Positions 1 to 43,713 of a stretch of 43,713 nucleotides of DNA are shown here, piece by piece. Within the stretch, counting starts at the first letter, position 1. Each line of letters starts with the position of its first letter. The notes beneath the pieces were generated by a model. That model ran no database searches. It saw only the letters and a list, made by a program, of their open reading frames with translations, and was not told the origin of the DNA. Made by a program: the position numbers and the translations under genes. The DNA comes from Acidobacteria bacterium AH-259-G07 (GTDB lineage Bacteria > Acidobacteriota > UBA6911 > RPQK01 > JADFOI01), in the NCBI GenBank assembly GCA_027717925.1, contig JALLON010000002.1, forward strand, positions 1 through 43,713, written 5' to 3'.

Positions 1-672
1 CGCGAAAGTCCAATCTGCCATCGAGTGCGTCACACGCGTTCCGCGTTCTAACAGAAAAAAGGCCTCGCTCTTGGGATGCGGAAGAACCCTGTCGCGGGCG
101 GCCGCATAGGCGCTCAGGGCGGTTTGCGTTGATGGGTGCACGTAGATGAGCCGTGACTTCCCGAACTTCGTCCTTCGCAGAAAAAGAACCCCCTCGACCA
201 GATTCACGTCCCCACGGTCCAGAAGCAGTGCTTCGCTGACACGCATCCCGCTGACGGCCAACAGTCCGAACACAGTCGAATAGGTATGACCTCTGAGCCC
301 CCGGGGAGACGGCAGCCCTGCGGCGGTTTGCACGAGTCGTTCGATCTGCTCGACGGTATAGATGTAGGGACGCCGACGGCGATAGCAGTACGGGAGAAGT
401 CCTGGCGGCGGAACTTCCGTCTGAGGATCCAGGGTGCTTAACCAAGCAGCGAATCGACGCGCCATTCCCAGCCTCCAGGACCAAGTGGCGGGCTGGACAC
501 CCTCCGCCTGCGTGGCCCAGCGCACCGCAAGGTCGGTGGTGATGTGAGCGGCTCCTTCGGCTTCCAGGAAGCGAACGAAGTTGCCCAGTTCGCACCGGAC
601 CCTGCGGAGCTGGTAGCCAAGACTCTGGCGTAGGGCGAGATACTCCTGAAGTCCTTGTTGGATCGGGTTCAT
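1..672 (-). CDS. tyrosine recombinase, partial (3' end lies beyond the window); second gene of a recombinase array
   Basis: Hand translation of the minus strand from ATG 672-670 to base 1 is open for 224 codons. It is absent from the ORF track because there is no stop in the window. Sequence: MNPIQQGLQEYLALRQSLGYQLRRVRCELGNFVRFLEAEGAAHITTDLAVRWAT...LLAVSGMRVSEALLLDRGDVNLVEGVLFLRRTKFGKSRLIYVHPSTQTALSAY. This reads as an integrase SAM-like N-domain plus the start of the catalytic domain (box I Arg in GMRVSE). The ATG overlaps the TGA of the upstream integrase gene (ATGA at 669-672). Confidence 0.8.
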   Translation of the reverse strand, partial: MNPIQQGLQEYLALRQSLGYQLRRVRCELGNFVRFLEAEGAAHITTDLAVRWATQAEGVQPATWSWRLGMARRFAAWLSTLDPQTEVPPPGLLPYCYRRRRPYIYTVEQIERLVQTAAGLPSPRGLRGHTYSTVFGLLAVSGMRVSEALLLDRGDVNLVEGVLFLRRTKFGKSRLIYVHPSTQTALSAYAAARDRVLPHPKSEAFFLLERGTRVTHSMADWTFA

Positions 673-1916
673 CGCTCACCTCCCATCGTCGGCCAAGGCT
701 GAGCGAGCTCGCGCAGGCTGCCACTGTCCACTTTGGCGTAGATCCGGGTCGTGGCCAAACTGCGATGCCGGAGAAGCTCCGCCAGCTCTGCCAGGGATGC
801 TCCCTTTCGTAAAAGATTGGTCGCCAAGCTGTGGCGAAGCAGATGAGCGCCCTTGAACGGTGGCTTTAAGCCGGCGCGTGCAAGAGCACGCCGCACGAGG
901 TTGGTTACTGCAGCCCTGGTGAAGCCGCGGCGTGGAGCCTTCATCCGTAGAAAAACGCAGCGAGATGAACTCTGTGGACGGTCGCGGCGCAGATACGCAA
1001 CCAGCGCCTCTCCAACCTCCGACAATAGAGGCAGTCGATGACGAATCTGGCCTTTTCCCAGAACACGAATCTCTCCCGACCTCCAGTCGATGTCTTCCAG
1101 CTGCAGGCTCGCCACCTCGCCCGCACGCAGTCCAAGCCGTGCAAGGAGGAGGAGAATGGCGTAATTACGACGCCCTACAGGTGTGCTTCGGTCGCAGCTT
1201 CTTAAGAGTTGCTCCACTTCTTGGTCGCTGATGTACCGAGGAACCGTGGCCTGTGCCCGGCATGGGACTGACAGCACAGAAGCCGACAGATCAACGGTTG
1301 TCTCTCCTTCTTGTACAAGAAAGCGGAAAAAGGAACGGAGCGCCGTGACCATTAACTGCGCACGCTTGTGTCCTACAGAGGAGGCGTCCTTGATGACGAA
1401 GCTCGAGACGTCTCGGGCGTTGAGCTGTCCTACCGCGACTGGTTCTTCACCGAAGCGCTCCCGCAGAAACCGGTGGACAAACCATCTGTACCTCTGGATC
1501 GTCGCGTCGGTCAGCCCGCGCTCCTCCCGCAGATACGCATCATATCGCTGCTCCAGCTCCAGTATCGGCCCCTTGTCCGGGCTGGCCTCAGCGCCAAGCC
1601 CAATCGCACCTCCTTGATGTTGCAGGTATTCAACGAAGTCCCGCAGAGTTTGCCGATCTCCATTCTTCAGTCGAAGTCGGCGTTGGTATGCGGTTAAAAA
1701 CGCCTCCGCCGTGTTCGTATGGACAAGATCTGCGACAGTCCGCCTGGTCCGCCGAAGCCACTCCCCAAGATGCGAGAGAAACCGTAGCCGTATCTGGACA
1801 GTCAGGCGGCTGTAGCCTGCCTCCGCCAAAGTGGCTACGAATGCATCCAAGTGATCTCCGAGTCGACCCGTGCGGAGTCTTTGGATGACCTCCGGTCCGA
1901 AATAGTTCTCCAACAT
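669..1916 (-). CDS. tyrosine recombinase (415 aa, long N-terminal extension; first gene of the array)
   Basis: ORF track 415 aa. Catalytic-domain motifs are present: LARLGLRAGEVASLQLEDIDW (box I Arg), GKGQIRHRLPL, GAHLLRHSLATNLL (HxxR), and LLRHRSLATTRIYAKVD (His plus catalytic Tyr). It is visibly more GC-rich than most of the window. Confidence 0.9.
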   Translation of the reverse strand: MLENYFGPEVIQRLRTGRLGDHLDAFVATLAEAGYSRLTVQIRLRFLSHLGEWLRRTRRTVADLVHTNTAEAFLTAYQRRLRLKNGDRQTLRDFVEYLQHQGGAIGLGAEASPDKGPILELEQRYDAYLREERGLTDATIQRYRWFVHRFLRERFGEEPVAVGQLNARDVSSFVIKDASSVGHKRAQLMVTALRSFFRFLVQEGETTVDLSASVLSVPCRAQATVPRYISDQEVEQLLRSCDRSTPVGRRNYAILLLLARLGLRAGEVASLQLEDIDWRSGEIRVLGKGQIRHRLPLLSEVGEALVAYLRRDRPQSSSRCVFLRMKAPRRGFTRAAVTNLVRRALARAGLKPPFKGAHLLRHSLATNLLRKGASLAELAELLRHRSLATTRIYAKVDSGSLRELAQPWPTMGGER

Positions 1917-2087
1917 ATCTTCTCCTTTCCGGCACTATGGCCAACAGGAGAAGACGCTGGATTATGCCGCGTTGTCAAGCTCGGATCGGAACCCAACAAC
2001 GCCGCGGTGGCAAGCTTCACAAGCGGTCTGACATCGCGCCCGGAGGAACTTCACAATGCTCACGGCATAATCCGGGACTCGGCATAA

Positions 2088-2119
2088 TAGCCATTATTCC
2101 GACATCGGAATAATGGCTA
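2088..2119. repeat. perfect palindrome, 15-bp arms with a 2-bp spacer (tagccattattccga ca tcggaataatggcta)
   Basis: Read directly: arm 1 is 2088-2102 and arm 2 is 2105-2119, an exact reverse complement. cggcataat occurs twice just upstream (2063-2071, 2080-2088). It lies between the recombinase gene start and the disrupted XRE gene, so it is a candidate recombinase or regulator binding site. Confidence 0.7.
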
Positions 2120-2341
2120 CTTCGAGCCCCTGATTGAGGAAATCCAACGGCAGCCTTTTCCTCCGGGCTACCGGGACTATCTCGAGGCCCAGCTTCGAAA
2201 GTTCTCCGGGCTGTGGAAAAAATCGGCCCCATCCAGCCGCCAGAGGGGCAAAGCCACAAAGCCTGGTAGCGCAAAAAAGTAACAGGCAAAAGGATGAAAA
2301 GATGAAAAGAAGAAACGAGATGATGCTGATGATCAACTTTG

Positions 2342-2381
2342 GGTGGGTCACTTTTCCATGATCACAGGTGGGTCACTTTTC
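2342..2381. repeat. 15-bp perfect direct repeat ggtgggtcacttttc x2, separated by 10 bp (catgatcaca)
   Basis: Copies are at 2342-2356 and 2367-2381. The second copy contains the stop codon of the truncated XRE ORF. Confidence 0.8.
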
Positions 2382-2534
2382 TCTTGTCAAAAAGACGTTT
2401 CGCTCGCCTCGTTCAATTCCTCCTACGTACGTCGGATGAAGGCCAGCTTTCTCAGCCAGTTTCTCTTGTGACCAACCTAGATGTGTCCGTAAGTGCCGGA
2501 CGCGCTCGCCCAATCTGCTACGGATCGTCTGCAT
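2373..2534 (-). pseudogene. XRE-family HTH regulator, C-terminally truncated (53 aa)
   Basis: Hand translation: MQTIRSRLGERVRHLRTHLGWSQEKLAEKAGLHPTYVGGIERGERNVFLTREK*. The canonical XRE HTH (LSQExLAxxAGxxxxYxxxIERGxRN) breaks off right after ERGERN, where full-length family members continue with further helices. It is below the ORF-track size cut-off. Confidence 0.6.
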
Positions 2535-2696
2535 CGTCTCCTCCCCTCCATCTTTTAAGTTGCGTTGGGACTTACTTCCACAGACGATAAGAGTTTGATA
2601 GCTGGACAGATATACTATGAGTACTATATAATGCCTGAGATGCGCCTAACGGCTTCACCTTATGGCAAAGTCAGGAGGACAGCAGGACCTGAAACG

Positions 2697-4076
2697 ATGA
2701 GTAAAAGGACGTTTTCAACGGTGTCTCTCGTGCTGTTTTTCGCTATTGTGGCTCAGGCCTTCGCTCGGCCAGAACCCGATCGGAATTTCCCCGTTCTCTT
2801 ATGCATCCCTTCTATTGACGATACTTCAGGGATTATGACGGGTATCGCCTTACTCAACTCAAGTGGAGAAGATGCACGTGTCCAGCTCATCTATCGAAAC
2901 AATGAGGGGAATGATGTTGGTTTTACGGAGTTTACCGTTACTGCGAGGACTCAGTTTGCTGCAATGGCCCAAGGTGTCTTCGGGGAGTCCTTAAAGGGAT
3001 ACATCGAAATACGAGCTGGATGGGAGGGAGACATACATGCCTTTTACTTGAGATTGGACGCCAAAGTGGAAACGATGGATGGTGCGGTGGCGACCACATA
3101 TCGGGAACCTTGGCGTTTTCAAGTGCCGCAGTCAAAAGCTGACCAATTGGTGACCTTATATTTTGTTAACGGTGCAGATATGTCTCGTCGTGATTTTGAT
3201 GCCTACCGCGATGTTATATTTGATATCGTTTTTTACAACTCGAAAAAGGAAAAAACGATTCTCATCAGAAAGAAGATTAAGGCTGGCGGCCGCGGGGTCA
3301 TAAATCTCATCGAACTTAGTAGAGAGGTTGGCGTTGAAGATCAGATGAGGGAGGGCGGCTATATTGAGATCAGCCCGGGTAAGGCTTACATAGCTGCAAT
3401 TGTGGAAGTAAGAGACCAAGAAACCATGCTCATCATTCCCGAGGCGACACGAGATTATCTCGTGGGCAATGAATTAACTTTTCCTCAACTGGCAGTTGGT
3501 GGAGGTTCCTTTACCGAAGTTGATTTCATAGCAGAATTCAATTGGGCCCCTGTCACAATAACCGCGTTTCGGGATGACGGTACAGTCCTTGCAAGCAAGG
3601 AGTTCAGATCAGTTGATCGAGTCTGGGGGCGCCTAAGTGATCTTCTCGATATTGTGCCAGAAGGAACAACGACCGGGTATCTCGTAGCGGATAGAGTTCG
3701 CTTCGGGAGTGTACGGTACGGCTTTGAGAATAAAACGATTGTTAACACTCAATACAACAGACCTACAGATACCCTCTACTTTGGCCACGTAGCCAACGCT
3801 GTGGGTTTTTGGACAGGGTTGGCGCTCTTGAATCAAAATCCTGGCCCAACAGAGATAACTATAGAGATCTTCGAAGCCAACGGAGTAAAATCTGGGGAAA
3901 CAACCTTTACCCTCAAACGCAACGAAAAAATCGCCAGACTCCTGACCGAACTTGTGCCAGAAACTGATGGCCAAGCCGGAGGATACGTAAAAGTTACAAG
4001 TTCTCTACCAATAATGGGTCTTGAGATATTTGGACGCTATGACCTTGCTTCCATGGCTGTAGTCCCGCCAAATTAG
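2697..4076 (+). CDS. exported hypothetical protein (459 aa from ATG 2697)
   Basis: The ORF track frame is 2565..4076. The internal ATG at 2697 gives MSKRTFSTVSLVLFFAIVAQAFA/RPEP, a typical Sec signal peptide. I recognised no domain motif. Confidence 0.65.
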   Translation: MSKRTFSTVSLVLFFAIVAQAFARPEPDRNFPVLLCIPSIDDTSGIMTGIALLNSSGEDARVQLIYRNNEGNDVGFTEFTVTARTQFAAMAQGVFGESLKGYIEIRAGWEGDIHAFYLRLDAKVETMDGAVATTYREPWRFQVPQSKADQLVTLYFVNGADMSRRDFDAYRDVIFDIVFYNSKKEKTILIRKKIKAGGRGVINLIELSREVGVEDQMREGGYIEISPGKAYIAAIVEVRDQETMLIIPEATRDYLVGNELTFPQLAVGGGSFTEVDFIAEFNWAPVTITAFRDDGTVLASKEFRSVDRVWGRLSDLLDIVPEGTTTGYLVADRVRFGSVRYGFENKTIVNTQYNRPTDTLYFGHVANAVGFWTGLALLNQNPGPTEITIEIFEANGVKSGETTFTLKRNEKIARLLTELVPETDGQAGGYVKVTSSLPIMGLEIFGRYDLASMAVVPPN

Positions 4077-4138
4077 GACCTCTGATCACAGTGGGGCATC
4101 TTTTTGCTGTTTCGTGACTCCAAAGCGACATCCAGTCC

Positions 4139-4167
4139 TTGACAAGGGCGTGTAAGGGGTCGATAAT
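4139..4167 (+). promoter_or_regulatory. sigma-70-type promoter candidate: TTGACA-N17-GATAAT
   Basis: ttgaca at 4139-4144, a 17-nt spacer, then gataat at 4162-4167. It lies about 120 nt upstream of the 4288 CDS. Confidence 0.5.
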
Positions 4168-4287
4168 CCCCCCCCTAACTTAAGAAATCAAGGGCTACAG
4201 ATTACATACAGATATCCAAAACTGAAGGGAAATAAAACTTTTCAGCACCAAACCGCTTTTGCAACAGAGTGGTTCTAAGGGGGGACC

Positions 4288-5109
4288 ATGTTTAGAAAAA
4301 TCTCTTTCCTAGTATTCCCAATCTTTATAGTTTGGGGCGTGTCAGCATTCGCTTTAGAGGTGTTGACCAATGAAAAAATTATTGAGTTGGGGGAGGCAAA
4401 CGTTTCAGATGAATTAATCTTGACGCTCATCACCAATTCCGAGTGCAACTTTGAAATAGATGTTGACTCAATTCTAGCTTTAAAAGCCACGGGTGTCTCC
4501 GAGCGAATAATTCAGGCAATGATAAAGACGTCGAGTGCGTCCACTCCAGAGAACCTACCTTCCGAAGGTTCCAAACCAGCACTCTTAGTTCCAGCTGCAA
4601 CTACTCCCCCAGATGAAGGTTTAGTATTGCCCACAGAAGTGGGTGTGTTTTATTCGAAAAACAGTGACAGTCTAATTGAAATCGAGCCGGAGATTGTCAC
4701 CTGGAAAGAAGGTGGTATTTTCAAAAAAATAGCGACAATGGGTATAACCAGAGGTCATACGAATGGGTTGGTTCGCGGAGCGGTGAGCAAATACAAAATT
4801 AATGGAAACGAAGACCTTTACATTTATACTATGGAGGGCACATCAGCCACGGAGTACCAGTTGCTTCGCTTGGATGAAAAAAAGGATCGCCGGGAATTCC
4901 GGGCCATCACAGGGGGCATTTTCCATGCATCGGGGGAACTTGATAAAAATGCTGTTTATTTTGAACCGAAAAAAATAACCTCTCGAACCTACAAATTTAG
5001 ACTCCCAGATCTAGCTCCTGGTGAGTACGGTCTTTTGGCGCCTGGCGGTATGAGAGGTGAAACTACACTTGGTTCAGGGAAAATGTATACATTTAGTGTG
5101 GGGAGATAG
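4288..5109 (+). CDS. exported hypothetical protein (273 aa)
   Basis: An ATG preceded by aagggggga. N-terminal signal peptide MFRKISFLVFPIFIVWGVSAFA. No recognisable domain. Confidence 0.7.
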   Translation: MFRKISFLVFPIFIVWGVSAFALEVLTNEKIIELGEANVSDELILTLITNSECNFEIDVDSILALKATGVSERIIQAMIKTSSASTPENLPSEGSKPALLVPAATTPPDEGLVLPTEVGVFYSKNSDSLIEIEPEIVTWKEGGIFKKIATMGITRGHTNGLVRGAVSKYKINGNEDLYIYTMEGTSATEYQLLRLDEKKDRREFRAITGGIFHASGELDKNAVYFEPKKITSRTYKFRLPDLAPGEYGLLAPGGMRGETTLGSGKMYTFSVGR

Positions 5110-5343
5110 CACCTCACTGCGACTTCTGTACGGCTCATATTTGTATCTTGACACAGGATAGAAAACAGTTATCCAAACTGAAATGAAGCGCAACTATCTT
5201 TTGACCGAGCCTAATTATTCGTCCTCTTCTTCTGTGATGACACCGGTAGGTAGCTCTCCAGCAGTTTCAAGCCAATGAAGAACAATGCCTCCCAGTATGA
5301 CAATGGTCAGAATAATGAACCAAACGAGAGGTAGCTTTTCTTC

Positions 5344-5426
5344 GGATTTTGCGTGAGGATGGGGTCGCGAGTTTTGGCGGTTTGGTTGGATATTTTGGGT
5401 TGGTTGTGGGGGCGGGGTGTGAGGAG
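5344..5426 (+). repeat. GT-rich junction repeat, copy A
   Basis: ggattttgcgtgaggatggggtcgcgagttttggcggtttggttggatattttgggttggttgtggggg... By eye this aligns at roughly 80% identity with 9540-9622, and more loosely with 32870-32990. Confidence 0.7.
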
Positions 5427-5518
5427 AAGTTCAGGTGGGGGTCACATAAGTCTGTGTGAGTAGCGTATGCGATAATAAGAGGGAGTTTGTATGTCCAAAT
5501 TTGAGCAGAGAGGTATTA

Positions 5519-5555
5519 GTCTGCTTCACTCAGGTGTACGTCTGCTTCACTCAGG
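5519..5555. repeat. tandem direct repeat gtctgcttcactcagg x2 (21-bp period)
   Basis: Copies are at 5519-5534 and 5540-5555. The second copy contains the TGA stop (5551-5553) of the caspase gene. Confidence 0.75.
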
Positions 5556-6762
5556 CAGCAAACGAATACGGATCGAGAAAAATGGCCACGACAATCATCG
5601 CGAGAAAACCGATCAAAAACGCCAGGAAAACTGGTCGCACTTTTCCCCTCACTTCTTGTTCTGTCGCGTTTGTATCCAGACCAAAGACCCAGTCCGCTAA
5701 AGGTTTCACCTTTGGCCGCTCGAAAATGTAGGCGGCCAGTATGAGTAGGATCATCGAGCCGTAGACGCCGAATGTGAGGTACGCGATCGGTTTCAAGACG
5801 AACCTTGGCACAGTACTTTGGGGAATCAAGATAAGAAGGGTCGGCCACGCAGCGATGACTAAACACAAGAGATAGAAGGCGATTCCCTTCAGGATCCGCC
5901 CCAGTGCCTCCCTTCGAGCTTTCCGTTTTTTTCTCCGCTCTATCTGTTCCAGACCGAGCCTCTCCGCCTCACTGATCGACTTAGCGGTCCGTTCGCGTCC
6001 TTCCCACTGCCGTGGGGCAGGCACCTGTTGCGCCTTCTTCACGTTGAGTGCGAGTGCGATATCCCCTCCATTGTTGAATGCTTGGCTCTGTGGTTCAGGG
6101 TCCTTTAACTTGTCATGAAGGGCACGAAAAAGTTGCTTGAGAGTCAGAACTGGTTCATCGACATGTGACAGTCCAGAACCGAGGACGCCCAGTAGAGCGC
6201 TGGTGAAGGTGGTGTATGTCTTGTCCTTCGGAGCTAAGGATGGGTCGTTAGCGTGCGACGAACAGAGTACGAACGCGTCGCCTGCCACCTTGGGGCTGGA
6301 CCCCATTAAGCTCTTAATGGCCTTGCCGCTGTAGCAACAGTCCAGGATGAGGATCTTCCTTTTCGCCTTTGAGCGCTTCATGATGCCGCTCACCCTCTTG
6401 AATGGAAGGGAATTCAGGTCCTTTTGCTGCAGAGTTGTCTCAGGGGTTGCCAACAGGAGTTCCGAGCTGTTCTCGGCTGAAATTAGCCCGTGACCCGCGT
6501 AGTAGATCAGAAGGGTGTCAGTGGCGGCTTGTGCGAAATTGTCAAGTTCCACACCGATTTCAGTGAGGGGTTGGTCAACTAAAGGAAGGAGATTCTCTTC
6601 GGGGATGCCTACGATCTTTGGATTGATGAGAACATCTTTGAAAGCGTTAAGATCCCGCTTCGTCTGGTTAAGCTTTTCAAGAGCAGGATCGCTGGTTTTA
6701 GTTGTTGCGATGAGAACGGCTCGTGTTTGCTCGGGATCAAACGACAGTCCCTCATTTGTCAC
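5551..6762 (-). CDS. caspase-like (peptidase C14) protein with C-terminal transmembrane anchor
   Basis: GTG start at 6762-6760 with AAGGAGG 6 nt upstream. The catalytic dyad context is LLIYYAGHG (His) and RKILILDCCYSG (Cys). The C-terminal third has about three hydrophobic helices (GIAFYLLCLVIAAWPTLLILI, IAYLTFGVYGSMILLILAAYIF, VFLAFLIGFLAMIVVAIFL). Confidence 0.8.
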   Translation of the reverse strand: MTNEGLSFDPEQTRAVLIATTKTSDPALEKLNQTKRDLNAFKDVLINPKIVGIPEENLLPLVDQPLTEIGVELDNFAQAATDTLLIYYAGHGLISAENSSELLLATPETTLQQKDLNSLPFKRVSGIMKRSKAKRKILILDCCYSGKAIKSLMGSSPKVAGDAFVLCSSHANDPSLAPKDKTYTTFTSALLGVLGSGLSHVDEPVLTLKQLFRALHDKLKDPEPQSQAFNNGGDIALALNVKKAQQVPAPRQWEGRERTAKSISEAERLGLEQIERRKKRKARREALGRILKGIAFYLLCLVIAAWPTLLILIPQSTVPRFVLKPIAYLTFGVYGSMILLILAAYIFERPKVKPLADWVFGLDTNATEQEVRGKVRPVFLAFLIGFLAMIVVAIFLDPYSFAA

Positions 6763-6773
6763 AGCTCGCCTCC

Positions 6774-7139
6774 TTAGCTTTCCTTCAGCTCGCCAGACAG
6801 GGCGTTTTCGATCGTCTTCCTGATCCGGTCCTCATCAGTCAAGTGCGCTCCCTCGATGGTAATCGTGTTGCGGCCGCTGGAGATCTCGAGCCGGCATGAA
6901 GGATCTGGTGGTCTGGCTCTAAAGTGATTCACGAGCGAACCTGCGAGGGCAAGAAGCGGGGGGGCTAGCTCAGCAATTGCCGTCAATATGGTAACGGCGT
7001 CTCCAAGGGTGCCAGGCTTGGGCGGAAGGTTTCGCAGTTCAACGTTAAGGTCGTCTATTTCTTCGTCTCTCACCCATTTTTCAACCTCGCGAATCTCCTT
7101 CTCGGACTTAGGCCCCTTCAATCGCAGCTGCAGTTCCAT
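6774..7139 (-). CDS. small EACC1-like protein (effector-associated constant component) encoded immediately upstream of the caspase
   Basis: ATG at 7139-7137 with GGGAGGG upstream; the ORF track begins at the GTG one codon earlier. The layout is ELQLRLKG...EIREVEKWVRDEE...LPPKPGTLGDAV, then an Ala/Leu-rich hydrophobic stretch, then CRLEISSGRNTITIEGAHLTDEDRIRKTIENAL. This matches my recollection of EACC1 proteins, which precede caspase, TIR or trypsin effectors. The stop codon lies inside the SD of the caspase gene. Confidence 0.5.
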   Translation of the reverse strand: MELQLRLKGPKSEKEIREVEKWVRDEEIDDLNVELRNLPPKPGTLGDAVTILTAIAELAPPLLALAGSLVNHFRARPPDPSCRLEISSGRNTITIEGAHLTDEDRIRKTIENALSGELKES

Positions 7140-7259
7140 CACACCCTCCCGAAAAGCGAGTCTGGCTTGCTTTCGCTATGCGCTTTCTAGAGAATGTGTC
7201 TTGGATACCACCTTTTCTGCAAAAAAGTCAAGGGTCAACTTAATTAATGTCGGTAACAT

Positions 7260-7472
7260 GTGAAATGTCCGGTCGATGTAGCAAGTGAAGTGTCCGGTCC
7301 AAGCTGCGGGTTTAGGCCCGGTGATAGTGTTATTTCTCTTAATGACCAAGCCCTTTCGTCGTTCGGCGGCATTTCCGAAATGATCTCTCTTGCGACTTCA
7401 GGTTCTTCCCCTCTGAAAATATCTGTCCTGCGTCGCGGTGATCTGATTGACTTGAATTTTTTGATTCAATAG
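7260..7472 (+). pseudogene. isolated PDZ-domain fragment (probable remnant of a protease gene)
   Basis: GFRPGDSVISLNDQAL...SPLKISVLRRGDLIDLNFLI resembles the C-terminal PDZ domain of HtrA/Ctp-type proteases. There is no protease domain upstream, and the only start is a non-ATG (GTG) with no SD. Confidence 0.4.
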
Positions 7473-7697
7473 GTTCTTACCTGTGTACACCAGGTGCGGA
7501 TACGCAAGAAGGCAAGGGGTTGGATCGCTGTTTCACGAGTGCTATATTGAGGCCGTCCGTAATACATAACGTTCGAGAGTGCGAAAATATTTTTGACCGC
7601 AGCAAAAGCGCGCTATATTGAGGGATTCTATTTAGCACGCGGCTATATGGGGTCTGATTATTGACTTTATGTTATACAACCACGGGTGATGTAGAAG

Positions 7698-8507
7698 ATG
7701 CCCGATCGACTCTGGATTACTTACGCGTGGGCTGACAACGACGAGGGCGATTTCGACTACCTCGTTAACGAGCTCGAAGACGCTGGAGTGCCTGCGATCT
7801 ACGACAAAATCGCACTCGTGCCTGGGCAGAGACTTTGGGAACAGATTGCCGAGCAGATCACCGACGGCGACCTCGGGGGATGGGCGTGTCTCCTTACACC
7901 TACCAGCGTGAGGAGTCAGGCGTGCCGTGAAGAGTTGGACTATGCACTGAATAGGGCGCTGAGCACGCAGGGCGAGGGGTTTCCCTTGATAGGGCTTCTC
8001 CACAGTGTGCCGGTTGAGGAAGTTCCGCCCGCGTTGCGTGTGCGATTGTGCGTGGATCTTGCCAGTCCCAACTGGATCGAGGAAGTTCGTGCCGGATTGG
8101 AGAGGCGTGCACCACAGCGACCTCGGACTGACACGGGCGATCTGCGCGTAGCGCTACACCACCCATACATGGGAAACAGCGAACTCTACGCGGTTGAGTT
8201 CCGTCCTCGATTTGGCGAGTTACGATACTGGCGAATCGCCTACCCGAGCGATGAATCGGATCCTGTGCACCGCGGTACAGGTCCGTCTGGTGCTGGCGGC
8301 GTAGGGGGTATGTTGACTGAGTTCCTGGAGGGCAATGTCGAGCTCGAAGGAGAACAGATGAAATTTTTTGGTGCTGGCAACGCAATAACTCCCGGAACCG
8401 CAGCGTACGTCGTCTTTCGAGACAGGAATCCGGGCTTTCTTGCGTTCGGTGTGACGAACGAGCCCTTTGGTATTCCTCGCCAGTGGATTACGGTACGGTT
8501 TGATTAA
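7698..8507 (+). CDS. TIR-domain protein with unassigned C-terminal domain (269 aa)
   Basis: N-terminus: LWITYAWADNDEGDFDYLVNELEDAGVPAIYDKIALVPGQRLWEQIAEQI...ACLLTPTSVRSQACREELDYAL. This is a bacterial TIR-like pattern: beta-A with acidic residues, a DK/alpha-C region, and a conserved E in EEL. The gene is visibly GC-rich compared with its neighbours. Confidence 0.65.
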   Translation: MPDRLWITYAWADNDEGDFDYLVNELEDAGVPAIYDKIALVPGQRLWEQIAEQITDGDLGGWACLLTPTSVRSQACREELDYALNRALSTQGEGFPLIGLLHSVPVEEVPPALRVRLCVDLASPNWIEEVRAGLERRAPQRPRTDTGDLRVALHHPYMGNSELYAVEFRPRFGELRYWRIAYPSDESDPVHRGTGPSGAGGVGGMLTEFLEGNVELEGEQMKFFGAGNAITPGTAAYVVFRDRNPGFLAFGVTNEPFGIPRQWITVRFD

Positions 8508-8559
8508 CTACGGTTTCAGTGGCCGGATAACAGGAGCTAGCAGCTACTATCACACCGGC

Positions 8560-8934
8560 ATGGGAGATGTTTTTGTTGGCACGCTGTTCGCCATGGGCTT
8601 ATTCCTCTTTTCATACAGGGGGTACATACGTTCAGACGACATTGCTGGTGATCTAGGTTGCGTATTTGCAATTGGTGCGGCGCTGGTGCCGACTACTCCC
8701 GACAATCCCGCTCCAGGTGATGTCCCCCTCATCGGATACCTCCACGTCGCCTTCGCTGCGTTGCTCTTTCTTACCCTCATCTATTTTTCGCTATTCTTGT
8801 TCACGAAAACAGATCCGAACCGGCCAGCTACAAGAAGAAAGCTTCAAAGGAACTGGGTCTACAGGGCATCCGGATACCTAATGAGCCTTTGCATAGTGCT
8901 AATTGTCATCTCACTGACTGCTTTCCTTCCCTAG
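8560..8934 (+). CDS. multi-pass membrane protein, possibly 5'-truncated
   Basis: The ORF is open from 8467 and overlaps the TIR gene's 3' end. The first ATG is at 8560 and has no good SD. There are four hydrophobic helices. The conserved-looking SSYYHTGMGDVFVG segment sits at the extreme N-terminus, as if an upstream helix had been lost. Confidence 0.45.
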   Translation: MGDVFVGTLFAMGLFLFSYRGYIRSDDIAGDLGCVFAIGAALVPTTPDNPAPGDVPLIGYLHVAFAALLFLTLIYFSLFLFTKTDPNRPATRRKLQRNWVYRASGYLMSLCIVLIVISLTAFLP

Positions 8935-8950
8935 CACCGGGTCAGCTCCC

Positions 8951-9280
8951 ATGTCCATAACCAAAAAAGAACTCCAACAGATCCTGAGCACTCAAACGAA
9001 AGAGTTTAAGGGTCATACTGACCAACGATTCGGCGTGCTTGAAAGGAATCTAAGAAAAGAGCTGAAGCGGTTTGCAGATAAAGAAGATTTCGCTCAACTA
9101 AGAAAGGAGATGAGGCTTCTGGCAACTAAGGAAGATCTCAATCAACAGATCGAAGGTTTGGCTGCTATGGTAAATCGCGGTTTTGACGATATCAAATCTC
9201 AACTTGATGTTCGAAAGACTGTTCGAGAACACGGACGGAAAATCTCAAGGTTGGAACGAGCACTCAATATTAAACTCTAG
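8951..9280 (+). CDS. coiled-coil hypothetical protein (109 aa)
   Basis: ATG start, heptad-rich charged sequence, followed by a clear terminator. Confidence 0.6.
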   Translation: MSITKKELQQILSTQTKEFKGHTDQRFGVLERNLRKELKRFADKEDFAQLRKEMRLLATKEDLNQQIEGLAAMVNRGFDDIKSQLDVRKTVREHGRKISRLERALNIKL

Positions 9281-9302
9281 GCAGTTCAATAGATAGAAAG
9301 AG

Positions 9303-9329
9303 AAAAAAGCCAGCGATTGCTGGCTTTTT
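9303..9329 (+). terminator. rho-independent terminator
   Basis: Hairpin gccagc-gatt-gctggc (9309-9324), preceded by an A-run and followed by ttttt. Confidence 0.8.
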
Positions 9330-9458
9330 GACTAGGAAATTATCTGAACCAAGGTCTCCTTTATCTTTTTGATCTCTCAAACATGTTTGGTAGCAAGAGA
9401 CTCGATGGCTGTCAATGAGCGGGGTTGGCTGGGTGTCGGGTTCTGTCCTGTTCTGAGT

Positions 9459-9622
9459 GGCAAAATTCGGGTCCTGGGGGTGACAGAATTCGGGGCTTTG
9501 GGACTCGGATTTTGGCGGCAGAATTCGGGGCATTTGGACCTGGATTTTGCGTGAGGTGTGGGACGCGGATTTTGGCGGTTTTGTAAGGAATTTTGGGTTG
9601 GTTGTGGGGTTTTTGGGGGTGG
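9459..9622 (+). repeat. GT-rich junction repeat, copy B (internally reiterated)
   Basis: Reiterated units: cagaattcggggc(t/a)ttgggac(t/c)(c/t)ggattttgg. These are followed by ggattttgcgtgaggtgtgggacgcggattttggcggttttgtaaggaattttgggttggttgtgggg. It is homologous to copies A and C. Confidence 0.75.
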
Positions 9623-9667
9623 AAATACTAGAGTGAAGAATTTCTGGGAGGAACGAAGTGGTGAAAA

Positions 9668-10381
9668 TCAAGTTGCATTCTCATCTTCAAGCAGAGATTC
9701 GAGTTCACTGATGCGAGCGGTTGCCAGCCGTTCTTTTTCTTTGTTGTATATGAGAGGCCAAATTGTGCCTCCTTCGTAAGCACTCGCTACGAGCTCTGCA
9801 TGAAGATCACAGAAAACTTGCCAGACAGAATGACCCCAGTCTAAGAGTCGGCGCCGACTGGGCTGTAATCTAGCACTTAGCTTTTCGTAAACTTCTTCTA
9901 GTTGATGGTGTGCACGATTGTAGTTTTCGGCCGCGATTTCATTCAGTTCGGCTTGAGTTACCACTTCTCGTTCGGCCCTCGTTAACGGAGGAATGCCTGC
10001 CTCATCTAGCTTGCACATCAGTAAGCTCGCAAGATACAGAAAATGGACTGCCCTTTCCCGCTCCAATTGGATGTTATGGTGAGCTTTTGGATTGCGTATA
10101 CCAGTCATCGCTCCTGCGAAAATCTGCATGTACCCTTGCTGGATGTTCCTCCCAGTCTCTGTGTCTAAATCATCGAGCTTTATAATAGGTCTTTTTAGCG
10201 AAAAGGCGTGGGTCATTAGAGAAGCACCATCTCGTTCCTCGCCTGTTTCCGCTTTCACGTATTCCTTCACACGCTTATTTGCTTGTTTAAGAGCCGATTC
10301 GACAGCATCTGCCAAATGACCGTTCCGAAATTTCTGTTCGGAAACTGCAGTAATCTCGGGGTGAATTATTGACCAGTCCAT
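9668..10381 (-). CDS. TIGR02391 (Hypoth_Ymh) domain protein fused to a DUF1311/LprI-like C-terminal domain
   Basis: N-terminal half: FRNGHLADAVESALKQANKRVKE...GASLMTHAF...QQGYMQIFAGAMTGIRNPKAHH, including the signature G-x-RNP-x-AH. C-terminal half: NYNRAHHQLEEVYEKLSARL...LLDWGHSVWQVFCDLHAE...EGGTIWPLIYN...RISELESLL, which follows the DUF1311 pattern. Confidence 0.7.
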   Translation of the reverse strand: MDWSIIHPEITAVSEQKFRNGHLADAVESALKQANKRVKEYVKAETGEERDGASLMTHAFSLKRPIIKLDDLDTETGRNIQQGYMQIFAGAMTGIRNPKAHHNIQLERERAVHFLYLASLLMCKLDEAGIPPLTRAEREVVTQAELNEIAAENYNRAHHQLEEVYEKLSARLQPSRRRLLDWGHSVWQVFCDLHAELVASAYEGGTIWPLIYNKEKERLATARISELESLLEDENAT

Positions 10382-10591
10382 GGTCCCGAATTGTAGCAGA
10401 CTGCCGGGCAGTAGCGGGAAACCTTGAGGAAAAGAAAAAGAGGCTGGGTGGCTCTAATTTGTGGTATATCCGATATTTCTTGACAGCCTTCGAGACGCAG
10501 GAATAGGGTCCCATAGCCAATTATCTTTATGCGAAGAGTAGATCCAGTTATCCAGTAGACAGGCTTGAAAAAAGCAGTGGTTGTGCTATAT

Positions 10592-11707
10592 ATGAAGCAT
10601 AACACTCAAAGTACCTCTCCCACTTTCATGAATAAAACACTGAAAATCATCGGTCTAGGTATCGCAGCAACTCTCGTACTTGTAGGCGTATTTTTAAACC
10701 TTTTCTCGCAGCAAAAAAGACTCGACGCTTCGGCCATAACTTTAGTTAAAACTGATTCACTCGACAAAGACATTCTATGGATCGGTACTAGGGATGGCTT
10801 GAAAAAGGCACTCGTTGAAGGGACGCAACTTCGTGGTTTGCAGACATTTCTTCGAGGCGAGGAAATAACTGATGTCGTCTTTGATTCTCCCAATGAAATC
10901 CTTATCGGATCTAGAAACGGTATCTATAAGATGGCACCTGATGGAACTCAGCTGTCAAACCTCACCGCAACCCAGTTCGGAGAAGTCCACGTCGTCGCTG
11001 TGACTCATGAACCCAACGATCCTCGTAAAATTTACGCGGTGGTACAAGACGGCCTGATCCGAAGTAAAGACGGTGGCATCACGTGGACGAGGATTAGAGA
11101 GGGATTAAACTTGCGTTATACTGCGCCATGGGGATCTGAACTCACTTATAACATTATATCAACCAGCCTCCACCAAACCCTTGACTCCGACACCATCTAC
11201 GTAGGCACCAACGGTACTGGCATATTTAAAATCAGAATCGACCAGGACTTTTGGGTACCCGTCAATACTGGCTTGTCTCCCTCCATAGGTGCTGCACCTA
11301 TAGCTCCCGTGGAATCTATCGCGGTAGACCCCCACAATCCTGACACTGTCTATATCACCCTAGAGGTTAAAGGTATTTTCAAATCAGTGGATGGTGGCCA
11401 AAATTGGATAAGGCTAACCCAAGGGCTCCCAGAAACTTACTATCACAGGACTGCTCCATCATTGGTCTCAATCGGTAAAACCGACAGAGTTGTCGCCGCA
11501 ATAAATCGCCCTCTGCTTTCTCAAATAGAAGGAGCGGTTTTCCTTTCCATAAATAGCGGTCAAAGTTGGCAGAAGATAGCTCGGTTTGGCGAAGCAATTA
11601 GCCATCTTTCGATAATCGACTCGACAAGTGACATTCTTTTCATGGTTGATGAGCAGATCATTTGGTTGACTCCAAATGGCGATCGCTTTAATACGGTGGA
11701 ATTTTGA
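10592..11707 (+). CDS. membrane-anchored BNR/Asp-box beta-propeller protein
   Basis: The frame is open from TTG 10565. In-frame ATGs are at 10592 and 10628, so the start is uncertain. There is an N-terminal TM/signal anchor (IIGLGIAATLVLVGVFLNLF). Asp-box repeats: SKDGGITWTRI, SVDGGQNWIRL, SINSGQSWQKI. Confidence 0.7.
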   Translation: MKHNTQSTSPTFMNKTLKIIGLGIAATLVLVGVFLNLFSQQKRLDASAITLVKTDSLDKDILWIGTRDGLKKALVEGTQLRGLQTFLRGEEITDVVFDSPNEILIGSRNGIYKMAPDGTQLSNLTATQFGEVHVVAVTHEPNDPRKIYAVVQDGLIRSKDGGITWTRIREGLNLRYTAPWGSELTYNIISTSLHQTLDSDTIYVGTNGTGIFKIRIDQDFWVPVNTGLSPSIGAAPIAPVESIAVDPHNPDTVYITLEVKGIFKSVDGGQNWIRLTQGLPETYYHRTAPSLVSIGKTDRVVAAINRPLLSQIEGAVFLSINSGQSWQKIARFGEAISHLSIIDSTSDILFMVDEQIIWLTPNGDRFNTVEF

Positions 11708-11736
11708 ACACTACATGATTTTTGGGAAGTTAAGAG

Positions 11737-14700
11737 GTGCGAAGAAAAACACTACTTTGTTTCTCCCTGCACATTCTTCTTTGCGGTGTTGACCCCCTCC
11801 TTTGTCAGCGCCCGGAGAATATTCATGTGGTCACTCTCCCTGCTCCACTTCTCAAAATCACTTCGGGTGAAGAATTTGATCCTCTTGCTCTTGCTATTGC
11901 TAACAGATTCTACGAAGCCCGAGGTGACGACTACGATTTCTTAACAATCTTTACGACCTTCTCTTTAGAGAATCCTGACAGCATACCTGCAAGATACCAG
12001 CCGGTAAGAAACGACATTGACGGCATCGGGCGAGATCTGTTCGACAAGTCAGACCACTTTTTCCCGGATGCCCAGAAGTTCCATCGACTCCAAGGCATCA
12101 TTTTGATGTACGAGCTGGACCAATGGCCTGACGATTTTAATCAAAGGTTTGAGAGGAGCGCTTTTTCAACCTTCTCTGTTTTGGCTCAGGAGCTAGGCCA
12201 CCGATGGGGTGCGTATATTCGTTTTAAAAGAGATGATGAAAGCAGAGAGGATCTTTTAGGTAGAAATAATGCACACTGGAGCTTTTACTTTAACACGCAA
12301 ACGATCGCCCCTAGCGTAACGGGCAGGGACGTTTCCTCTTCGTCACTGCAAGGTAATGCCTGGCAGGAGAATGGAAATGGTACTTTTTCCACCATAGGCG
12401 ATGGAGTTGATGGCTACAGCATGCTGGACCTGTACCTCATGGGTCTCGTGAACCTAGATACTTCGGAACGCTTCTCTTATATAAGCAATCCGTCGCGATC
12501 ATCATTGTTTTCTTCTTTGCCAAGTAAGAACGATAACCCTAAGGTGGGTGTAACGGTCCGGGGCAAGCTAGAGTCTTTAACTCTGGCGGATGTCATTAAC
12601 CAAGAGAAGCCACGCAATCCCGCTGTGGGACCCAACACTTTCAGACAGGCCTTTATCCTAGTCGAGAAAGAAGGAGAGCCTGCAACTGAGTTACAGATTT
12701 CAAAGGTAGATAAGATACGAAAGGAGTGGAAAAAATACTTTAATCAAGCAACATTTAGTCTGGGCCAGGTGGTTACATCACTGGTTAATAAGACCGGTCC
12801 CCTCCTATCCATCAATAAAACATCGTTTTGTGTTGGCGATACCTGGACTTTAGGGGTTACAGACGGTCAGCCGGGGAGCTCGGTATTTCTACACGTATGG
12901 AAAGACATTAATAATGATGGTGATTTTAATGATCCTGGCGAGGACACAGGCGAGTCAGGACCTTATGGAGATCCCATTCACGCAGATGGAACTTGGGATC
13001 TAGGCGGAACTTTCGATTCCAATGCAATAGGTAACTGGCGAATACAAGCCACAGTTGCTGAACAACAATCAAATCCCATTACATTTTCAATTCTTTCCGA
13101 GTGCGATACGACGGACCCGACGGTGGATGCGTTTCGAGTGAGCCCGGGCAGCGTCACGATCGGCAATCCCTTTACCATTTCCTACACAGCTTCTGACGCC
13201 GGAGGTTCTGGGCTGAACGGGGTGGAACTGAACCGAGCCAACGATCGTGGTGGGTCTCCGGTGAATTGGACCGCAATCGACAGAAACTCTCATTCCGGCA
13301 ACGGCCCTGTTTCGGGCTCTTTCTCCGATGTGCCCTCTTCTGAAGGAACCTATTGGTATGGTGTGCATGCGGTGGATAATGCGGGTAACCGGACGCCCGA
13401 ACCCAATCCACCAGGACCCATAAAAGTGACCGTTGACGAGGAACTCACCTTGTCGGTCTCATTGTTGGCGAGTCCCAGCAGCGGGAGTGCACCGCTCAAT
13501 GGGGTGGATCTGACGGCCACTGTTTCCGGGTCAGCCACGGGGACAATCAATTACATCTTTTACTGCGACCGCTCGGATTCGGGGACCAAGATCACGTCTG
13601 GCTGGGCGGACAAGTTTGACGGTATCAACGACAACCCAAAGACGGCAGTCGATGCGTGTAACTACAACTCGGCAGGCACCTACACGGCCAAGGTGATTGC
13701 TGAGCGGGGCGATGCTCCACCGGCAGAGGCGAGGACCACCATCACGGTTTCAAGGCCGCCTCAGCCCACTCTGCGCATCGATGGAGACCTGTCCAGCACC
13801 CTCCAGCAGAATGGTGGAACTTTTCAATTTACCGGCTCTAATTACACACAGGACGGGAAAGTAACACGATATCTGCGCGATGAGAATGAAAACAAAACCA
13901 TTCTGAAACCTACCCTTCCTAGTGATGACATGGCCGACAGCAACGGAAACATTGGTTGGCAGTTTGCGCCGGGGTGTGAGCATGCCCCAGGCGACTATAC
14001 GATCTGGGTGGTGGACGAGGATACTAAAAGGAAGAGCAATACAGTTACCGAGACGATCACCGCCAGCGATAGCTGCCTGATTCCCCAGATCACCTACATC
14101 GATCCCCCCCAGGTGGAGCCGAGCACTTTCACCTTGACCATTAACGGAAAGAATTTCGACAGCGGAGCCAAGGATCAGGTCTACTGGAAGGCCACCGGAA
14201 CATTGATTGGCAGCGGCGTGGAATCCGGCGACCTGATCAGCCTCAGCTCGAATCAGCTGGTGGTGAAGGAGCGGATGGACGGGGTCGAGCCGGGAACCTA
14301 CCTGGTACGCGTGAAAAACGGAAACGGAAAACTCTCCAATGGTGTGGATCTGGTGGTTCTGCCAACAGTCACGTATGAGGGTCATTTTGCCTTCACTGGC
14401 TGGTCAAGTCCTGTTAGCAACGGAGATACTTTGGGCGAGCCTGGCGGAAACCAACTGGAAGCGATCAAGATTTGGCTGAGCGACTATGGAATCACTTATC
14501 GAGCCCACGTGGCATTCGACGGGTGGCTAGGATGGGTGTCGGATGGCGGGGTGGCGGGTACAACCGGGGAGGCCAAGCAGATGGAGGCGATTGAAATCAA
14601 ACTCGTTGGTGCGCCCAGCTCTATCCATGTCTGGTACCGGGTGTACATTGAAGGTTTTACATGGCAGGGGTGGGCATCGGATGGAGCAACTGCCGGCACT

Positions 14701-14751
14701 GTCGGAGAGGCTAAAGCAATACAGGCCATTGAGATAAAAATCGAGGACTAA
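11737..14751 (+). CDS. large exported multidomain protein with a zincin-like N-region, Ig-like repeats and three C-terminal ChW repeats
   Basis: GTG start and signal-like N-terminus. It has LAQELGHRWGAY, which is HExxH-like but with Q in place of the first His. The middle is Ig/PKD/IPT-like and beta-rich. The C-terminus has three ChW-type repeats: GHFAFTGWSSPVSNGDTLGEPGGNQLEAIKIWL, AHVAFDGWLGWVSDGGVAGTTGEAKQMEAIEIKL and VYIEGFTWQGWASDGATAGTVGEAKAIQAIEIKI. Confidence 0.7.
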   Translation: MRRKTLLCFSLHILLCGVDPLLCQRPENIHVVTLPAPLLKITSGEEFDPLALAIANRFYEARGDDYDFLTIFTTFSLENPDSIPARYQPVRNDIDGIGRDLFDKSDHFFPDAQKFHRLQGIILMYELDQWPDDFNQRFERSAFSTFSVLAQELGHRWGAYIRFKRDDESREDLLGRNNAHWSFYFNTQTIAPSVTGRDVSSSSLQGNAWQENGNGTFSTIGDGVDGYSMLDLYLMGLVNLDTSERFSYISNPSRSSLFSSLPSKNDNPKVGVTVRGKLESLTLADVINQEKPRNPAVGPNTFRQAFILVEKEGEPATELQISKVDKIRKEWKKYFNQATFSLGQVVTSLVNKTGPLLSINKTSFCVGDTWTLGVTDGQPGSSVFLHVWKDINNDGDFNDPGEDTGESGPYGDPIHADGTWDLGGTFDSNAIGNWRIQATVAEQQSNPITFSILSECDTTDPTVDAFRVSPGSVTIGNPFTISYTASDAGGSGLNGVELNRANDRGGSPVNWTAIDRNSHSGNGPVSGSFSDVPSSEGTYWYGVHAVDNAGNRTPEPNPPGPIKVTVDEELTLSVSLLASPSSGSAPLNGVDLTATVSGSATGTINYIFYCDRSDSGTKITSGWADKFDGINDNPKTAVDACNYNSAGTYTAKVIAERGDAPPAEARTTITVSRPPQPTLRIDGDLSSTLQQNGGTFQFTGSNYTQDGKVTRYLRDENENKTILKPTLPSDDMADSNGNIGWQFAPGCEHAPGDYTIWVVDEDTKRKSNTVTETITASDSCLIPQITYIDPPQVEPSTFTLTINGKNFDSGAKDQVYWKATGTLIGSGVESGDLISLSSNQLVVKERMDGVEPGTYLVRVKNGNGKLSNGVDLVVLPTVTYEGHFAFTGWSSPVSNGDTLGEPGGNQLEAIKIWLSDYGITYRAHVAFDGWLGWVSDGGVAGTTGEAKQMEAIEIKLVGAPSSIHVWYRVYIEGFTWQGWASDGATAGTVGEAKAIQAIEIKIED

Positions 14752-14893
14752 TCCGTTGGGATTTTGTTGTGTGGTAGGTTGATTGTATGGGGAAGAGAAG
14801 CTAAGGGGCGTAAAATGGTTTGTCTATCATGAACGAGAGGCCACCTCCGCCAAAGCCGCCAACGCCACCTCAGCCACCACCTAAACCTCCTAG

Positions 14894-15120
14894 TCCTCCT
14901 CCGTCCGGGGTTAAGCGTCTGAGTTGATGCCATTGGTCATCTTGAGTGTTGAGTGATGTTGACAAATGATGAAATTCGGGGTGTGGTGAGGTTTTAGGAC
15001 GCCGAGCACAAAAAAAGCCGACCATATGGTCGGCTTTACTTGTCTTAACGCCAAAAACTCTTAGTTCTTATTGCCGGTATCTGTCCATTGAGCGGGGGCG
15101 ATAGTGAGGCAGATTGAACA
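14894..15120 (+). repeat. ghost mobile-element end, copy 1 (includes a decayed excisionase 3' end)
   Basis: It shares these blocks with 26913-27207 and 28211-28476: tcctcctccgtccgggg; ttgacaaatgatgaaattcggggtgtggtgag (14959-14990); ccgagcacaaaaaaa plus a hairpin; and tctgtccattga(g/c)cgggg. Read on the minus strand, the last block gives HYRPRSMDRYRQ*. Compare NYRPRSMDRNGRN* at the end of the intact excisionase gene (28351). Confidence 0.7.
15009..15037 (-). terminator. rho-independent terminator downstream of the 15203 gene (bidirectional-looking)
   Basis: Hairpin gccgacc-atat-ggtcggc (15017-15034). It is flanked by an A-run on the plus strand, which is a T-run on the minus strand. Confidence 0.7.
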
Positions 15121-15202
15121 CAAGTTCTAATGTTTACAATGCGGATGGAATAAATACAAACGACCGGGGTGTAATTACCAGCTGTTTGGGGTCAAACGTC
15201 CG

Positions 15203-16300
15203 TTACTTGTTCCCTGTCTCATGGATTTGGTGAAGCCGTCTAATTGTGGTGGCTGCCTCTTTATATCGCGTTTTTTGCTCTGACTCAGGTGTGGACCAAA
15301 GTTCCTTGAGCTTGAGCTTTATTGTTTGCAAAATTTCTTCATCATTGAGGGTACCGATAGCGTTGTGCGTCCTAATTGCTGTTGCCAAATCACTATGGTC
15401 TAAAGCTGACTGAGCAAAGCCACGAAGAGTAGCTTTGGCTCGCTCAGCTGCTGCCTCATGAAACTCTCTCTTTTTGCGATCCCACACTTCGAACTTGTAA
15501 GATTTGGGTGCTTTCTCCAAGGTGTGGTAACCCCAATCCTTGATTTTCTTGCCGAGATCGTAGTCATTCCGCATCCTACCCAACTTATCAGATAGTGCTT
15601 TTACTTCTTCCGGAGAAAGAAGTAGCGAGTTATTGGCTATCTCCCTTTCTTCGCCAATGAATTTAGCGAGCGTATCTATGACTTTGTCAGGCGTAATTTC
15701 CCGGAAGGATCGAACCCGGATTGGAACATTCTCTATGATCCTGTGAAGATACTGCTCTCTGGTGACTTGAGCGATTGGGATGTGGTACTCACTATAAACA
15801 GGCAATCGATATTCGCCGTAATTCTTCTGAGACGTTAGCAAGGTCGCCTGACTCAACACTTTTTCTTTCTGGAAGGCGGAAAGCTCATTGGGTGCTTTCA
15901 ACGCGAGGTAATTTGCATATCCGATGTCATGTGATTTCTCAAGTATAGTTTTGTATTCCAAGTCGTCATCAAATCTCTCGGGTGTCTCAGAGACATCAGC
16001 TAATCTTTCGCCTGATTCCTGGATCAATTCATAAAGCTCCTCCAACCCTTTCGTCTTTTTTTCCTTTTCAACGCCCATTTCCTGCGGACTTGGGCGCTCG
16101 TATTCACCGGGCAAATCCCATTGTTTTAATTGTTTTAATGGTTTGTTAACAATCATTGAAAAACGCTGTTTTTTTAAACAATCATCACCTGGTAGACCAA
16201 CACTGAAGTCGATCACAGCCCCGAGTGCTGAGGAGTCGGCCGGATTGTCGCCAGTTTTTAGAACTCTTGTCGGTTCAACAGCTCTGCGCGGCATCCGCAT
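15203..16300 (-). CDS. hypothetical protein (365-aa ORF; ATG at 16156 would give 317 aa)
   Basis: A long ORF with no motif I can assign. The start is uncertain. It is flanked on both sides by copies of the ttgacaaa..ggtggtgag junction sequence. Confidence 0.55.
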   Translation of the reverse strand: MRMPRRAVEPTRVLKTGDNPADSSALGAVIDFSVGLPGDDCLKKQRFSMIVNKPLKQLKQWDLPGEYERPSPQEMGVEKEKKTKGLEELYELIQESGERLADVSETPERFDDDLEYKTILEKSHDIGYANYLALKAPNELSAFQKEKVLSQATLLTSQKNYGEYRLPVYSEYHIPIAQVTREQYLHRIIENVPIRVRSFREITPDKVIDTLAKFIGEEREIANNSLLLSPEEVKALSDKLGRMRNDYDLGKKIKDWGYHTLEKAPKSYKFEVWDRKKREFHEAAAERAKATLRGFAQSALDHSDLATAIRTHNAIGTLNDEEILQTIKLKLKELWSTPESEQKTRYKEAATTIRRLHQIHETGNK

Positions 16301-16385
16301 GGATCATTCACGAGAGGTCGCCAAGCAAGAATCGTTCCAGTTCACGGCGAGGGACCAGACAACGTCGGTCGGTTCTCGATGATCA

Positions 16386-16440
16386 TTGACAAAATGTTCA
16401 GGAGGTGGTGAGTTTGAGCCGTTTTAGGCTCGGGGTCTCG
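16386..16440 (+). repeat. degenerate fourth copy of the junction sequence
   Basis: ttgacaaaatgttcaggaggtggtgagtttgagccgttttaggctcgg. Compare ttgacaaatgatgaaattcggggtgtggtgaggttttaggacgccgag at 14959. Confidence 0.5.
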
Positions 16441-17005
16441 AAAGAAGACCAAAAGTTTCAGTCGAGGGTAGTCAAAAATTTGACAATTTACCTATTCGGA
16501 AGTCTATCATTTTACCGAAAACGCGGCAAGCAACCTAGCTCAAGTTATCCACAACCTCTCTGCTTCAACATTCCAGAACCTGTCATGCCGACTTAAACTA
16601 TTCGGACGACAAACTGAACTGGGACCAACAGTGGTATCGTGTCACTGGGGCTCCCCTTATTGCCGGATCGATGGAGGACAGGGATTTATTGGGCAATCCT
16701 TGTCCCTGACCTGCCCCCACGAGTGGTACCACCCTCTAAGTTAGAGCCGGAATTTTGGCCCTATGACCGATCGCTATCCTGCTGTTAGAAAAGGCCGTTA
16801 GAAAATGCTATTGGAAAAATGCTAATTGAAGGCGTATATTGGGAATAACCCATAGAATTCAGAGGGGTTATCTTGCGCAGTAGATGTCACATAGTCCGCG
16901 GGCAGTTTGTTTCGGTATTTCCAAATTCTTTTCACAAGGCAGCCCCGGGAGGATAGGATCAAGCCAACAGTGAGTTGTGACTTGTCAGTAGCGGGAGGGA
17001 GTGTA

Positions 17006-18454
17006 GTGGAGTGTCCTCAAAAGTCTTTCCTTCATAGAGTTTTCTTGTTTCTTGTCATACTTTTAGGTTCCTGTAATGGATTACCTGACCCACCTCCTTG
17101 GGAGACATGCCCGGGCCTGGTTCCCAGAGACAGTTTGGCTGGGGCCACCAGGCCCTTGACTGCCGACGAGCTTGTTGTCTACCTGGACACCAGTGGCAGT
17201 ATGGCGGGTTATGTTTCCCTTGATCCCCAAAGACAAACGACTTTTAGTCGCACACTGCAAGAGTTACGGAGTCTCTTCAGCATCTTGGACCCACCAGTGA
17301 GAATTCTGGTGCGGCGAGTGGAGAAAACGGTGGGTCGGCCAGAGAATGATCGAGAACTGAGCACGGCATCTGTTACGAAAGAGATGTTTAGAGGAGGGGA
17401 AACGGATCTTGCAGGAGCCATCGGTCTCTTCCCCGAGAGTCTCAGCCGTGAGTTACGAGGTCAAACAGGGGAGGATGATTCTCGACCGCCTCGATTCCAC
17501 ATCTTAGTCACAGATGGAGTCCAATCAACAAAGGAAGAAAGATCTGACTCGCCCTGCATTGCTGGGTCAGATCAAATTTGTATTCGGAAAAAAATCCTTG
17601 AGTTACTGAACAGTGGCTGGGGAGGGTGTATCATTGGGATAAGAAGTGAGTTTGAAGGTAAGATCTATTCGGAAGTTAAGCCAGGACTCATTATTGATTA
17701 CAGCGACGAATCGGACATAGACAGATTTCGCCCATTTTACCTTTACATATTTTCCCCTGACCGTGTGGCTCTCGACGATCTGGTAGAGACCCTGATTGAC
17801 AGACTGGGCCAGGTAATTCAACAGCAAGATCTAATTCGTGTACTGCCTCTGACGTCTGGTTATAGAGTTGGTTTTGCGGAGGCCGAGTTGATCATTCCAG
17901 AGGAGCAAGAAGAGTGGTTGGAGCTTAGCAGGTTGAGGGAGGAGAATCCGGCGCGGCTAACGTTGAGGGTCAGTGTCGATACTGAGGATTCTGGGCCGAA
18001 ACCTTTTGATGTTTCTCTTTCCATTCCTTGGTCCAATACGGCTAAGAAGATTGGAACTCTGGAAGATCTCGCGGCACTTGTATGGTGGGATTTGACTATT
18101 CTGAACTGTGAGGATGTGGAAATTTCAATTGAAGACGAAAAACGACGGTATCCAGAGATTACTCTGATTGGGTACGAAACCGACCCAGCCGGACGAGTAG
18201 TGCTTCATGCGTCTGCTCAATGGCCGAAAGATATAGGTGTTCTTTCTTGGCACGTTTATCGGATCGAAGGACGCCTGGATCTGAAAGAGCATACGCCTCT
18301 ATGGGTCCGGGAATGGTCTACCAACTTGGATATCAGTGAGGAGACCGGAAACAGGACCCTTAACTTGGAAAGTATGCTCTTGGGGCTTTGGCGAAACGAT
18401 TTGCTTCAGCGTCAGGTTTTAGCCGAAGTTTGCATTAGAGTAGGACCTTTATGA
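17006..18454 (+). CDS. vWA-domain lipoprotein
   Basis: The frame is open from TTG 16907. GTG 17006 has GGGAGGGAG 5 nt upstream and gives (M)ECPQKSFLHRVFLFLVILLGSC, with lipobox LLGSC. MIDAS elements: YLDTSGSM (D at 17186), GGETDLAGAI, ILVTDGVQS. The roughly 280-aa C-terminal region is unassigned. Confidence 0.75.
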   Translation: MECPQKSFLHRVFLFLVILLGSCNGLPDPPPWETCPGLVPRDSLAGATRPLTADELVVYLDTSGSMAGYVSLDPQRQTTFSRTLQELRSLFSILDPPVRILVRRVEKTVGRPENDRELSTASVTKEMFRGGETDLAGAIGLFPESLSRELRGQTGEDDSRPPRFHILVTDGVQSTKEERSDSPCIAGSDQICIRKKILELLNSGWGGCIIGIRSEFEGKIYSEVKPGLIIDYSDESDIDRFRPFYLYIFSPDRVALDDLVETLIDRLGQVIQQQDLIRVLPLTSGYRVGFAEAELIIPEEQEEWLELSRLREENPARLTLRVSVDTEDSGPKPFDVSLSIPWSNTAKKIGTLEDLAALVWWDLTILNCEDVEISIEDEKRRYPEITLIGYETDPAGRVVLHASAQWPKDIGVLSWHVYRIEGRLDLKEHTPLWVREWSTNLDISEETGNRTLNLESMLLGLWRNDLLQRQVLAEVCIRVGPL

Positions 18455-18476
18455 CTTTTGGAGGTAGCTGAAGAAG

Positions 18477-18872
18477 ATGCTCGCTGAAATTTTGGGTTCT
18501 CGTATCCTAAGATTCTTTGCCAGCAACCGCGACTACGATGATTGGCAAGACACTGCCGGTGAGTGGATTTTTGCAGCAATTGTGGTGTCGGTGCTGGGCG
18601 CAGGTCTTATACTGGGTTACAAGTGGCTTCAGAAAAGGTTAGCGAGTGTCATTAAGAAACAGACGTGGAGCAGGAATGAAACGCTGGTTTTGGTGTTTGT
18701 AGGCCTTTTTCCGGTCTTTATCCTTGTTCTAATCGTCTGGTACTCTTCACGAGATTTTGTAAATGTAATCGGTGTTGGGGGTTTAATAAAAGGAACTGTA
18801 TTGTCCTGGATTCTATATCTGTTTTTCACAACGCTTGGGCACCTGGGGCCCTGGCGAAGAGAACTTTTCTAG
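18477..18872 (+). CDS. small membrane protein (131 aa, about 3 TM)
   Basis: ATG with GGAGG upstream. Hydrophobic helices: WIFAAIVVSVLGAGLILGY, LVLVFVGLFPVFILVLIVWY, VLSWILYLFFTTLG. It lies 22 nt after the vWA gene and 11 nt before the next gene. Confidence 0.7.
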   Translation: MLAEILGSRILRFFASNRDYDDWQDTAGEWIFAAIVVSVLGAGLILGYKWLQKRLASVIKKQTWSRNETLVLVFVGLFPVFILVLIVWYSSRDFVNVIGVGGLIKGTVLSWILYLFFTTLGHLGPWRRELF

Positions 18873-18883
18873 GGAGGCTTGTT

Positions 18884-21800
18884 ATGAAGAACGTCTTTAT
18901 AGCTATCGGAGGCAGTGGCGCCAAAGTGGCTGAAACTTTTCTTCGCCTCTTGGCTATTGGTTTTCCAACGCGGAGAGAAAATACTGTTCTCACAAGTTCT
19001 GGTAACTCTCTTCAGGTATGGCGAGTTGACACAGACCTTAACTCAGGTGCAGCCGCGTCGCTTCAAAGTTGTATGAGGGACTACACTGAATTGCAAAGGC
19101 ACCTTGGGGACGATGCTGGCAGTCGGTGGGCAATGGAGGTCGATCCCAAAATCCGCCATCTCAATCCACTACAATTATCTCCCGCTGATGCCAACGATAA
19201 CATTATCAAGACGCTCAGAGGAATTCTAGATTCGAGGTATGGCGATAAGAAAAGCTCCGCACCATTGCTCGACCCATTTTACGAAAACAATGAGCTTGAC
19301 GTCGTTATAGATAGAGGATTCTACCAAAAGCCCTTTATCGGGGCAGCTATAACGGCAGTCTTTGCGGACTCGCTGACAGACGAAACCTCACCAGCTGGAA
19401 GGGTAGCGAGACTTACTTCTTTCTACGACAATGAGACGAACTTTTTCGTATGTGGCAGTTTGCATGGGGGCACAGGAGCATCTGGACTACCAGTTATGGG
19501 GCGCTTCCTGAGCACGCGACGAAAACCTGGACGGCGATGGCGTATTGGAGCGTGCCTTTTGGCTCCTTATTTTATCCCTCCACAACCACCCTTCAAGGCC
19601 TTGGAAGCAACTGCACAAATCACGGATGAAAAGATTGAAGAACTAGTCGACCAGCACGCTAGTGACCCTGCCTTCAAAGATCTGTTGCCTGAGCGAAAGC
19701 GAGAACTAGTCCGGCAGATTCTCCAAGGCTTTTACGCAGATCCGAATGAGATGGAAGCTCGTGCTCGACAAAGCCTCCTATATTACAAAGAGTACAGTAG
19801 TGAATATTTTGACGAAGTCTACCTCGTTGGTAAACCGGAACCAGACAAGCTAACAATTTGGAGTAATGGCGGACCAAGTCAGAACAACCCGCTCAATTCA
19901 GCCGAAGTAGTTGCGGCCCTTGCGGCTTTAAGGTTTTTTTCCAGATCGAGCAAGGAGAAGCCTGGTCGCTACCTACTTGGTGCATCAACGGGGGACCTAG
20001 ATTCTCAGAAGATGAATTTGTATCAGTTGCCCAGATATAGCATTGGTTCTGGCGAAGACATTGACCCGGAGAAGGTTTTTCTGGCGACTGCCGTCCTGCA
20101 TCATCTTTTGCTTCACCAGATCCGTTGGGAAGTACCGGCTAAGAGTTGGAGTGGCATCGAGGGACTACGAGATGTTTATAAAAACAATGAGACAAAGAAG
20201 GAGTCCGACTACAAGGATTACCAGGAAGCTCTACGTATCATCGCTAACTTTGCGAAGTCGTTGGTTTCACCTCATGAGACGATTGCGAGAGGGTGGAGCG
20301 GTGCTGATTCAAGCCAATTCCATGAGTTTTTCTCAGGTGACGAGGGTAGGATCAAGCAAATTACAAGCAAAGTAGCTAGGAAAAATCCGTGGAGTATTGG
20401 GGCCAAAGGGTCTCTCGTTTTGGGGCGGTCTGAGATCACGGTGTCCACAGTAGCATTCGGTAGATGGTCTCCTCCAGGGCCACAGTTTGATCGAGGTGAG
20501 TATCTTCGTTCTATTTGGTCTGAGCTCTATAGTAGGGCGTGCGATGTTAAAGGTGGCGAAACAAGCAAGGGGAGCGCCAAGGTGTTCCTTAATAGGGGTA
20601 TCGTGGGCGGTGGAGCAGGTGTTTCTGCAGACCGCATTTTTTTCACTCTGGCAAAAGACGATGTCGATGTGCCTGAATACGATCCAAAATTCTTTGAAAC
20701 CTTTCCAACGGCATGGGCCAGTGCTTATGCCTTTGTCAAAACGCTTGAGGCTAATAAGACGTCAGAGGATCGAACGGTGAAAATCGCAACCGAAGAATGG
20801 GCCTCTCTCCTTCTGCTCCATTATTACGGGATTGCCCATTTACAAGAGTACGGGAGAGAAGAGCTGCAGAGAAATTACGATAAGGATCTCTGGCCTGCCC
20901 TGAGTGGAACCTATCCTGCCAAAGGTACCGACCTTGACAGGGTAAGCGTGCTTGAAACTGACGATGCAACTGTCTTGGGAGGATACTATGAAGAAGTCGT
21001 ATTTTTCCCAATTCGCAATCGCTCTAAGTGGAGCCAAACAAAAGAGACAGTTCTTGGCAGGTATCTCGGGGAAGGTTGGCGGCGATTATCCTGGAAGCTT
21101 TGTTCCGAAGAACTTTTGAAAGAGGACGACAGGAAGAAAGAGTTCCATAAGCACCTGAGGCAGGTTATAGAAATTCTGCCGAGTTCGAAACTCAAACACC
21201 GATTAGAGAGGTTCTGTGACAGTAAGTTTGGCAAATGGCTAGGTGTTTTAGTAGGTTCTTTGACTAGATACCCGAGAGAATGGGAGATTCCTGCTGACCA
21301 GCCTAAATCGCCTAGCACGCTCTTAGATGCGTATCCGTTCAAGAAAGGGGACGAAAAGGTCGGATATACCTATTATCTGGTTTCGGGAATGCCACAGCCT
21401 CAGCCGTGGGCTACTAAGGTTATTGTCAAGGAAGGCTGCTCCCCGTATCAGTATAGAAGGACCGGTAAATCTGAAATTACAGTCTATCTTGCCGGTCAAA
21501 AGATAAAATGTTCTCTGAGAGATAATGATAAGATTGTTGAGCTTAAAGAACTTTTTTTGTCCGATGACCCCTATTGGTCCAAAATCGATCACCCATCGGA
21601 AACTCACTCCTTTAGGATAAAGCCCTTCCACATCGTAGACTTGCGAGCTCCTGAGCTGAAAAGTGACGAGATGGCTGTGTGCCTGGCGCCACTCAAGAGA
21701 GAATTCTTAGAACATTTCCCTGAGTTGTTTTCAAATCTGGACAGAGTAGGAGTTTTCGCGGATGGGGATGCTGTGGTTTGGTCAATGCCAATAGTTTTTG

Positions 21801-23953
21801 AAGAAGAGGAAAAAACTCTTCTCTGGCGTACTACACCTATCTTACATAAGGCGCTTTCTAAGACATCAGTGGCCATCTGGCCTCCAAAGGTTTCCGACGA
21901 GTGGAGACTCTATATAGCTTATGTAACTGGTGGCAAGAAGAAAGAATGGGGATCATGGCACCTGATTGACGAGAATGGGGTAAAAGGTACGAGCATTGAA
22001 CTAGAAGAGGATGAGCACGTTAGTGTTCTAAAGAATGTGAACTCGCCGAACAGACCCAGAGCCTTACTTTTTGAGGACCATAAGAGTACAGAAAGGGGTC
22101 TTTTGCTCCTCGCTGGTTCCGACAAGGACAAAGACATTCGTGCCCCAAGCCTAGATACAAAGGTCGTCTTGTCTGTCGATTTCGGAACGAGTAACACATG
22201 TTTTGCTTACAAGAAGACTGATTCTTCGGTCCTCACTTTTGGTGTCAGTCCGGCAATGGTTTGGGGACCCAGTTTCCCTGAAGGGCCTGGCTTTGTCCCT
22301 TTTGAATGGGGGGGCAGGAAGGGCTTTTTCCCAACAGTTTTGCTATCGAGGCGGAACGCACGGAAGCTGTTTGAGATCGACCCGAGCGAGATTAGAATCG
22401 AGCAGTTGACCAGAGTCGACATCCCAGGTCTCCATTTCGGATTGGAGAAAGCCCTATATCATGGAGAGTTAAACGCGCTGTGGGAAGGGCACACAGACTT
22501 AAAGTGGGGTTTAGACCTCCAGACTCCCTGGCGTTCTTTGTTTCTGGCATTATCGCTACTTTACGCCCATGCTGAAGTGTTTTTCGGTGATGACAAGGGC
22601 GGGAAAATCGATCAGTATGTTTTTACCTTTCCATTAGCAATGTCTACCAACAAAGAGCACTTTCACAACGAAGTACGAAGGCTAATTCGGAAGGTGCGAG
22701 AGTGGTGCTACGGTTCGAGCTCAACGGATTTGGATTACATCGACTACATTAGTGAAAGCATAGCTGTTGCACGTCACGCTCGTGTCGGTAAGAGCCGATC
22801 AAGCATTGATTTATTCATTGATGTAGGTGGAGGAACCGCAGACATTGCTGTGCGTCGCAAGCACGACTTCCTAGCTTTGGATAGCATCAGGGTGGCCGGA
22901 AACACCTTTTTCAAGTTCGCTCAAAAGAATTTCGCTGAGGATGAGGATATTGTAGGGGCCTCGCAGTTCAAAAGGCATCTGGCCAGAGTTTTGTTGCCTG
23001 GGAAGGCTGGTGAACTTGAGGCCAAGGATCTGCCAATGGATCTAAGCACTTTTTACTCCCTTGCGATAAATGCTTTGACAGATGAAGAGTTTAGACGATG
23101 GGAAGCAACAGTGCTAAAGGAAGGCATGGGAGAAAGAAAGAAAGACCCCTCTTATCAGCAATATCGGACGCGTTTGCTTTTCCGTCATCTTTTAGCTTAT
23201 TCGCTACTCCAAGCATGTGCTGCTACTATCCATCATCGATGTGAACTTAGAGATGGTATCAAAGTGATCCTCGCAGGGAACGGCTGGGGCCTAATGTTGT
23301 TTGGAGAACTTACCAGAAGAAGCGAAGAAATAAAAGAGGAATCCAATAGAATCCTTGGACTCTGGAAACCCAAAATGTTGGAGCTGATCGATGAAGCCGA
23401 GGGTGAGTATTTGGACCAACTTTTTGTGCGAGACGTAGAACTGCTGAATGAAAAGAACTTTGCACAAGCAAAGACGGCCGTGAGTCTTGGCGCTCTGAAT
23501 GCTGTGGAGGAGGGGCAGAAAAGTGAAACTTTGGTGAGGCCATACACGGGAATTACAATCAAAAACCTGAGGATCAATGACGACTTGGGCCCGACTACTC
23601 TGCGTTGGTGCGATAAGTGGGGATATGAGGTCCTTAAAGAGAGATTCGATTCGTTGGAGGATATTGAGAGCGTTGAGTTTGAGGTACCCCCGCAACTTCG
23701 CAAACCGCTAGATTCCATCATGACTATATTCACTTGCCTCGGAAACGCCAGGAGAATTGATCAAGATAACTCGCCTCCGGAGTTGTGGCACGATGTCAAT
23801 GCCGAGCTTGCTAGCTACATTACAGGTCTGAGTGGGCGAGAAATGGGCCCTTGCCCAGTTAATTATTTCCTTTCTGGGGTGTTATACGCCGAGGATGAGC
23901 AGCGGGATTTTCTAGATATACTCGCGGAGACTAACGGTCGCTATAGCGCGTAG
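18884..23953 (+). CDS. 1689-aa fusion protein: N-terminal tubulin/FtsZ-like GTPase domain, about 700-aa unassigned middle, C-terminal Hsp70/actin-like (ASKHA) ATPase domain
   Basis: ATG with GGGAGG 7 nt upstream. N-terminal motifs: VFIAIGGSGAKV (T1 loop-like, 18908), WRVDTD, RGFYQKPFIGAAI, and FVCGSLHGGTGASGLPV (tubulin signature GGTGSG-like, 19463). C-terminal motifs: VVLSVDFGTSNTCFAY (phosphate-1, D at 22178), LFIDVGGGTADIAV (phosphate-2, D at 22820), VILAGNGWG (adenosine-motif-like). No TM segments. Confidence 0.75.
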   Translation: MKNVFIAIGGSGAKVAETFLRLLAIGFPTRRENTVLTSSGNSLQVWRVDTDLNSGAAASLQSCMRDYTELQRHLGDDAGSRWAMEVDPKIRHLNPLQLSPADANDNIIKTLRGILDSRYGDKKSSAPLLDPFYENNELDVVIDRGFYQKPFIGAAITAVFADSLTDETSPAGRVARLTSFYDNETNFFVCGSLHGGTGASGLPVMGRFLSTRRKPGRRWRIGACLLAPYFIPPQPPFKALEATAQITDEKIEELVDQHASDPAFKDLLPERKRELVRQILQGFYADPNEMEARARQSLLYYKEYSSEYFDEVYLVGKPEPDKLTIWSNGGPSQNNPLNSAEVVAALAALRFFSRSSKEKPGRYLLGASTGDLDSQKMNLYQLPRYSIGSGEDIDPEKVFLATAVLHHLLLHQIRWEVPAKSWSGIEGLRDVYKNNETKKESDYKDYQEALRIIANFAKSLVSPHETIARGWSGADSSQFHEFFSGDEGRIKQITSKVARKNPWSIGAKGSLVLGRSEITVSTVAFGRWSPPGPQFDRGEYLRSIWSELYSRACDVKGGETSKGSAKVFLNRGIVGGGAGVSADRIFFTLAKDDVDVPEYDPKFFETFPTAWASAYAFVKTLEANKTSEDRTVKIATEEWASLLLLHYYGIAHLQEYGREELQRNYDKDLWPALSGTYPAKGTDLDRVSVLETDDATVLGGYYEEVVFFPIRNRSKWSQTKETVLGRYLGEGWRRLSWKLCSEELLKEDDRKKEFHKHLRQVIEILPSSKLKHRLERFCDSKFGKWLGVLVGSLTRYPREWEIPADQPKSPSTLLDAYPFKKGDEKVGYTYYLVSGMPQPQPWATKVIVKEGCSPYQYRRTGKSEITVYLAGQKIKCSLRDNDKIVELKELFLSDDPYWSKIDHPSETHSFRIKPFHIVDLRAPELKSDEMAVCLAPLKREFLEHFPELFSNLDRVGVFADGDAVVWSMPIVFEEEEKTLLWRTTPILHKALSKTSVAIWPPKVSDEWRLYIAYVTGGKKKEWGSWHLIDENGVKGTSIELEEDEHVSVLKNVNSPNRPRALLFEDHKSTERGLLLLAGSDKDKDIRAPSLDTKVVLSVDFGTSNTCFAYKKTDSSVLTFGVSPAMVWGPSFPEGPGFVPFEWGGRKGFFPTVLLSRRNARKLFEIDPSEIRIEQLTRVDIPGLHFGLEKALYHGELNALWEGHTDLKWGLDLQTPWRSLFLALSLLYAHAEVFFGDDKGGKIDQYVFTFPLAMSTNKEHFHNEVRRLIRKVREWCYGSSSTDLDYIDYISESIAVARHARVGKSRSSIDLFIDVGGGTADIAVRRKHDFLALDSIRVAGNTFFKFAQKNFAEDEDIVGASQFKRHLARVLLPGKAGELEAKDLPMDLSTFYSLAINALTDEEFRRWEATVLKEGMGERKKDPSYQQYRTRLLFRHLLAYSLLQACAATIHHRCELRDGIKVILAGNGWGLMLFGELTRRSEEIKEESNRILGLWKPKMLELIDEAEGEYLDQLFVRDVELLNEKNFAQAKTAVSLGALNAVEEGQKSETLVRPYTGITIKNLRINDDLGPTTLRWCDKWGYEVLKERFDSLEDIESVEFEVPPQLRKPLDSIMTIFTCLGNARRIDQDNSPPELWHDVNAELASYITGLSGREMGPCPVNYFLSGVLYAEDEQRDFLDILAETNGRYSA

Positions 23954-24038
23954 CACTGAGAGTATTTTCGAGAATTCTGGACGATTTGTTGGTTGATTTA
24001 AAGCTCCAAGCAGTGGACAACAAGGGAGTTCTTACTCC

Positions 24039-24875
24039 ATGAGGGTACGGATGCGAAGACGCCGGATTTTAATGCTGAAGCAGGTATTCGTCGGAGTCCT
24101 AGCCTTTCTAGTTCTTGTCGTGGTCCTAGTTCTGCCAGCGATTTTGGTTAACGCGGGCGTAGTTGAGTGGATAGAACTAGTCGCTGTAGGGGTGTTAGTG
24201 TTGCTCACGCACCTGGTGCTACTGTGGAGAAAGAATGTAGACTTTTTGAGCGAAATGCTCGTCAGCTTGGAGAGAATCGCTGTCTCCATGGATGCGATTC
24301 TTGATGACAAACGGGAAGCTTGGGATTACACTCGCGGGGCTTTTGACGGGTCAGTTGCTAGACTCGAAAGGAATATTATCTCTGAATTAAAACCGTTGAA
24401 AACGGAAATTAGCAACATCCTCAATGAACTGGTCAAATCCAAAACCCTTCTCACGCATTTGGAGCGAGCGTCGGTTCCTGCTCATGAGGCTAAGATGCCA
24501 CAAGGCGAGGACCGGTCGAAAGCAATACTGGATGAAGATACTCGATCTCCTTTCGTGTTTCCGGTTTCAGCCGATGAGTTTATAAGCGCTACTGAAAGCA
24601 AGGCGATTGTAGCAAAGGATGATTTGAGCGGCATTCTAGTGAGGGATATGGAAGGCAAAGGGCAGTTCCTAATCATACCCAATGCTACTGGTGGAATTCT
24701 TATCCCGAGGTTGGCGCATTTCAACAGGAAGTCCGATTTCTATACTCACTATGAAAAATATTACTATTGCAGCAACCCTTCCGCGGGAGCCATTTCGATC
24801 GTTCGGCCTGCCACTGTCGGTCAAGTGACAGGGGGTTGGAAACTTACAGAAAAAGGACAGCTGGAGATTAGTTGA
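24039..24875 (+). CDS. membrane-anchored coiled-coil protein (278 aa, 2 N-terminal TM)
   Basis: ATG start. TM helices: VFVGVLAFLVLVVVLVLPAILV and IELVAVGVLVLLTHLVLLW. These are followed by a coiled-coil segment and an unassigned, roughly 110-aa C-terminal domain (FLIIPNATGGILIPRLAHF...YYYCSNP). Confidence 0.65.
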   Translation: MRVRMRRRRILMLKQVFVGVLAFLVLVVVLVLPAILVNAGVVEWIELVAVGVLVLLTHLVLLWRKNVDFLSEMLVSLERIAVSMDAILDDKREAWDYTRGAFDGSVARLERNIISELKPLKTEISNILNELVKSKTLLTHLERASVPAHEAKMPQGEDRSKAILDEDTRSPFVFPVSADEFISATESKAIVAKDDLSGILVRDMEGKGQFLIIPNATGGILIPRLAHFNRKSDFYTHYEKYYYCSNPSAGAISIVRPATVGQVTGGWKLTEKGQLEIS

Positions 24876-24879
24876 CTCT

Positions 24880-26490
24880 ATGGCCTACCGCAGTGCTCAA
24901 GACCAGCAACTGAAGGTCTTTTGTCCTACACACAGTCTAAGCTTTCGAGTCCTTCGAAGCAGCGTCATTCTTTGTAGCGATGGCTCGCACGCATTGTCCC
25001 AAGATTTCCCGTATGGGGAATATTGGTGTTTCTGTTGTGATTGCCAGAATTTCTGGCCCTCAAATTTGACAGGGGAGGGCTTACGGTGGAAGCAATGTGT
25101 CGTTTGCGGTCGGCAAGTCGCCAGGCGATATTTGTGTCCTAAATGCAAGGTGGTGAGTTTTGAATCGACTGAATCGGAAGAAGAAAAGTCTTTCAGTATC
25201 TTAAGGAACGGCGTAATACAACCGTCCTGTCCGGCATGTTTTTCCACTCTGAATGTTCCGGCAGCGTCTCATCAGTGTTCAGAAGTCAAAGCCCTTCTGA
25301 TGATCAGCACGGCCTCATGCCCTTTTTGCCAGGAGCCCATCGATTCAGAGAGAGAACAAGGTAAGGAAATGCGTGCAGAGCCTCAGCATGGCAACAAGGC
25401 CGTGGTCAGCAAGAGGCTACCTAAGACTAAGATCAAGAGTGGCATGCGAGACGCGGCCAGCAATGTGCGGCCTCTGGTTCGAGGCAAAAAGGGTAGTTCA
25501 TTCCCAGAAAATCGAAGGGAAAAGTCCGATGATGCAAGCCAAGCCTCACAAGAGGAATCAAGGAGTGACCAGGAACTGGAGTTAGAACTCCAAAAAATGA
25601 CCGAAAAGATGGGCGAGTTGGAATCAAGCTATTCGGAAGTACAGCAGTTAGCGCAAGAGAGATTGGAAGGGCTTGAGCAAAAGGAAAACGCTTTACAGCG
25701 AATGAAAGCGCATGCTCGATTCGGGTGGGTTTTGGGCTTGTCCACTATTGCGATGATAATCGTTCTGCTAATCTTCTCGCCAACCGGCTCCAAGGAAGCG
25801 AGTGGATCTGACAAGCTAGACGAGTTGCAGAAGCGTAACCAGGAACTGGAGTTAGAACTCCAAAAAATGACCGAAAAGATTGGCGACTTGGAATCGAGCT
25901 ATTCCGAACTACAACAGTTAGCACAAGACAGATTGGACACAGCACAATTTCTTAACCGGGAACTTGAGCAAAGAGAAAATGCTTTACGTCGGATGAGAGC
26001 GGAAACTGGGTCTTCCATTAACTCTTACGAGGGCAGGGTCCGAACCCTAGCCACAGAAAAGACTGAGCTCTCATTGAGTAACGAGAAGCTCAAGAGTCAG
26101 AACACGGGATTGACATCAAGAATTCGTGAGTTGGAAACGAACTTGAAGGTGAAAGAGGCGGAGCTACGGGAGATTGCCAGAAAAGAAGCTCCCTTAGCCG
26201 TTGACAATGCTAAAGTTCCTAGGACGGGAATCGTTCATTGGCGTTGTCAAGACCGGAAGGGTGAGGTGTTAGTCGAGATCTGGGAGAATAAGGCAAATGT
26301 CGGTATGGTCACGGACGGTGTGTTGCCGCAAGTTCCTGTAAAGTTTACTGATGTTAATCGCGTAGGAAGAGTTGAGATCCTTTCAATGAAACCACCTACC
26401 CACAGCAACTCCTCTGCTCAATTCATACTCCGAGTAAAAGATGAAGATCCCTTCGGTCTTGTAATATTCTGGGAGAGGTTGGGCCAGTGA
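24880..26490 (+). CDS. Zn-ribbon-rich, single-TM coiled-coil protein (536 aa) with internal duplication
   Basis: It starts 4 nt after the previous stop. The N-terminus has multiple Cys pairs (CFCCDC, CVVCG, CPKC, CPAC, CPFC). A duplicated segment QELELELQKMTEK(M/I)G(E/D)LESSYSE(V/L)QQLAQ(E/D)RL lies on either side of the TM helix FGWVLGLSTIAMIIVLLIF. The C-terminal beta-like domain is unassigned. Confidence 0.7.
   Translation: MAYRSAQDQQLKVFCPTHSLSFRVLRSSVILCSDGSHALSQDFPYGEYWCFCCDCQNFWPSNLTGEGLRWKQCVVCGRQVARRYLCPKCKVVSFESTESEEEKSFSILRNGVIQPSCPACFSTLNVPAASHQCSEVKALLMISTASCPFCQEPIDSEREQGKEMRAEPQHGNKAVVSKRLPKTKIKSGMRDAASNVRPLVRGKKGSSFPENRREKSDDASQASQEESRSDQELELELQKMTEKMGELESSYSEVQQLAQERLEGLEQKENALQRMKAHARFGWVLGLSTIAMIIVLLIFSPTGSKEASGSDKLDELQKRNQELELELQKMTEKIGDLESSYSELQQLAQDRLDTAQFLNRELEQRENALRRMRAETGSSINSYEGRVRTLATEKTELSLSNEKLKSQNTGLTSRIRELETNLKVKEAELREIARKEAPLAVDNAKVPRTGIVHWRCQDRKGEVLVEIWENKANVGMVTDGVLPQVPVKFTDVNRVGRVEILSMKPPTHSNSSAQFILRVKDEDPFGLVIFWERLGQ
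25569..25937 (+). repeat. in-frame intragenic direct repeat (about 99 bp x2, 270-bp offset)
   Basis: 25569-25667 versus 25839-25937. The first 42 nt are identical (ccaggaactggagttagaactccaaaaaatgaccgaaaagat). The rest is about 85% identical by eye. Confidence 0.85.
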
Positions 26491-26762
26491 ATCGAGAGCT
26501 GTCCTGCCCGGAAGTTGGTGATCCTGAAATGAAGTCTCTTTCTGCGCAGTGGGCCGAATCACTCCATCTGGGCAAGGATTTGGGCGAACTTGTGCTGGAC
26601 AAAAAGCCGCAAACTGCACGTGAAGAAATAGAAACCTTTGTTGCTTGTCTGAACCTCCTGCTCAAACAAAACGCAAAGTTTGAACTAGCTGATTGGCGTG
26701 AGAGGCAATATGGGACCCACATGGCACAAGCCGCAATAATAAAGGTAATGCCTCCTGCCTAA
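26487..26762 (+). CDS. small hypothetical protein (91 aa), last gene of the operon
   Basis: The GTG start overlaps the preceding TGA (GTGA at 26487-26490). No motif assigned. Confidence 0.5.
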   Translation: MNRELSCPEVGDPEMKSLSAQWAESLHLGKDLGELVLDKKPQTAREEIETFVACLNLLLKQNAKFELADWRERQYGTHMAQAAIIKVMPPA

Positions 26763-26912
26763 ACCAAATTCTTCTGCGGGCAAAAAGCCTCCGGCTTTCG
26801 GAGTACTAGGGTGAAAAAGGATCATCAGGGATTCCGATACTCCACCACAATTTCTCCGCTCTGACGAATCAAAATATCCACATCATCATCCCCTACTGGG
26901 TCGTTATGATTG

Positions 26913-27207
26913 TCCTCCTCCGTCCGGGGGTTAGGGTCTGAATTGAAGAGCATCGTGCATCTTGATCCTGAGCGAAGTTGACAAGTGATGAAATTCGGTG
27001 TGTGGTGAGTTTTTAGTCCTCCGAGCACAAAAAAAGAGCGGGGATGAACCCGCTCTCTTGCCTTTCTGACCTAGTCTCGCTTTAGTTGCGACCGTTTCTG
27101 TCCATTGACCGGGGCCGATAGTTTTGCTGTTCGATCCATTCCAGTATTTGTTCTTTTACGAAGCGGACATTTGATTGGATTTTCACGTAGGGAATAAGTA
27201 GCCGCTG
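26913..27207 (+). repeat. ghost mobile-element end, copy 2 (contains the 3' third of an excisionase gene)
   Basis: It is near-identical to 28211-28476 apart from a 17-bp indel. Minus-strand translation gives ...LLIPYVKIQSNVRFVKEQILEWIEQQNYRPRSMDRNGRN*, the C-terminus of the 28351 protein. Homology stops at about 27207. Confidence 0.85.
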
Positions 27208-27421
27208 ATTCTAGGACTCCAGCTCCGCAAATTTGTCGGCCAAGGAATTTTGAAAATAAGCAAGCGAGCTTTCAAATCGCTCACGAGTAAAATCTGATTC
27301 TGTCATTCTGAGGTCATCTGCGTCTTCAGATCAGATAGTGGAGGTAACGGAGGACATATAGAATTTCAGCATAGGTTATCCCTAGGGGGCAGGGGTCCCT
27401 CTCACCAACCGGCCAGCACGC

Positions 27422-27928
27422 CTATTCAAACAAGGAACCCGGCTTATTCGGGTTGCAGATCACGTGTGTGTGTTTCCAGGATCCGTCCAGCTGGCGTCGA
27501 AGAATGTCAATGCACTTCATTTCGATCTCCATGGGCTCGCCGCCCGCCTTCGGGATGCGCCTTCCCGTGTGAGTGCCCCGTTGGAATGCCCAGTCACCGG
27601 CTACAATGACTTCTTCGTGCGACATGGTGAATTCAGCCTTCCACGGAGAACGATGAGTTTGCCACCACGAGCGAAGCGCTTCCTTCCCTACAACGGGTGG
27701 TTCGTTCGGCCACATCCATACTATGTCGTCACTCCATAGGGACATGAGGGCACCCAAGTCGCCCGCATTGATTGCGGCTACCGCTTGCTCTCGCACCCTC
27801 TTGACCGCCTCCACGTCTGCCTCGGTGGTGGGAGCTTCTTCGACGGCAGGCCCCGGCTCCGGCGCACAGTCTTGCGAAGATATACTGACTAGAAAGATCA
27901 CAACCCAAAAACTCGATAATTGCCTCAT
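27422..27928 (-). CDS. SnoaL-like/DUF4440 (NTF2-fold) exported or lipoprotein
   Basis: ATG with GGGAGGGGG upstream. Signal sequence FWVVIFLVSISSQDC. Motifs AVAAINAGDLGALMSLWSDDIVWMWP...GKEALRSWW are typical of SnoaL/DUF4440. The gene is GC-rich compared with its flanks. Confidence 0.65.
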   Translation of the reverse strand: MRQLSSFWVVIFLVSISSQDCAPEPGPAVEEAPTTEADVEAVKRVREQAVAAINAGDLGALMSLWSDDIVWMWPNEPPVVGKEALRSWWQTHRSPWKAEFTMSHEEVIVAGDWAFQRGTHTGRRIPKAGGEPMEIEMKCIDILRRQLDGSWKHTHVICNPNKPGSLFE

Positions 27929-28210
27929 TGGATATCCCCCTCCCGGGAGCCTCGAGGATCTAACCTAATAATTCGCCCATATAACAATAAGTATCCTGGT
28001 CAGTATAACACCCCCGGTTATCCCTATAAACGGTCAGCGAAACGTGGCCAAAGTCCTGCCGTAATCAGATTGCCTGCAACAGGTTCCGCTGTACATTCCC
28101 TCAGAGCGAGAGTGTTATGCCTATCCGCATATCACCGGTTTGGTGTCGTGTCCATGGGGCTCCGAACGCCCTTCGGCCCCTGACTGAGTACGTGGGCGTA
28201 GACCATCGGC

Positions 28211-28476
28211 CATCCTGATCCTGAGCGAAGTCCTGATTGAGCTGAAGTTGACAAATGGTGAAATTCGGGGTGTGGTGAGTTTTAGGATTCCGAGCACAAA
28301 AAAAGAGCGGGGATGAACCCGCTCTCTTGCCTTTCTGACCTAGTCTCGCTTTAGTTGCGACCGTTTCTGTCCATTGACCGGGGCCGATAGTTTTGCTGTT
28401 CGATCCATTCCAGTATTTGTTCTTTTACGAAGCGGACGTTTGATTGGATTTTGACGTAGGGGATAAGTCCCCGCTG
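28211..28476 (+). repeat. mobile-element end, copy 3 (the intact one, overlapping the excisionase 3' end)
   Basis: It contains catcctgatcctgagcgaag, a local 17-bp duplication, ttgacaaatggtgaaattcggggtgtggtgag (28248-28279), the terminator, and the excisionase 3' end. Confidence 0.85.
28298..28325 (-). terminator. rho-independent terminator of the excisionase gene
   Basis: Hairpin agagcggg-atgaa-cccgctct (28305-28325), followed on the minus strand by a T-run (28298-28304). Confidence 0.75.
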
Positions 28477-28599
28477 TACATAGCTATAAATCGTCTTCAC
28501 ATCTATCTTTAAAATCGCCTCAAGTTCCTTTGCGGTAAGTAACTCTGGGATATGTCTGGAACTTGATTGGCGTTCTGTGGTTTTAGGTCGAGCATCCAC
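28351..28599 (-). CDS. excisionase-family (MerR-like) HTH DNA-binding protein
   Basis: GTG start with AGGAG 6 nt upstream. LLTAKELEAILKIDVKTIYSYVQRGLIPYVKIQSNVRFVKEQILEWI is the classic excisionase-family helix-turn-helix pattern. Confidence 0.8.
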   Translation of the reverse strand: MDARPKTTERQSSSRHIPELLTAKELEAILKIDVKTIYSYVQRGLIPYVKIQSNVRFVKEQILEWIEQQNYRPRSMDRNGRN

Positions 28600-28639
28600 T
28601 TAAAACTCCTGATTGGTAGATTGTTTGTTTTTGCATTGC

Positions 28640-29332
28640 TTATTCTCCTTTCTTGTGATGATGAGGACTCGGTGCTGATCCCAGTATCGAGTGGATCTCA
28701 TGGTCAGCAAGCCGTGTCCAAATTTTGTCTAAAATACTCTCTGGATTATCCAGGGAGAGCTTATGTTCCTCGGTGAAGAGGAACATGCGTCCGAGCGCCT
28801 GTAACTCCTCGGCATCCTCTGCCGAGGAGACGAGATTCGCTTTCCGCATGGCGCTCGTAGTTATCGTAAGCACCCGGAAGTAGCGGATGCCAAATCTGTC
28901 TTCGTGCTTTTTCTCCCGCCAATAGGCGGCATAACCTTTTAGTTTCAGCGTGAAACGCTTAAGGGTCATCGTGCCACGGTCAGCTTCAAGGAAGAAATAC
29001 ATCCTGCCTTTGGCATCCTTTATGCCGAAGAAGGCGTCAGGGGCAACGGGGACGCGGGCGTAGCCCCCTTCAAGGGCCACCTCAATTGCATCGTAGATCT
29101 CTCTGCCCTCTCTCCAGAAAAGCAGCTGGAGGTCTTCACGCCTCCGGCATGCTGTGGCAATCACCGCTCGGACCTGAGTTATAAGGAGGCGGTGGTTGAT
29201 GGAAAGGTCCTGGAGGGAGCGGTTTTTTTCATTCCAGTCAGTCTGTGTTACCTCTTGGATCACCCCTTCCTTTTGGAGTTCCCGGAACCCTTTGTTGGTG
29301 ATGACCTTGTAAGGTAGGATCTCGTTAGCCAT
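28640..29332 (-). CDS. replication-relaxation family protein
   Basis: ATG with AAGGAGG upstream. INHRLLITQVRAV...VAPDAFFGIKDAKGRMYFFLEADRGTMTLKRFTLKLKGYAAYW matches the Replic_Relax pattern (H..., PDa-f, ffLE-DrGT, K---Y). Confidence 0.6.
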   Translation of the reverse strand: MANEILPYKVITNKGFRELQKEGVIQEVTQTDWNEKNRSLQDLSINHRLLITQVRAVIATACRRREDLQLLFWREGREIYDAIEVALEGGYARVPVAPDAFFGIKDAKGRMYFFLEADRGTMTLKRFTLKLKGYAAYWREKKHEDRFGIRYFRVLTITTSAMRKANLVSSAEDAEELQALGRMFLFTEEHKLSLDNPESILDKIWTRLADHEIHSILGSAPSPHHHKKGE

Positions 29333-29398
29333 CGCAACCTCCTTTACAGGTTGGGTGGTCAGGTCTCACATCCTGCTGTGTACAGGGTGTGAGACCGC

Positions 29399-30364
29399 TT
29401 ACCACCTATCTTTGGTTTTTAGCAGTTGGAAAAGTAGGTGTTCGTCAACGGTGTCAGGCTGTTTTCCAGCCGGCAGGGACACACTTTTGACGAAAAAATG
29501 CCGGGCAATCCTTAGCAGAATCTTGTCTTGGGCTTGACGGCCTGGTTCGTCTCCATCAAGAAGCAAAATGAAACAACGCGCTTTGCTTTTAAGAAGCAGG
29601 TTTTCCTGAGCTTGGGAGAGCGTATTTCCCATCAGAGCTACTGCTTGGACCCCCAGCTGGTAAAGGCGGAAGACAGACCAGTAGCCCTCGACGATCACTA
29701 CGATCTTTGCTTCAGTGACGCGATGAAGGTTAAAAAGTACATGGCTTTTCTTGAAGCCAAGCGGAAGTTTGTACTTTTCCTCTCCCTCTGGCAGTTCATC
29801 TCCGGCCCATCGGCCTGCGTAGGCAGCAAGTTTCCCTTTTTCATCATGAATCGGGATAGCGATACGGTTTTTCATCAATCCCCGCTTGCAGTAGCCAAGG
29901 CCAAAAAACTTGACGACTTGAGCATCCAGCCCCCTCTCTTTGAGGTAGGGATGGTCTGGGTCAAGCTTGAGCGTGAAGGTCAGAGGATGATTAATTGCTT
30001 CTGGCCGCTTTTCTTTTTGTGAGGTGTTGTGGGTTTTTGGCCTTTGGTTGGCCCCAGGAGGGCCAACCATGGTCTCACGCATGTCAAACCATTCACTAAG
30101 TAGGAGAGCAGCTTCTCTGATGCTCACAACCTCTTTTTGAGAAACGAAGTCCAATACATTGCCTTTGGCGCCGCAACCGAAACAATAAAAGACACGCTTC
30201 TGGGTGTTTACTCGAAATGAGGGATTCTTGTCCTCATGGAAAGGACAGTGCCCGAGGAGTTCTCTGCCGTTCGTTGATTTTAACTTCACGCCGTAGCGAT
30301 CAAGAATTGCCTGAAATCTTACCTCTTCCTTTACTTTCTTGAAGTTCACCCAATTTTCTTTCAT
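29399..30364 (-). CDS. DNA primase (CHC2 zinc finger + Toprim)
   Basis: The ORF is open to 30508, but ATG 30364 forms an ATGA overlap with the upstream gene's stop. Zn finger: GHCPFHEDKNPSFRVNTQKRVFYCFGCGAKGNVLDFV. Toprim: IVVIVEGYWSV...LLLDGDEPGRQA. Confidence 0.85.
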   Translation of the reverse strand: MKENWVNFKKVKEEVRFQAILDRYGVKLKSTNGRELLGHCPFHEDKNPSFRVNTQKRVFYCFGCGAKGNVLDFVSQKEVVSIREAALLLSEWFDMRETMVGPPGANQRPKTHNTSQKEKRPEAINHPLTFTLKLDPDHPYLKERGLDAQVVKFFGLGYCKRGLMKNRIAIPIHDEKGKLAAYAGRWAGDELPEGEEKYKLPLGFKKSHVLFNLHRVTEAKIVVIVEGYWSVFRLYQLGVQAVALMGNTLSQAQENLLLKSKARCFILLLDGDEPGRQAQDKILLRIARHFFVKSVSLPAGKQPDTVDEHLLFQLLKTKDRW

Positions 30365-31035
30365 GACCGCGATAGACCCTCCGTTGCGCGAACTTTTGAT
30401 GTTGTACCTTCCTTTTGGGATTTTTCCTGCAAGTTTTTTCGCAGATGGTTTACGAGTTTTTTGATGTGGTAGCGGACGGTGCCGGGTGATCGGTTCATCG
30501 CTTTGCACTTGTCTTTCAGACGGCGCAGGTCTGGATCGAGGTAGATTTCAAGCACCTGGCGATCTTTCGGCGAGAGTTGCTCTGACACCTTATAGACGCG
30601 CTCCATGAGTATGCGCCTGTCCCAGTCGGGCTGCGGATTATACGGAATGTCGGGCAAGGTTTCTGGGAATATGAGGCGTCGTGCCTTCCTGATGTGATCG
30701 ATGCTCAACGTCCTGAGGGTGTGGTAGAAGTAGCTCTCGGCAACGCGCGGGTGATCGAATAGGGCTTCGGCGGCAAGAAACTTCAGGCAGGCGTGTTGGA
30801 AAATGTCCTGTTCCTCCTCGCGGTCATAGATGTATCGGCGGATGTAGCCGAAAAACTTTTTCCGCCCGTTCCAGAATTCGGTGACAAGCGCAGATTTGGA
30901 CAGATGCGTTTGTTTCGGCGGTCCTTCCTTATTCACGATATTTCTCCTTTGATAGTTGATTGGGAGGTTCATTCCTCCGCTCCAGGGGCGAGTGACCCCC
31001 ACTGCGGAGGAATCAACATCCTTGGGAAGTTCCAC
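30361..31035 (-). CDS. sigma-70/ECF-like protein
   Basis: Region-2-like: FFGYIRRYIYDREEEQDIFQHACLKFL...SYFYHTLRTLSIDHIRKARR. Region-4-like HTH: LSPKDRQVLEIYL...NRSPGTVRYHIKKLVNHLRKNL. The start is uncertain; an alternative ATG is at 30972. Confidence 0.6.
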   Translation of the reverse strand: MELPKDVDSSAVGVTRPWSGGMNLPINYQRRNIVNKEGPPKQTHLSKSALVTEFWNGRKKFFGYIRRYIYDREEEQDIFQHACLKFLAAEALFDHPRVAESYFYHTLRTLSIDHIRKARRLIFPETLPDIPYNPQPDWDRRILMERVYKVSEQLSPKDRQVLEIYLDPDLRRLKDKCKAMNRSPGTVRYHIKKLVNHLRKNLQEKSQKEGTTSKVRATEGLSRS

Positions 31036-31223
31036 TCTTCGGTCTTGGAAATAATCCAGGTTGGTTTTCTGATCTTTTCTTTTCTCTTTGTTGAGACGTT
31101 GGTTTTTGGAAAGAACTATCCTCAGCTTAGAAGACTGGCAGCAGCAGACAAGGCAGGAAAACTTGACAAAAAGTCAAATCTTCCGGCCTTTTCAGCTCAC
31201 GAGGTACGGGAGATCATGGGAGG

Positions 31224-32402
31224 ATGACTACTCGATCGGATAATCGAGTTACCTTCTTTGGCCAAGGCAACTATCGGGATTACAACGACTTTTTTGGCAT
31301 CAGGCGAGCCGACCGACTAGCCCACATGTACATCATCGGAAAGACGGGGACGGGCAAGACCACGCTGCTCGAAACGATGGTGCGCCAAGATATAGAGAAC
31401 GGCGAGGGTTTTGCCCTGCTTGATCCACACGGTGATCTCATAGAAAGAGTATTGCCTGCGATCTCCAAATTCAGGCCACATGATGTGGTCTATTTCAACG
31501 TCCCTGATTTAGCAAAGCCATTAGGATTTAATCCGCTTGAACGTGTGCCGGTAGCGAAGCGCCCATTGGCTGCCTCAGGTTTGCTTGAGGCGTTTAAAAA
31601 AATCTGGGATGACTCCTGGGGGCCTCGAACAGAACATATTCTTAGAAACGCACTCCTGGCCCTTTTAGACCAACCGGAAGCTACACTGGCTGACATCTTA
31701 CGGTTGTTGGATGACTATACGTTCCGTATGAAAGCAATGACTCACGTCAGCAATGAGCACGTTAAGGATTTTTGGTTGAGGGAATATAAAAGGTGGTCGG
31801 TGCGTTTTCGGAGCATGGCCATTGCTCCCATTGAAAACAAGGTGGGGGCCTTTTTGGCCAATCCTCTCTTACACCGGATTTTAACGCAGCCCAAAAGCGC
31901 CTTTGATGTAAGGCAACTAATGGATGAAAAGAAGATCCTGCTTGTCAACCTAGCCAAAGGCAAGATCGGCGAGGATACGGCGGCGTTGTTGGGATCATTA
32001 CTCGTAGCCACGATAGGGTTTGCAGCTCTTAGGCGGGCTGACGTCCCCGAAAAGGAGCGTCAAGATTTCTATCTCTATTTGGATGAATTTCAGAACTTCA
32101 CGACGCTCAGCCTGGCCAACATGTTATCTGAAGTCAGGAAGTATAAGGTGGGGTTGGTGCTTGCCCATCAATACATCTCCCAGCTTGATACTGAAGTGCG
32201 TGATGCGATCCTCGGTAATGTGGGAACCATCATTTCTTTTAGGATAGGGATGCTTGATACCAAAATTATTGCTGGTGAGTTCTCTCCGGACTTTTCGGCT
32301 GAAGACCTTATACGACTTCCCAACTATCACATCTATCTGAAGCTGATGATTGATGGTGTGGTGTCGAGGGCGTTTAGCGCGGTGACACTGTTACCGAGAT
32401 AA
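31224..32402 (+). CDS. type IV coupling protein-like (TraD/VirD4/TraG-type) P-loop ATPase without TM segment
   Basis: Walker A is IIGKTGTGKTT and Walker B is FYLYLDEFQNF. LLVNLAKGKIGEDTAALLGSLLV and VGLVLAHQYISQL are typical of T4CP/TraD-like soluble domains. Confidence 0.6.
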   Translation: MTTRSDNRVTFFGQGNYRDYNDFFGIRRADRLAHMYIIGKTGTGKTTLLETMVRQDIENGEGFALLDPHGDLIERVLPAISKFRPHDVVYFNVPDLAKPLGFNPLERVPVAKRPLAASGLLEAFKKIWDDSWGPRTEHILRNALLALLDQPEATLADILRLLDDYTFRMKAMTHVSNEHVKDFWLREYKRWSVRFRSMAIAPIENKVGAFLANPLLHRILTQPKSAFDVRQLMDEKKILLVNLAKGKIGEDTAALLGSLLVATIGFAALRRADVPEKERQDFYLYLDEFQNFTTLSLANMLSEVRKYKVGLVLAHQYISQLDTEVRDAILGNVGTIISFRIGMLDTKIIAGEFSPDFSAEDLIRLPNYHIYLKLMIDGVVSRAFSAVTLLPR

Positions 32403-32494
32403 ACTTTTACTGCACTGGAGTGTTTATTATGTGTTTAATGGACTCCTGAAAAAGATCGGCGAATAAGTCTGGGACGGATTGTAGGATAGTCGGT

Positions 32495-32752
32495 ATGGCA
32501 ATGACTCAAGGCGGCACTCGGCTTTGCGACTCTTGTGAACAAGAGATCCCTCAGGGCACAAAATACCAGACAGAGATTCTTCCAGATGAGCAGTTATTCA
32601 AGCATATGATATCGATCCTAATTCTTATTAACCAATCTCTTCACCAAGAAGATTCAACGTTGGTAAGAAATCCCGATGGAAGCCTCACACTGAACTTCTG
32701 CCTGACATGCTGGATGAATTTATACCTGGGCGAGAATGAAAAGATTCAGTAG
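32495..32752 (+). CDS. small CxxC...CxxC hypothetical protein (85 aa)
   Basis: ATG start. Two Cys pairs (CDSC, CLTC) suggest a zinc ribbon. A strong hairpin follows. Confidence 0.45.
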   Translation: MAMTQGGTRLCDSCEQEIPQGTKYQTEILPDEQLFKHMISILILINQSLHQEDSTLVRNPDGSLTLNFCLTCWMNLYLGENEKIQ

Positions 32753-32794
32753 CCCCAAAATTCTTTGAGAGCATGATTGACGCGGTTGTGATAG

Positions 32795-32990
32795 GGCAAA
32801 ATTCGAGTCATCATGACTCGAATTTTGGCGCCAGAATTCGGGACCTGGGGTCTTGGATTTTGGCGGTGGATGGCCTGGGTTTTGCGAGAGGTGTGGGTGA
32901 CAAAATTCGGGGCATTGGGACCTGGATTTCGGGTGAGGAGGGGGACGCGGGTTTTGGCGGTTTGGTGATAGGTTTTGCTTGGTTTTGCAG
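32795..32990 (+). repeat. GT-rich junction repeat, copy C
   Basis: cagaattcgggacctggggtcttggattttggcgg...gggttttgcgagaggtgtgggtgacaaaattcggggcattgggacctggatttcggg...gacgcgggttttggcggtttggtgataggttttgcttggttttgc. It is homologous to copies A and B and in the same orientation. Confidence 0.7.
32798..32826. terminator. perfect 14-bp-arm hairpin (aaaattcgagtcat c atgactcgaatttt), a probable bidirectional terminator
   Basis: The arms at 32798-32811 and 32813-32826 are exact reverse complements. The A and T runs are built into the stem ends. Confidence 0.6.
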
Positions 32991-33080
32991 AGAGAAATGA
33001 GAGGTTTACCAAGTCTTACCAAAGCCTAACAATATCAATTAATTACCCCAGGTTCCTGTGGGCCGGCCTTTACCCCGTGT

Positions 33081-34148
33081 CTATATTAGAGGGCAAGTTG
33101 GCCAGGCTTGTTGGACGATACTTTCAGTGGTGATAGCACGAGGGAGGCCCTTACCAGCCGACGGCTGTGTGCGTGTTAAATTCAACATTTCATTGTATCC
33201 ATTCTCTCCCGGCATCAGCACAATGTACTCAAAAGTCCGGACTTGTAGTTCCTTAAACACAGCTATAGGCGGCGATTGTTCCGGATAGGCCTCTCCTCTT
33301 CTCGCGGCGATTTCAATTCTTAGATTCTTGTTGGTCTGGCTGAAAACACAAGGGCGAGGTTGCTCGGGGTTTAGGGAACCATCGGGCATTCTTTCGTGAA
33401 GAAAAACACGCTGTGGAGAATTGGGTTGAATACGAAAGAATCGATCGATCACTACCCTATTCAAATGGAGTTGGTGCCAACGTCCTCCAGCTTTTGGAAT
33501 TTGTGCTACAAGGATGCGGGCTTCGATAGTTTCAATCGCAACTTCAGTTTCCTTTTGTTCTGGCTGTTGTTCGGGCTCAACTTCACGGATTCGACGGCGT
33601 CCCCTGATAACGTTCTGTGCTGCCCTTTCCAGAATCTCCTCGTCAATAGGTCGGATGTGGTCGGCAAACCGCTGGAGAAATAGGTCCCACGTGGTCAAAT
33701 CAACTGTTTCCTCTGGATTTGCCCTCACAACTAGGTAAGCTTCGAAGTTTTCTCTGAGTCCTCCAGGAGTAAGGTTCCCGGAACCGACGATTACGGTGTT
33801 CCGACCGTCGGGATAACGGAAGCGCAATATCTTGGGATGAAAGAGACGATTTGTGGGATTCCAAAAGATGCGAACTGTCAGTGTAGGAAACTGATCTTCC
33901 AATTCCTGAAGGCGTTCAAGAGCGTCGCGGTTTGTAATTGCGTCGATGCCTACAAGTAGCTCGCAGTTGCCTCGTTCGAGGAGACCTGTGAACTCTGGGT
34001 CAGAAAAGAGAGTTTCAATTCCGTCGCGGGATGCAAACGCAAATATTGCTCTAACTTCTTCGGCTTCACTAAGTGCCTGGACAATCGCCTCGAACAAGTA
34101 GAGTGTCGAGGGCTCCGTCGGATCTTGTATATGGAAATCGACTTGCAT
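33081..34148 (-). CDS. PLD-family (HxK...GSxN) nuclease, probable restriction endonuclease
   Basis: It has a single HKD-like motif, RLFHPKILRFRYPDGRNTVIVGSGNLTPGG, in the N-terminal half. The C-terminal half is an unassigned, beta-rich, putative DNA-recognition domain. It is the last gene of an operon with two DNA methyltransferases. Confidence 0.65.
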   Translation of the reverse strand: MQVDFHIQDPTEPSTLYLFEAIVQALSEAEEVRAIFAFASRDGIETLFSDPEFTGLLERGNCELLVGIDAITNRDALERLQELEDQFPTLTVRIFWNPTNRLFHPKILRFRYPDGRNTVIVGSGNLTPGGLRENFEAYLVVRANPEETVDLTTWDLFLQRFADHIRPIDEEILERAAQNVIRGRRRIREVEPEQQPEQKETEVAIETIEARILVAQIPKAGGRWHQLHLNRVVIDRFFRIQPNSPQRVFLHERMPDGSLNPEQPRPCVFSQTNKNLRIEIAARRGEAYPEQSPPIAVFKELQVRTFEYIVLMPGENGYNEMLNLTRTQPSAGKGLPRAITTESIVQQAWPTCPLI

Positions 34149-34165
34149 TTGGTCAGATCATGTCC

Positions 34166-35044
34166 TCATCCTGGATCGTGATTTTGATTTGAGGAAGCCA
34201 TTAATTCAGCATAAGGTACGACCTTCGGACCACTTTTTTTGTTTCGTGGAGGTTTGGCGAATATTAGGATGTATTCGTGTACGTTCTTGAAAAGGAAGTT
34301 GGGCGGATAAGGGTAGCTACCAAATATAGGGCGTTGCTTACCCCATGATCCCCACTTGCCTCCAGTACCATCCTTTGACCAAACTATCTCGTTGATCATT
34401 ACGAATCCGAGAGAGCGAAGGAGGATTGTGAAATCTGCGGCTAAAGGGAAGGTGAGCAACCCTTCATCAGTGTATTGATTGACATTAGCGGTGACGACGC
34501 ACAATTTTCTGCCGGGAACGAGGGTCCTAAAACACTCTTTGAAGACTGGTTCGATCTCTTCGAAGAACTGTAGGTAGCTACTAACGTTACCAAGGTTGCG
34601 GCGGTTATTGTCGTAACAAGCTTTGTTCCAATAGGGGGGACTGGTAACTATGAGGTGCACTGACTCGTCTTCAAGGAAATCCAGTGATCGGCTGTCACCC
34701 CTATGTACTGTTAATGGCTTCTTGAAACGTCCACCGTTTTTCAGTTTTGAACACTCGTTTTGAATAAATCGAGCGTATTTGTGATTCTGCTCTACGCATA
34801 TAGCTTTTCTGCCTAGTGGTATCGCTGCCTTAGCTGTGGTTCCTACTCCTGCGAATGGATCGAGAACCGTTTCACCGTAAAATGTGAACAGTTTGGTCAG
34901 ACGGGTTGGGATCTCAATGGGGAAGACTGCGGGGTGTTCAGGATGTGTTGTGTTAGCTATGTGCCATACCGTTTTTGTAAACTCGCGCCATTCTTCCTTG
35001 CTGAGCCTGCTTTTTTCCTTAATACTAGATGTGACTTTCCTCAT
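34166..35044 (-). CDS. DNA methyltransferase (N4-C/N6-A family, SPPY motif; motif I precedes motif IV)
   Basis: HPAVFPIEIPTRLTKLFTFYGETVLDPFAGVGTT (motifs X and I) is followed by HLIVTSPPYW (motif IV). ATGA overlap with the upstream gene at 35041-35044. Confidence 0.8.
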   Translation of the reverse strand: MRKVTSSIKEKSRLSKEEWREFTKTVWHIANTTHPEHPAVFPIEIPTRLTKLFTFYGETVLDPFAGVGTTAKAAIPLGRKAICVEQNHKYARFIQNECSKLKNGGRFKKPLTVHRGDSRSLDFLEDESVHLIVTSPPYWNKACYDNNRRNLGNVSSYLQFFEEIEPVFKECFRTLVPGRKLCVVTANVNQYTDEGLLTFPLAADFTILLRSLGFVMINEIVWSKDGTGGKWGSWGKQRPIFGSYPYPPNFLFKNVHEYILIFAKPPRNKKSGPKVVPYAELMASSNQNHDPG

Positions 35045-37323
35045 CTTCGTTCTCCCCCGGAAATATGATTGATTCTCGACATGTTCCTTCTACGCTCATC
35101 GGCGTCATCTACAACTACGACATCTATGAGAAAAGTGCGAAGGTGGTCCGCCAAGCTAGATGAAATGTTGGCGGACTGAAGTAGCACTTTATCAATACCA
35201 TCTCGCTCAACTTCACAGTTGTCTGGAGGATGGGCTATCATTTTTCTCCCGCCATTAAGGCTTTCGGTCCGGTTTTCCCTCACCTTTTCCCAAGTTCTTG
35301 CCCCGAGCCTCGAAAGCTGCACTAACTCTTTGCGTTGAAAAGAAGAACGTCCAAAGGGTATTTGTTCTACAAAGGTTCTGGGAACATGGAATCCATCGCA
35401 ACGTACACGCCATAGCCAATAAACCAAACGACTTGAGAGAACGGCAAAACAGACTCGGGCCATTTCCTCGGTATCGAATTCCAAACTGAGAAGTTTATTT
35501 TTACTTAGTGTCTCGCTGATTTTTGGCAAGGAACGAAAGACATTAAGGAAATTGTAAGCGGTACTAGCAATGAATACCTTTGGGGTCTCGGTTTCGCGGG
35601 TGGCTTCGAGTGGCGTACAACTCTTTGCGTGTTGCCACAACGTTCTCAAAGAGTCGGGACAACCGGACAGAACCTGATAGGCTTTGGCCTCGTTGTCTCC
35701 CGATAGCTTTGGAATTCCAGAGAGGATTGAGTTACTACTTAACTTGGTAAATCTTATGGAAGAGAAGAGTTGTTTTCTGGTCCGACTAGTCCACTTGTAG
35801 AGGGAGGTGGTGTATGGCTGGAAATCGGAGGACGTTTGATAGGTTTCTACTCTAAAAAGAATAGCATTTCGGGTTTTGACTTCTTCTCCAAACAACGCGT
35901 GGGGCTCACGGTCAAAAAAGGCAAAGCGCCAGTCGCTACCGTGCTTCGTCATAGCTTTTCGGCAAGCCTTGTAGGCTCGGCCTTGATGATAGCTGATCGA
36001 CAATGGTACTACCATTGCTGATGAGTTTTCCCCTCCAGCTGCCAGTCTCCACATCATCTCAATAAATAGTAGAAACGCGTTTTCATTACCGTTTGTCTTA
36101 ACGCCCGTCAAAGTCTCATATTCGCGAGAAAGGAAAGGAAGATCGTTACGGTTTCCAAGAGAAGTGTATGGAGGGTTACCGATCACCAGATCGAATCCTT
36201 TAGGGACCTCTGGGAAAAGCGCTTGTAGAGGGATGCGATGTGCACCCCCATTTAACCAACTGACTAAGGTTGGAGAAGAGTTCTTTGAGGCCGTGCTCCT
36301 AACCAGTAAAGGCAGAGACGTCCGTCGCGGATCTAAGAGTTGTCTTCTAATTCTTTGTCGACCGATATGGTCTATCGACCCAGAATGAGCATGGGAGTTG
36401 TCAATGAATACGTTAAGAGAATCTACTGTACAGAGGTTGAGGCTGAGGGCATGCCAGGCGGCCCAGGGAGTAATCCCCGTAGAGAGTGCGTCAGACAAAC
36501 ACTCGTGCAAGAGAACAAAAGTACAGGATTCAACTACCAGTGGATCTACGTCCAGTCCGTAGAGACATTCTACGGAATAAGTGAAGGGTTTGAAGCCGCC
36601 CTCGGTAGTAAGCGCGTTCGCTACCCTCATCATCGCAAGCAAAAAGACGCCGGTGCCACAGCATGGATCCAGGCATCGGAGGTTCGTGTGAGCGGGAGCT
36701 TTGCGTCTGAGAAGGTATGAAACCATGTATTCCGCAACGTCGGCGGGTGTGTAGAAAACGCCTTTTCGCTTCTTAATTTCTCGTGCCTGGCGTGTCGTTG
36801 GATCACGGAGCACAGTAAGACGCGTGCCGGGGCCATGAGGCTCCAAAATGTAAGGTAACAAATCAAAGAAATTGTGATCTAAGTGAGTCTGCGACAGTAG
36901 TTCCAGGGCCTGCCTTTCAACTTCAACGGGGATCTTAGAGGCGAGAGATGGTAGGTGGCTTCTCTCACGATCGAGGAACCAGTTTTCTGAATCAAGGAAA
37001 CCGGCATTTTGATTAATCACTCCGATTTTTCTTGCAAGTATCCACGTGTTTACAAGAGTCCAGGCGGCACGACGTGCTAAATGTTGTTCTCGTAGAGTGT
37101 ATCCCTCATGAGGGAGCCACCTAGAAAAGAAGAGTTGTCTAAACTCCGATTCGAACGCCAGGTTTGTGAGCACCTCTTCTAATTTCCGAACGGCCCGCCG
37201 AACAGATTTGGCTCTCTCCTCGGTGAGGGAGAACAGGCTACGCCCTGGACCCGGAACTGATGGTCTAATCGGGGCCTGTAAAGCATTTGTTGGGTTGACT
37301 TGAATATTCTCCAGAGCTTTCAT
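35041..37323 (-). CDS. Eco57I-like gamma-class N6-adenine DNA methyltransferase (about 760 aa)
   Basis: The frame is open to TTG 37440. ATG 37323 has GAGGTGG upstream. Motifs: GVFYTPADVAEYMV, CLDPCCGTGVFLL (motif I), DLVIGNPPYTS (motif IV). The long N- and C-terminal regions are unassigned. Confidence 0.75.
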   Translation of the reverse strand: MKALENIQVNPTNALQAPIRPSVPGPGRSLFSLTEERAKSVRRAVRKLEEVLTNLAFESEFRQLFFSRWLPHEGYTLREQHLARRAAWTLVNTWILARKIGVINQNAGFLDSENWFLDRERSHLPSLASKIPVEVERQALELLSQTHLDHNFFDLLPYILEPHGPGTRLTVLRDPTTRQAREIKKRKGVFYTPADVAEYMVSYLLRRKAPAHTNLRCLDPCCGTGVFLLAMMRVANALTTEGGFKPFTYSVECLYGLDVDPLVVESCTFVLLHECLSDALSTGITPWAAWHALSLNLCTVDSLNVFIDNSHAHSGSIDHIGRQRIRRQLLDPRRTSLPLLVRSTASKNSSPTLVSWLNGGAHRIPLQALFPEVPKGFDLVIGNPPYTSLGNRNDLPFLSREYETLTGVKTNGNENAFLLFIEMMWRLAAGGENSSAMVVPLSISYHQGRAYKACRKAMTKHGSDWRFAFFDREPHALFGEEVKTRNAILFRVETYQTSSDFQPYTTSLYKWTSRTRKQLFSSIRFTKLSSNSILSGIPKLSGDNEAKAYQVLSGCPDSLRTLWQHAKSCTPLEATRETETPKVFIASTAYNFLNVFRSLPKISETLSKNKLLSLEFDTEEMARVCFAVLSSRLVYWLWRVRCDGFHVPRTFVEQIPFGRSSFQRKELVQLSRLGARTWEKVRENRTESLNGGRKMIAHPPDNCEVERDGIDKVLLQSANISSSLADHLRTFLIDVVVVDDADERRRNMSRINHISGGERR

Positions 37324-37505
37324 CCACCACCTCAACGGGCTTTCTACTACATGGGGGAACTTGACCGAAGTCACTCTATTTATAACAGGTAGGAGCGACA
37401 CGGATACAATTTTTCCACAAGACACTGACAGGATTTTCAAGTACTTAAATCTTTCTTTTTCTATCAGTTAACTGGACAGATAGGTTTATTGTTCCCGCAC
37501 AGTCT

Positions 37506-37826
37506 TTGGGAAGATGTATTTCAAGCGGAAGGACCGTTACTGAAAAAGAACGACTTCGCCGAGAATTCCTCAATTTTTTGGCGGAACACCCGGAGGCATA
37601 CCGTCCCTTTTACGATCAGAACCGATGGTGCGCGCTAGCCCGCCCAGGCGATCCGATGTTTGATTCCACAGGAGGAATCAGCCCGTCAGCGTTCCAGACA
37701 AGAGAGGAAGCCGCAGACTGGGTACAGAAATATCACAGGTTCTTTGGAACACCTCTGGTCGACTGGATAATCGCAACCGAGGCCGGCCTGCGAAGGAAGC
37801 TGGAAAATTTGGAAGTTATCAATTAA
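37506..37826 (+). CDS. hypothetical protein (106 aa, TTG start)
   Basis: ORF only: non-ATG start and no motif. Confidence 0.3.
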   Translation: MGRCISSGRTVTEKERLRREFLNFLAEHPEAYRPFYDQNRWCALARPGDPMFDSTGGISPSAFQTREEAADWVQKYHRFFGTPLVDWIIATEAGLRRKLENLEVIN

Positions 37827-38028
37827 CCTGCTCAGATCACTTGTTCAGGTTAAGTGTCATGAGAATCCACCTTGGACTCCCCATACACATACTAGATTCA
37901 CTACTACACTACAAACTTTTTATATCTTGAGTGTCTCGCGTGAGGGTGGGTGGGGGCTAGGTCTGGGGGCCATTCTTCCCATCTGTTGTGCTCGATAATT
38001 AAGAGAGCAAATCCGACCGTGCCACAAA

Positions 38029-38931
38029 TTACACCACTAAAAGCTTGTGGAGTTCTACTAATTCAATTTCGCCGCTCCTTGGTGGAGCTCCTTCCGCGTA
38101 CACTGTCCAGTACAGCTTCTTGTCCTGGAGCGCTTCCCTGCTAAGTTCGCGAAACTTGTAAGCCACATGAAGTCGATCGTGATAGTCGGCAAGCCTTACC
38201 TCATCATCCGCGAACATTGGTGGCAGATTAAGCGCCGAGCTTCTGATCATGATTTCCTGATAATCTTCCATCCCTCTAACGGGGAAACTGTGCGAGTACC
38301 CGTGTCCTTTCATTTCAAGAATTTTCAACGGGAGAGCAATTTTCAACCCATACTCTTTCACTGTAACGGAACCTAAATTCAGAATCTCAATTGTTAAGAC
38401 CGCTGTCTTATCAACCAAGCGCGAAGAGAAGTGCGGTTCCAACACCGGCCGCTTAACTCGGTTCATCACGTCTCGGATTTCATAGTCCTCCATTGGTTCG
38501 GACTTGAAGTTATACCTCTTGTAGTACTTCTTGTCATGAGCTTGATGAGCCGTGCTGCTCTGAGGCACATAAACCAGATAAATATAGTTCCCATTTGATA
38601 GCTTTATATCGTTAATGATCACCCCACCGATCTTGGGCTGGATTCTCGACGTGATTACGTTCTCAAGCCACTCCTTCGAAATCTCATTAGGATCATATCC
38701 ATGGTCAATCCTTTCAGGTTCGTGGTTGTTCTCGATCACCCCATAAACGATCGCACCTCCGGCTGAATTAGCGAACGAACTCACATCCTTACTGACCTCG
38801 TTTTTCTTACCATCCGTCTTCCCTAGCGAATCACACTCTTTGTACTCAAGTGTGAGGCTTTCTGTTGCTGGTTGGTCTACAAGCTCCTGAATCTCTTCCT
38901 CAGTGGTCCGTTCCCACATTTCCTTACTCAT
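38029..38931 (-). CDS. Schlafen/AlbA_2-domain protein
   Basis: ESLTLEYKEC...EVSKDVSSFANSAGGAIVYGV...WLENVITSRIQPKI...YIYLVYVPQSS...YYKRYNFKSEPMEDYEIRDVM follows the AlbA_2 (divergent AAA/Schlafen) pattern. The roughly 140-aa C-terminal domain is unassigned. Confidence 0.65.
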   Translation of the reverse strand: MSKEMWERTTEEEIQELVDQPATESLTLEYKECDSLGKTDGKKNEVSKDVSSFANSAGGAIVYGVIENNHEPERIDHGYDPNEISKEWLENVITSRIQPKIGGVIINDIKLSNGNYIYLVYVPQSSTAHQAHDKKYYKRYNFKSEPMEDYEIRDVMNRVKRPVLEPHFSSRLVDKTAVLTIEILNLGSVTVKEYGLKIALPLKILEMKGHGYSHSFPVRGMEDYQEIMIRSSALNLPPMFADDEVRLADYHDRLHVAYKFRELSREALQDKKLYWTVYAEGAPPRSGEIELVELHKLLVV

Positions 38932-39457
38932 ATCTTTCCCATTTTATCAGGACCACGAACAGGGACCATCCACCATACTGGCACTCACGCCAACCTGGGC
39001 GTCAACCCGCTTAGCAGCGGGTGCTACGCTGGCTTTTCCCTTCGTCTGTCGCAGGATCAATAAGTACTAGTTTCTACCTTTTGCCCTGCTGGATGATCAT
39101 ATACTCAAATAGCGGAGTATCCGCCGGAGTATCCAAAGAAATTTACCAAAAAGCCAGCCTTCTTACACAACTAAAGAACTATCCGAAACCTCTCCAACTC
39201 ATCCCGTAATATCCCGCAACTGTAGCCAAAATTAGCAAAACTTAGATAAACTCAAATAAAGAACACACCCTGCACAACTTGCTGATTTTAAAAGCTTTGA
39301 TGAGCTCAAATAAACTCATATAAACTGATGTAAAAACGCTGAGCATGGTCTACGAAACCATAACCGGGCATCTTGACAAAAGCGCCAAAACAACCCTTTC
39401 TTGTTTATCTATTAGGGATTACGCTATTTTAGACTGTGACTGAAGGCGACAGGAAAT

Positions 39458-39498
39458 TACAATATTTAACTGCAGAGTAACTACAATTTTAACTACAG
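39458..39498 (+). promoter_or_regulatory. direct repeat tacaat(a)tttaact(g/a)cag x2, a candidate operator upstream of the 39600 operon
   Basis: Copies are at 39458-39475 and 39482-39498, about 100 nt upstream of ATG 39600, in an AT-rich spacer. The spacer also carries three ataaact motifs (39245-39335) and a TTGACA at about 39374. Confidence 0.35.
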
Positions 39499-39599
39499 CT
39501 CTGATCCACCTCTGAGTCTTCGTACGGAAACAATTTTCGGACCAATCCTGTTTCACGGTTGACGCAGCCACTGGTCAAGTAATAGCTTTAGGTTTTTCT

Positions 39600-40232
39600 A
39601 TGTTTTACCCAACCGTCGAGGAATTCAAAGAGGTCCTACTTGCTCGCCCGCTCGACTCAGTGGTCAACGATTACATTTTTACCGGCACGCCATTCGTCTT
39701 CCGTGGCCGACCGGAGACCATGAATGAATTACGAGAACACTTATTGAAGTCGTTGAGCGTTTCGGAACAAGACGTCGTTGTTGTTGGCAGCGCGAAGATT
39801 GGTTTTAGTCTGAATCCTCATAACTTTTCCCGCCAATTCACCGATCAATCAGACATAGACATCGTCGTAGTTAATGAGACTCTTTTCGATAAAATCTGGA
39901 AGGTATTATTAAGCTGGAGCTATCCTCGAAGATACCGCTTGGTCGGCAGCGAAAACGAATGGGAGGAACAAAGGAAAGACGATCTCTATTGGGGCTGGTT
40001 CAGACCAGACAAAATTCGATATGAAGGGTTGTCTCTGCCGAGACTTCTCGAACCACTGAGAGACCTTTCGACGGATTGGTTTAATGCTTTTCAAAGCCTT
40101 TCCATTTATTCTGAGTTAGCTGCTCGGGATGTATCCGGCCGTCTCTATCGCACGTGGCCTCACGCCCTCATGTATTATGAGAACAGTCTCGGAAAGATAA
40201 AGAAAATCGTTCAGGAAGAACATAGGATTTGA
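39600..40232 (+). CDS. pol-beta-fold nucleotidyltransferase-like protein (210 aa)
   Basis: VVVVGSAKIGFSLNP...(13 aa)...QSDIDIVVV fits the GS-x(n)-[DE]-x-[DE] minimal NTase signature. The C-terminal helical half is unassigned. Confidence 0.5.
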   Translation: MFYPTVEEFKEVLLARPLDSVVNDYIFTGTPFVFRGRPETMNELREHLLKSLSVSEQDVVVVGSAKIGFSLNPHNFSRQFTDQSDIDIVVVNETLFDKIWKVLLSWSYPRRYRLVGSENEWEEQRKDDLYWGWFRPDKIRYEGLSLPRLLEPLRDLSTDWFNAFQSLSIYSELAARDVSGRLYRTWPHALMYYENSLGKIKKIVQEEHRI

Positions 40233-40238
40233 AAGCAA

Positions 40239-41321
40239 ATGGAGTTTGAGTCTTCAACACAAATCATAGGTTGGTTAAGAGATAGGTATATTGAAGGTAC
40301 TCTTGAGATTAGACCGCCGTATCAACGAAAGCCCGTTTGGGCGGCTCGGCAAAAGTGTTACCTGATAGAGTCAGTTCTTATGGGCTTGCCTGTTCCTGAG
40401 ATTTATATACAACAGAGCGTATCGGCAGGGGGTAGAACTACATACGCCATTGTGGATGGGCAGCAGCGCGTTCGTACGATTTTGCAGTTTATTGGTGCTG
40501 AAACCGACCCCGAAGAACAGGAGTACAACAAATTTTCTTTGGATAAGCTTCCGGCTCAATCTGAGTGGCGAAACCTAACATTTTCTGACCTTTCGGAGGA
40601 GAAACAAATCAAGTTTATTGGCTATAGGTTTACGGTTAGGTTTTTAGATACAGATAGCGAACCTGAAGTACGGAGTATGTTTACGCGTCTCAACAAATAC
40701 CTGACTCCGTTAAATGCCCAAGAGCTACGAAACGCTACCTATACCGGCCCACTCATTCGGCTCGTCACTAAGTTAGCAGATGATGAGTACTGGGCAGAAA
40801 ACAAAATAGTGACAGCTGCTTCAATTCGAAGGATGGGAGATGTGGAGTTTGCAAGCAATCTTCTCATTGGTGTGTTGCATGGCCCGCAAGGTGGGAGTCC
40901 CAAAATAGTCGATTCATACTATGAGCAATATGAAGATTACGAAGACGAATTTCCAGGTCAGCCGGCTGCAACAAAGCTTTTCAACGAGACACTAGACATA
41001 GTGAAAACGCTCTTCGCGGATATAAGAAATACTCGCTGGGGTAACAAGACGGATTTTTATACTCTTTTTGTCGGATTGGCCTCATTGTTGAGGACCAGCG
41101 ACCTGACAGGCAGAAAAGTTAGGGAAGTCAGGGGGGTACTTCAGGACTTCGCCAATCAGGTGGATCTGCGTCTCTCTAACGAGAGGGCCAAAGTAAGTCG
41201 CTCAGCGATTGACTACGTAAGGGCTGTAGAGAAAGGTGCCAATGATAAAAGGCGGCGGGCAGATCGTCATAACGTACTGGTAGAGTTGATTCAGGCCTAC
41301 TTTAGGGCCAGGAAACATTAG
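40239..41321 (+). CDS. DUF262 (ParB/GmrSD N-terminal-like) protein without a DUF1524/HNH domain
   Basis: IRPPYQRKPVWAARQKCYLIESVLMGLPVPEIYI...YAIVDGQQRVRTILQFI is the DUF262 signature, including DGQQR. It starts 6 nt after the previous gene. Confidence 0.8.
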   Translation: MEFESSTQIIGWLRDRYIEGTLEIRPPYQRKPVWAARQKCYLIESVLMGLPVPEIYIQQSVSAGGRTTYAIVDGQQRVRTILQFIGAETDPEEQEYNKFSLDKLPAQSEWRNLTFSDLSEEKQIKFIGYRFTVRFLDTDSEPEVRSMFTRLNKYLTPLNAQELRNATYTGPLIRLVTKLADDEYWAENKIVTAASIRRMGDVEFASNLLIGVLHGPQGGSPKIVDSYYEQYEDYEDEFPGQPAATKLFNETLDIVKTLFADIRNTRWGNKTDFYTLFVGLASLLRTSDLTGRKVREVRGVLQDFANQVDLRLSNERAKVSRSAIDYVRAVEKGANDKRRRADRHNVLVELIQAYFRARKH

Positions 41322-41325
41322 GAGA

Positions 41326-42198
41326 ATGGGTAGACAACTTTACGAGATCCTGTGTGCAGATGCTTTTCGGTGGCTGGAAAGGCGCAGAGCGAAGTCAATT
41401 CATGCAGTCGTTACGGACCCTCCGTACAGCGTTCTTGAGTACACGCCGGAACAGCTCAATAAACAGCGTAATGGACGCGGGGGAATTTGGCGTCTTCCGC
41501 ATAATTATGACGGCTCAAAACGCAAACCGGTGCCACGTTTCACAGTGCTGCGTTCGAAGGATCTAGAAAGGCTGCAGGATTTCCACGCTCGCCTCTCACC
41601 TCAGCTCTTTAGAGTCTTGGTGCCGGGTGGTCATGTCATCATCGCCTCACAACATCTACTATGTCATTTCGTTGTCTCAGCATTTACTGACGCTGGGTTT
41701 GAAATCCGTGGCCAAATTGCCCGTATCGTCAAAACCCTTAGAGGGGGTGATAGGCCTAAGGGCGCTCATGAGGAGTTTCGAGATCTCTCGGTTAGCCCAA
41801 GATCTTGTTGGGAGCCCTGGCTAATATTCCGGAAACCTTGCGAAGGCCGAGTAAAGGAAAATTTGGAAAAGTGGCATACTGGAGCGCTTCGGCGCCCGCA
41901 ATCGGATGTGCCTTTCAAAGACCTAATTGAATCTGCTCCCGCTAGGGGTACTGAAAAAAGGCTCGCACCACACCCCTCCCTCAAACCTCAGGCTTTCGTG
42001 AGACAGATCGTTCGGGCGTCACTTCCTCTCGGCAAGGGCGTCATTTTGGACCCATTTATGGGTTCAGGCTCGACGATAGCAGCCGCACACCATCTGGGTT
42101 TAAGGAGTATAGGCATAGAGATGGATGAGGAGTTCTTCGAGCTGGCGCAGACGTTTATACCAGAGTTGTCTAAACTACAGGTAAACGGGACTCGATAG
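41326..42198 (+). CDS. beta-class DNA methyltransferase (DPPY; N6-A or N4-C)
   Basis: IHAVVTDPPYSV (motif IV) is N-terminal. HPSLKPQAFVRQIVRASLPLGKGVILDPFMGSGSTIAAA (motifs X and I) is C-terminal. It starts 4 nt after the DUF262 gene. Confidence 0.85.
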   Translation: MGRQLYEILCADAFRWLERRRAKSIHAVVTDPPYSVLEYTPEQLNKQRNGRGGIWRLPHNYDGSKRKPVPRFTVLRSKDLERLQDFHARLSPQLFRVLVPGGHVIIASQHLLCHFVVSAFTDAGFEIRGQIARIVKTLRGGDRPKGAHEEFRDLSVSPRSCWEPWLIFRKPCEGRVKENLEKWHTGALRRPQSDVPFKDLIESAPARGTEKRLAPHPSLKPQAFVRQIVRASLPLGKGVILDPFMGSGSTIAAAHHLGLRSIGIEMDEEFFELAQTFIPELSKLQVNGTR

Positions 42199-42224
42199 TT
42201 ATCTAGGAACCCCGCAGAAACTTT

Positions 42225-42371
42225 TCACTGCCCTCTCGGATGGAACTTCTCATAAACGGTCCTGAGCCTTTTACGGCTCACATGCGTGTAAATCTCGGTG
42301 GTTGCTATGCTGGAATGACCTAGCATTAGCTGAATCGCTCGTAGATCCGCATTGTAGTCCAGTCCGATTGT
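42225..42371 (-). pseudogene. 3' fragment of a tyrosine integrase gene (last 48 codons)
   Basis: Hand translation: [48 protein letters not shown]. This is the Xer/integrase C-terminus with LGH and the catalytic Tyr (IYTHV). It is preceded by an in-frame TAG. Upstream similarity continues only in another frame ([10 protein letters not shown]), so the gene is frameshifted and decayed. Confidence 0.7.
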
Positions 42372-42920
42372 CTACCACATTTCTACCACAGAATCGCCCG
42401 AATAACGGGAAAAACCAGGGAATAAGAAGAACGTAAATGATTGAGCAGAAAAGACGGGCTAATGCGTGTAGGCTCATACTTGCTCTTGGAGTAGGGATAA
42501 TCCTGATACTGGCCAATCGGTAGATTCCGGTCTCCGTTGACCGGATTTGCTCCGTTTTAGGCTCGCAGGTTGCCGCTCACGGGTAGATCGGCTTCCTGCG
42601 AAGGGGTAGGTAGGGTCAATTATCAATAGTTGCAGAGAATGGCTAGGGAACGGATAACCCAAAGGGTCGCCTTTGCGCTCTATGCCACAGGCGCATATCG
42701 CTCTGAGCTATGGTAGACTGTAAGTTGGTCGGAAGGCTGGCTAGAGACGTGCAACAGAGGACACCTCGGAGGAGTTCAAAAGGGTTCCATACTAGCCATA
42801 CTAGCCAAAACAGTGGGGTTTGAGAGAGAAATACGAGCACTAGAGAGAGTGGAGAGAAATACGATTGTCCGTTGATTCTGAAGAGGTTACCTTAAAAATC
42901 AACAGGTTAGCTATACTTAT

Positions 42921-42946
42921 GGTTTCGAATCCTACCTCCTCCGCCA
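42921..42946 (+). other. tRNA-like 3' remnant (T-loop-like ggtttcgaatcc + acceptor-like ctcctccg + cca)
   Basis: ggtttcgaatcctacctcctccgcca resembles a tRNA T-arm, acceptor and CCA. However, the T-stem does not pair, and no D or anticodon arm can be folded in the 76 nt upstream. I read it as an att-type remnant, not a gene. Confidence 0.35.
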
Positions 42947-42977
42947 ACGTTTTCAACTATTCAGCTAAGCAGCTGGG

Positions 42978-43247
42978 TTGACAACTCAGCTGCCTACATT
43001 CAAGGCTGGCTATCCAAACTCCGCAACGCGTGCTGTGCTAGTCGGCAAGCAGTTTCTGCTCCTGGATCGGGACAAGAAATACGGCGAAGGATTTCCAAAG
43101 CTTCTCACAGATGCTGGGACTGAGATGGTGCGCTTGCCAGTACGGTCTCCGAATCTGAATGCCTACGCCCAAAGGTTTGTACTTTCCATCAAAAGGGAGT
43201 CATTTTGGGAGGAGAACTTAGAGGAGTCAATCATTCAACCGAGATAA
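42978..43247 (+). pseudogene. C-terminal fragment of a DDE (rve/integrase-core) transposase
   Basis: FLLLDRDKKYGEGFPKLLTDAGTEMVRLPVRSPNLNAYAQRFVLSIKRE matches the distal rve-domain pattern (DRDxKF...P..P..Na.aERf...lk.E). The catalytic N-terminal part is missing. Confidence 0.65.
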
Positions 43248-43713
43248 CCCAGTTCGACGGCCTTGAGAACGGCCCGGGTGCGATCCCGGACGCCAAGTTT
43301 GGAGAGGATGCTGGAGATGTGATTCTTGACCGTGCCTTCAGCCAGGTATAGGGCCTCGGCGATTTCGCGATTACTATAGCCTCCCTACATTAAACCCAGA
43401 ATCTCCACTTCTCGCTCGGTTAAGGGGTCGGGTAAGTCCAGACTGGGGAAATCGCGGTCAAGACGCTCCAAACCCTGCAGGATCCGCTCCGTCAAGACGG
43501 GCTTGATGGCGGTTTTACCGGCGGCCACATCACGGATTGCCCGGGTCAGTTCATCCAGTGAAACATCTTTCAGTAAGAAACCTCTGGCTCCCCCACGGAC
43601 TCCTTCCAGCACGATCCGATCGTCGTCGAACGTGGTCAGTATGATGGTGGGTGGAAGCCGGCCCGATTGCCTGAGGGTGGTCAGGACTTCCAAGCCGTTC
43701 AATTTGGGCAGCC
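43235..43713 (-). pseudogene. NarL/FixJ-type response regulator (5' end off-window) interrupted by an in-frame TAG
   Basis: Receiver domain: LPKLNGLEVLTTLRQSGRLPPTIILTTFDDD...FLLKD. The linker follows, then LTEREVEILGLM, TAG (43385-43387), and GGYSNREIAEALYLAEGTVKNHISSILSKLGVRDRTRAVLKAVELGYLG* in the same frame. Confidence 0.75.

Follow-up and report, generated by a model that had tools for sequence, protein, structure and literature searches.

Accretion of mobile elements followed by decay is established for ICE/IME/CIME composites such as the ICESt1-related islands of Streptococcus thermophilus (PMC5704250). The window analysed here (the whole stretch of DNA under study, a 43.7-kb contig of mobile DNA) resembles these composites in that related elements appear stacked in one orientation, all but one of them without mobility or maintenance genes, and in that repeated borders containing the 3′ end of a gene part the blocks of cargo. 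Unlike the repeats of known ICE/IME cases, which are att sites carrying the 3′ end of a chromosomal target gene with an integrase adjoining one of them, the repeats found here take their 3′ end from a gene of the element itself (HTH_17), have stumps of variable length and lack a linked integrase or att core; the locus is, moreover, read as a contig, and chromosomal integration itself is only putative. Accretion with decay is thus already known as a process; the putatively mobilizable element family seen here is uncharacterised.

Phages and plasmids also evolve as mosaics through conserved "linker" or boundary sequences between modules, as is familiar from the lambdoid phage literature, and linker exchange normally swaps modules without leaving truncated gene stumps. 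As in linker mosaicism, short noncoding segments (here termed F1, F2 and T) are better conserved than the surrounding genes and lie at points where gene content changes; unlike in linker mosaicism, stumps and extra linker copies pile up in this window. Integron arrays offer a further likeness, in that single-gene inserts (a SnoaL-like gene in the window and a methylase gene in the related contig L011) stand 3′ of a fixed gene with a copy of the repeat after each. The window, however, holds neither an IntI-type integrase nor an attC-like imperfect palindrome, its repeat consists of a gene 3′ end plus a terminator, and the other inserts are multi-gene blocks of 5–12 kb in both orientations; an integron cassette array was rejected on the lack of such an integrase, on the sole hairpin of the repeat being a terminator with an allele-specific stem and on an Rfam search that returned no match. 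On the reading that we favour below, the locus would be an unusually legible record of the growth of an element family, with a live core followed by cargo blocks tagged by core stumps.

Core module, borders and layout of the window

The window contains one intact replication/transfer module together with the end stumps of at least three related modules (Table 1). In the core module, the coupling-protein gene (T4CP) runs one way and the genes for an ECF-type sigma factor, a DnaG-like primase, Replic_Relax and HTH_17 run the opposite way. Read in the direction of the HTH gene, the window starts with F2c, T4CP, sigma, primase, Replic_Relax, HTH, F1 and the SnoaL insert, continues with a stump, F1, a tubulin-like operon and gene 15203, then a further stump, F1 and the ChW, BNR and Ymh genes, and ends with F2b, a missing core, T, TIR and caspase-like genes, and F2a. 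Units that retain borders and cargo without mobility or maintenance genes are thus found in two forms: a stump followed by F1, at 14.9 kb and again at 26.9 kb, and F2b, 75 nt and T, at 9.3–9.6 kb. All seven border modules are oriented as the intact ones are, and the F2 and T ghosts stand in consistent order; a tblastn search of the window gave no stumps of inner core genes or other core-gene fragments.

Table 1. Positions of the core genes, border modules and inserts within the window
Feature	Position	Strand	Details
F2a	5344..5411	+	Partial ghost of F2 array
Ghost of terminator module T	9301..9364	-	75 nt from F2b, core absent between
F2b	9440..9620	+	Ghost copy of F2 array
F1 ghost copy 2, different allele	14893..15120	-	HTH stump 15071-15106 (12 codons), stop 15068-15070; different-stem terminator 15014-15037; 32-nt block 14959-14990; D7 14893-14927
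Cargo between the two ghosts	15121..26911		Unknown gene 15203-16300 (-); operon 16907-26762 (+) encoding vWA-like 515 aa, membrane 131 aa, 1689 aa, 278 aa, 536 aa and 91 aa proteins
F1 ghost copy 1	26912..27207	-	HTH stump 27085-27207 (41 codons), stop 27082-27084; terminator 27032-27059; 32-nt block 26978-27009; D8 26947-26978; D7 26912-26946
Single-gene insert, 992 nt	27208..28199	-	Between resident border and first stump; SnoaL-like gene 27422-27928 (Pfam SnoaL_2 1e-16)
Resident F1 copy	28200..28476	-	HTH 3′ end; terminator 28301-28328; 32-nt block 28248-28279; 17-nt local duplication and D8 (28200-28231)
Resident HTH_17 gene	28351..28599	-	82 aa; last gene of core operon; Pfam HTH_17 E 3e-12
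Rest of intact core	28640..32402		73-78% DNA identity in L024-L029
Replic_Relax	28640-29332	-	Pfam 6e-15
DnaG-like primase	29399-30508	-	
ECF-type sigma	30361-31035	-	
VirD4/TrwB-like coupling protein (T4CP)	31224-32402	+	Pfam 5e-13
F2c	32790..32990	+	Iteron-like noncoding array, T4CP side of intact core

The sub-repeats of F2c carry RAATTCGGGG and GGATTTTGGCGG, and the array is 82–87% identical to the F2 of L024, L027 and L029; of the parts expected in a mobilizable plasmid or IME core (a coupling protein, a relaxase-type protein and an oriT), the window has the T4CP and Replic_Relax, and F2 is a candidate origin by its iteron-like form only. In relatives, the T module follows the primase or ArdC gene. 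Between elements, F2 and T are conserved at 82–93%, as against 73–78% for the core genes.

About five close relatives, mostly short contigs, were inspected. L011 (from another study's data) shows the order HTH gene, methylase gene, HTH stump plus terminator, with direct copies of the HTH 3′ region on both sides of a one-gene insert of about 1.5 kb, and in L024 a T4CP 3′ stump occurs and cargo lies between two F2 copies; these two contigs carry independent scars of the same type as those in the window. The same border is occupied by type I R-M genes in L004–L007, a methylase gene in L011 and L027 and another gene in L013, and ArdC or PLD-SNF2 genes follow the primase in L024 and L026. The HTH-proximal border, F2 and T would accordingly be places of gene-content turnover in a family rich in defence-type genes.

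The F1 repeat and its alleles

F1 marks where the conserved core module ends on its 3′ side. It comprises the end of the HTH_17 gene, a terminator and some 110 nt of conserved sequence beyond them, and the last 42 codons of the resident gene lie inside it. The initial annotation had described three same-orientation copies of one ordered set of blocks, which comparison of the window with itself confirmed. Positions 26960–27207 match 28231–28476 at 93.6% over 249 nt, including an exact match of 149 nt (27020–27168 and 28289–28437, the longest found) in a pair that is otherwise about 88% identical; 14893–15105 matches 26912–27122 at 74% over 217 nt (E 2e-31), and 14949–15105 matches 28237–28391 at 74.5% (E 4e-20). 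In each copy, an HTH_17 3′ end, an intrinsic terminator and a 32-nt block stand in one orientation, and on the minus strand, from which the HTH gene is also read, the hairpins make good intrinsic terminators. Against the possibility that the copies have only terminators and low-complexity sequence in common, the self-alignment came out in favour of element scars. A further block, D7 (gtcctcctccgtccgggg...), is restricted to two copies (14893–14927 and 26912–26946), as had been reported, whereas the proposed degenerate fourth copy at 16386–16440 (plus strand) was dropped, its local score of 17 being at chance level beside scores of 16 and 15 at unrelated sites in the window. The ghost at 26.9 kb does hold the end of the HTH reading frame, though this amounts to half the protein rather than its last third. 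Both peptide traces had been read correctly: 27207–27085 encodes the last 41 of 82 residues at 97.6% identity, and 15106–15071 reads YRPRSMDRYRQ before the stop.

The 32-nt block (TTGACAARTGRTGAAATTCGGKGTGTGGTGAG) occurs at up to two mismatches at exactly three sites in the window (14959, 26978 and 28248, all on the plus strand) and gave zero matches across dinucleotide shuffles. Alleles that agree at only about 55% across their terminator regions still match at 31 of 32 positions of this block, and AATTCGGGG is common to the block and the F2 sub-repeats. We infer, if weakly, that the block is probably a protein-binding site.

The three differences between the 26.9-kb stump and the resident coding sequence all fall at third-codon positions, which indicates that divergence under selection preceded truncation. 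The C-terminus of the 14.9-kb stump matches the intact allele of L012 (12 aa at 92%, E 5e-4), a gene from another metagenome that ends in RSMDRYRQ and a stop and has the hairpin gccgaccatttggtcggc, both as in the 14.9-kb ghost. On the basis of the L012 match and the third-codon differences, both stumps derive from other alleles of the HTH_17 gene. These observations bear on whether the resident border was simply duplicated in situ, by slippage or unequal crossing-over within one element, and then decayed neutrally with no other element involved. The 26.9- and 28.2-kb copies are indeed only 1,269 nt apart and 94–96% identical; however, their identity is strongly uneven along its length, unrelated cargo lies between repeat copies, the third-codon pattern places selection before truncation, and the C-terminus and terminator stem of the 14.9-kb stump are those of a distinct allele, intact elsewhere, so that we regard in-situ duplication as very improbable.

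We give as little credence to an assembly artefact, in which element variants co-existing in the sample would have been joined into one contig via their shared repeats. The contig is metagenomic, and its exact repeat of 149 nt is close in length to large k-mers in common assembly use, so that on the assembly graph the path through the 26.9- and 28.2-kb copies is equivalent to a 1,269-bp circle together with an empty site; close relatives lie mostly on contigs of 1–3 kb, which suggests graph breaks at these repeats. Collapsing intact variants could not, however, join cargo to the middle of an HTH gene, which argues that the junctions are real molecules; the 14.9-kb copy, at 74%, is too diverged to mislead an assembler, and L011, from another study, has the same type of junction.

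The initial annotation took the repeat for a mobile-element terminus at an att site and its gene for an excisionase, and neither designation was supported. The protein belongs to HTH_17 (PF12728), but its TIGR01764 "excise" score (25.9 bits) is below the NCBIfam cut-off of 28.8, its best NCBIfam match, the MADS MAD1 HTH (a defence-system HTH protein), is also sub-threshold, and no integrase is adjacent. Although HTH_17 is convergent with an integrase in distant acidobacterial relatives, no integrase lies within 26 kb here, and the only recombinase genes (1–1916) form a separate high-GC pair, 26–27% identical to those HTH_17-adjacent integrases. The junctions in the window yielded neither an integrase nor an att core nor a target-site duplication. 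F1 bounds the core operon on its 3′ side, and the gene whose 3′ end is repeated is HTH_17, a gene of the element itself and not an integration target gene. An att site should have an identical core at a fixed position; there are three direct copies in the window, but the stumps begin at unequal distances from the stop codon (−126 nt, about −83 nt in L011, and about −40 nt), and the only invariant stretch shared, ACTATCGNCCNC, is also coding: unchanged in all eight aligned sequences, it encodes the conserved NYRPR residues.

A generic REP/MITE-like repeat was rejected on scans of two large public collections. In 596 Gb of species-representative genomes, a 21-mer from the most conserved block, with 20 bases specified, had a single match; in JGI metagenomes, a 20-mer with 19 bases specified had two. 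Each of these three isolated matches is 21 nt long, and none neighbours an HTH gene. The proposal that related mobile elements left the repeats as scars is supported by the self-alignment, these scans, the L012 allele and the stumps of L011 and L024.

Probable accretion and possible cargo capture

In our judgement the best reading, and a probable one, is that related elements accreted and their redundant cores were lost. Related elements, each with its own cargo, would have been joined head to tail, which could have happened by tandem integration or by co-integration through shared sequence; redundant cores would then have been deleted, with end-points inside the outermost core genes or a little beyond them, leaving cargo blocks parted by border stumps. 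Since the 26.9/28.2-kb pair combines 149 nt of perfect identity with about 88% elsewhere, accretion must be supplemented by a later event, for instance gene conversion or recombination involving the two copies. The lack of inner-core-gene stumps likewise means that all deletions would have ended near core edges, and the lack of an integrase, att core or target-site duplication at the junctions also counts against accretion.

An alternative to which we give a distinctly lower probability is that cassettes are captured at the HTH 3′ end. A circular DNA bearing cargo and a copy of the HTH 3′ end would enter by one crossover, whether homologous (Campbell-type) or site-specific around ACTATCGSCCCCGGTCAA, so that the shared segment is duplicated on both flanks of the cargo and the site acts as a dedicated cargo-loading point. 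The SnoaL insert and the L011 methylase insert fit this, each being a single gene flanked by direct HTH 3′ copies (CAGCGG is shared at the stump junction of the former). The duplication in L011 ends in 33 identical nt, the resident copy diverges immediately past ...CTATCGCCCCCG(A)GGTCAA, and the 14.9-kb stump starts at about the same place; the invariance of ACTATCGNCCNC and the identical 149-nt centre with diverged arms also point this way. However, the invariant stretch doubles as code, the stump lengths are unequal, no recombinase is linked to the HTH 3′ site, three junctions in all carry the case, and cassette capture leaves unexplained both the F2b–missing core–T arrangement and the T4CP stump of L024. 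A stronger form, in which the HTH_17 3′ end with F1 is a dedicated loading site of a new primase/T4CP family with a short core around ACTATCGSCCCCGGTCAA, we consider doubtful. Under it, cassettes or modules of mostly defence-type genes, and once the tubulin-like operon, would be captured by recombination, and an element protein binding the AATTCGGGG motif of F1 and the F2 arrays may guide capture; if true, this would be integron-like capture built on a gene 3′ end instead of attI/attC.

The tubulin-like operon as probable cargo

Operons that pair FtsZl1/Tubulin_2 proteins with vWA proteins were described by Makarova and Koonin in 2010 (PMC2875224). As in these, the operon in the window places a tubulin/FtsZ GTPase domain beside small membrane proteins and a vWA-like protein that has a DxSxS motif; unlike in these, the tubulin-like domain forms the N-terminal part of a 1689-aa protein (gene 18884–23953) that also has actin/Hsp70-like parts with ATPase motifs of that type. 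We looked for T1 (GGxG) and T4 (GGTGxG) loops in a GTPase domain and for a tubulin fold. The N-terminal domain contains IAIGGSGAKV and GSLHGGTGASG as T1 and T4 loop motifs, and Pfam Tubulin_2 matches at the T4 loop with an E value of 0.018, below threshold. Distant relatives from a profile search match Tubulin_2 and Tubulin, one of them above the cut-off, and the top Foldseek matches of the domain, which come from a low-confidence model, are tubulins, TubZ and FtsZ. Through transitive homology and predicted fold, the operon is tubulin/FtsZ-superfamily-like, in support of its initial designation.

The operon and gene 15203 do lie between two repeat copies, as had been noted. Full-length relatives of the 1689-aa protein are very rare (two among 5.8 billion proteins), and the one operon relative with fetched context adjoins IS66, Tn3 and integrase genes. 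With this context and the position between two stumps, the proposal that the operon is mobile cargo is reasonable; a very rare vWA/tubulin-like operon that travels in this way would bear on the housekeeping or accessory status of FtsZl1-type systems.

A composite window and its border repeat

The window is a composite in which one live core and the border remnants of three or more further related units lie interspersed with cargo. The border repeat, F1, reads on the minus strand from the end of the HTH_17 gene through an intrinsic terminator with a good U-tract and a 32-nt block to the sub-blocks D8 and D7, the last of which is confined to the 14.9-kb and 26.9-kb copies. Self-comparison of the window returns three same-orientation copies of this ordered block set, namely the resident copy and two stumps with truncated HTH_17 ends. 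Positions 26960-27207 and 28231-28476 align at 93.6% identity over 249 nt, 14893-15105 and 26912-27122 at 74% over 217 nt (E 2e-31), and 14949-15105 and 28237-28391 at 74.5%. The repeats described in the initial annotation are thus real, and the peptide traces that it gave are right for both stumps: 27207-27085 encodes the last 41 of the 82 HTH_17 residues at 97.6% identity, and 15106-15071 encodes YRPRSMDRYRQ*. The exception is a supposed fourth copy at 16386-16440, which we rejected as not significant (local alignment score 17, against 16 and 15 at unrelated places).

The 32-nt block, CTCACCACAC(C/A)CCGAATTTCA(Y)CA(Y)TTGTCAA, has three occurrences at <=2 mismatches and none in any shuffle. 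We rejected it as a sigma-70 promoter, as a scan of both strands found no acceptable -10 element to go with its TTGACA block; no F1 copy has a plus-strand gene downstream, and Rfam returned no match to a known RNA family at gathering thresholds. The conservation of the block, together with the AATTCGGGG motif that it has in common with a second repeat family (F2, below), suggests a candidate protein-binding site. The D7 block also forms the 3' end of a small proline-rich ORF (MNERPPPPKPPTPPQPPPKPPSPPPSGVKRLS*), which may be the remnant of a convergent gene, or non-coding.

Coding remnants and the 32-nt block are common to the copies, whose likeness thus extends beyond the terminator, to which it might, as had been recognized at the outset, have been limited. 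A second possibility raised there, that of a generic intergenic REP-like repeat, was rejected by scans of two collections. For the most conserved block, a scan of 596 Gb of species-representative genomes with a 21-mer (20 specified bases) gave a single match of 21 nt, and one of JGI metagenomes with a 20-mer (19 specified bases) gave two of that length; these three isolated matches (L001, L009 and L010) have neither an adjacent HTH gene nor flanking similarity. Neither the window nor L001 contains a tRNA or tmRNA target, PLSDB plasmids hold no DNA similar to the window, and IMG/VR holds no Replic_Relax relatives.

Features of the window and their positions
Feature	Position	Strand	Remark
Tyrosine-recombinase gene pair	1-1916	-	stop/start codons overlapping
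Integrase gene of the pair	669-1916	-	
F2a	5344-5411	+	noncoding array
T ghost	9301-9364	-	terminator module
F2b	9440-9620	+	noncoding array
Small proline-rich ORF	14830-14928	+	
F1, 14.9-kb stump	14893-15120	-	
1689-aa protein gene	18884-23953	+	cargo operon
F1, 26.9-kb stump	26912-27207	-	
F1, resident copy	28200-28476	-	at end of HTH_17
HTH_17	28351-28599	-	core operon
Replic_Relax	28640-29332	-	core operon
DnaG-like primase	29399-30508	-	core operon
ECF-type sigma	30361-31035	-	core operon
VirD4/TrwB-like coupling protein (T4CP)	31224-32402		divergent from core operon
F2c	32790-32990	+	noncoding array
ArdC-like fragment	42977-43027	+	near window right end

Alleles in the stumps and further border modules

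Judging from sequence comparison, the stumps derive from alleles other than the resident one. In a related locus, L012, the HTH gene is intact; its product shares 91-92% identity with the window protein and ends in ...RSMDRYRQ*, and the hairpin gccgaccatttggtcggc comes after the gene. The 14.9-kb ghost agrees with L012 in C-terminus and terminator stem, both unlike those of the resident gene. Within clear coding homology, the 26.9-kb stump differs from the resident copy at three sites (27169, 27184 and 27193), all of them third-codon positions, which implies that it diverged under selection before truncation. Identity within the 26.9/28.2-kb pair is very uneven, with a 149-nt exact core (27020-27168 = 28289-28437) between arms of ~88%, and the 14.9-kb copy matches the resident one at 31/32 positions of the 32-nt block, whereas the terminator regions are ~55% alike, so the copies are mosaics of several alleles. 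The stump junctions cannot be assembly artefacts; the path through the 149-nt exact repeat is that of the assembly alone.

Self-BLAST reveals the second repeat family, F2, whose three copies are G/T-rich arrays of ~35-nt sub-repeats with RAATTCGGGG and GGATTTTGGCGG; a perfect palindrome lies within F2c (32796-32830). Copies of F2 in L024 (two), L027 and L029 show 82-87% identity, a level above that of the core genes, and F2 is a candidate for an origin or an iteron array. In L024-L028 the primase or ArdC gene is followed by T, a conserved 62-nt terminator module, whose ghost in the window stands alone, 75 nt from F2b. Further core-gene stumps were not found within the window by tblastn. Read in the HTH direction, the window falls into six blocks: (1) F2c, small ORF, T4CP, sigma, primase, Replic_Relax, HTH, F1; (2) SnoaL; (3) stump, F1, D7, operon, gene 15203; (4) stump, F1, D7, ChW, BNR, Ymh; (5) F2b, 75 nt, T, TIR, caspase-like gene; and (6) F2a. 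The same grammar is found in L024 (F2, x, T4CP, sigma, primase, T, cargo, F2).

Scars in relatives and the origin of the composite

Similar scars are present in relatives. In L011, from another study, the end of Replic_Relax is followed by an HTH gene that is 86% identical to the window's at the DNA level, then by an N6/N4 methylase gene and a second HTH 3' end with terminator, ~55 nt being duplicated on the two sides of the insert; it is the only one of 30 related loci to carry a further HTH stump. In L024, 43 nt of the T4CP 3' end (93%) persist as a stump 2.3 kb past the intact T4CP gene, and cargo occupies the interval. Cargo at the same border varies between relatives, HTH_17 being followed in L004-L007 by type I R-M genes, in L011 and L027 by a methylase and in L013 by an unrelated gene; after the primase, L026 and L024 carry ArdC or PLD-SNF2 plus a methylase.

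We infer that related elements would have joined head to tail and that redundant cores would have been deleted after joining, a history that agrees with the established model of accretion and decay in ICE/IME/CIME composites (PMC5704250); this kind of phenomenon is known, and the element family is undescribed. Accretion and decay is favoured by the configuration of F2b, missing core and T and by the variable stump lengths. Its main rival holds that cargo circles were captured through one crossover within the 3' region of the HTH gene, with ACTATCGSCCCCG as a candidate core where junctions would cluster if capture were site-specific. Single-gene inserts flanked by direct copies speak for capture, as do the L011 junction directly after CTATCGCCCCCG and the invariance of ACTATCGNCCNC, although the latter stretch is also coding, the junctions to hand number only three, and the F2, T and T4CP ghosts are left unexplained. 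The accretion and cargo exchange originally proposed are supported and extended. The accompanying labels "att site" and "terminus" go further than the findings: at the window repeats we found neither an att core nor a linked integrase.

Core module, recombinase pair and cargo operon

Core DNA identity is 73-78% in the metagenomic relatives L024-L029, and the window outside the core is accessory (caspase-like, TIR, Ymh, BNR, ChW, SnoaL, PLD, methylase, Schlafen/AlbA and GmrSD genes). The window is one entire 43,713-nt contig, whose ends lack the terminal overlap of a circular one. Many primase homologues of 50-57% identity lie on 13-19 kb contigs, a hint that small and possibly circular replicons belong to the wider family. 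The first 21 Replic_Relax codons (29270-29332, minus strand) match the beginning of ArdC, the gene after the primase in L026, which points to a putative recombination break just inside the Replic_Relax gene. The ArdC-like fragment elsewhere in the window covers 17 aa at 82%.

The HTH protein is excisionase-family by domain only; with an NCBIfam score below the excisionase cut-off and no integrase nearby, the original name "excisionase" is too specific. NCBIfam matches it best to the HTH protein of a methylation-associated defence system, and in two relatives that stem from different studies (L011 465-2383; L027 1-983) its gene and the start of a DNA methylase gene overlap. Together with the R-M neighbours, these observations suggest that the protein may be a regulator of the defence cargo downstream and not an excisionase. 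In distant acidobacterial relatives, an HTH_17 gene is convergent with an integrase gene at an element end. The window's recombinase pair is a separate high-GC unit (~60% GC, against ~48% in the rest of the window) and resembles a portion of a multi-recombinase (RIT-like) element running off the contig end. We rejected its integrase as the element's own, given the high GC, the overlapping second recombinase gene and 26-27% identity to the relatives' HTH-adjacent integrases.

The label "tubulin-like" for the cargo operon is supported. Motifs of the tubulin T1 and T4 loops occur in the N-terminal part of the 1689-aa protein and actin/Hsp70 phosphate motifs (VDFGTSNT, IDVGGGTADI) near its C-terminus, and Pfam gives sub-threshold matches to Tubulin_2 and MreB. 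By exhaustive profile search, the N-terminal domain is connected to ~560-aa stand-alone relatives, the form in which most relatives carry it, and more distantly to proteins matching Tubulin_2 and Tubulin; a low-confidence model has structure matches mostly to tubulin, TubZ and FtsZ. Motifs, profiles and model together indicate a probable tubulin/FtsZ-like domain. Only two full-length relatives occur among 5.8 billion proteins; one adjoins IS66, Tn3 and integrase genes, and mobile cargo, as first proposed, is a fair reading of the operon. A vWA-like DxSxS motif, as in the FtsZl1 operons of Makarova & Koonin (PMC2875224), is present in the adjacent 515-aa protein, for which a PDB sequence search gave no match; PADLOC models gave no meaningful match on the operon. 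Also within the operon, the gene for a 536-aa zinc-ribbon/coiled-coil protein contains an internal 270-291-nt tandem duplication (25565-25710 vs 25835-26001, 78-91% identity).

What the first reader, a model, noticed from the sequence alone, without database searches (positions are those of the whole stretch)
16907..26762. Six-gene operon built around a tubulin/FtsZ-like + Hsp70/actin-like fusion protein, with a vWA lipoprotein and membrane coiled-coil partners
The genes are on one strand and separated only by small gaps or overlaps: 18454/18477, 18872/18884, 23953/24039, 24875/24880, and a GTGA overlap at 26487-26490. The products are: (1) a lipoprotein (lipobox LLGSC) with a full vWA MIDAS set (YLDTSGSM, GGETDLAGAI, ILVTDGVQS); (2) a 131-aa protein with about 3 TM helices; (3) a 1689-aa soluble protein with tubulin/FtsZ G-box motifs at its N-terminus and ASKHA phosphate motifs at its C-terminus; (4) a 278-aa protein with 2 TM helices, a coiled coil and an unassigned C-domain; (5) a 536-aa protein with several CxxC pairs and a duplicated coiled coil on either side of one TM helix; (6) a 91-aa protein. 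By motif, none resembles a component of the defence systems I can name (R-M, CBASS, Thoeris, Gabija, Septu, Zorya, Druantia, BREX, DISARM, Lamassu, retrons, Avs). To my recollection, divergent FtsZ/tubulin-like proteins encoded next to vWA and membrane proteins have been noted computationally and tentatively linked to membrane remodelling, with no demonstrated function. I know of no description of such a protein fused to an Hsp70/actin-fold ATPase. The context supports a conflict role: decayed mobile-element ends bracket the operon, and TIR, caspase, R-M and DUF262 genes surround it. An NTP-driven, envelope-spanning conflict or membrane-remodelling machine is a reasonable hypothesis.
Basis: partly seen in the sequence, partly recalled or inferred. 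Interest (0 to 1): 0.92.

Follow-up and report, generated by a model that had tools for sequence, protein, structure and literature searches.

The report
Fused tubulin-like and actin-like envelope operon
The operon is real and encodes a giant protein that joins a tubulin/FtsZ-like GTPase to an actin/Hsp70-fold ATPase. It is a rare fused form of a widespread, uncharacterised membrane-associated gene cassette whose biological role is still unknown.

Summary
All six co-directional genes exist exactly as described. The 1689-aa protein has an N-terminal tubulin/FtsZ-like domain. This rests on a profile chain to Pfam Tubulin_2 and on an AF2 model whose top Foldseek hits are tubulin and FtsZ. It also has a C-terminal ASKHA ATPase domain (MreB profile E 1e-6; Foldseek DnaK/MreB E 1e-9 to 1e-7).

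The fusion is the exception. In 44 of 44 Acidobacteriota species genomes, and in hundreds of metagenome clusters, the same operon has two adjacent genes instead: tubulin-like (about 565 aa) and middle+ASKHA (about 1130 aa). The window's copy nests inside that split clade, so it is probably a secondary re-fusion.

A four-gene core (MIDAS lipoprotein, small 3-TM protein, tubulin-like, ASKHA) is far more widespread, with at least 1,835 clusters at 50% identity. It occurs in Cyanobacteriota plasmids, Prevotella, a spirochaete and predicted viral contigs. In 54 of 56 metagenome loci the ASKHA partner lies immediately downstream.

No Pfam, PADLOC or NCBIfam model reaches its cut-off on any of the six window proteins, and I found no paper describing the cassette. 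The nearest precedent is the predicted FtsZl1–vWA operons. The conflict role is only partly supported. The window copy is cargo on a defence-rich conjugative element, but other loci show no defence-island signature.

The parts
16907..18454 (+). g1: lipoprotein with an N-terminal vWA-like domain carrying a MIDAS-type motif (D94-x-S-x-S98, T166, D203) and a C-terminal domain of about 300 aa of unknown fold. The probable true start is GTG 17006.
   Evidence: motifs and lipobox Cys nearly invariant in 51 homologues; Pfam VWA_2 only E 0.035-0.25, but covering model positions 2-106 of 107; hhalign against an integrin I-domain, E 6e-4, MIDAS in register; start codon and SD.
18477..18872 (+). g2: small membrane protein with 3 predicted TM helices. 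It always lies between g1 and the tubulin-like gene.
   Evidence: Homologues are 47-52% identical in split operons. A 126-180-aa gene sits in the same position in the wider family.
18884..20539 (+). g3 residues 1-552: tubulin/FtsZ-like GTPase domain plus an alpha-helical domain. This part is a stand-alone gene in nearly all relatives.
   Evidence: relatives pass the Pfam Tubulin_2 gathering score; AF2 pLDDT 90, pTM 0.93; Foldseek top hits tubulin/FtsZ, E about 1e-4, TM 0.2-0.35.
20540..20608 (+). g3 residues 553-575: fusion linker (…CDVKGGETSKGSAK…). It replaces the stop codon, the 41-944-nt intergenic region and the start codon of the split form.
   Evidence: junction comparison; the only segment with pLDDT below 50.
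20609..22108 (+). g3 residues 576-1075: middle region, alpha/beta then beta-rich, with no assignable family.
   Evidence: confidently modelled; no PDB sequence match; no Pfam hit.
22109..23953 (+). g3 residues 1076-1689: ASKHA (actin/MreB/Hsp70-NBD fold) ATPase domain with intact phosphate-1, connect-1, phosphate-2 and adenosine motifs, plus a helical C-terminal extension.
   Evidence: weak MreB hit; profile vs PDB: MreB E 1.1e-6, also DnaK, Hsp70, actin, FtsA; precomputed PF06723 in homologues; Foldseek DnaK/MreB/actin E 2e-9 to 3e-7, TM up to 0.60 on MreB.
24039..24875 (+). g4: protein with 2 TM helices, a coiled coil and a conserved C-terminal domain of about 110 aa (residues about 165-278; FPxxAxxY…YYxCxxPxAGxVWIVxPAxV…GGWxLxEKGxLEI).
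   Evidence: The C-domain recurs in the gene after the ASKHA gene in about ten wider-family loci and inside some g5 homologues. No PDB or Pfam match.
24880..26490 (+). g5: N-terminal Cys/His-rich multi-zinc-ribbon domain of about 150 aa (conserved), a coiled coil, 1 TM (residues 281-299), a duplicated coiled coil and a small C-terminal domain. The part after the TM varies between homologues.
   Evidence: 15 Cys and 2 His invariant; the post-TM region is TPR, FGE-sulfatase, or other unassigned sequence elsewhere; D3 duplication 25565-25667 / 25835-25937.
26487..26762 (+). g6: 91-aa ORF overlapping the g5 stop. It is not conserved in any related locus and is probably not part of the system.
14893..15105 (+). 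Copy A of a roughly 200-nt repeated intergenic element (promoter-like TTGACA box, A-run, hairpin, conserved 29-mer). It marks the left boundary of the 12-kb segment that holds an unrelated 365-aa gene and the operon.
   Evidence: No Rfam family matched.
26912..27207 (+). Copy B of the same element, immediately downstream of the operon. It contains a bidirectional terminator-like hairpin at 27032-27059. A third copy lies at 28200-28476.

Best explanation
**What it is (shown).** The operon is a rare gene-fusion variant of a widespread, unnamed cassette. The cassette's constant core has four parts:
1. an extracytoplasmic lipoprotein with a MIDAS-type (vWA-like) metal site;
2. a small 3-TM protein;
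3. a cytoplasmic tubulin/FtsZ-like GTPase;
4. a large cytoplasmic protein ending in an ASKHA ATPase.

An Acidobacteriota subfamily adds two further parts: a TM/coiled-coil protein with a conserved cytoplasmic domain, and a zinc-ribbon/TM protein with a variable outward-facing domain.

**How it most likely works (inferred).**
- The tubulin-like and ASKHA proteins act as one obligate two-NTPase unit at the inner face of the cytoplasmic membrane. The logic resembles FtsZ held at the membrane by the actin-like FtsA.
- The unit is docked by the small TM protein and the coiled-coil partners.
- It is coupled across the membrane to the MIDAS lipoprotein and to the variable periplasmic domain of g5, which would serve as binding or input modules.
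- Nucleotide-dependent assembly or remodelling at the membrane would be the output.

**Status.** The cassette behaves as horizontally mobile accessory cargo. In this window it rides an integrative conjugative element among defence genes. An envelope-surveillance or conflict role is therefore the leading guess, but it has not been demonstrated.
For: **Identity of the parts**
- N-domain.
- ASKHA domain.
- MIDAS lipoprotein.
- Topology.

**Obligate pairing of the two NTPases**
- They are fused in at least 11 distant clusters at 50% identity.
- They are adjacent in 44 of 44 Acidobacteriota genomes.
- The ASKHA partner lies directly downstream in 54 of 56 wider metagenome loci and in 20 of 23 viral-contig loci.
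- The same layout occurs in Silvibacterium, a termite spirochaete, Gloeothece and Picosynechococcus plasmids, and Prevotella.
- The split/fused alternation, with the window nested in the split clade, is a classic sign of physical interaction.

**Catalytic motifs.** The motifs of both NTPases are invariant.

**Variable outward domain.** The g5 post-TM domain varies between homologues, as expected for an input module.

**Mobility**
- The window copy sits between an integrase and relaxase, primase and coupling-protein genes, alongside TIR, caspase, PLD, MTase and GmrSD-like genes.
- GC content is about 48% across most of the window (coordinates from about 3000 onward) and 58-62% in its first 2 kb.
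- The cassette occurs on plasmids.
Against: - No polymerisation, NTPase activity, interaction or phenotype has been tested for any family member.
- The Foldseek TM-scores of the N-domain against tubulin/FtsZ are low (0.2-0.35). The window protein itself does not reach E<0.1 on Pfam Tubulin or Tubulin_2.
- A T7-type catalytic loop could not be assessed. [quoted passage not shown]
- The vWA assignment is statistically weak.
- The middle domain and the g4 C-domain have no assignable fold.
- Flanks in other genomes carry amidohydrolase, TPR, CHAT, AraC and kinase genes rather than classical defence genes.
- Many Blastocatellia loci look chromosomal and partly syntenic. That pattern also fits a lineage-specific cell-biological role.
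Confidence: 0.5

Rival explanations
1. Dedicated anti-phage or anti-plasmid defence system. Invader contact at the envelope is sensed by the MIDAS lipoprotein or the variable g5 domain. This triggers NTP-driven assembly of the tubulin-like/ASKHA protein, which damages the membrane or blocks the invader (abortive-infection-like).
For: - The window copy is cargo of a conjugative or integrative element that also carries TIR, caspase, PLD/DrmC-like, MTase, GmrSD/NsnA-like and Schlafen genes.
- One Acidobacteriota locus lies beside McrBC and MmeI-type genes. Others lie beside CHAT-TPR genes.
- The distribution across phyla is patchy, and the cassette occurs on plasmids and predicted viral contigs.
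- Kaur et al. 2020 proposed that tubulin, vWA and HSP70 components act in conflict systems (PMC7159879).
Against: - There are no PADLOC hits.
- No recognisable effector domain (nuclease, NADase, pore-former or peptidase) is present in any conserved gene.
- Flank scans of about 50 other loci show no enrichment of R-M, Abi or other defence families.
- None of 50,697 isolated phage genomes carries the cassette.
- The cassette lacks the DO-GTPase and GAP1 genes that define the published conflict systems.
Confidence: 0.3
2. Lineage-retained cell-biological machine for membrane remodelling, vesicle formation or envelope organisation. This extends the Makarova-Koonin hypothesis for FtsZl1-vWA operons. 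It would have no role in conflict, and the window copy would simply have been captured by a mobile element.
For: - The gene order is the same in 44 Acidobacteriota species, with partly conserved flanks such as a downstream amidohydrolase.
- All partners are membrane-associated.
- Precedents are the FtsZ/FtsA pair and the FtsZl1 context analysis.
Against: - The distribution is patchy, and the cassette is carried on plasmids, a conjugative element and viral contigs.
- The periplasmic domain of g5 is variable.
- The cassette has not been shown to be universal in any phylum.
Confidence: 0.3
3. Surface-structure, adhesion or secretion apparatus. The ASKHA protein would act like PilM/FtsA on bitopic coiled-coil partners (PilN/O-like g4 and g5), and the vWA lipoprotein would act as an outward-facing adhesin.
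For: - The architecture resembles ASKHA PilM with bitopic PilN/O. This comparison is from my own knowledge, not from a tool result.
- MIDAS domains are typical adhesive modules.
- The topology is consistent.
Against: - No secretin, pilin, secretion ATPase or other secretion or pilus gene is in the cassette or recurrent in its flanks.
- The profiles show no similarity to PilM/N/O.
Confidence: 0.1
4. Segregation or maintenance module of the mobile element, by analogy with the tubulin-like TubZ and actin-like ParM plasmid partition systems.
For: - Both NTPase superfamilies are used for plasmid partition. This is established knowledge and was not tested here.
- Copies occur on plasmids and on a conjugative element.
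Against: - No DNA-binding adaptor or centromere-like repeat array is associated.
- The constant partners are a lipoprotein and membrane proteins.
- Most copies are chromosomal.
- The proteins are three to four times larger than TubZ or ParM.
Confidence: 0.04
5. The fusion is an assembly or sequencing artefact, and the window really has two genes.
For: The window's giant is seen on a single contig only. All of its nearest relatives are split.
Against: - The junction is not a single-base change. About 75 nt, including the stop codon, the spacer and the start codon, are replaced by an in-frame 13-residue linker.
- That linker resembles the linkers of the independently observed giants P0002 (found on 9 contigs from several samples) and P0003.
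- More distant giants with the same architecture exist.
Confidence: 0.03

Closest known systems
FtsZl1 (Pfam Tubulin_2, PF13809) – vWA operons predicted by Makarova & Koonin 2010 (PMC2875224)
   Same: - Both have a divergent tubulin/FtsZ-like GTPase encoded next to a vWA/MIDAS protein and membrane proteins.
- Relatives of the window's N-domain pass the Tubulin_2 gathering score.
- Some 2010 neighbourhoods show the same order, a 420-480-aa protein then a roughly 108-aa protein then FtsZl1 (Deinococcus). One lists a 1626-aa COG0443/DnaK neighbour (Magnetospirillum amb2961).
- Both lack any experimental function.
   Different: - Classic FtsZl1 proteins are about 1000-1150 aa, with a coiled coil and a helical C-domain. 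Here the tubulin-like unit is about 500-570 aa.
- Here the constant partner is a roughly 1100-aa ASKHA protein, which the paper does not discuss.
- The kinases, GTPases and OmpA/MotA genes typical of FtsZl1 operons are absent.
- The window protein itself does not reach E<0.1 on PF13809.
DO-GTPase / GAP1-N2 conflict systems with tubulin+vWA or HSP70 themes (Kaur, Burroughs, Iyer, Aravind 2020, PMC7159879)
   Same: - The components are the same kinds: a tubulin homologue with a C-terminal helical domain, a membrane-bound vWA fused to a beta-rich domain, and HSP70-fold proteins.
- Both are proposed to form NTP-dependent assemblies near the membrane.
   Different: - The defining DO-GTPase and GAP1 genes, and the FNIII-repeat proteins, are absent here. 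No conserved gene carries a P-loop motif.
- In that paper the tubulin and HSP70 themes are described as non-overlapping. Here they are obligately combined.
FtsZ–FtsA divisome pair
   Same: A tubulin-superfamily GTPase works with an ASKHA-fold ATPase at the cytoplasmic face of the membrane. This is a functional analogy only.
   Different: - There is no sequence-level orthology.
- Neither FtsZ_C nor the FtsA 1C subdomain was detected.
- The genes are accessory, mobile and associated with a lipoprotein.
Hsp70/DnaK chaperones and the Hsp70-like NBD modules fused to GTPases in CoCoNuT systems (PMC11090510)
   Same: - Both have the ASKHA nucleotide-binding fold with phosphate-1, phosphate-2 and adenosine motifs.
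- The CoCoNuT systems are a precedent for fusing an Hsp70-like NBD to a GTPase in a predicted defence protein.
   Different: - No Hsp70 substrate-binding domain was detected.
- The best sequence match is MreB, not DnaK.
- The partner GTPase is tubulin-type, not McrB-type.
TubZ/TubR and ParM/ParR plasmid partition systems
   Same: They use tubulin-like and actin-like NTPases and are encoded on mobile DNA.
   Different: - Those systems use one NTPase each, together with a DNA-binding adaptor and a centromere.
- Here both folds occur together with membrane and periplasmic partners, and no adaptor is present.

Membership tests
Tubulin/FtsZ superfamily | T1 (G-box) and T4 signature (GGGTG[ST]G-like) nucleotide-binding loops at the ends of strands S1 and S4 | tested here: met
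   AIGGSGAK follows strand 2-8 and GSLHGGTGAS follows strand 185-192 in the AF2 model. G9, G10, G195, T197, G198 and A199 are invariant. The only two PDB profile hits align this loop to CetZ and FtsZ, though the scores are not significant (E 1.4 and 2).
Tubulin/FtsZ superfamily | Significant sequence-profile or fold match to tubulin/FtsZ | tested here: met
   - The match is indirect but consistent.
- The N-domain profile finds proteins of about 500 aa at E 1e-33 to 1e-44. Four of the ten sampled reach the Pfam Tubulin_2 gathering cut-off, for example 36.7 bits against a cut-off of 27.
- Foldseek on a model with pLDDT 90 puts tubulin and FtsZ in 48 of the top 50 hits, at E 1.6e-4 to 1.5e-3.
- The TM-scores are only 0.2-0.35.
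Tubulin/FtsZ superfamily | T7 catalytic loop and filament-forming interfaces (cytomotive polymer) | not testable with these tools
   No residue-level structural alignment was available. A conserved GGxxQxN…E motif (G330, Q333, N335, E341) is a candidate only.
Pfam Tubulin_2 / FtsZl1 family proper | The protein itself scores above the PF13809 gathering threshold and has the FtsZl1 architecture (coiled coil plus helical C-domain, about 1000 aa) | tested here: not met
   No PF13809 hit at E<0.1 for the window protein, and the architecture differs. It is a sister or divergent subfamily, not FtsZl1 sensu stricto.
ASKHA superfamily (actin/MreB/Hsp70-NBD/sugar kinase) | Phosphate-1 (DxGT), phosphate-2 (DxGGGT..D) and adenosine (G.G) motifs in order, plus the two-lobed fold | tested here: met
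   - Motifs: D1099-F-G-T, E1291, D1313-V-GGGT-A-D1320 and G1465-N-G1467, invariant among the four giants.
- Profile vs PDB: MreB E 1.1e-6, plus DnaK, Hsp70, actin, FtsA and PPX.
- Foldseek: E 2e-9 to 3e-7, with TM up to 0.60 when normalised to MreB.
Hsp70 family proper | Hsp70-type NBD followed by a beta-sandwich substrate-binding domain and a helical lid; passes the PF00012 threshold | tested here: not met
   There is no PF00012 hit and MreB scores above DnaK. The Foldseek alignments show no better target coverage for SBD-containing DnaK chains than for NBD-only chains or MreB (TM normalised to target 0.30-0.37 against 0.42-0.60). 'Hsp70-like' should read 'ASKHA-fold'.
von Willebrand A (vWA) domain with MIDAS | DxSxS … T … D metal-site residues with the canonical spacing on a Rossmann-like fold | tested here: inconclusive
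   - The motifs are nearly invariant in 51 homologues, with spacing of about 70 and about 37 residues.
- Pfam VWA_2 gives only E 0.035-0.25, though it spans the whole model. No PDB profile hit was found.
- hhalign against the integrin alpha-L I-domain gives E 6e-4, probability 28%, with all three motifs in register.
Bacterial lipoprotein | Signal peptide ending in a lipobox [LVI][ASTVI][GAS]C | tested here: met
   LLGSC at residues 52-56, with the Cys nearly invariant in 51 homologues. The profile's only PDB hits are the lipoprotein signal peptides of YifL and LptM.
DO-GTPase/GAP1 conflict systems (Kaur et al. 2020) | One or two TRAFAC-clade DO-GTPase genes plus a GAP1 gene | tested here: not met
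   None of the six proteins has a GTPase-family hit or a Walker A motif. Conserved neighbours in other loci lack them too.
Known anti-phage defence systems (PADLOC-DB v2) | Significant match of any component to a defence-system model | tested here: not met
   Only coiled-coil noise was found, with E≥0.002.

The most novel reading that the evidence does not exclude
The cassette defines a new class of prokaryotic machine in which a tubulin-superfamily GTPase and an actin-superfamily ATPase are obligate partners, sometimes a single polypeptide. They would co-assemble on the membrane under the control of a periplasmic MIDAS lipoprotein. This could be a new mode of envelope-triggered immunity carried by plasmids, conjugative elements and prophages, or a new bacterial cytoskeletal or membrane-remodelling system. 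Either would be the first case of the two cytomotive superfamilies working as one unit outside cell division.
Probability: 0.3. Interest if true: 0.9.

Novelty: new variant of a known kind. Interest (0 to 1): 0.72.

Why it matters
- Tubulin-like and actin-like proteins are the two great cytomotive families. Here they are hard-wired together, adjacent in nearly every locus examined and fused in a few.
- The cassette spans at least four bacterial phyla, and nothing is known about its function.
- The split/fused alternation is a strong, testable prediction that the two parts interact physically.
- The cassette exists in cultured bacteria, some of them likely genetically tractable: Picosynechococcus PCC 7003, 73109 and 8807, Gloeothece PCC 7822, and Prevotella oral taxon 299.
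- The long-standing question raised by the 2010 FtsZl1 prediction, what divergent tubulin-like proteins next to vWA proteins do, therefore becomes directly testable.
- If the role is defence, it would add a mechanistically new type of system. If it is cell-biological, it would add a new bacterial cytoskeletal system.

Tried and rejected
1. **Direct family scans.** Pfam, NCBIfam and PADLOC scans of the six proteins gave essentially nothing.
2. **Full-length homology search.** Searching with the full 1689-aa protein found only 3 relatives, because long queries saturate the candidate list. That apparent rarity was misleading and disappeared with domain-level queries.
3. **PDB profile searches.** Searches with the N-domain, g1, the middle domain and g4 gave no significant hits.
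4. **Middle-domain fold.** Foldseek on the M+ASKHA model is dominated by the ASKHA part, so the middle domain remains unassigned.
5. **Defence-island signature.** I scanned the Pfam content of 77 and 123 flanking ORFs and found none. This was not a formal enrichment test and had no control set.
6. **The 365-aa divergent gene and g6.** Neither has a homologue in any related locus, so both were rejected as parts of the system.
7. **Repeat elements and integration site.** No Rfam family matches the bracketing repeats. No tRNA gene marks an integration site.
8. **Public DNA and phage collections.** There is no nucleotide-level match in plasmids and no protein-level match in isolated phage genomes.
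9. **Literature.** Searches for a tubulin-like+ASKHA/Hsp70+vWA cassette found only the 2010 and 2020 computational papers. Subscription-only literature was not searched.

Full report
**1. The observation**

They are all on the + strand, with gaps of 22, 11, 85 and 4 nt and a 4-nt overlap.

- Hydropathy gives one signal-like segment in g1, three TM helices in g2, none in the 1689-aa g3, two in g4, one in g5 and none in g6.
- The listed TTG start of g1 is probably too far upstream. A GTG at 17006, preceded by GGGAGGGAG, yields a 22-residue signal peptide ending in the lipobox LLGSC. The resulting length (482 aa) matches most Acidobacteriota homologues.
- The duplicated coiled coil in g5 is a 103-nt direct repeat at 91% identity.
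- The 'decayed ends' are real. A roughly 200-nt element occurs three times in direct orientation: 14893-15105, 26912-27207 and 28200-28476. It has a promoter-like box, an A-run, a hairpin and a conserved 29-mer. Two copies bracket a 12-kb segment holding an unrelated 365-aa gene plus the operon.
- Most of the window, the operon included, is about 48% GC, against 58-62% in the first 2 kb.
- The window carries an integrase, a Replic_Relax protein, a primase, a sigma factor and a TrwB/TraG-type coupling protein.
- It also carries caspase, TIR, PLD (DrmC-like), three methyltransferases, a GmrSD_N/NsnA-like DUF262 protein and a Schlafen/AlbA_2 protein.
- The operon is therefore cargo of an integrative, conjugative-type element rich in defence genes.

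**2. The giant protein**

Direct scans gave only a sub-threshold MreB hit.

*C-terminal part*
- A profile of the C-terminal 614 residues from four giants hits MreB (E 1.1e-6), DnaK, Hsp70, actin, FtsA and exopolyphosphatase in the PDB.
- An AlphaFold2 model of residues 576-1689 was built from 65 sequences (pLDDT 87.5, pTM 0.81).
- Its Foldseek matches are DnaK/Hsp70 nucleotide-binding domains, MreB, actin/Arp and BeeR at E 2e-9 to 3e-7. The TM-score reaches 0.60 when normalised to MreB.
- The phosphate-1 (D1099-F-G-T), connect-1 (E1291-S-x-A), phosphate-2 (D1313-x-GGG-T-x-D1320) and adenosine (G1465-x-G) motifs are invariant.
- This is an ASKHA ATPase. No Hsp70 substrate-binding domain was detected, so 'Hsp70' is too specific.

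*N-terminal part*
- A direct profile search of the PDB returns only two hits, CetZ and FtsZ. Both align at the T4 loop, but neither is significant (E 1.4 and 2).
- An exhaustive HMMER search of 1.84 billion representatives found 1,835 proteins at E≤1e-3 and 1,494 at E≤1e-10.
- Proteins of about 500 aa sampled from those hits reach the Pfam Tubulin_2 (PF13809) gathering cut-off.
- An AF2 model of residues 1-575 was built from 124 sequences (pLDDT 90, pTM 0.93).
- It places GGSGAK and GGTGAS after strands S1 and S4. Its Foldseek list is almost entirely tubulin and FtsZ (E about 1e-4, probability 1.0), though the TM-scores are low, 0.2-0.35.
- The N-domain is therefore a divergent tubulin/FtsZ-like GTPase related to Tubulin_2/FtsZl1, followed by a helical domain.

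*Middle region.* Residues 576-1075 are confidently modelled, but no family could be assigned.

**3. The fusion is the exception**

- The first search made the protein look almost unique, with only 3 relatives.
- Domain-level searches changed that. There are 314 clusters at 90% identity of stand-alone proteins, about 565 aa in the 120 listed. They are 48-64% identical to residues 1-552 and come mostly from Pyrinomonadaceae/Blastocatellia.
- There are also 63 clusters of mostly ~1115-1180-aa proteins that are 37-52% identical to residues 561-1689.
- The two are adjacent genes in an operon with the same order as the window: g1, g2, N, M+ASKHA, g4, g5. Identities to the window proteins run from 25% to 64%.
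- In 44 species-representative genomes (almost all labelled Acidobacteriota, with four under other labels), the pair is split in all 44. g1, g2, g4 and g5 homologues are in place in most, and g6 in none.
- At the junction, split genes read …LFGRTQERAA-stop, then 41-944 nt, then MANGNRKEFLN…. The window reads …LYSRACDVKGGETSKGSAKVFLN…, an in-frame replacement of about 75 nt rather than a point error.
- Other giants with the same three-part architecture exist: P0002, P0003, P0004, P0031, P0042 (a termite spirochaete), P0045, P0050, P0051, P0059 and P0101.
- In a neighbour-joining tree rooted on P0004, the fused P0002 and P0003 branch near the base. The window's N-domain sits eight nodes deep inside the split clade. 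The window's fusion therefore looks secondary.
- Repeated fission and fusion of the same two genes is strong comparative evidence that their products act as one unit.

**4. The wider cassette**

- An alignment of 84 of the roughly 500-aa Tubulin_2-like hits recovered more than 516 metagenome loci.
- Of the 56 loci with more than 2.5 kb downstream, 54 have a 630-1200-aa protein (most about 1080-1200 aa) matching the M+ASKHA profile immediately after the tubulin-like gene.
- Most also have a 126-180-aa gene and a 420-550-aa protein matching the g1 profile just upstream.
- The same layout occurs in:
  - Silvibacterium and a Termitinemataceae MAG;
  - a Gloeothece verrucosa PCC 7822 plasmid, where NCBI calls the gene 'tubulin-like domain-containing protein';
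  - plasmids of Picosynechococcus PCC 7003, 73109 and 8807 and NIES-970;
  - the 1.77-Mb replicon of Prevotella sp. oral taxon 299;
  - 20 of 23 IMG/VR predicted viral contigs.
- No isolated phage genome carries it.
- Across 51 g1-family members, the lipobox Cys and the D-x-[ST]-x-S…T…D residues are nearly invariant, with vWA/MIDAS spacing.
- Statistical support for vWA is nevertheless weak:
  - Pfam VWA_2 gives E 0.035-0.25, although it spans the whole model.
  - No PDB profile hit was found.
- g4 belongs to a family with a conserved C-terminal domain of about 110 aa and unknown fold. It also follows the ASKHA gene in about ten wider-family loci.
- g5 has an invariant multi-zinc-ribbon N-domain, a TM helix and a variable outward domain. 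That domain is TPR in most homologues, FGE-sulfatase in one, and a coiled coil here.

**5. How it probably works**

*Shown*
- Two NTPase folds with intact nucleotide motifs are obligately co-encoded.
- The constant partners are one extracytoplasmic lipoprotein and one small polytopic membrane protein.
- The additional partners are bitopic coiled-coil proteins.

*Inferred*
- The tubulin-like and ASKHA parts form a membrane-proximal two-NTPase unit, comparable in logic to FtsZ tethered by FtsA.
- The unit is docked through g2, g4 and g5.
- It is coupled across the membrane to the MIDAS lipoprotein and the variable g5 domain, which look like binding or input modules.
- The output would be nucleotide-dependent assembly or remodelling at the membrane.
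- No conserved gene carries a recognisable enzymatic effector.

**6. Which biological role?**

*For a conflict or accessory role*
- The window's element and its neighbours.
- One locus beside McrBC/MmeI-type genes, and others beside CHAT-TPR genes.
- Carriage on plasmids and predicted viral contigs.
- A patchy spread across phyla.
- Published arguments that tubulin, vWA and HSP70 modules serve in conflict systems (PMC7159879).

*Against*
- Flank scans of 15 Acidobacteriota loci and about 35 wider loci show amidohydrolase, TPR, AraC, CHAT, kinases, TerD, OmpA and bona fide Hsp70, but no enrichment of restriction or abortive-infection genes.
- The Blastocatellia loci look chromosomal and partly syntenic.

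I therefore keep defence and a lineage-retained membrane or cell-biology role at similar weight (about 0.3 each). A surface-structure role, a partition role and an artefact are minor alternatives.

**7. Relation to what is known**

- *FtsZl1-vWA operons of Makarova & Koonin 2010 (closest precedent).* They were predicted to remodel membranes and have never been tested.
  - Their supplementary tables already show a 420-480-aa gene plus a roughly 108-aa gene before FtsZl1 in Deinococcus, and a 1626-aa COG0443 neighbour in Magnetospirillum.
  - The ASKHA partnership is not discussed in the paper.
  - Classic FtsZl1 proteins have a different architecture.
  - The window protein does not reach E<0.1 on PF13809.
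- *DO-GTPase/GAP1-N2 systems of Kaur et al. 2020.*
  - They use tubulin+vWA or HSP70 as separate themes around GTPase and GAP1 genes.
  - Those GTPase and GAP1 genes are absent here.
- *Other sources.*
  - Santana-Molina et al. 2023 treat Tubulin_2 proteins only as an outgroup.
  - Six literature searches found no description of this cassette. They covered only open-access papers and bioRxiv.

**8. Verdict**

- The interpretation needs three corrections.
  - The fusion is a derived rarity of a widespread split cassette.
  - g6 is not part of the system.
  - The conflict role is unproven.
- I classify the finding as a new variant of a known but uncharacterised kind.
- Interest is high, because the family is large, unnamed, mechanistically unusual and testable in cultured hosts.

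Noticed in passing
window 14893-15105, 26912-27207, 28200-28476: A roughly 200-nt intergenic element occurs in three direct copies at 88-96% identity. It has a TTGACA-type box, the sequence GAGCACAAAAAAAG, a hairpin whose sequence differs between copies while the pairing is kept, and a conserved 29-mer GT(A/T)TCTGTCCATTGA(G/C)CGGGG(G/C)CGATAGT. The copies delimit cargo modules: the 12-kb operon segment and a 1.27-kb SnoaL module. No Rfam family matches. It could be a cassette boundary or recombination site, or a repeated promoter/terminator unit.
   Followed up: partly
window 669-1916, 28640-32402: Backbone of an integrative or conjugative element: a tyrosine integrase, a Replic_Relax protein, a DnaG-type primase, a sigma-70-like factor and a TrwB/TraG coupling protein. 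No tRNA gene is in the window. GC content drops from about 60% at 1-2000 to about 48% over the rest of the window.
   Followed up: partly
window 5551-8507 and 33081-42198: The same element carries several defence-type genes: a caspase-like peptidase, a TIR_2 protein, a PLD (DrmC-like) protein next to two methyltransferases (one Eco57I/type IIG-like, 799 aa), a Schlafen/AlbA_2 protein, and a GmrSD_N/NsnA-like DUF262 protein followed by an N6/N4 methyltransferase.
   Followed up: partly
window 9668-14751: Three unusual cargo proteins lie here: a fusion of Hypoth_Ymh with the lysozyme-inhibitor LprI domain (237 aa), a BNR/sortilin-like protein (380 aa), and a 1004-aa protein with three ChW repeats, a domain better known from Clostridia.
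   Followed up: no
window 15203-16300 (- strand) and 2565-5109: A 365-aa protein is encoded divergently from the operon and has no Pfam hit. It has no homologue in any of the related loci (L001-L143) held at the time of the search. Proteins of 503 aa and 273 aa at 2565-5109 also lack any family match.
   Followed up: partly
L012 11745-12530; also L021, L025, L032, L033, L037, L040: In a subset of split operons an extra stretch of 0.6-1.7 kb separates the tubulin-like gene from the ASKHA gene; in L012/L037 it holds a 261-aa gene with no Pfam hit. The two genes can therefore be separated without loss of the operon.
   Followed up: no
L014, L017, L020, L022, L031, L046, L051, L053 (g5 homologues): Many g5 homologues carry an internal copy of the conserved g4 C-terminal domain between the zinc-ribbon domain and the TM helix. 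This unknown domain of about 110 aa thus occurs twice per operon, probably on the cytoplasmic side.
   Followed up: partly
Literature: PMC2875224, supplementary file 5 (Deinococcus DR_0535-DR_0540, Deide_2p00760-00810): Classic FtsZl1 operons in Deinococcus pair the 420-480-aa, roughly 108-aa and FtsZl1 genes with MotA/TolQ/ExbB-like and OmpA-like genes. That stator-like pair is reminiscent of ZorAB in Zorya. This resemblance is from my own knowledge and was not tested.
   Followed up: no
L142 (Gloeothece PCC 7822 plasmid Cy782204), L143 (NIES-970 plasmid), L167 (Prevotella oral taxon 299): Cultured strains carry the split cassette. In Gloeothece and several metagenome loci the g1-size gene is transcribed divergently rather than co-directionally. 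These strains are candidate experimental hosts.
   Followed up: partly
L144-L166 (IMG/VR contigs): Twenty of 23 predicted viral contigs with a tubulin-like relative also carry the ASKHA partner. Several are near-identical copies of one another. I could not check whether these contigs are true (pro)phages, because no family searches remained.
   Followed up: partly

Follow-up and report, generated by a model that had tools for sequence, protein, structure and literature searches.

We have found that a single open reading frame (ORF) of Acidobacteria bacterium AH-259-G07 encodes a tubulin-like module (N) and an actin/MreB/Hsp70-like (ASKHA) module (C) in one polypeptide, and we read it as the product of a natural gene fusion that keeps the frame; in most relatives the two genes are separate and adjacent. 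The ORF lies in the window, i.e. the whole stretch of 43,713 nucleotides that was analysed. The two great filament-forming protein families of cells are NTPases of the tubulin and actin types; members of both cooperate, as FtsZ does with FtsA, and we know of no single polypeptide that holds both. Our overall reading, to which we give a probability of about 0.6, is that this natural N-C fusion belongs to a mobile, membrane-associated cassette with an accessory role.

A sequence-only reading of this DNA had described an uninterrupted ORF, and the frame is indeed intact, with an ATG start, 1,689 codons and a sole, terminal stop. The Shine-Dalgarno sequence GGGAGG reported upstream of the ATG is also present, its spacing being 6 nt rather than the 7 nt claimed. 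All seven motifs quoted in that reading, whose positions had been given approximately, were found in the translation (Table 1), and they are beyond chance, since their residues are invariant in the family and for each region on its own both structure and profiles point to its superfamily. The proposed folds of the two ends were borne out, with boundaries roughly as claimed, by AF2 models, Foldseek and profile searches; when structures were predicted per domain, N led to tubulin/FtsZ and C to MreB/Hsp70. Searches of the window protein itself against Pfam, NCBIfam and PDB sequences returned a weak MreB match alone, and none for the N end. Local HMMs span residues 1-554 (N), 563-1079 (middle of C), 1090-1503 (ASKHA) and 1507-1688 (tail) of the fused protein.

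Table 1. Features of the fused ORF and of the neighbouring cassette genes in the window (residues in the numbering of the fused protein unless a length is given)
Feature	Residues	Positions in the window	Strand	Basis
Gene A, predicted lipoprotein with MIDAS-like motifs		16907..18454	+	
Gene B, small polytopic membrane protein	131 aa	18477..18872	+	3-4 hydrophobic segments
Fused ORF, tubulin-like (N) and ASKHA (C) parts in frame	1,689 aa	18884..23953	+	
Tubulin/FtsZ-type nucleotide-binding domain	1 to ~355	18884..19948	+	AF2, Foldseek, Pfam of relatives
Motif GGSGAK	9-14			
Motif WRVDTD	46-51			
Motif RGFYQKPFIGAAI	144-156			
Motif HGGTGASG	194-201			
Mostly helical C-terminal region of N protein	~356-551	19949..20536	+	AF2
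Fusion linker ACDVKGGETSKGSAK	552-566	20537..20581	+	alignment to split homologues, DNA inspection
N-terminal half of C protein, helical then beta-rich	567-1085	20582..22138	+	AF2
ASKHA (actin/MreB/Hsp70-like) ATPase domain	1086-1505	22139..23398	+	Foldseek, profiles, Pfam
Motif DFGTSNT	1099-1105			
Motif DVGGGTAD	1313-1320			
Motif ILAGNGWG	1462-1469			
C-terminal helical tail of C protein	1506-1689	23399..23950	+	AF2
Gene E, N-terminal TM helices and C-terminal 'E domain'		24039..24875	+	TM prediction, homology
Gene F, Cys-rich (zinc-ribbon-like) N-terminus, one TM segment, coiled coils		24880..26490	+	

The assignment of the first domain to the tubulin/FtsZ superfamily, in its divergent Tubulin_2/FtsZl1 branch, is supported by structure and by relatives. 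In a Foldseek search of PDB with the AF2 model of the N end (pLDDT 90.2, pTM 0.93), tubulin, FtsZ, CetZ and PhuZ made up all of the top 40 matches and 49 of the 50 listed, with probabilities mostly of 1.0 (range 0.44-1.0) and E-values between 6e-4 and 5e-3. The similarity is a remote one, with TM-scores of 0.2-0.39 and an rmsd of 8-11 A in the better-fitting alignments (probability ~1.0). Neither PF00091 nor PF13809 of Pfam matches the window protein at E <= 0.1. The N profile of its clade, however, reaches the wider family with E-values between 1e-30 and 1e-50, and 70 distant members of this family are matched by Tubulin_2 (PF13809; 59 members, best 1.4e-11) and by Tubulin (PF00091; 29 members, best 2.4e-6), so that membership of the N module holds by transitivity through these relatives. 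Since the N-family profile found CetZ2 alone among PDB sequences, at E = 0.98, the tubulin assignment rests on Foldseek and on the Pfam matches of the relatives. The family has already been named in databases, where some members are listed by NCBI as 'tubulin-like doman-containing protein'.

The candidate nucleotide-binding loops, labelled by the order of the secondary-structure elements, are T1 (GGSGAK), T3 (GFYQKPFIGA), T4 (HGGTGASG), T5 (APYF) and T6 (GGPSQNNP). Both the glycine-rich T1 (IGGSGAK, residues 8-14) and the T4 signature are thus represented, the latter with the first G and the S/T of GGGTG(S/T)G substituted in the window protein. Ten residues (G9, G10, G145, G153, S192, G195, G198, A199, P228 and Y229) are invariant in 81 members, of which at least 90% also keep Q333, N335 and E341. 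The helical region that follows the domain is conserved in the close clade only, and the profile match to distant members ends at about residues 240-350. Neither a T7 loop of the NxDxxD/E type nor a tubulin/FtsZ C-terminal domain is recognisable in the N protein by sequence and secondary structure, which makes a classical, polymerisation-coupled GTPase activity doubtful and leaves the 'cytomotive' label that had been given to the fused protein unproven.

At the other end, membership of the ASKHA superfamily, as a putative ATPase with its catalytic residues intact, is likewise supported. The motifs occur in the expected order, namely phosphate-1 (D1099-FGTSNT), E1291, phosphate-2 (D1313-VGGGTAD) and adenosine (G1465-NGWG); D1099, G1101, E1291, D1313, G1315 and G1465 are invariant across 29 C members from several phyla, and in the same 29 sequences the strings D1099-F-G1101-T and D1313-x-G1315-G-G-T-x-D1320 are invariant or nearly so. 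Foldseek with the C-end model (pLDDT of the C protein 87.4) returned 533 PDB matches at E <= 1e-3, the best being the nucleotide-binding domains of DnaK, MreB and Hsp70 (E = 6e-9), with a target-normalised TM-score to MreB of up to 0.65; in BFVD it matched Hsp70 homologues and actin-related proteins. The C-family profile found MreB (4.8e-10), BeeR (2e-5), FtsA (5.6e-5) and Hsp70 (4.7e-4) in PDB, and Pfam MreB_Mbl matches 20 of the 29 members (best 3.8e-7). The window protein falls below the Pfam and NCBIfam cut-offs for the MreB/Mbl family proper, scoring 19.6 bits against a cut-off of 27 for MreB_Mbl, across 55 residues only, and 19 against 366 for TIGR00904; Hsp70 (PF00012) matches neither it nor any of the 29 family members.

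The two remaining parts of the C protein are less familiar. Its N-terminal half, modelled by AF2 with a pLDDT mostly of 80-95, carries conserved motifs that include PTAWA and EEW, and P608, W611 and W639 (window numbering) are conserved across phyla; its fold received no assignment by Pfam, PDB or Foldseek. Within the acidobacterial-type clade (L001, L004-L018) the HMM of the helical tail matches all C and fused proteins, and it also matches three fused proteins beyond that clade (P0004, P0228 and P0255). The stand-alone C partner is annotated merely as 'hypothetical', with no family assignment in the sources checked.

The alignments of 81 N and 29 C members show conserved catalytic or pocket residues in both modules, a point that the sequence-only reading had put forward for checking, and it is here that a reading with one working NTPase has to be weighed. 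One module might be a non-catalytic regulator or scaffold, most plausibly with the tubulin-like part as a GTP switch and ASKHA as the sole motor. Such a division of labour would fit the invariant ASKHA catalytic residues, the missing T7/synergy-loop motif and all-helical structure after residue ~355, and the report by Makarova and Koonin that T6-H7-T7 was not found in FtsZl1 (PMC2875224). We nevertheless consider it rather unlikely: the invariance of the tubulin-like pocket, together with the near-constant Q333, N335 and E341, argues for a retained nucleotide function, and hydrolysis could employ another activating residue.

Comparison with split homologues shows where the two genes meet. The Rosetta-stone test that had been suggested was positive: most relatives encode the halves in two genes lying next to each other. 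At locus L001, for example, an N gene of 564 aa (64% identical to residues 1-551) is accompanied by a C gene of 1,128 aa (50% identical to residues 561-1689). Split-homologue alignments stop at residue 551 and resume at residue 561, so that the gene boundary lies at about residues 552-566 rather than at a junction of the two NTPase domains. The linker contains an SD-like AAGGGGAG placed 7 nt 5' of a GTG codon (V567), and its codons GAA560, AAG562 and AAG566 are each a single substitution away from a stop.

These traces bear on the earlier assertion that the ORF is no artefact, which is upheld as regards the frame, and is weakened by a 15-residue linker that keeps an SD-like site and a GTG and is one substitution from a stop. 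It may be supposed that there are really two genes, and that the fused frame of the window stems from an artefact or from a lesion of very recent date, a stop having been miscalled (e.g. TAA to GAA at codon 560) or removed by a point mutation. Translation of the C part would then still start from the retained SD-like site and GTG (codon 567), the closest relatives of the window fusion (66-68% identity) are all split, intergenic spacers of ~20-30 nt occur among relatives, and the window fusion sequence comes from one contig. However, the frame is continuous, fused homologues of other lineages have equally short linkers, one of these fused proteins (P0002) was recovered with an identical sequence from several samples, and a genuine stop-loss mutation would still be a genuine fusion; we therefore regard this explanation as very unlikely and retain that of a natural fusion.

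The pair is widespread. It had seemed extremely rare, with three homologues in a full-length word-indexed search, an impression rejected once domain-wise queries returned hundreds. Nearly all relatives are split, with an N gene of ~500-565 aa and a C gene of ~1,080-1,220 aa; stand-alone proteins number more than 330 for N and 65 for C, an exhaustive N profile search yielded 1,819 clusters (50% identity), most of them 480-570 aa long, and at least 488 genome loci were confirmed. In 60 of the 80 loci fetched, a gene of 944-1,380 aa with an ASKHA match comes immediately or shortly after the N gene. The hosts of the pair include Acidobacteriota, Cyanobacteria, Bacteroidota, Alphaproteobacteria and others, and a variant in Selenomonadales keeps gene B and the N gene, with C absent. 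Fused forms fall into five groups. Split genes are the closest other neighbours of four of these, namely the window, P0002, P0003 and P0245/P0314, and the fifth is a clade fused throughout. Fusion has occurred independently in at least three lineages, and probably in five. The conserved pairing and the repeated fusion strongly suggest that N and C work as a unit.

The fused gene is part of a cassette with the conserved order A-B-N-C, followed by one to four membrane or coiled-coil proteins that have the E domain in common; the order A-B-NC is the same in the P0002, P0003 and P0004 contigs. Gene A, which is 50% identical to the gene in the same position in L001 and in 55 loci has homologues that precede the tubulin-like gene by ~2 kb, probably starts at a site internal to its ORF. 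It carries the MIDAS-like motifs D94-x-S-x-S98 and T202-D203, and its lipobox Cys56 as well as D94, S98 and D203 are conserved in 32-53 members. From these motifs it possibly contains a vWA domain; the VWA_2 match is weak (E = 0.25), and a PDB profile search for such a domain matched lipoprotein signal peptides and nothing else. The position of gene B is occupied by a gene of 125-190 aa in 60 loci, in 59 of which TM-like segments are present. Gene E is 37% identical to a 379-aa protein of L001, and its conserved E domain (~110 aa, residues 161-277) was found in 81 ORFs from 44 loci, as one to four paralogues downstream of the C gene, with one exception. Gene F is regarded as a lineage-specific accessory protein: its first 160 residues are 45% identical to a 519-aa protein of L001, a TM segment lies at residues 278-304, and it otherwise matches coiled coils and SMC-like proteins only. 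Some loci add MotA/ExbB and OmpA, and one (L078) has a separate true Hsp70 gene after the N-C pair.

As for the setting, the window is an integrase/relaxase/T4CP element carrying TIR, caspase, RM, GmrSD and Schlafen genes, and its copy of the cassette sits within a mobile defence island. No tRNA marking an attachment site was found in the window. The ORF at 15203-16300 gave a weak match to Avd (DGR) at E = 0.069, which was disregarded. Elsewhere, the P0003 copy adjoins IS66, Tn3 and an integrase, another is carried by a 47.5-kb mobilizable cyanobacterial plasmid, and the distribution as a whole is patchy across phyla. A general association with defence islands was rejected as unsupported, since a sample of 127 flanking ORFs from ~70 loci consists mostly of housekeeping genes. 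A search of PADLOC-DB v2 with the window operon and typical members from four phyla gave no meaningful match, no copies were found in the phage collection searched, and the cassette core has no recognisable effector enzyme.

Within this setting, we infer that an accessory conflict or envelope-stress function is the most likely role of the cassette, and an anti-phage or anti-MGE defence role, proposed tentatively, falls somewhat short of even odds. Plasmids are known to carry a tubulin-like protein, TubZ, and an actin-like one, ParM, and a DNA-partition system of a mobile element with NTPases of these two types would agree with the mobile nature of the window and the plasmid-borne copies. It is hardly credible, and the gene content led us to reject it: a lipoprotein and membrane proteins stand as conserved partners in place of a small DNA-binding adaptor or centromere, the N protein is without the TubZ C-terminal domain, most copies are chromosomal amid housekeeping genes, and none was found in the phage collection. 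A more serious competitor, though still one that we think doubtful, is that the same fused machine serves housekeeping or developmental membrane remodelling or cell architecture, with no conflict system involved, as Makarova and Koonin proposed for FtsZl1 operons (PMC2875224). All partners besides N and C are membrane or envelope proteins, including the MotA/ExbB and OmpA pairs of some loci, and this proposal would also account for the housekeeping flanks in most genomes and for the lack of a PADLOC match and of an effector enzyme; it is at odds with the patchy distribution across phyla and the copies on plasmids and mobile elements, with downstream genes that are variable paralogues, and with the company of TIR, caspase, RM and GmrSD genes in the window.

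Among known systems, the FtsZl1/Tubulin_2 proteins share with the cassette the divergent tubulin/FtsZ-type N domain, with inserts between T1 and T4 and T6-H7-T7 not recognisable, and operons with a MIDAS-motif (in the cassette, possibly vWA-like) protein and membrane proteins, with OmpA at some loci. FtsZl1 operons carry vWA and OmpA proteins, and the Magnetospirillum neighbourhood, in a supplementary table, has a 1,626-aa HSP70-like gene beside vWA genes (PMC2875224). Classic FtsZl1, however, reaches ~1,000 aa and includes a long coiled coil as well as a helical C-domain (PMC2875224), whereas the stand-alone N protein has ~480-570 aa and the AF2 model of the N end shows no coiled coil. The sequence from the window itself escapes Pfam detection. 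In the cassette the ~1,100-aa ASKHA protein is the constant partner, a protein not described in PMC2875224 as a core component, and the GTPase and protein-kinase partners of FtsZl1 are missing.

Predicted conflict systems also include tubulin and HSP70 components (PMC7159879). In that survey by Kaur, Burroughs, Iyer and Aravind (2020), DO-GTPase/GAP1-N2 operons combine Tubulin_2-type, vWA and TM proteins, HSP70-type ATPases belong to another theme, and the two themes are non-overlapping (PMC7159879). These systems resemble the cassette in having a constant NTPase core beside variable accessory genes, and in that NTP-dependent assemblies have been proposed as the mode of action. They differ in that the tubulin and ASKHA superfamilies are obligatorily paired or fused here, and no GAP1 or FNIII component was recognised. 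Identity with a DO-GTPase/GAP1 system, which has one or two TRAFAC P-loop GTPases plus GAP1, was rejected, since the Walker A motif of a P-loop is absent from genes A, B, NC, E and F; nor is there a GTPase Pfam match in the operon.

With MreB, FtsA and ParM the C protein shares the fold, the phosphate-1, phosphate-2 and adenosine motifs and the catalytic Glu. Unlike them, it holds this domain inside a protein of at least 1,100 aa, with ~525 extra residues before and ~185 after it, is always paired with a tubulin-like protein, and scores under the Pfam gathering threshold in the case of the window. FtsZ and FtsA are direct partners from the tubulin and actin superfamilies at the membrane, encoded by adjacent genes in the dcw cluster. 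The cassette has the same adjacency of the two superfamilies, but close homology is absent, the gene order is reversed relative to ftsA-ftsZ, neither the FtsZ C-terminal peptide nor FtsA 1C/2B features were identified, and the cassette is accessory and mobile rather than essential.

According to the working model that we favour, a conserved cassette that moves horizontally would supply two cytoplasmic NTPases, N and C, bound to each other in an obligate 1:1 complex on the inner side of the membrane; B and the E-domain proteins would hold this complex in place, and A would link it to the envelope. Nucleotide binding in the tubulin-like module would lead to self-association or switching, ATP turnover in the ASKHA module would remodel the tubulin-like module or co-assemble with it, and the output of the complex would act on the membrane or envelope; the fusion would merely hard-wire an existing partnership. 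Contact between N and C is suggested solely by their adjacency and fusion, and we infer the nucleotide specificity and the assembly of the modules. A bolder version, in which the two modules, as an obligate hetero-complex, build a hybrid GTP-plus-ATP polymer or ring at the membrane, acting via the MIDAS lipoprotein in anti-phage defence or envelope remodelling, appears improbable; if true, it would represent a new class of prokaryotic cytomotive machine uniting both cytoskeletal superfamilies.

These results indicate that a Tubulin_2-type protein has a constant partner of ~1,100 residues with an intact actin/MreB-like ATPase domain, and that the pair is conserved in hundreds of genomes from many phyla and has fused repeatedly, which is about the strongest purely genomic evidence for a working unit. 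They offer a way into the function of the FtsZl1/Tubulin_2 proteins, which are poorly understood, and the system is a tractable one, since it comes in split as well as fused form, has a copy on a plasmid and occurs in cyanobacteria that can be cultured. The cassette is thus a candidate for a new membrane-associated machine, possibly a defensive one.

The open reading frame is uninterrupted as the sequence-only reading described it, all seven motifs quoted there are found in it, and its GGGAGG Shine-Dalgarno sequence is present, lying by inspection of the DNA 6 nt before the ATG and not 7 nt. Direct searches of Pfam, NCBIfam and PDB sequences gave no match for the N end of the protein and a sub-threshold MreB match at aa ~1288-1342, and the whole protein has no match in PADLOC.

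An AlphaFold2 model of aa 1-565 (123 input sequences) reached a pLDDT of 90.2 and a pTM of 0.93. In the PDB, Foldseek matched it to little other than tubulins, FtsZ, CetZ and PhuZ, mostly with probability 1.0 and with E = 6e-4 to 5e-3; the resemblance to tubulin/FtsZ structures is remote (TM-scores 0.2-0.39 over ~315-340 columns). Run exhaustively with HMMER, the N-part profile collected 1,819 clusters at 50% identity, 1,470 of them at E <= 1e-10, and among 70 more distant members 59 match Pfam Tubulin_2 (PF13809, best 1.4e-11) and 29 match Tubulin (PF00091, best 2.4e-6), some already bearing the NCBI label 'tubulin-like doman-containing protein'. The family profile matched only CetZ2 among PDB sequences, non-significantly (E = 0.98). 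G9, G10, G26, D49, G145, G153, S192, G195, G198, A199, P228 and Y229 are invariant in 81 N sequences, with Q333, N335 and E341 nearly so, and by chain order the conserved residues would fit the nucleotide-pocket loops T1, T3, T4, T5 and T6. No T7-type motif is visible in the N part; T6-H7-T7 was likewise not found in the FtsZl1 group by Makarova and Koonin (PMC2875224). Beyond ~aa 355 the model is helical, unlike the alpha/beta C-terminal domain of FtsZ/tubulin. On the strength of the Foldseek matches, the Pfam matches of relatives and the residue conservation, aa 1 to ~355 is assigned as a nucleotide-binding domain of tubulin/FtsZ type, divergent and belonging with Tubulin_2/FtsZl1.

The C part (aa 561-1689; pLDDT 87.4, pTM 0.81, 69 input sequences) gave 533 Foldseek matches in the PDB at E <= 1e-3, headed by DnaK, MreB/Mbl, Hsp70 nucleotide-binding domains and BeeR (E from 6e-9), with a target-normalised TM-score of up to 0.65 against MreB, while a viral structure library returned Hsp70 homologues and actin-related proteins. 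A profile of 29 members from several phyla matched the PDB sequences of MreB (4.8e-10), BeeR (2e-5), FtsA (5.6e-5) and Hsp70 (4.7e-4); in Pfam, 20 of the 29 match MreB_Mbl and six FtsA, and none matches HSP70. By sequence, the ASKHA (actin/MreB/Hsp70-type) domain at aa ~1086-1505 stands closer to bacterial actins than to Hsp70. It also looks catalytically competent, since D1099, F1100 and G1101 of phosphate 1, E1291 (which aligns with MreB's catalytic Glu), D1313 and G1315 of phosphate 2 and G1465 of the adenosine motif are invariant in the 29 sequences, and D1320 of phosphate 2 is kept in at least 90% of them; K1207, W1208, P1250, K1530 and G1536 are likewise invariant. The ~520 residues ahead of the domain are helical and then beta-rich, and ~185 residues follow it. 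The original observation is confirmed, and both proposed folds are supported by models, profiles and nucleotide-site residues conserved in either module; nothing in these data implies that the tubulin-like domain forms filaments.

In most relatives the two halves are separate adjacent genes, the outcome expected of a Rosetta-stone fusion. The N-part search returned >330 proteins, and the best 120, mostly from Pyrinomonadaceae and Blastocatellia, are nearly all stand-alone (~555-590 aa, 51-68% identity); with the C part, 65 stand-alone proteins came up, almost all ~1,115-1,205 aa long. At one locus (L001) proteins of 564 aa (64% identity to aa 1-551) and 1,128 aa (50% identity to aa 561-1689) are encoded 78 nt apart. 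Scanning a single genome for each species confirmed at least 488 loci, and 60 of 80 fetched loci hold a tubulin-like gene (~500 aa) followed by a 944-1,380-aa gene (typically ~1,080-1,220 aa) with an ASKHA match at the corresponding position, mostly directly adjacent and in a few cases with one gene between; in public annotation this partner is 'hypothetical protein' throughout. Hosts include Acidobacteriota, Bacteroidota, Chlorobi, Poribacteria, Selenomonadales, Alphaproteobacteria (among them Brevundimonas and Pelagibacteraceae) and many Cyanobacteria (Arthrospira, Microcystis, Calothrix, Trichodesmium, Nostocales). The other 20 loci are mostly contigs that end early or a Selenomonadales variant (L036, L040, L044, L046, L049, L050, L053, L065, L075) with a small membrane protein and tubulin-like gene, no detectable ASKHA partner, and LytR_cpsA_psr, YrbL, TPR and FTHFS genes in its flanks; Selenomonas ruminantium (L048) has the full set. 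In two Nostocales loci the main pair is followed, after a few kb, by a second, shorter ORF of ~730 aa (L058 18323-20521; L059 17412-19604) with a weak ASKHA-profile match (1e-7 and 4e-6) and no Pfam match.

Fused proteins of 1,340-1,740 aa, always in the order N then C, lie at five distinct positions in the similarity network of N domains: the window protein, whose nearest neighbours are all split (66-68% identity); P0002, whose identical sequence comes from several samples; P0003; P0245/P0314, beside cyanobacterial split forms; and a clade fused throughout (P0004, P0228, P0255, P0260, P0280, P0311, P0317). Because constant neighbours have been fused repeatedly and independently, there is strong genomic evidence that N and C act as one unit. 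In the window protein, homology to split proteins ends at aa 551 and restarts at aa 561, and the linker's length roughly equals that of the upstream protein's tail and the downstream protein's head combined. In the linker DNA, an SD-like AAGGGGAG precedes a GTG (codon 567) by 7 nt and looks like a remnant ribosome-binding site of the downstream gene; the ASKHA half might also be made alone from this internal start. Spacers between N and C in relatives are 20-30 nt, and in the simplest history a stop codon would have been lost with the spacer in frame. It follows that one miscalled base could also have produced the fusion, whose sequence is known from one contig and in which GAA560, AAG562 and AAG566 each lie one substitution from a stop; the earlier claim that it is not an assembly artefact is supported by the intact ORF and weakened by these two points. 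A Rosetta-stone event is the best reading of the window fusion.

Clustering of neighbour ORFs in 83 loci gave the conserved gene order A, B, N, C, E-domain proteins. Protein A, a predicted lipoprotein, has conserved D-x-S-x-S ... T-D motifs reminiscent of the vWA MIDAS site, with a weak match to VWA_2 (E = 0.25). The E domain (~110 aa) usually forms the C-terminal part, preceded by TM or coiled-coil regions that vary, and is encoded by one to four genes per cassette (81 ORFs in 44 loci). Cyanobacterial cassettes have arrays of up to four tandem paralogous E-domain genes downstream of the ASKHA gene (L020, L027, L028, L051, L060, L063, L074), some proteins containing the domain two or three times with differing N-terminal regions; the set looks like diversified adaptors or sensors. 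Lineage-specific additions include gene F of the window, pentapeptide-repeat proteins, and MotA/ExbB-like and OmpA-family pairs following the cassette in Bacteroidota, Poribacteria and some Acidobacteriota (L035, 15828-18260; L052, L062, L072), reminiscent of ZorAB-type or Tol/Exb-type stators. In Ilyomonas (L078) a bona fide Hsp70 gene (15127-16659; PF00012, E = 7e-81) begins 4 nt short of where the ASKHA gene ends, and some cassettes therefore hold a third nucleotide-dependent protein. Walker A motifs are absent from proteins A, B, NC, E and F of the window operon; a 91-aa ORF after gene F may be a further member.

Features of the window (nucleotide positions unless marked aa)
Feature	Position	Strand	Remarks
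Tyrosine integrase	669-1916	-	
Caspase-like C14 peptidase	5551-6762	-	
TIR protein	7698-8507	+	
Hypoth_Ymh/LprI protein	9668-10381	-	
BNR/sortilin-like protein	10565-11707		
ChW-repeat protein	11737-14751		1,004 aa; three ChW repeats, Ig/TIG-like domains
A	16907-18454		~470 aa; lipobox Cys conserved; homologues in 55 loci
B	18477-18872		125-190 aa; TM-like segments in 59/60 members
Fused ORF (N, third; C, fourth)	18884-23953	+	ATG start; 1,689 residues; terminal stop only
GGSGAK	aa 9-14		
WRVDTD	aa 46-51		
RGFYQKPFIGAAI	aa 144-156		
HGGTGASG	aa 194-201		
Linker			ACDVKGGETSKGSAK
SD-like sequence and GTG	20564-20584		
DFGTSNT	aa 1099-1105		
DVGGGTAD	aa 1313-1320		
ILAGNGWG	aa 1462-1469		
E-domain protein	24039-24875		domain aa 161-277
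F	24880-26490		zinc-ribbon, TM, coiled-coil protein
91-aa ORF	26487-26762		overlaps F end by 4 nt; no Pfam match
Relaxase-like (Replic_Relax)	28640-29332	-	
DnaG-type primase	29399-30508	-	
TrwB-type coupling protein	31224-32402	+	
PLD nuclease	33081-34148	-	
Methyltransferases and Eco57I-type enzyme	34166-37440	-	
Schlafen/AlbA_2 protein	38029-38931	-	
GmrSD	40239-41321	+	
Methyltransferase	41326-42198	+	

With element and defence genes spanning 669-16300 and 27422-42198, including Eco57I-type and N6/N4 methyltransferases, the window looks like a mobilisable, integrative element doubling as a defence island; it contains no tRNA gene. The first 2 kb, with the integrase, have a G+C of 0.58-0.62 and the rest 0.44-0.55, pointing to an island edge or a mosaic origin close to the left end. 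The ChW (clostridial hydrophobic W) repeats encoded just upstream of the cassette are unusual for an acidobacterial-type context. Elsewhere, P0003 adjoins IS66 and Tn3 transposases and an integrase, one cassette copy accounts for a quarter of the 47.5 kb of a mobilizable Gloeothece plasmid, further copies lie on Picosynechococcus plasmids, and the distribution over phyla is patchy.

As to role, we commit only to a membrane-anchored, two-NTPase machine, accessory and mobile in character. A part in defence or conflict is conceivable at somewhat under even odds: the cassette resembles the predicted conflict systems of PMC7159879 in its mobile setting, patchy spread and variable paralogous downstream genes, but the lack of a PADLOC match for the window operon or for typical members from four phyla, of a recognisable effector enzyme in the core cassette and of the N-C pair in phage genomes, together with the predominance of ordinary metabolic genes among 127 flanking ORFs drawn at random from ~70 loci, counts against it. 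A non-conflict role in the envelope is given somewhat lower odds. The cassette anatomy fits the membrane-remodelling hypothesis of Makarova and Koonin (PMC2875224) just as well.

The N module belongs to the known Tubulin_2/FtsZl1 group but is short and without a coiled coil. The C module represents an ASKHA family that is new and lacks annotation. FtsZl1, vWA and an HSP70-like giant are co-located once in the PMC2875224 supplementary tables (Magnetospirillum amb2961), and PMC7159879 describes Tubulin_2 proteins and HSP70s in predicted GTPase-centric conflict systems, there in separate themes; a literature search of limited extent found no paper on a constant tubulin-like/actin-like pairing or fusion. 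The fusion exposes a widespread tubulin-like/actin-like partnership within a five-component, envelope-associated cassette.

Follow-up and report, generated by a model that had tools for sequence, protein, structure and literature searches.

What function is served by a short run of three tightly packed genes in which a DNA methyltransferase (MTase) is preceded by a stand-alone DUF262 protein and by a small protein of no annotated family? The genes lie near one end of a 43,713-nt stretch of DNA from Acidobacteria bacterium AH-259-G07 (assembly GCA_027717925.1, contig JALLON010000002.1, positions 1 to 43,713 of the forward strand), which is referred to here as the window. The features relevant to this question are as follows.

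39227 to 39334, no strand assigned: a reiterated AAACTCAAATAAA-like motif, five imperfect copies at 10-nt spacing, 270-370 nt upstream of gene A.
39600 to 40232, + strand: gene A, a 210-aa nucleotidyltransferase (NTase)-like protein of an unannotated family, with GS at residues 63-64 (nt 39786-39791) and SDID at residues 84-87 (nt 39849-39860).
40239 to 41321, + strand: gene B, a 360-aa NsnA-like protein with an N-terminal ParB-DUF262 NTPase-type domain and an all-helical C-terminal domain.
41326 to 42198, + strand: gene C, a 290-aa beta-class (DPPY ... FxGxG) N6-adenine/N4-cytosine DNA methyltransferase.

A sequence-only reading of this region had described a three-gene operon with 6-nt and 4-nt gaps, and inspection of the open reading frames confirms that observation, as all three genes are intact, co-directional and separated by exactly these distances. 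Two details of that reading are only partly right. The spacer upstream of the genes, which had been called AT-rich, is only mildly so (GC 0.425, against 0.44-0.52 nearby), and the proposed 18-bp direct repeat is instead an imperfect 24-nt repeat (20/24 identities; 39237-39260 versus 39291-39314) that resides within the 10-nt-periodic motif series listed above, whose 24-nt units share 75-83% identity. This series might represent an operator or a remnant of an element end, although its function is unknown. A search for promoter-like and terminator-like sequences returned matches that are not above chance, among them a weak promoter-like site at 39436-39463.

The protein encoded by gene A belongs to a large family that lacks a Pfam model. 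None of at least 229 close homologues carries a Pfam domain, and the family comprises 1,444 clusters at 50% identity (E<=1e-3). The residues G63, S64, G68, S70, S84, D85 and D87, which form the signature GSxxxGxS...SDxD, are invariant among 166 sequences drawn from three branches of the superfamily. The signature, VVGS(63-64)...SDID(84-87)IVVV, corresponds to the hG[GS]...[DE]h[DE]h pattern of pol-beta superfamily nucleotidyltransferases, and the order of elements in a confident AlphaFold2 model (pLDDT 90.9), namely helix 38-52, strand 59-62, helix 64-67, strand 86-91 and helix 93-107, fits that fold. The 20-residue spacing between GS and DxD, however, is longer than the usual 9-13. Whether the protein adopts an NTase fold had been named in advance as a point on which the interpretation would stand or fall, and our searches leave it undecided: the fold is likely but unproven. 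The Pfam NTP_transf_2 model matches gene A only below threshold (E 0.025; 15.4 bits against a cut-off of 21) and is seen in 3 of 38 family members. A Foldseek search against PDB returned a best hit of only E 0.6, and although poly(A) polymerase, CutA and TUT4 make up 9 of the top 15 hits, their TM scores do not exceed 0.23. Searching BFVD likewise revealed no significant match, and profile searches of PDB sequences found no NTase. The identity of a third catalytic carboxylate is similarly unsettled by the alignments, as the candidate D97 is 93% conserved in the core clade but only 40% in the sister branch and 17% in the viral branch, whereas an acidic residue following strand 3 (position 187) that is present in most members is proline in the window's protein. 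An examination of fusion proteins joining A to a known domain provided nothing informative.

The product of gene B is a full-length NsnA-like protein. Pfam identifies GmrSD_N/DUF262 at residues 24-168 (8.8e-25), and the three motifs of DUF262 are intact (Q29-R30...W34, D73-G-Q-Q-R77 and F148...N152). The PADLOC NsnA model aligns with residues 10-354 of B and positions 53-382 of 385 of the model (8.9e-44), and weaker matches are observed to PD-T4-2_A (1.8e-20) and, only through the DUF262 part, to REase_II PDLC03418 (2.6e-13). No DUF1524 or other nuclease domain is recognisable. The C-terminal domain is modelled by AlphaFold2 as ten helices (pLDDT 90.7) and has no significant match in PDB. A conserved patch in this domain, R339-R340-x-x-R343-H344, exhibits an Rx4H pattern that suggested a HEPN RNase, and hence a HEPN-MNT-like pair. 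We rejected this idea as unsupported, because the patch is found only in the close clade, the histidine is replaced in viral and plasmid pairs, no HEPN hit is obtained with Pfam, and the structural model matches neither a HEPN nor any other solved fold significantly.

Gene C encodes an MTase with D31-P-P-Y34 near its N-terminus and DPFMGSGST near its C-terminus, the motif order of the beta class. It matches Pfam N6_N4_Mtase (2.8e-22) and the PADLOC MTase_II model PDLC03215 (3e-102), and its catalytic motifs are invariant in 21 orthologues, although enzymatic activity was not assayed.

We next asked whether the arrangement recurs, since a lack of conservation elsewhere had been put forward beforehand as grounds for abandoning the interpretation. 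A and B are adjacent in 31 of 31 species-level genome loci, representing at least 8 phyla, and in all metagenome loci with enough flanking sequence, an arrangement that is far beyond chance. Distance matrices of A and B correlate at r = 0.72, whereas C correlates only weakly with either (r = 0.31-0.35). An orthologue of C (E < 1e-90) lies within 2.5 kb in 23 of the 31 genome loci and follows B directly in 11 of these, and B and C are translationally coupled in many loci. Six genome loci with at least 5 kb of flank carry A-B with no MTase nearby; these were inspected at the locus only, and a distant MTase elsewhere in the genomes was not sought. Ten genome loci (eight distinct after near-duplicates are set aside) carry A-B together with an intact pair comprising C and a small PD-ExK restriction enzyme, designated D, and in these cases A-B is an addition to the REase rather than a replacement for it. 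Proteins resembling A in a sister branch have a quite different partner. In an Aliarcobacter plasmid a DUF4365 nuclease was initially considered for this role, but this candidate was rejected because in three further genomes the conserved partner is an upstream, overlapping Transgly gene.

The relationship between C and D provides the main new result, and it was overlooked by the sequence-only reading. In a metagenome scan anchored on C, about 48 of the 80 loci kept carry C plus D (motif HPDL...EGxEIK, with D of ~200-220 aa), and 16 are A-B-C. At least 14 C-D loci with more than 5 kb of flank have no A-B. At one locus (L003) the same MTase family pairs instead with a REBASE-type REase (PDLC03399; 1.9e-144). 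The MTase tree splits with support 99 into a 28-member A-B-C clade, which contains the window's MTase, and a 75-member clade that is mostly C-D. One member of the A-B-C clade (locus L058) retains a 65-aa stump of D (E 3e-16), whereas a profile of D finds nothing in the window, in which we detected no fourth conserved gene. These observations indicate that the MTase comes from an ordinary type II restriction-modification (R-M) family, and that A-B occupies the slot of its PD-ExK endonuclease.

The genomic surroundings are consistent with a role in defence. Immediately upstream, the window carries an Eco57I-like MTase, an N6_N4 MTase, a PLD nuclease and a Schlafen/AlbA_2 gene, on an element with relaxase-like, primase and T4CP genes. 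Divergent A-B pairs lacking an MTase lie between gpA and the portal gene of P2-like prophages, a described defence hotspot (PMC9122126), as well as in a lambdoid E. coli prophage and on a 6.2-kb plasmid. No paper in the library searched describes the A family or this triad, and a search for sequencing runs holding the sequence found only DNA runs from sediment, with no expression or methylation data.

Taken together, these findings partly support the interpretation offered with the original observation. The triad is conserved, does not match a canonical type I-IV R-M layout, and contains a DUF262 protein without an HNH/DUF1524 domain. Assignment of the genes to an established system had also been specified as a refuting outcome, and comparison with PADLOC models does not place them in a complete one: B matches NsnA of Menshen and C matches a type II MTase, but A matches nothing. 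Two suggestions made in that reading, a nucleotide-signalling role and a DndB-like regulator, are not supported. For the former, the window's A has no hit to SMODS/CD-NTase cyclase models at E <= 0.1 in PADLOC, only one distant A-like protein gives such a match (E 0.0054), and no effector with a nucleotide-sensing domain is present. For the latter, the DGQHR model (TIGR03187) scores E 0.044 and 13.5 bits against a cut-off of 58.85 bits, the motif in B is DGQQR, and no dnd or ssp genes are nearby.

We favor the hypothesis, to which we assign a probability of roughly 0.45, that the triad is an R-M-like defence cassette, carried as cargo of a mobile element, in which the usual endonuclease has been replaced by an obligate two-protein unit. 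The analysis itself establishes that A and B are an inseparable, co-evolving pair, that C belongs to an MTase family whose usual partner is D, that in the window's clade A-B sits directly upstream of C, often with overlapping B-stop and C-start, with D gone and a stump kept in one relative, and that divergent A-B pairs sit alone in prophage defence hotspots. The mechanism, by contrast, is inferred. In this view, C would methylate host DNA and thereby mark it as self, while B, a ParB/DUF262 NTP-switch protein with a helical DNA-binding-type domain like that of the Menshen sensor NsnA (NsnA-type domains are argued to sense DNA; PMC12065111), would bind DNA and read whether it carries the mark. 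On meeting unmarked or foreign DNA, B would license A, a small enzyme with a pol-beta-type GS...DxD metal/nucleotide site, which would carry out the harmful step by nucleotidyl transfer onto nucleic acid or protein, or by a cryptic phosphodiesterase activity, resulting in a block to the invader or arrest of the infected cell. Weighing against this model, no nuclease or other known effector domain is recognisable in A or B, the NTase fold of A has no significant structural or profile support, ten genome loci carry A-B in addition to an intact C-D pair, C correlates only weakly with A and B, and the occurrence of A-B without a nearby MTase in six genome loci and in all prophage and plasmid copies indicates that the pair is not obligately dependent on C in cis. 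It may be triggered by infection rather than by lack of methylation.

The latter possibility leads to the strongest alternative, which we regard as possible but unlikely, in which A-B is an autonomous, infection-triggered abortive-infection or toxin-antitoxin-like pair, comparable to AbiE (a DNA-binding partner plus an NTase toxin) or to MNT-type nucleotidyltransferase antitoxins, and the MTase is a separate defence layer that merely travels with it. In a related version, C is the component that A-B guards, such that A-B fires when phage anti-restriction proteins disable the R-M system, as PrrC does for EcoprrI. The solitary A-B pairs, the loci that retain an intact C-D system beside A-B and the weak covariation of C with A-B all favor this view, the Transgly partner of the sister branch fits a generic regulator or effector role for A, and R-M-linked secondary RNase modules are a known theme (PMC3710099). 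However, in the window's lineage the neighbour is always the same orthologous MTase family and not any R-M system, and an entire 28-member clade has lost the REase yet kept the MTase, with invariant catalytic motifs, fused into the A-B operon, which is hard to explain if C has no functional tie to A-B. The HEPN-like patch of B offers this alternative no help, as it is not conserved in divergent pairs and the domain has no HEPN fold match.

Two further explanations appear considerably less probable. A-B might be a split, modification-dependent (type IV-like) restriction system in the manner of GmrS/GmrD, GrwAB or Dazbog, in which B would recognise foreign modified DNA, a cryptic nuclease activity would reside in A or in the ParB-fold domain, and the MTase would be unrelated or serve another purpose. 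DUF262 domains sense modified DNA in GmrSD, BrxU, SspE and probably Dazbog (PMC10952713; PMC12707154), the original GmrSD is a two-protein system, and ParB-fold domains have been annotated as nucleases (PMC3632139). Nevertheless, A has no His-Me/DUF1524 features and no beta-beta-alpha element in its model, a modification-dependent enzyme fused in an operon with an active MTase would attack its own host unless the specificities differ, and the replacement of a PD-ExK REase next to C points to the opposite polarity, that is, action on unmodified DNA. Least probable of all is that A-B is a DndB-like unit controlling the expression or activity of the MTase rather than a defence effector. DndB shares the ParB-like plus helical-domain architecture and represses dnd genes (PMC12065111; PMC3632139), and both the coupling of B to C in many loci and the motifs upstream of the operon speak for such a role. 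In addition to the poor DGQHR score, though, the pair is common where there is no modification gene to regulate, C-D systems function without A-B in most loci, and two enzyme-like proteins totalling 570 aa with invariant catalytic-type residues are unlike known R-M controllers.

A bolder reading, which is doubtful but compatible with the data, is that A-B is the executive arm of a nuclease-free class of restriction, in which a ParB-type NTP switch reads the methylation state set by a dedicated MTase and licenses a new family of minimal nucleotidyltransferases to disable the invader or the infected cell by nucleotidyl transfer rather than DNA cleavage. Under this reading the unit would have repeatedly displaced classical endonucleases beside methylases and would also work as a stand-alone cassette in prophage defence hotspots. 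If the favored hypothesis is correct, the triad would represent a widespread, unnamed anti-phage and anti-plasmid system, of which current defence-finding tools see only a stray NsnA-like gene and an orphan or type II methylase. It would also show that an MTase can exchange its endonuclease for a sensor-plus-enzyme pair, which bears on the question of what DUF262/ParB-fold sensors without nucleases actually do, a question also unresolved for Menshen, Dazbog and PD-T4-2. At 2.6 kb the system is compact enough for direct testing in laboratory E. coli.

How, then, does the triad compare with systems already described? NTase-based toxin-antitoxin and Abi pairs (HEPN-MNT type VII; AbiEi-AbiEii/MenT) likewise encode on mobile elements a small protein with a pol-beta-type GS...DxD signature just upstream of, and coupled to, a nucleic-acid-binding partner. 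No toxicity data exist for A-B, and A differs in its sub-threshold NTP_transf_2 score, its longer GS-to-DxD spacing and a long helical C-terminal half, while its partner is a DUF262 NTPase rather than a HEPN RNase or a wHTH antitoxin. The predicted HEPN(MAE_28990)-ParB-DNA methylase operons (Anantharaman et al. 2013, PMC3710099) share the three-part layout of small partner protein, ParB/DUF262 protein and DNA methylase, and PD-T4-2 combines a DUF262 protein, whose model B matches, with a HEPN protein. The partner in the window, however, has no Pfam or PADLOC HEPN hit and has an alpha/beta GS...DxD core, and PD-T4-2 has no methylase.

Menshen (NsnA-NsnB-NsnC) shares with B the ParB-DUF262 plus helical ParBDB architecture, for which a DNA-sensor role is proposed (PMC12065111), and some Menshen loci also sit beside solitary methylases. 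The NsnB ABC-type ATPase (AAA_15/DUF3696) is absent, as neither A nor C has an ATPase hit in Pfam, NCBIfam or PADLOC and none was found in related loci, and the position downstream of B is occupied by a translationally coupled MTase instead of the NsnC effector (inPIN plus nuclease/toxin domain), with the 210-aa NTase-like protein, absent from PADLOC, upstream. The GmrSD/BrxU/SspE family, including the split forms GmrS+GmrD and GrwAB, has the same N-terminal DUF262 domain with its QR, DGQQR and FxxxN motifs, and in those enzymes the domain acts as an NTP-dependent sensor of DNA modification. Cleavage of modified DNA was not assayed here, but neither A nor B has a DUF1524/His-Me nuclease domain, and the genetic link to an MTase and to the slot of a classical REase suggests action on unmodified rather than modified DNA. 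Finally, the classical type II R-M systems of the same MTase family, in which C is joined by D or by the REBASE-type REase, possess an orthologous beta-class DPPY methyltransferase and the same compact operon logic, and it is from this family that the A-B-C clade descends. In the window the PD-ExK endonuclease is missing, and its place is taken by two proteins with no recognisable nuclease fold.

The three open reading frames lie exactly where the sequence-only reading had placed them, all on the forward strand and separated by gaps of 6 nt and 4 nt, and its observation is therefore confirmed. The genes, together with a repeat series upstream of them, are as follows.

39600-40232 (+), gene A, encoding a protein of 210 aa
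40239-41321 (+), gene B, encoding a protein of 360 aa
41326-42198 (+), gene C, encoding a protein of 290 aa
39227-39334, a 10-nt-periodic, AAACTCAAATAAA-like repeat series in the upstream spacer

Pfam searches identify B as a GmrSD_N/DUF262 protein (8.8e-25, residues 24-168) without a DUF1524 domain, and C as an N6_N4_Mtase (2.8e-22) with DPPY at residues 31-34 and the FxGxG motif near the C-terminus, which is the beta-class motif order. Protein A yields only a sub-threshold match to NTP_transf_2 (E 0.025). Two side details of the sequence-only reading proved weaker than claimed. The spacer described as AT-rich has a GC fraction of 0.425, only slightly below that of its surroundings, and the 18-bp direct repeat is an imperfect 24-mer (20/24) that falls within the periodic series. 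Promoter-like and terminator-like sites in this region are not above chance.

The triad is the last cargo of a mobile element. Upstream lie, in order, genes for a replication-relaxation protein, a CHC2/Toprim primase and a T4CP-like ATPase, then an R-M operon, and then a Schlafen/AlbA_2 gene, an arrangement that constitutes a defence island on an integrative/mobilisable element. The portion immediately upstream of the triad contains the following.

33081-38931 (-), an Eco57I-like MTase (799 aa), an N6_N4 MTase (292 aa) and a PLD-family nuclease (355 aa) in one operon, followed by a stand-alone Schlafen/AlbA_2 protein (300 aa) with an unassigned C-terminal half
37506-37826 (+), an ORF of 106 aa between the R-M operon and the Schlafen gene, with no hit in Pfam, PADLOC or NCBIfam

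Protein A has at least 229 close homologues of about 210 aa, none of which carries a Pfam domain or an informative name, and a profile search of 1.84 billion representatives revealed 1,444 clusters at E <= 1e-3 and 133 at E <= 1e-30. The AF2 model of A is confident (pLDDT 90.9, pTM 0.85) and predicts a helix at residues 38-52, a strand at 59-62, G63-S64, a short helix, a loop, a strand at 86-91 carrying D85/D87, and a helix at 93-107. This is the order of the first half of a pol-beta nucleotidyltransferase core, and it is followed by a long helical part and a third strand (178-183). Across 166 sequences from three branches of the family (core, a sister branch and viral), residues F34, G63, S64, G68, S70, P73, F80, S84, D85, D87, G132, W160, R181 and Y183 are invariant or nearly so, whereas D97 is not conserved outside the core clade. 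At position 187 (nt 40158-40160), just after the third strand, most family members, including those of the viral and plasmid branches, have Asp or Glu, but the protein examined here has Pro; if that residue is the third metal ligand, this copy could be catalytically atypical.

Whether A adopts a nucleotidyltransferase fold had been singled out by the sequence-only reading as a point on which its proposal could fail. Foldseek returned no significant match in PDB or BFVD, the best PDB hit having an E-value of 0.6, and although nine of the top 15 hits are poly(A) polymerase, CutA or TUT4, their TM scores are at most 0.23. Profile searches of PDB sequences likewise found no NTase, and only 3 of 38 family members reach even E < 1 for NTP_transf_2. 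These comparisons leave the fold neither confirmed nor excluded, and we consider it likely (roughly 60%), but unproven, that A is an NTase-like enzyme.

In protein B, the three DUF262 motifs (Q29-R30..W34, D73-GQQ-R77 and F148..N152) are intact, and all are at least 90% conserved in 31 orthologues. The C-terminal half is confidently predicted to fold into ten helices (pLDDT 90.7), but the model has no significant match in PDB. A conserved R339-R340-x-x-R343-H344 patch within this half initially resembled a HEPN Rx4H motif. However, the His is replaced in divergent pairs, and we therefore read the patch as a basic, probably nucleic-acid-binding surface, which is consistent with the 'ParBDB' interpretation of such domains (PMC12065111).

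Lack of conservation of the triad elsewhere would have counted against the original proposal, and we surveyed its occurrence using the A profile. This search identified 31 species-level genome loci, all from MAGs, belonging to Planctomycetota, Acidobacteriota, Chloroflexota, Actinomycetota, Verrucomicrobiota, Pseudomonadota, Clostridia, Poribacteria and Bdellovibrionota. All 31 have B immediately downstream of A. In 23 loci an orthologue of C (E < 1e-90) is present within 2.5 kb, and in 11 of these C follows B directly, often overlapping its stop codon. Six loci have no MTase within at least 5 kb, and the remaining two are cut by contig ends. In two of the MTase-less loci, both from Acidobacteriota (L034:8685-9728 and L035:8747-9772), a radical-SAM gene (~345 aa) lies directly downstream of A-B in the position that the methyltransferase holds elsewhere, and it may encode an alternative modification enzyme. 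The distance matrices of A and B correlate strongly (r = 0.72), whereas C correlates more weakly with either (r = 0.31-0.35).

The principal finding is that A-B sits in the endonuclease slot beside C. In eight distinct genome loci (ten rows including near-duplicates) in which C is not fused behind B, C is accompanied by a fourth gene, D, whose product is about 200-230 aa in length, has no Pfam hit, and carries the motif HPDL...EGxEIK, a PD-ExK nuclease signature; it also matches a REase_II model weakly. In locus L003, the same MTase family is followed by a REBASE-type REase (1.9e-144). A scan of metagenome contigs anchored on C returned 579 relatives, and of the 80 that were kept, about 48 carry C plus D and 16 are A-B-C, while at least 14 C-D loci with more than 5 kb of flank have no A-B. 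The MTase tree splits with support 99 into a 28-member clade that includes C of the locus examined here, in which every member has A-B upstream and no intact D, and a 75-member clade of mostly C-D, with loci carrying both A-B and C-D scattered within it. One locus inside the A-B-C clade (L058:3380-3574, - strand) still retains, just downstream of C, a 65-aa N-terminal stump of D that matches positions 10-59 of the 219-position profile (E 3e-16) and represents a trace of REase loss. Thus, C comes from an ordinary type II R-M family, and in this lineage the endonuclease was lost and A-B became the operon partner of the MTase.

Divergent A-B pairs, in which A is 24-34% identical to the protein studied here and B carries a clear DUF262 domain, occur in three settings with no C or D nearby. 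In viral contigs representing P2-like prophages (L129:3086-10516 and L130:5974-10626), the pair lies between the replication gene gpA and the portal and terminase genes, the gpA match in L129 being to Phage_GPA (5.6e-131), and this position is the published P2-like defence hotspot (PMC9122126). The same divergent pair, annotated only as 'hypothetical' plus 'DUF262 domain-containing protein', is found in a lambdoid prophage between the replication genes and antiterminator Q (E. coli ETEC1738 chromosome, L131:5942-7587), and is present in only three of 5,426 complete E. coli genomes, all three from pigs. The third setting is a small Rop/ColE1-type plasmid of 6.2 kb, Cronobacter dublinensis pA84-3 (L038:329-1975), which carries an A-like + DUF262 pair as its main cargo and has no methyltransferase. 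In contrast, a sister branch of the A family (~219 aa; an Aliarcobacter plasmid, Klebsiella quasipneumoniae and Sulfurovum, also Serratia and Brenneria; loci L039:5271-6525, L040:5409-6660 and L043:5439-6654) always follows a ~200-aa monofunctional-transglycosylase-like (Transgly, PF00912) gene and overlaps it by 14 nt. In Klebsiella this unnamed 'Transgly + A-like' pair lies next to an integrase.

The analysis itself establishes that A-B is an obligate pair, that in one lineage it is tied to a single MTase family and there replaces the REase, and that elsewhere it sits in defence hotspots. What we infer from these observations is an R-M-like mechanism in which C would mark self DNA, B would sense DNA status through an NTP switch, and A would provide the enzymatic output, the role of B being suggested by analogy with the DUF262 domains of GmrSD, BrxU and SspE (PMC10952713) and with the proposed role of NsnA (PMC12065111). 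Alternatively, A-B might be an autonomous, infection-triggered Abi/TA-like pair whose link to the MTase is secondary or of a 'guard' type. This main rival, which we regard as possible but doubtful, is favoured by the MTase-less copies and by the loci where A-B coexists with an intact C-D pair, whereas the REase-less A-B-C clade, with its conserved and coupled MTase, favours the first reading. Type IV-like and DndB-like regulator roles are less likely. The sequence-only reading had suggested that the triad might be a modification-sensing or nucleotide-signalling defence variant, or a DndB-like regulator of a modification gene, and this interpretation is only partly supported.

The association of DUF262/COG1479 proteins with R-M and modification systems has been recognized in general terms since 2013, in literature that includes a predicted HEPN-ParB-methylase operon (PMC3632139; PMC3710099). 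By comparison, no paper in the literature searched describes the A family, the A-B pair or this triad, and PADLOC-DB 2.0 has no model for A. Assignment of these genes to an established system by a defence-finding tool was a further outcome that would have spoken against the original proposal, and the PADLOC models identify no complete known system here. A hits none of these models, and C matches MTase_II (3e-102). B hits PD-T4-2_A (1.8e-20) and a REBASE-derived REase_II model, although the latter only through its DUF262 part, and the NCBIfam DGQHR (DndB-type) model falls far below its cut-off. We classify the triad as DUF262-centred, modification-linked defence. It differs from Menshen: B corresponds to the Menshen sensor NsnA over nearly the whole model (8.9e-44), but the NsnB ABC-ATPase and the NsnC effector that Menshen requires (PMC12065111) are both absent.
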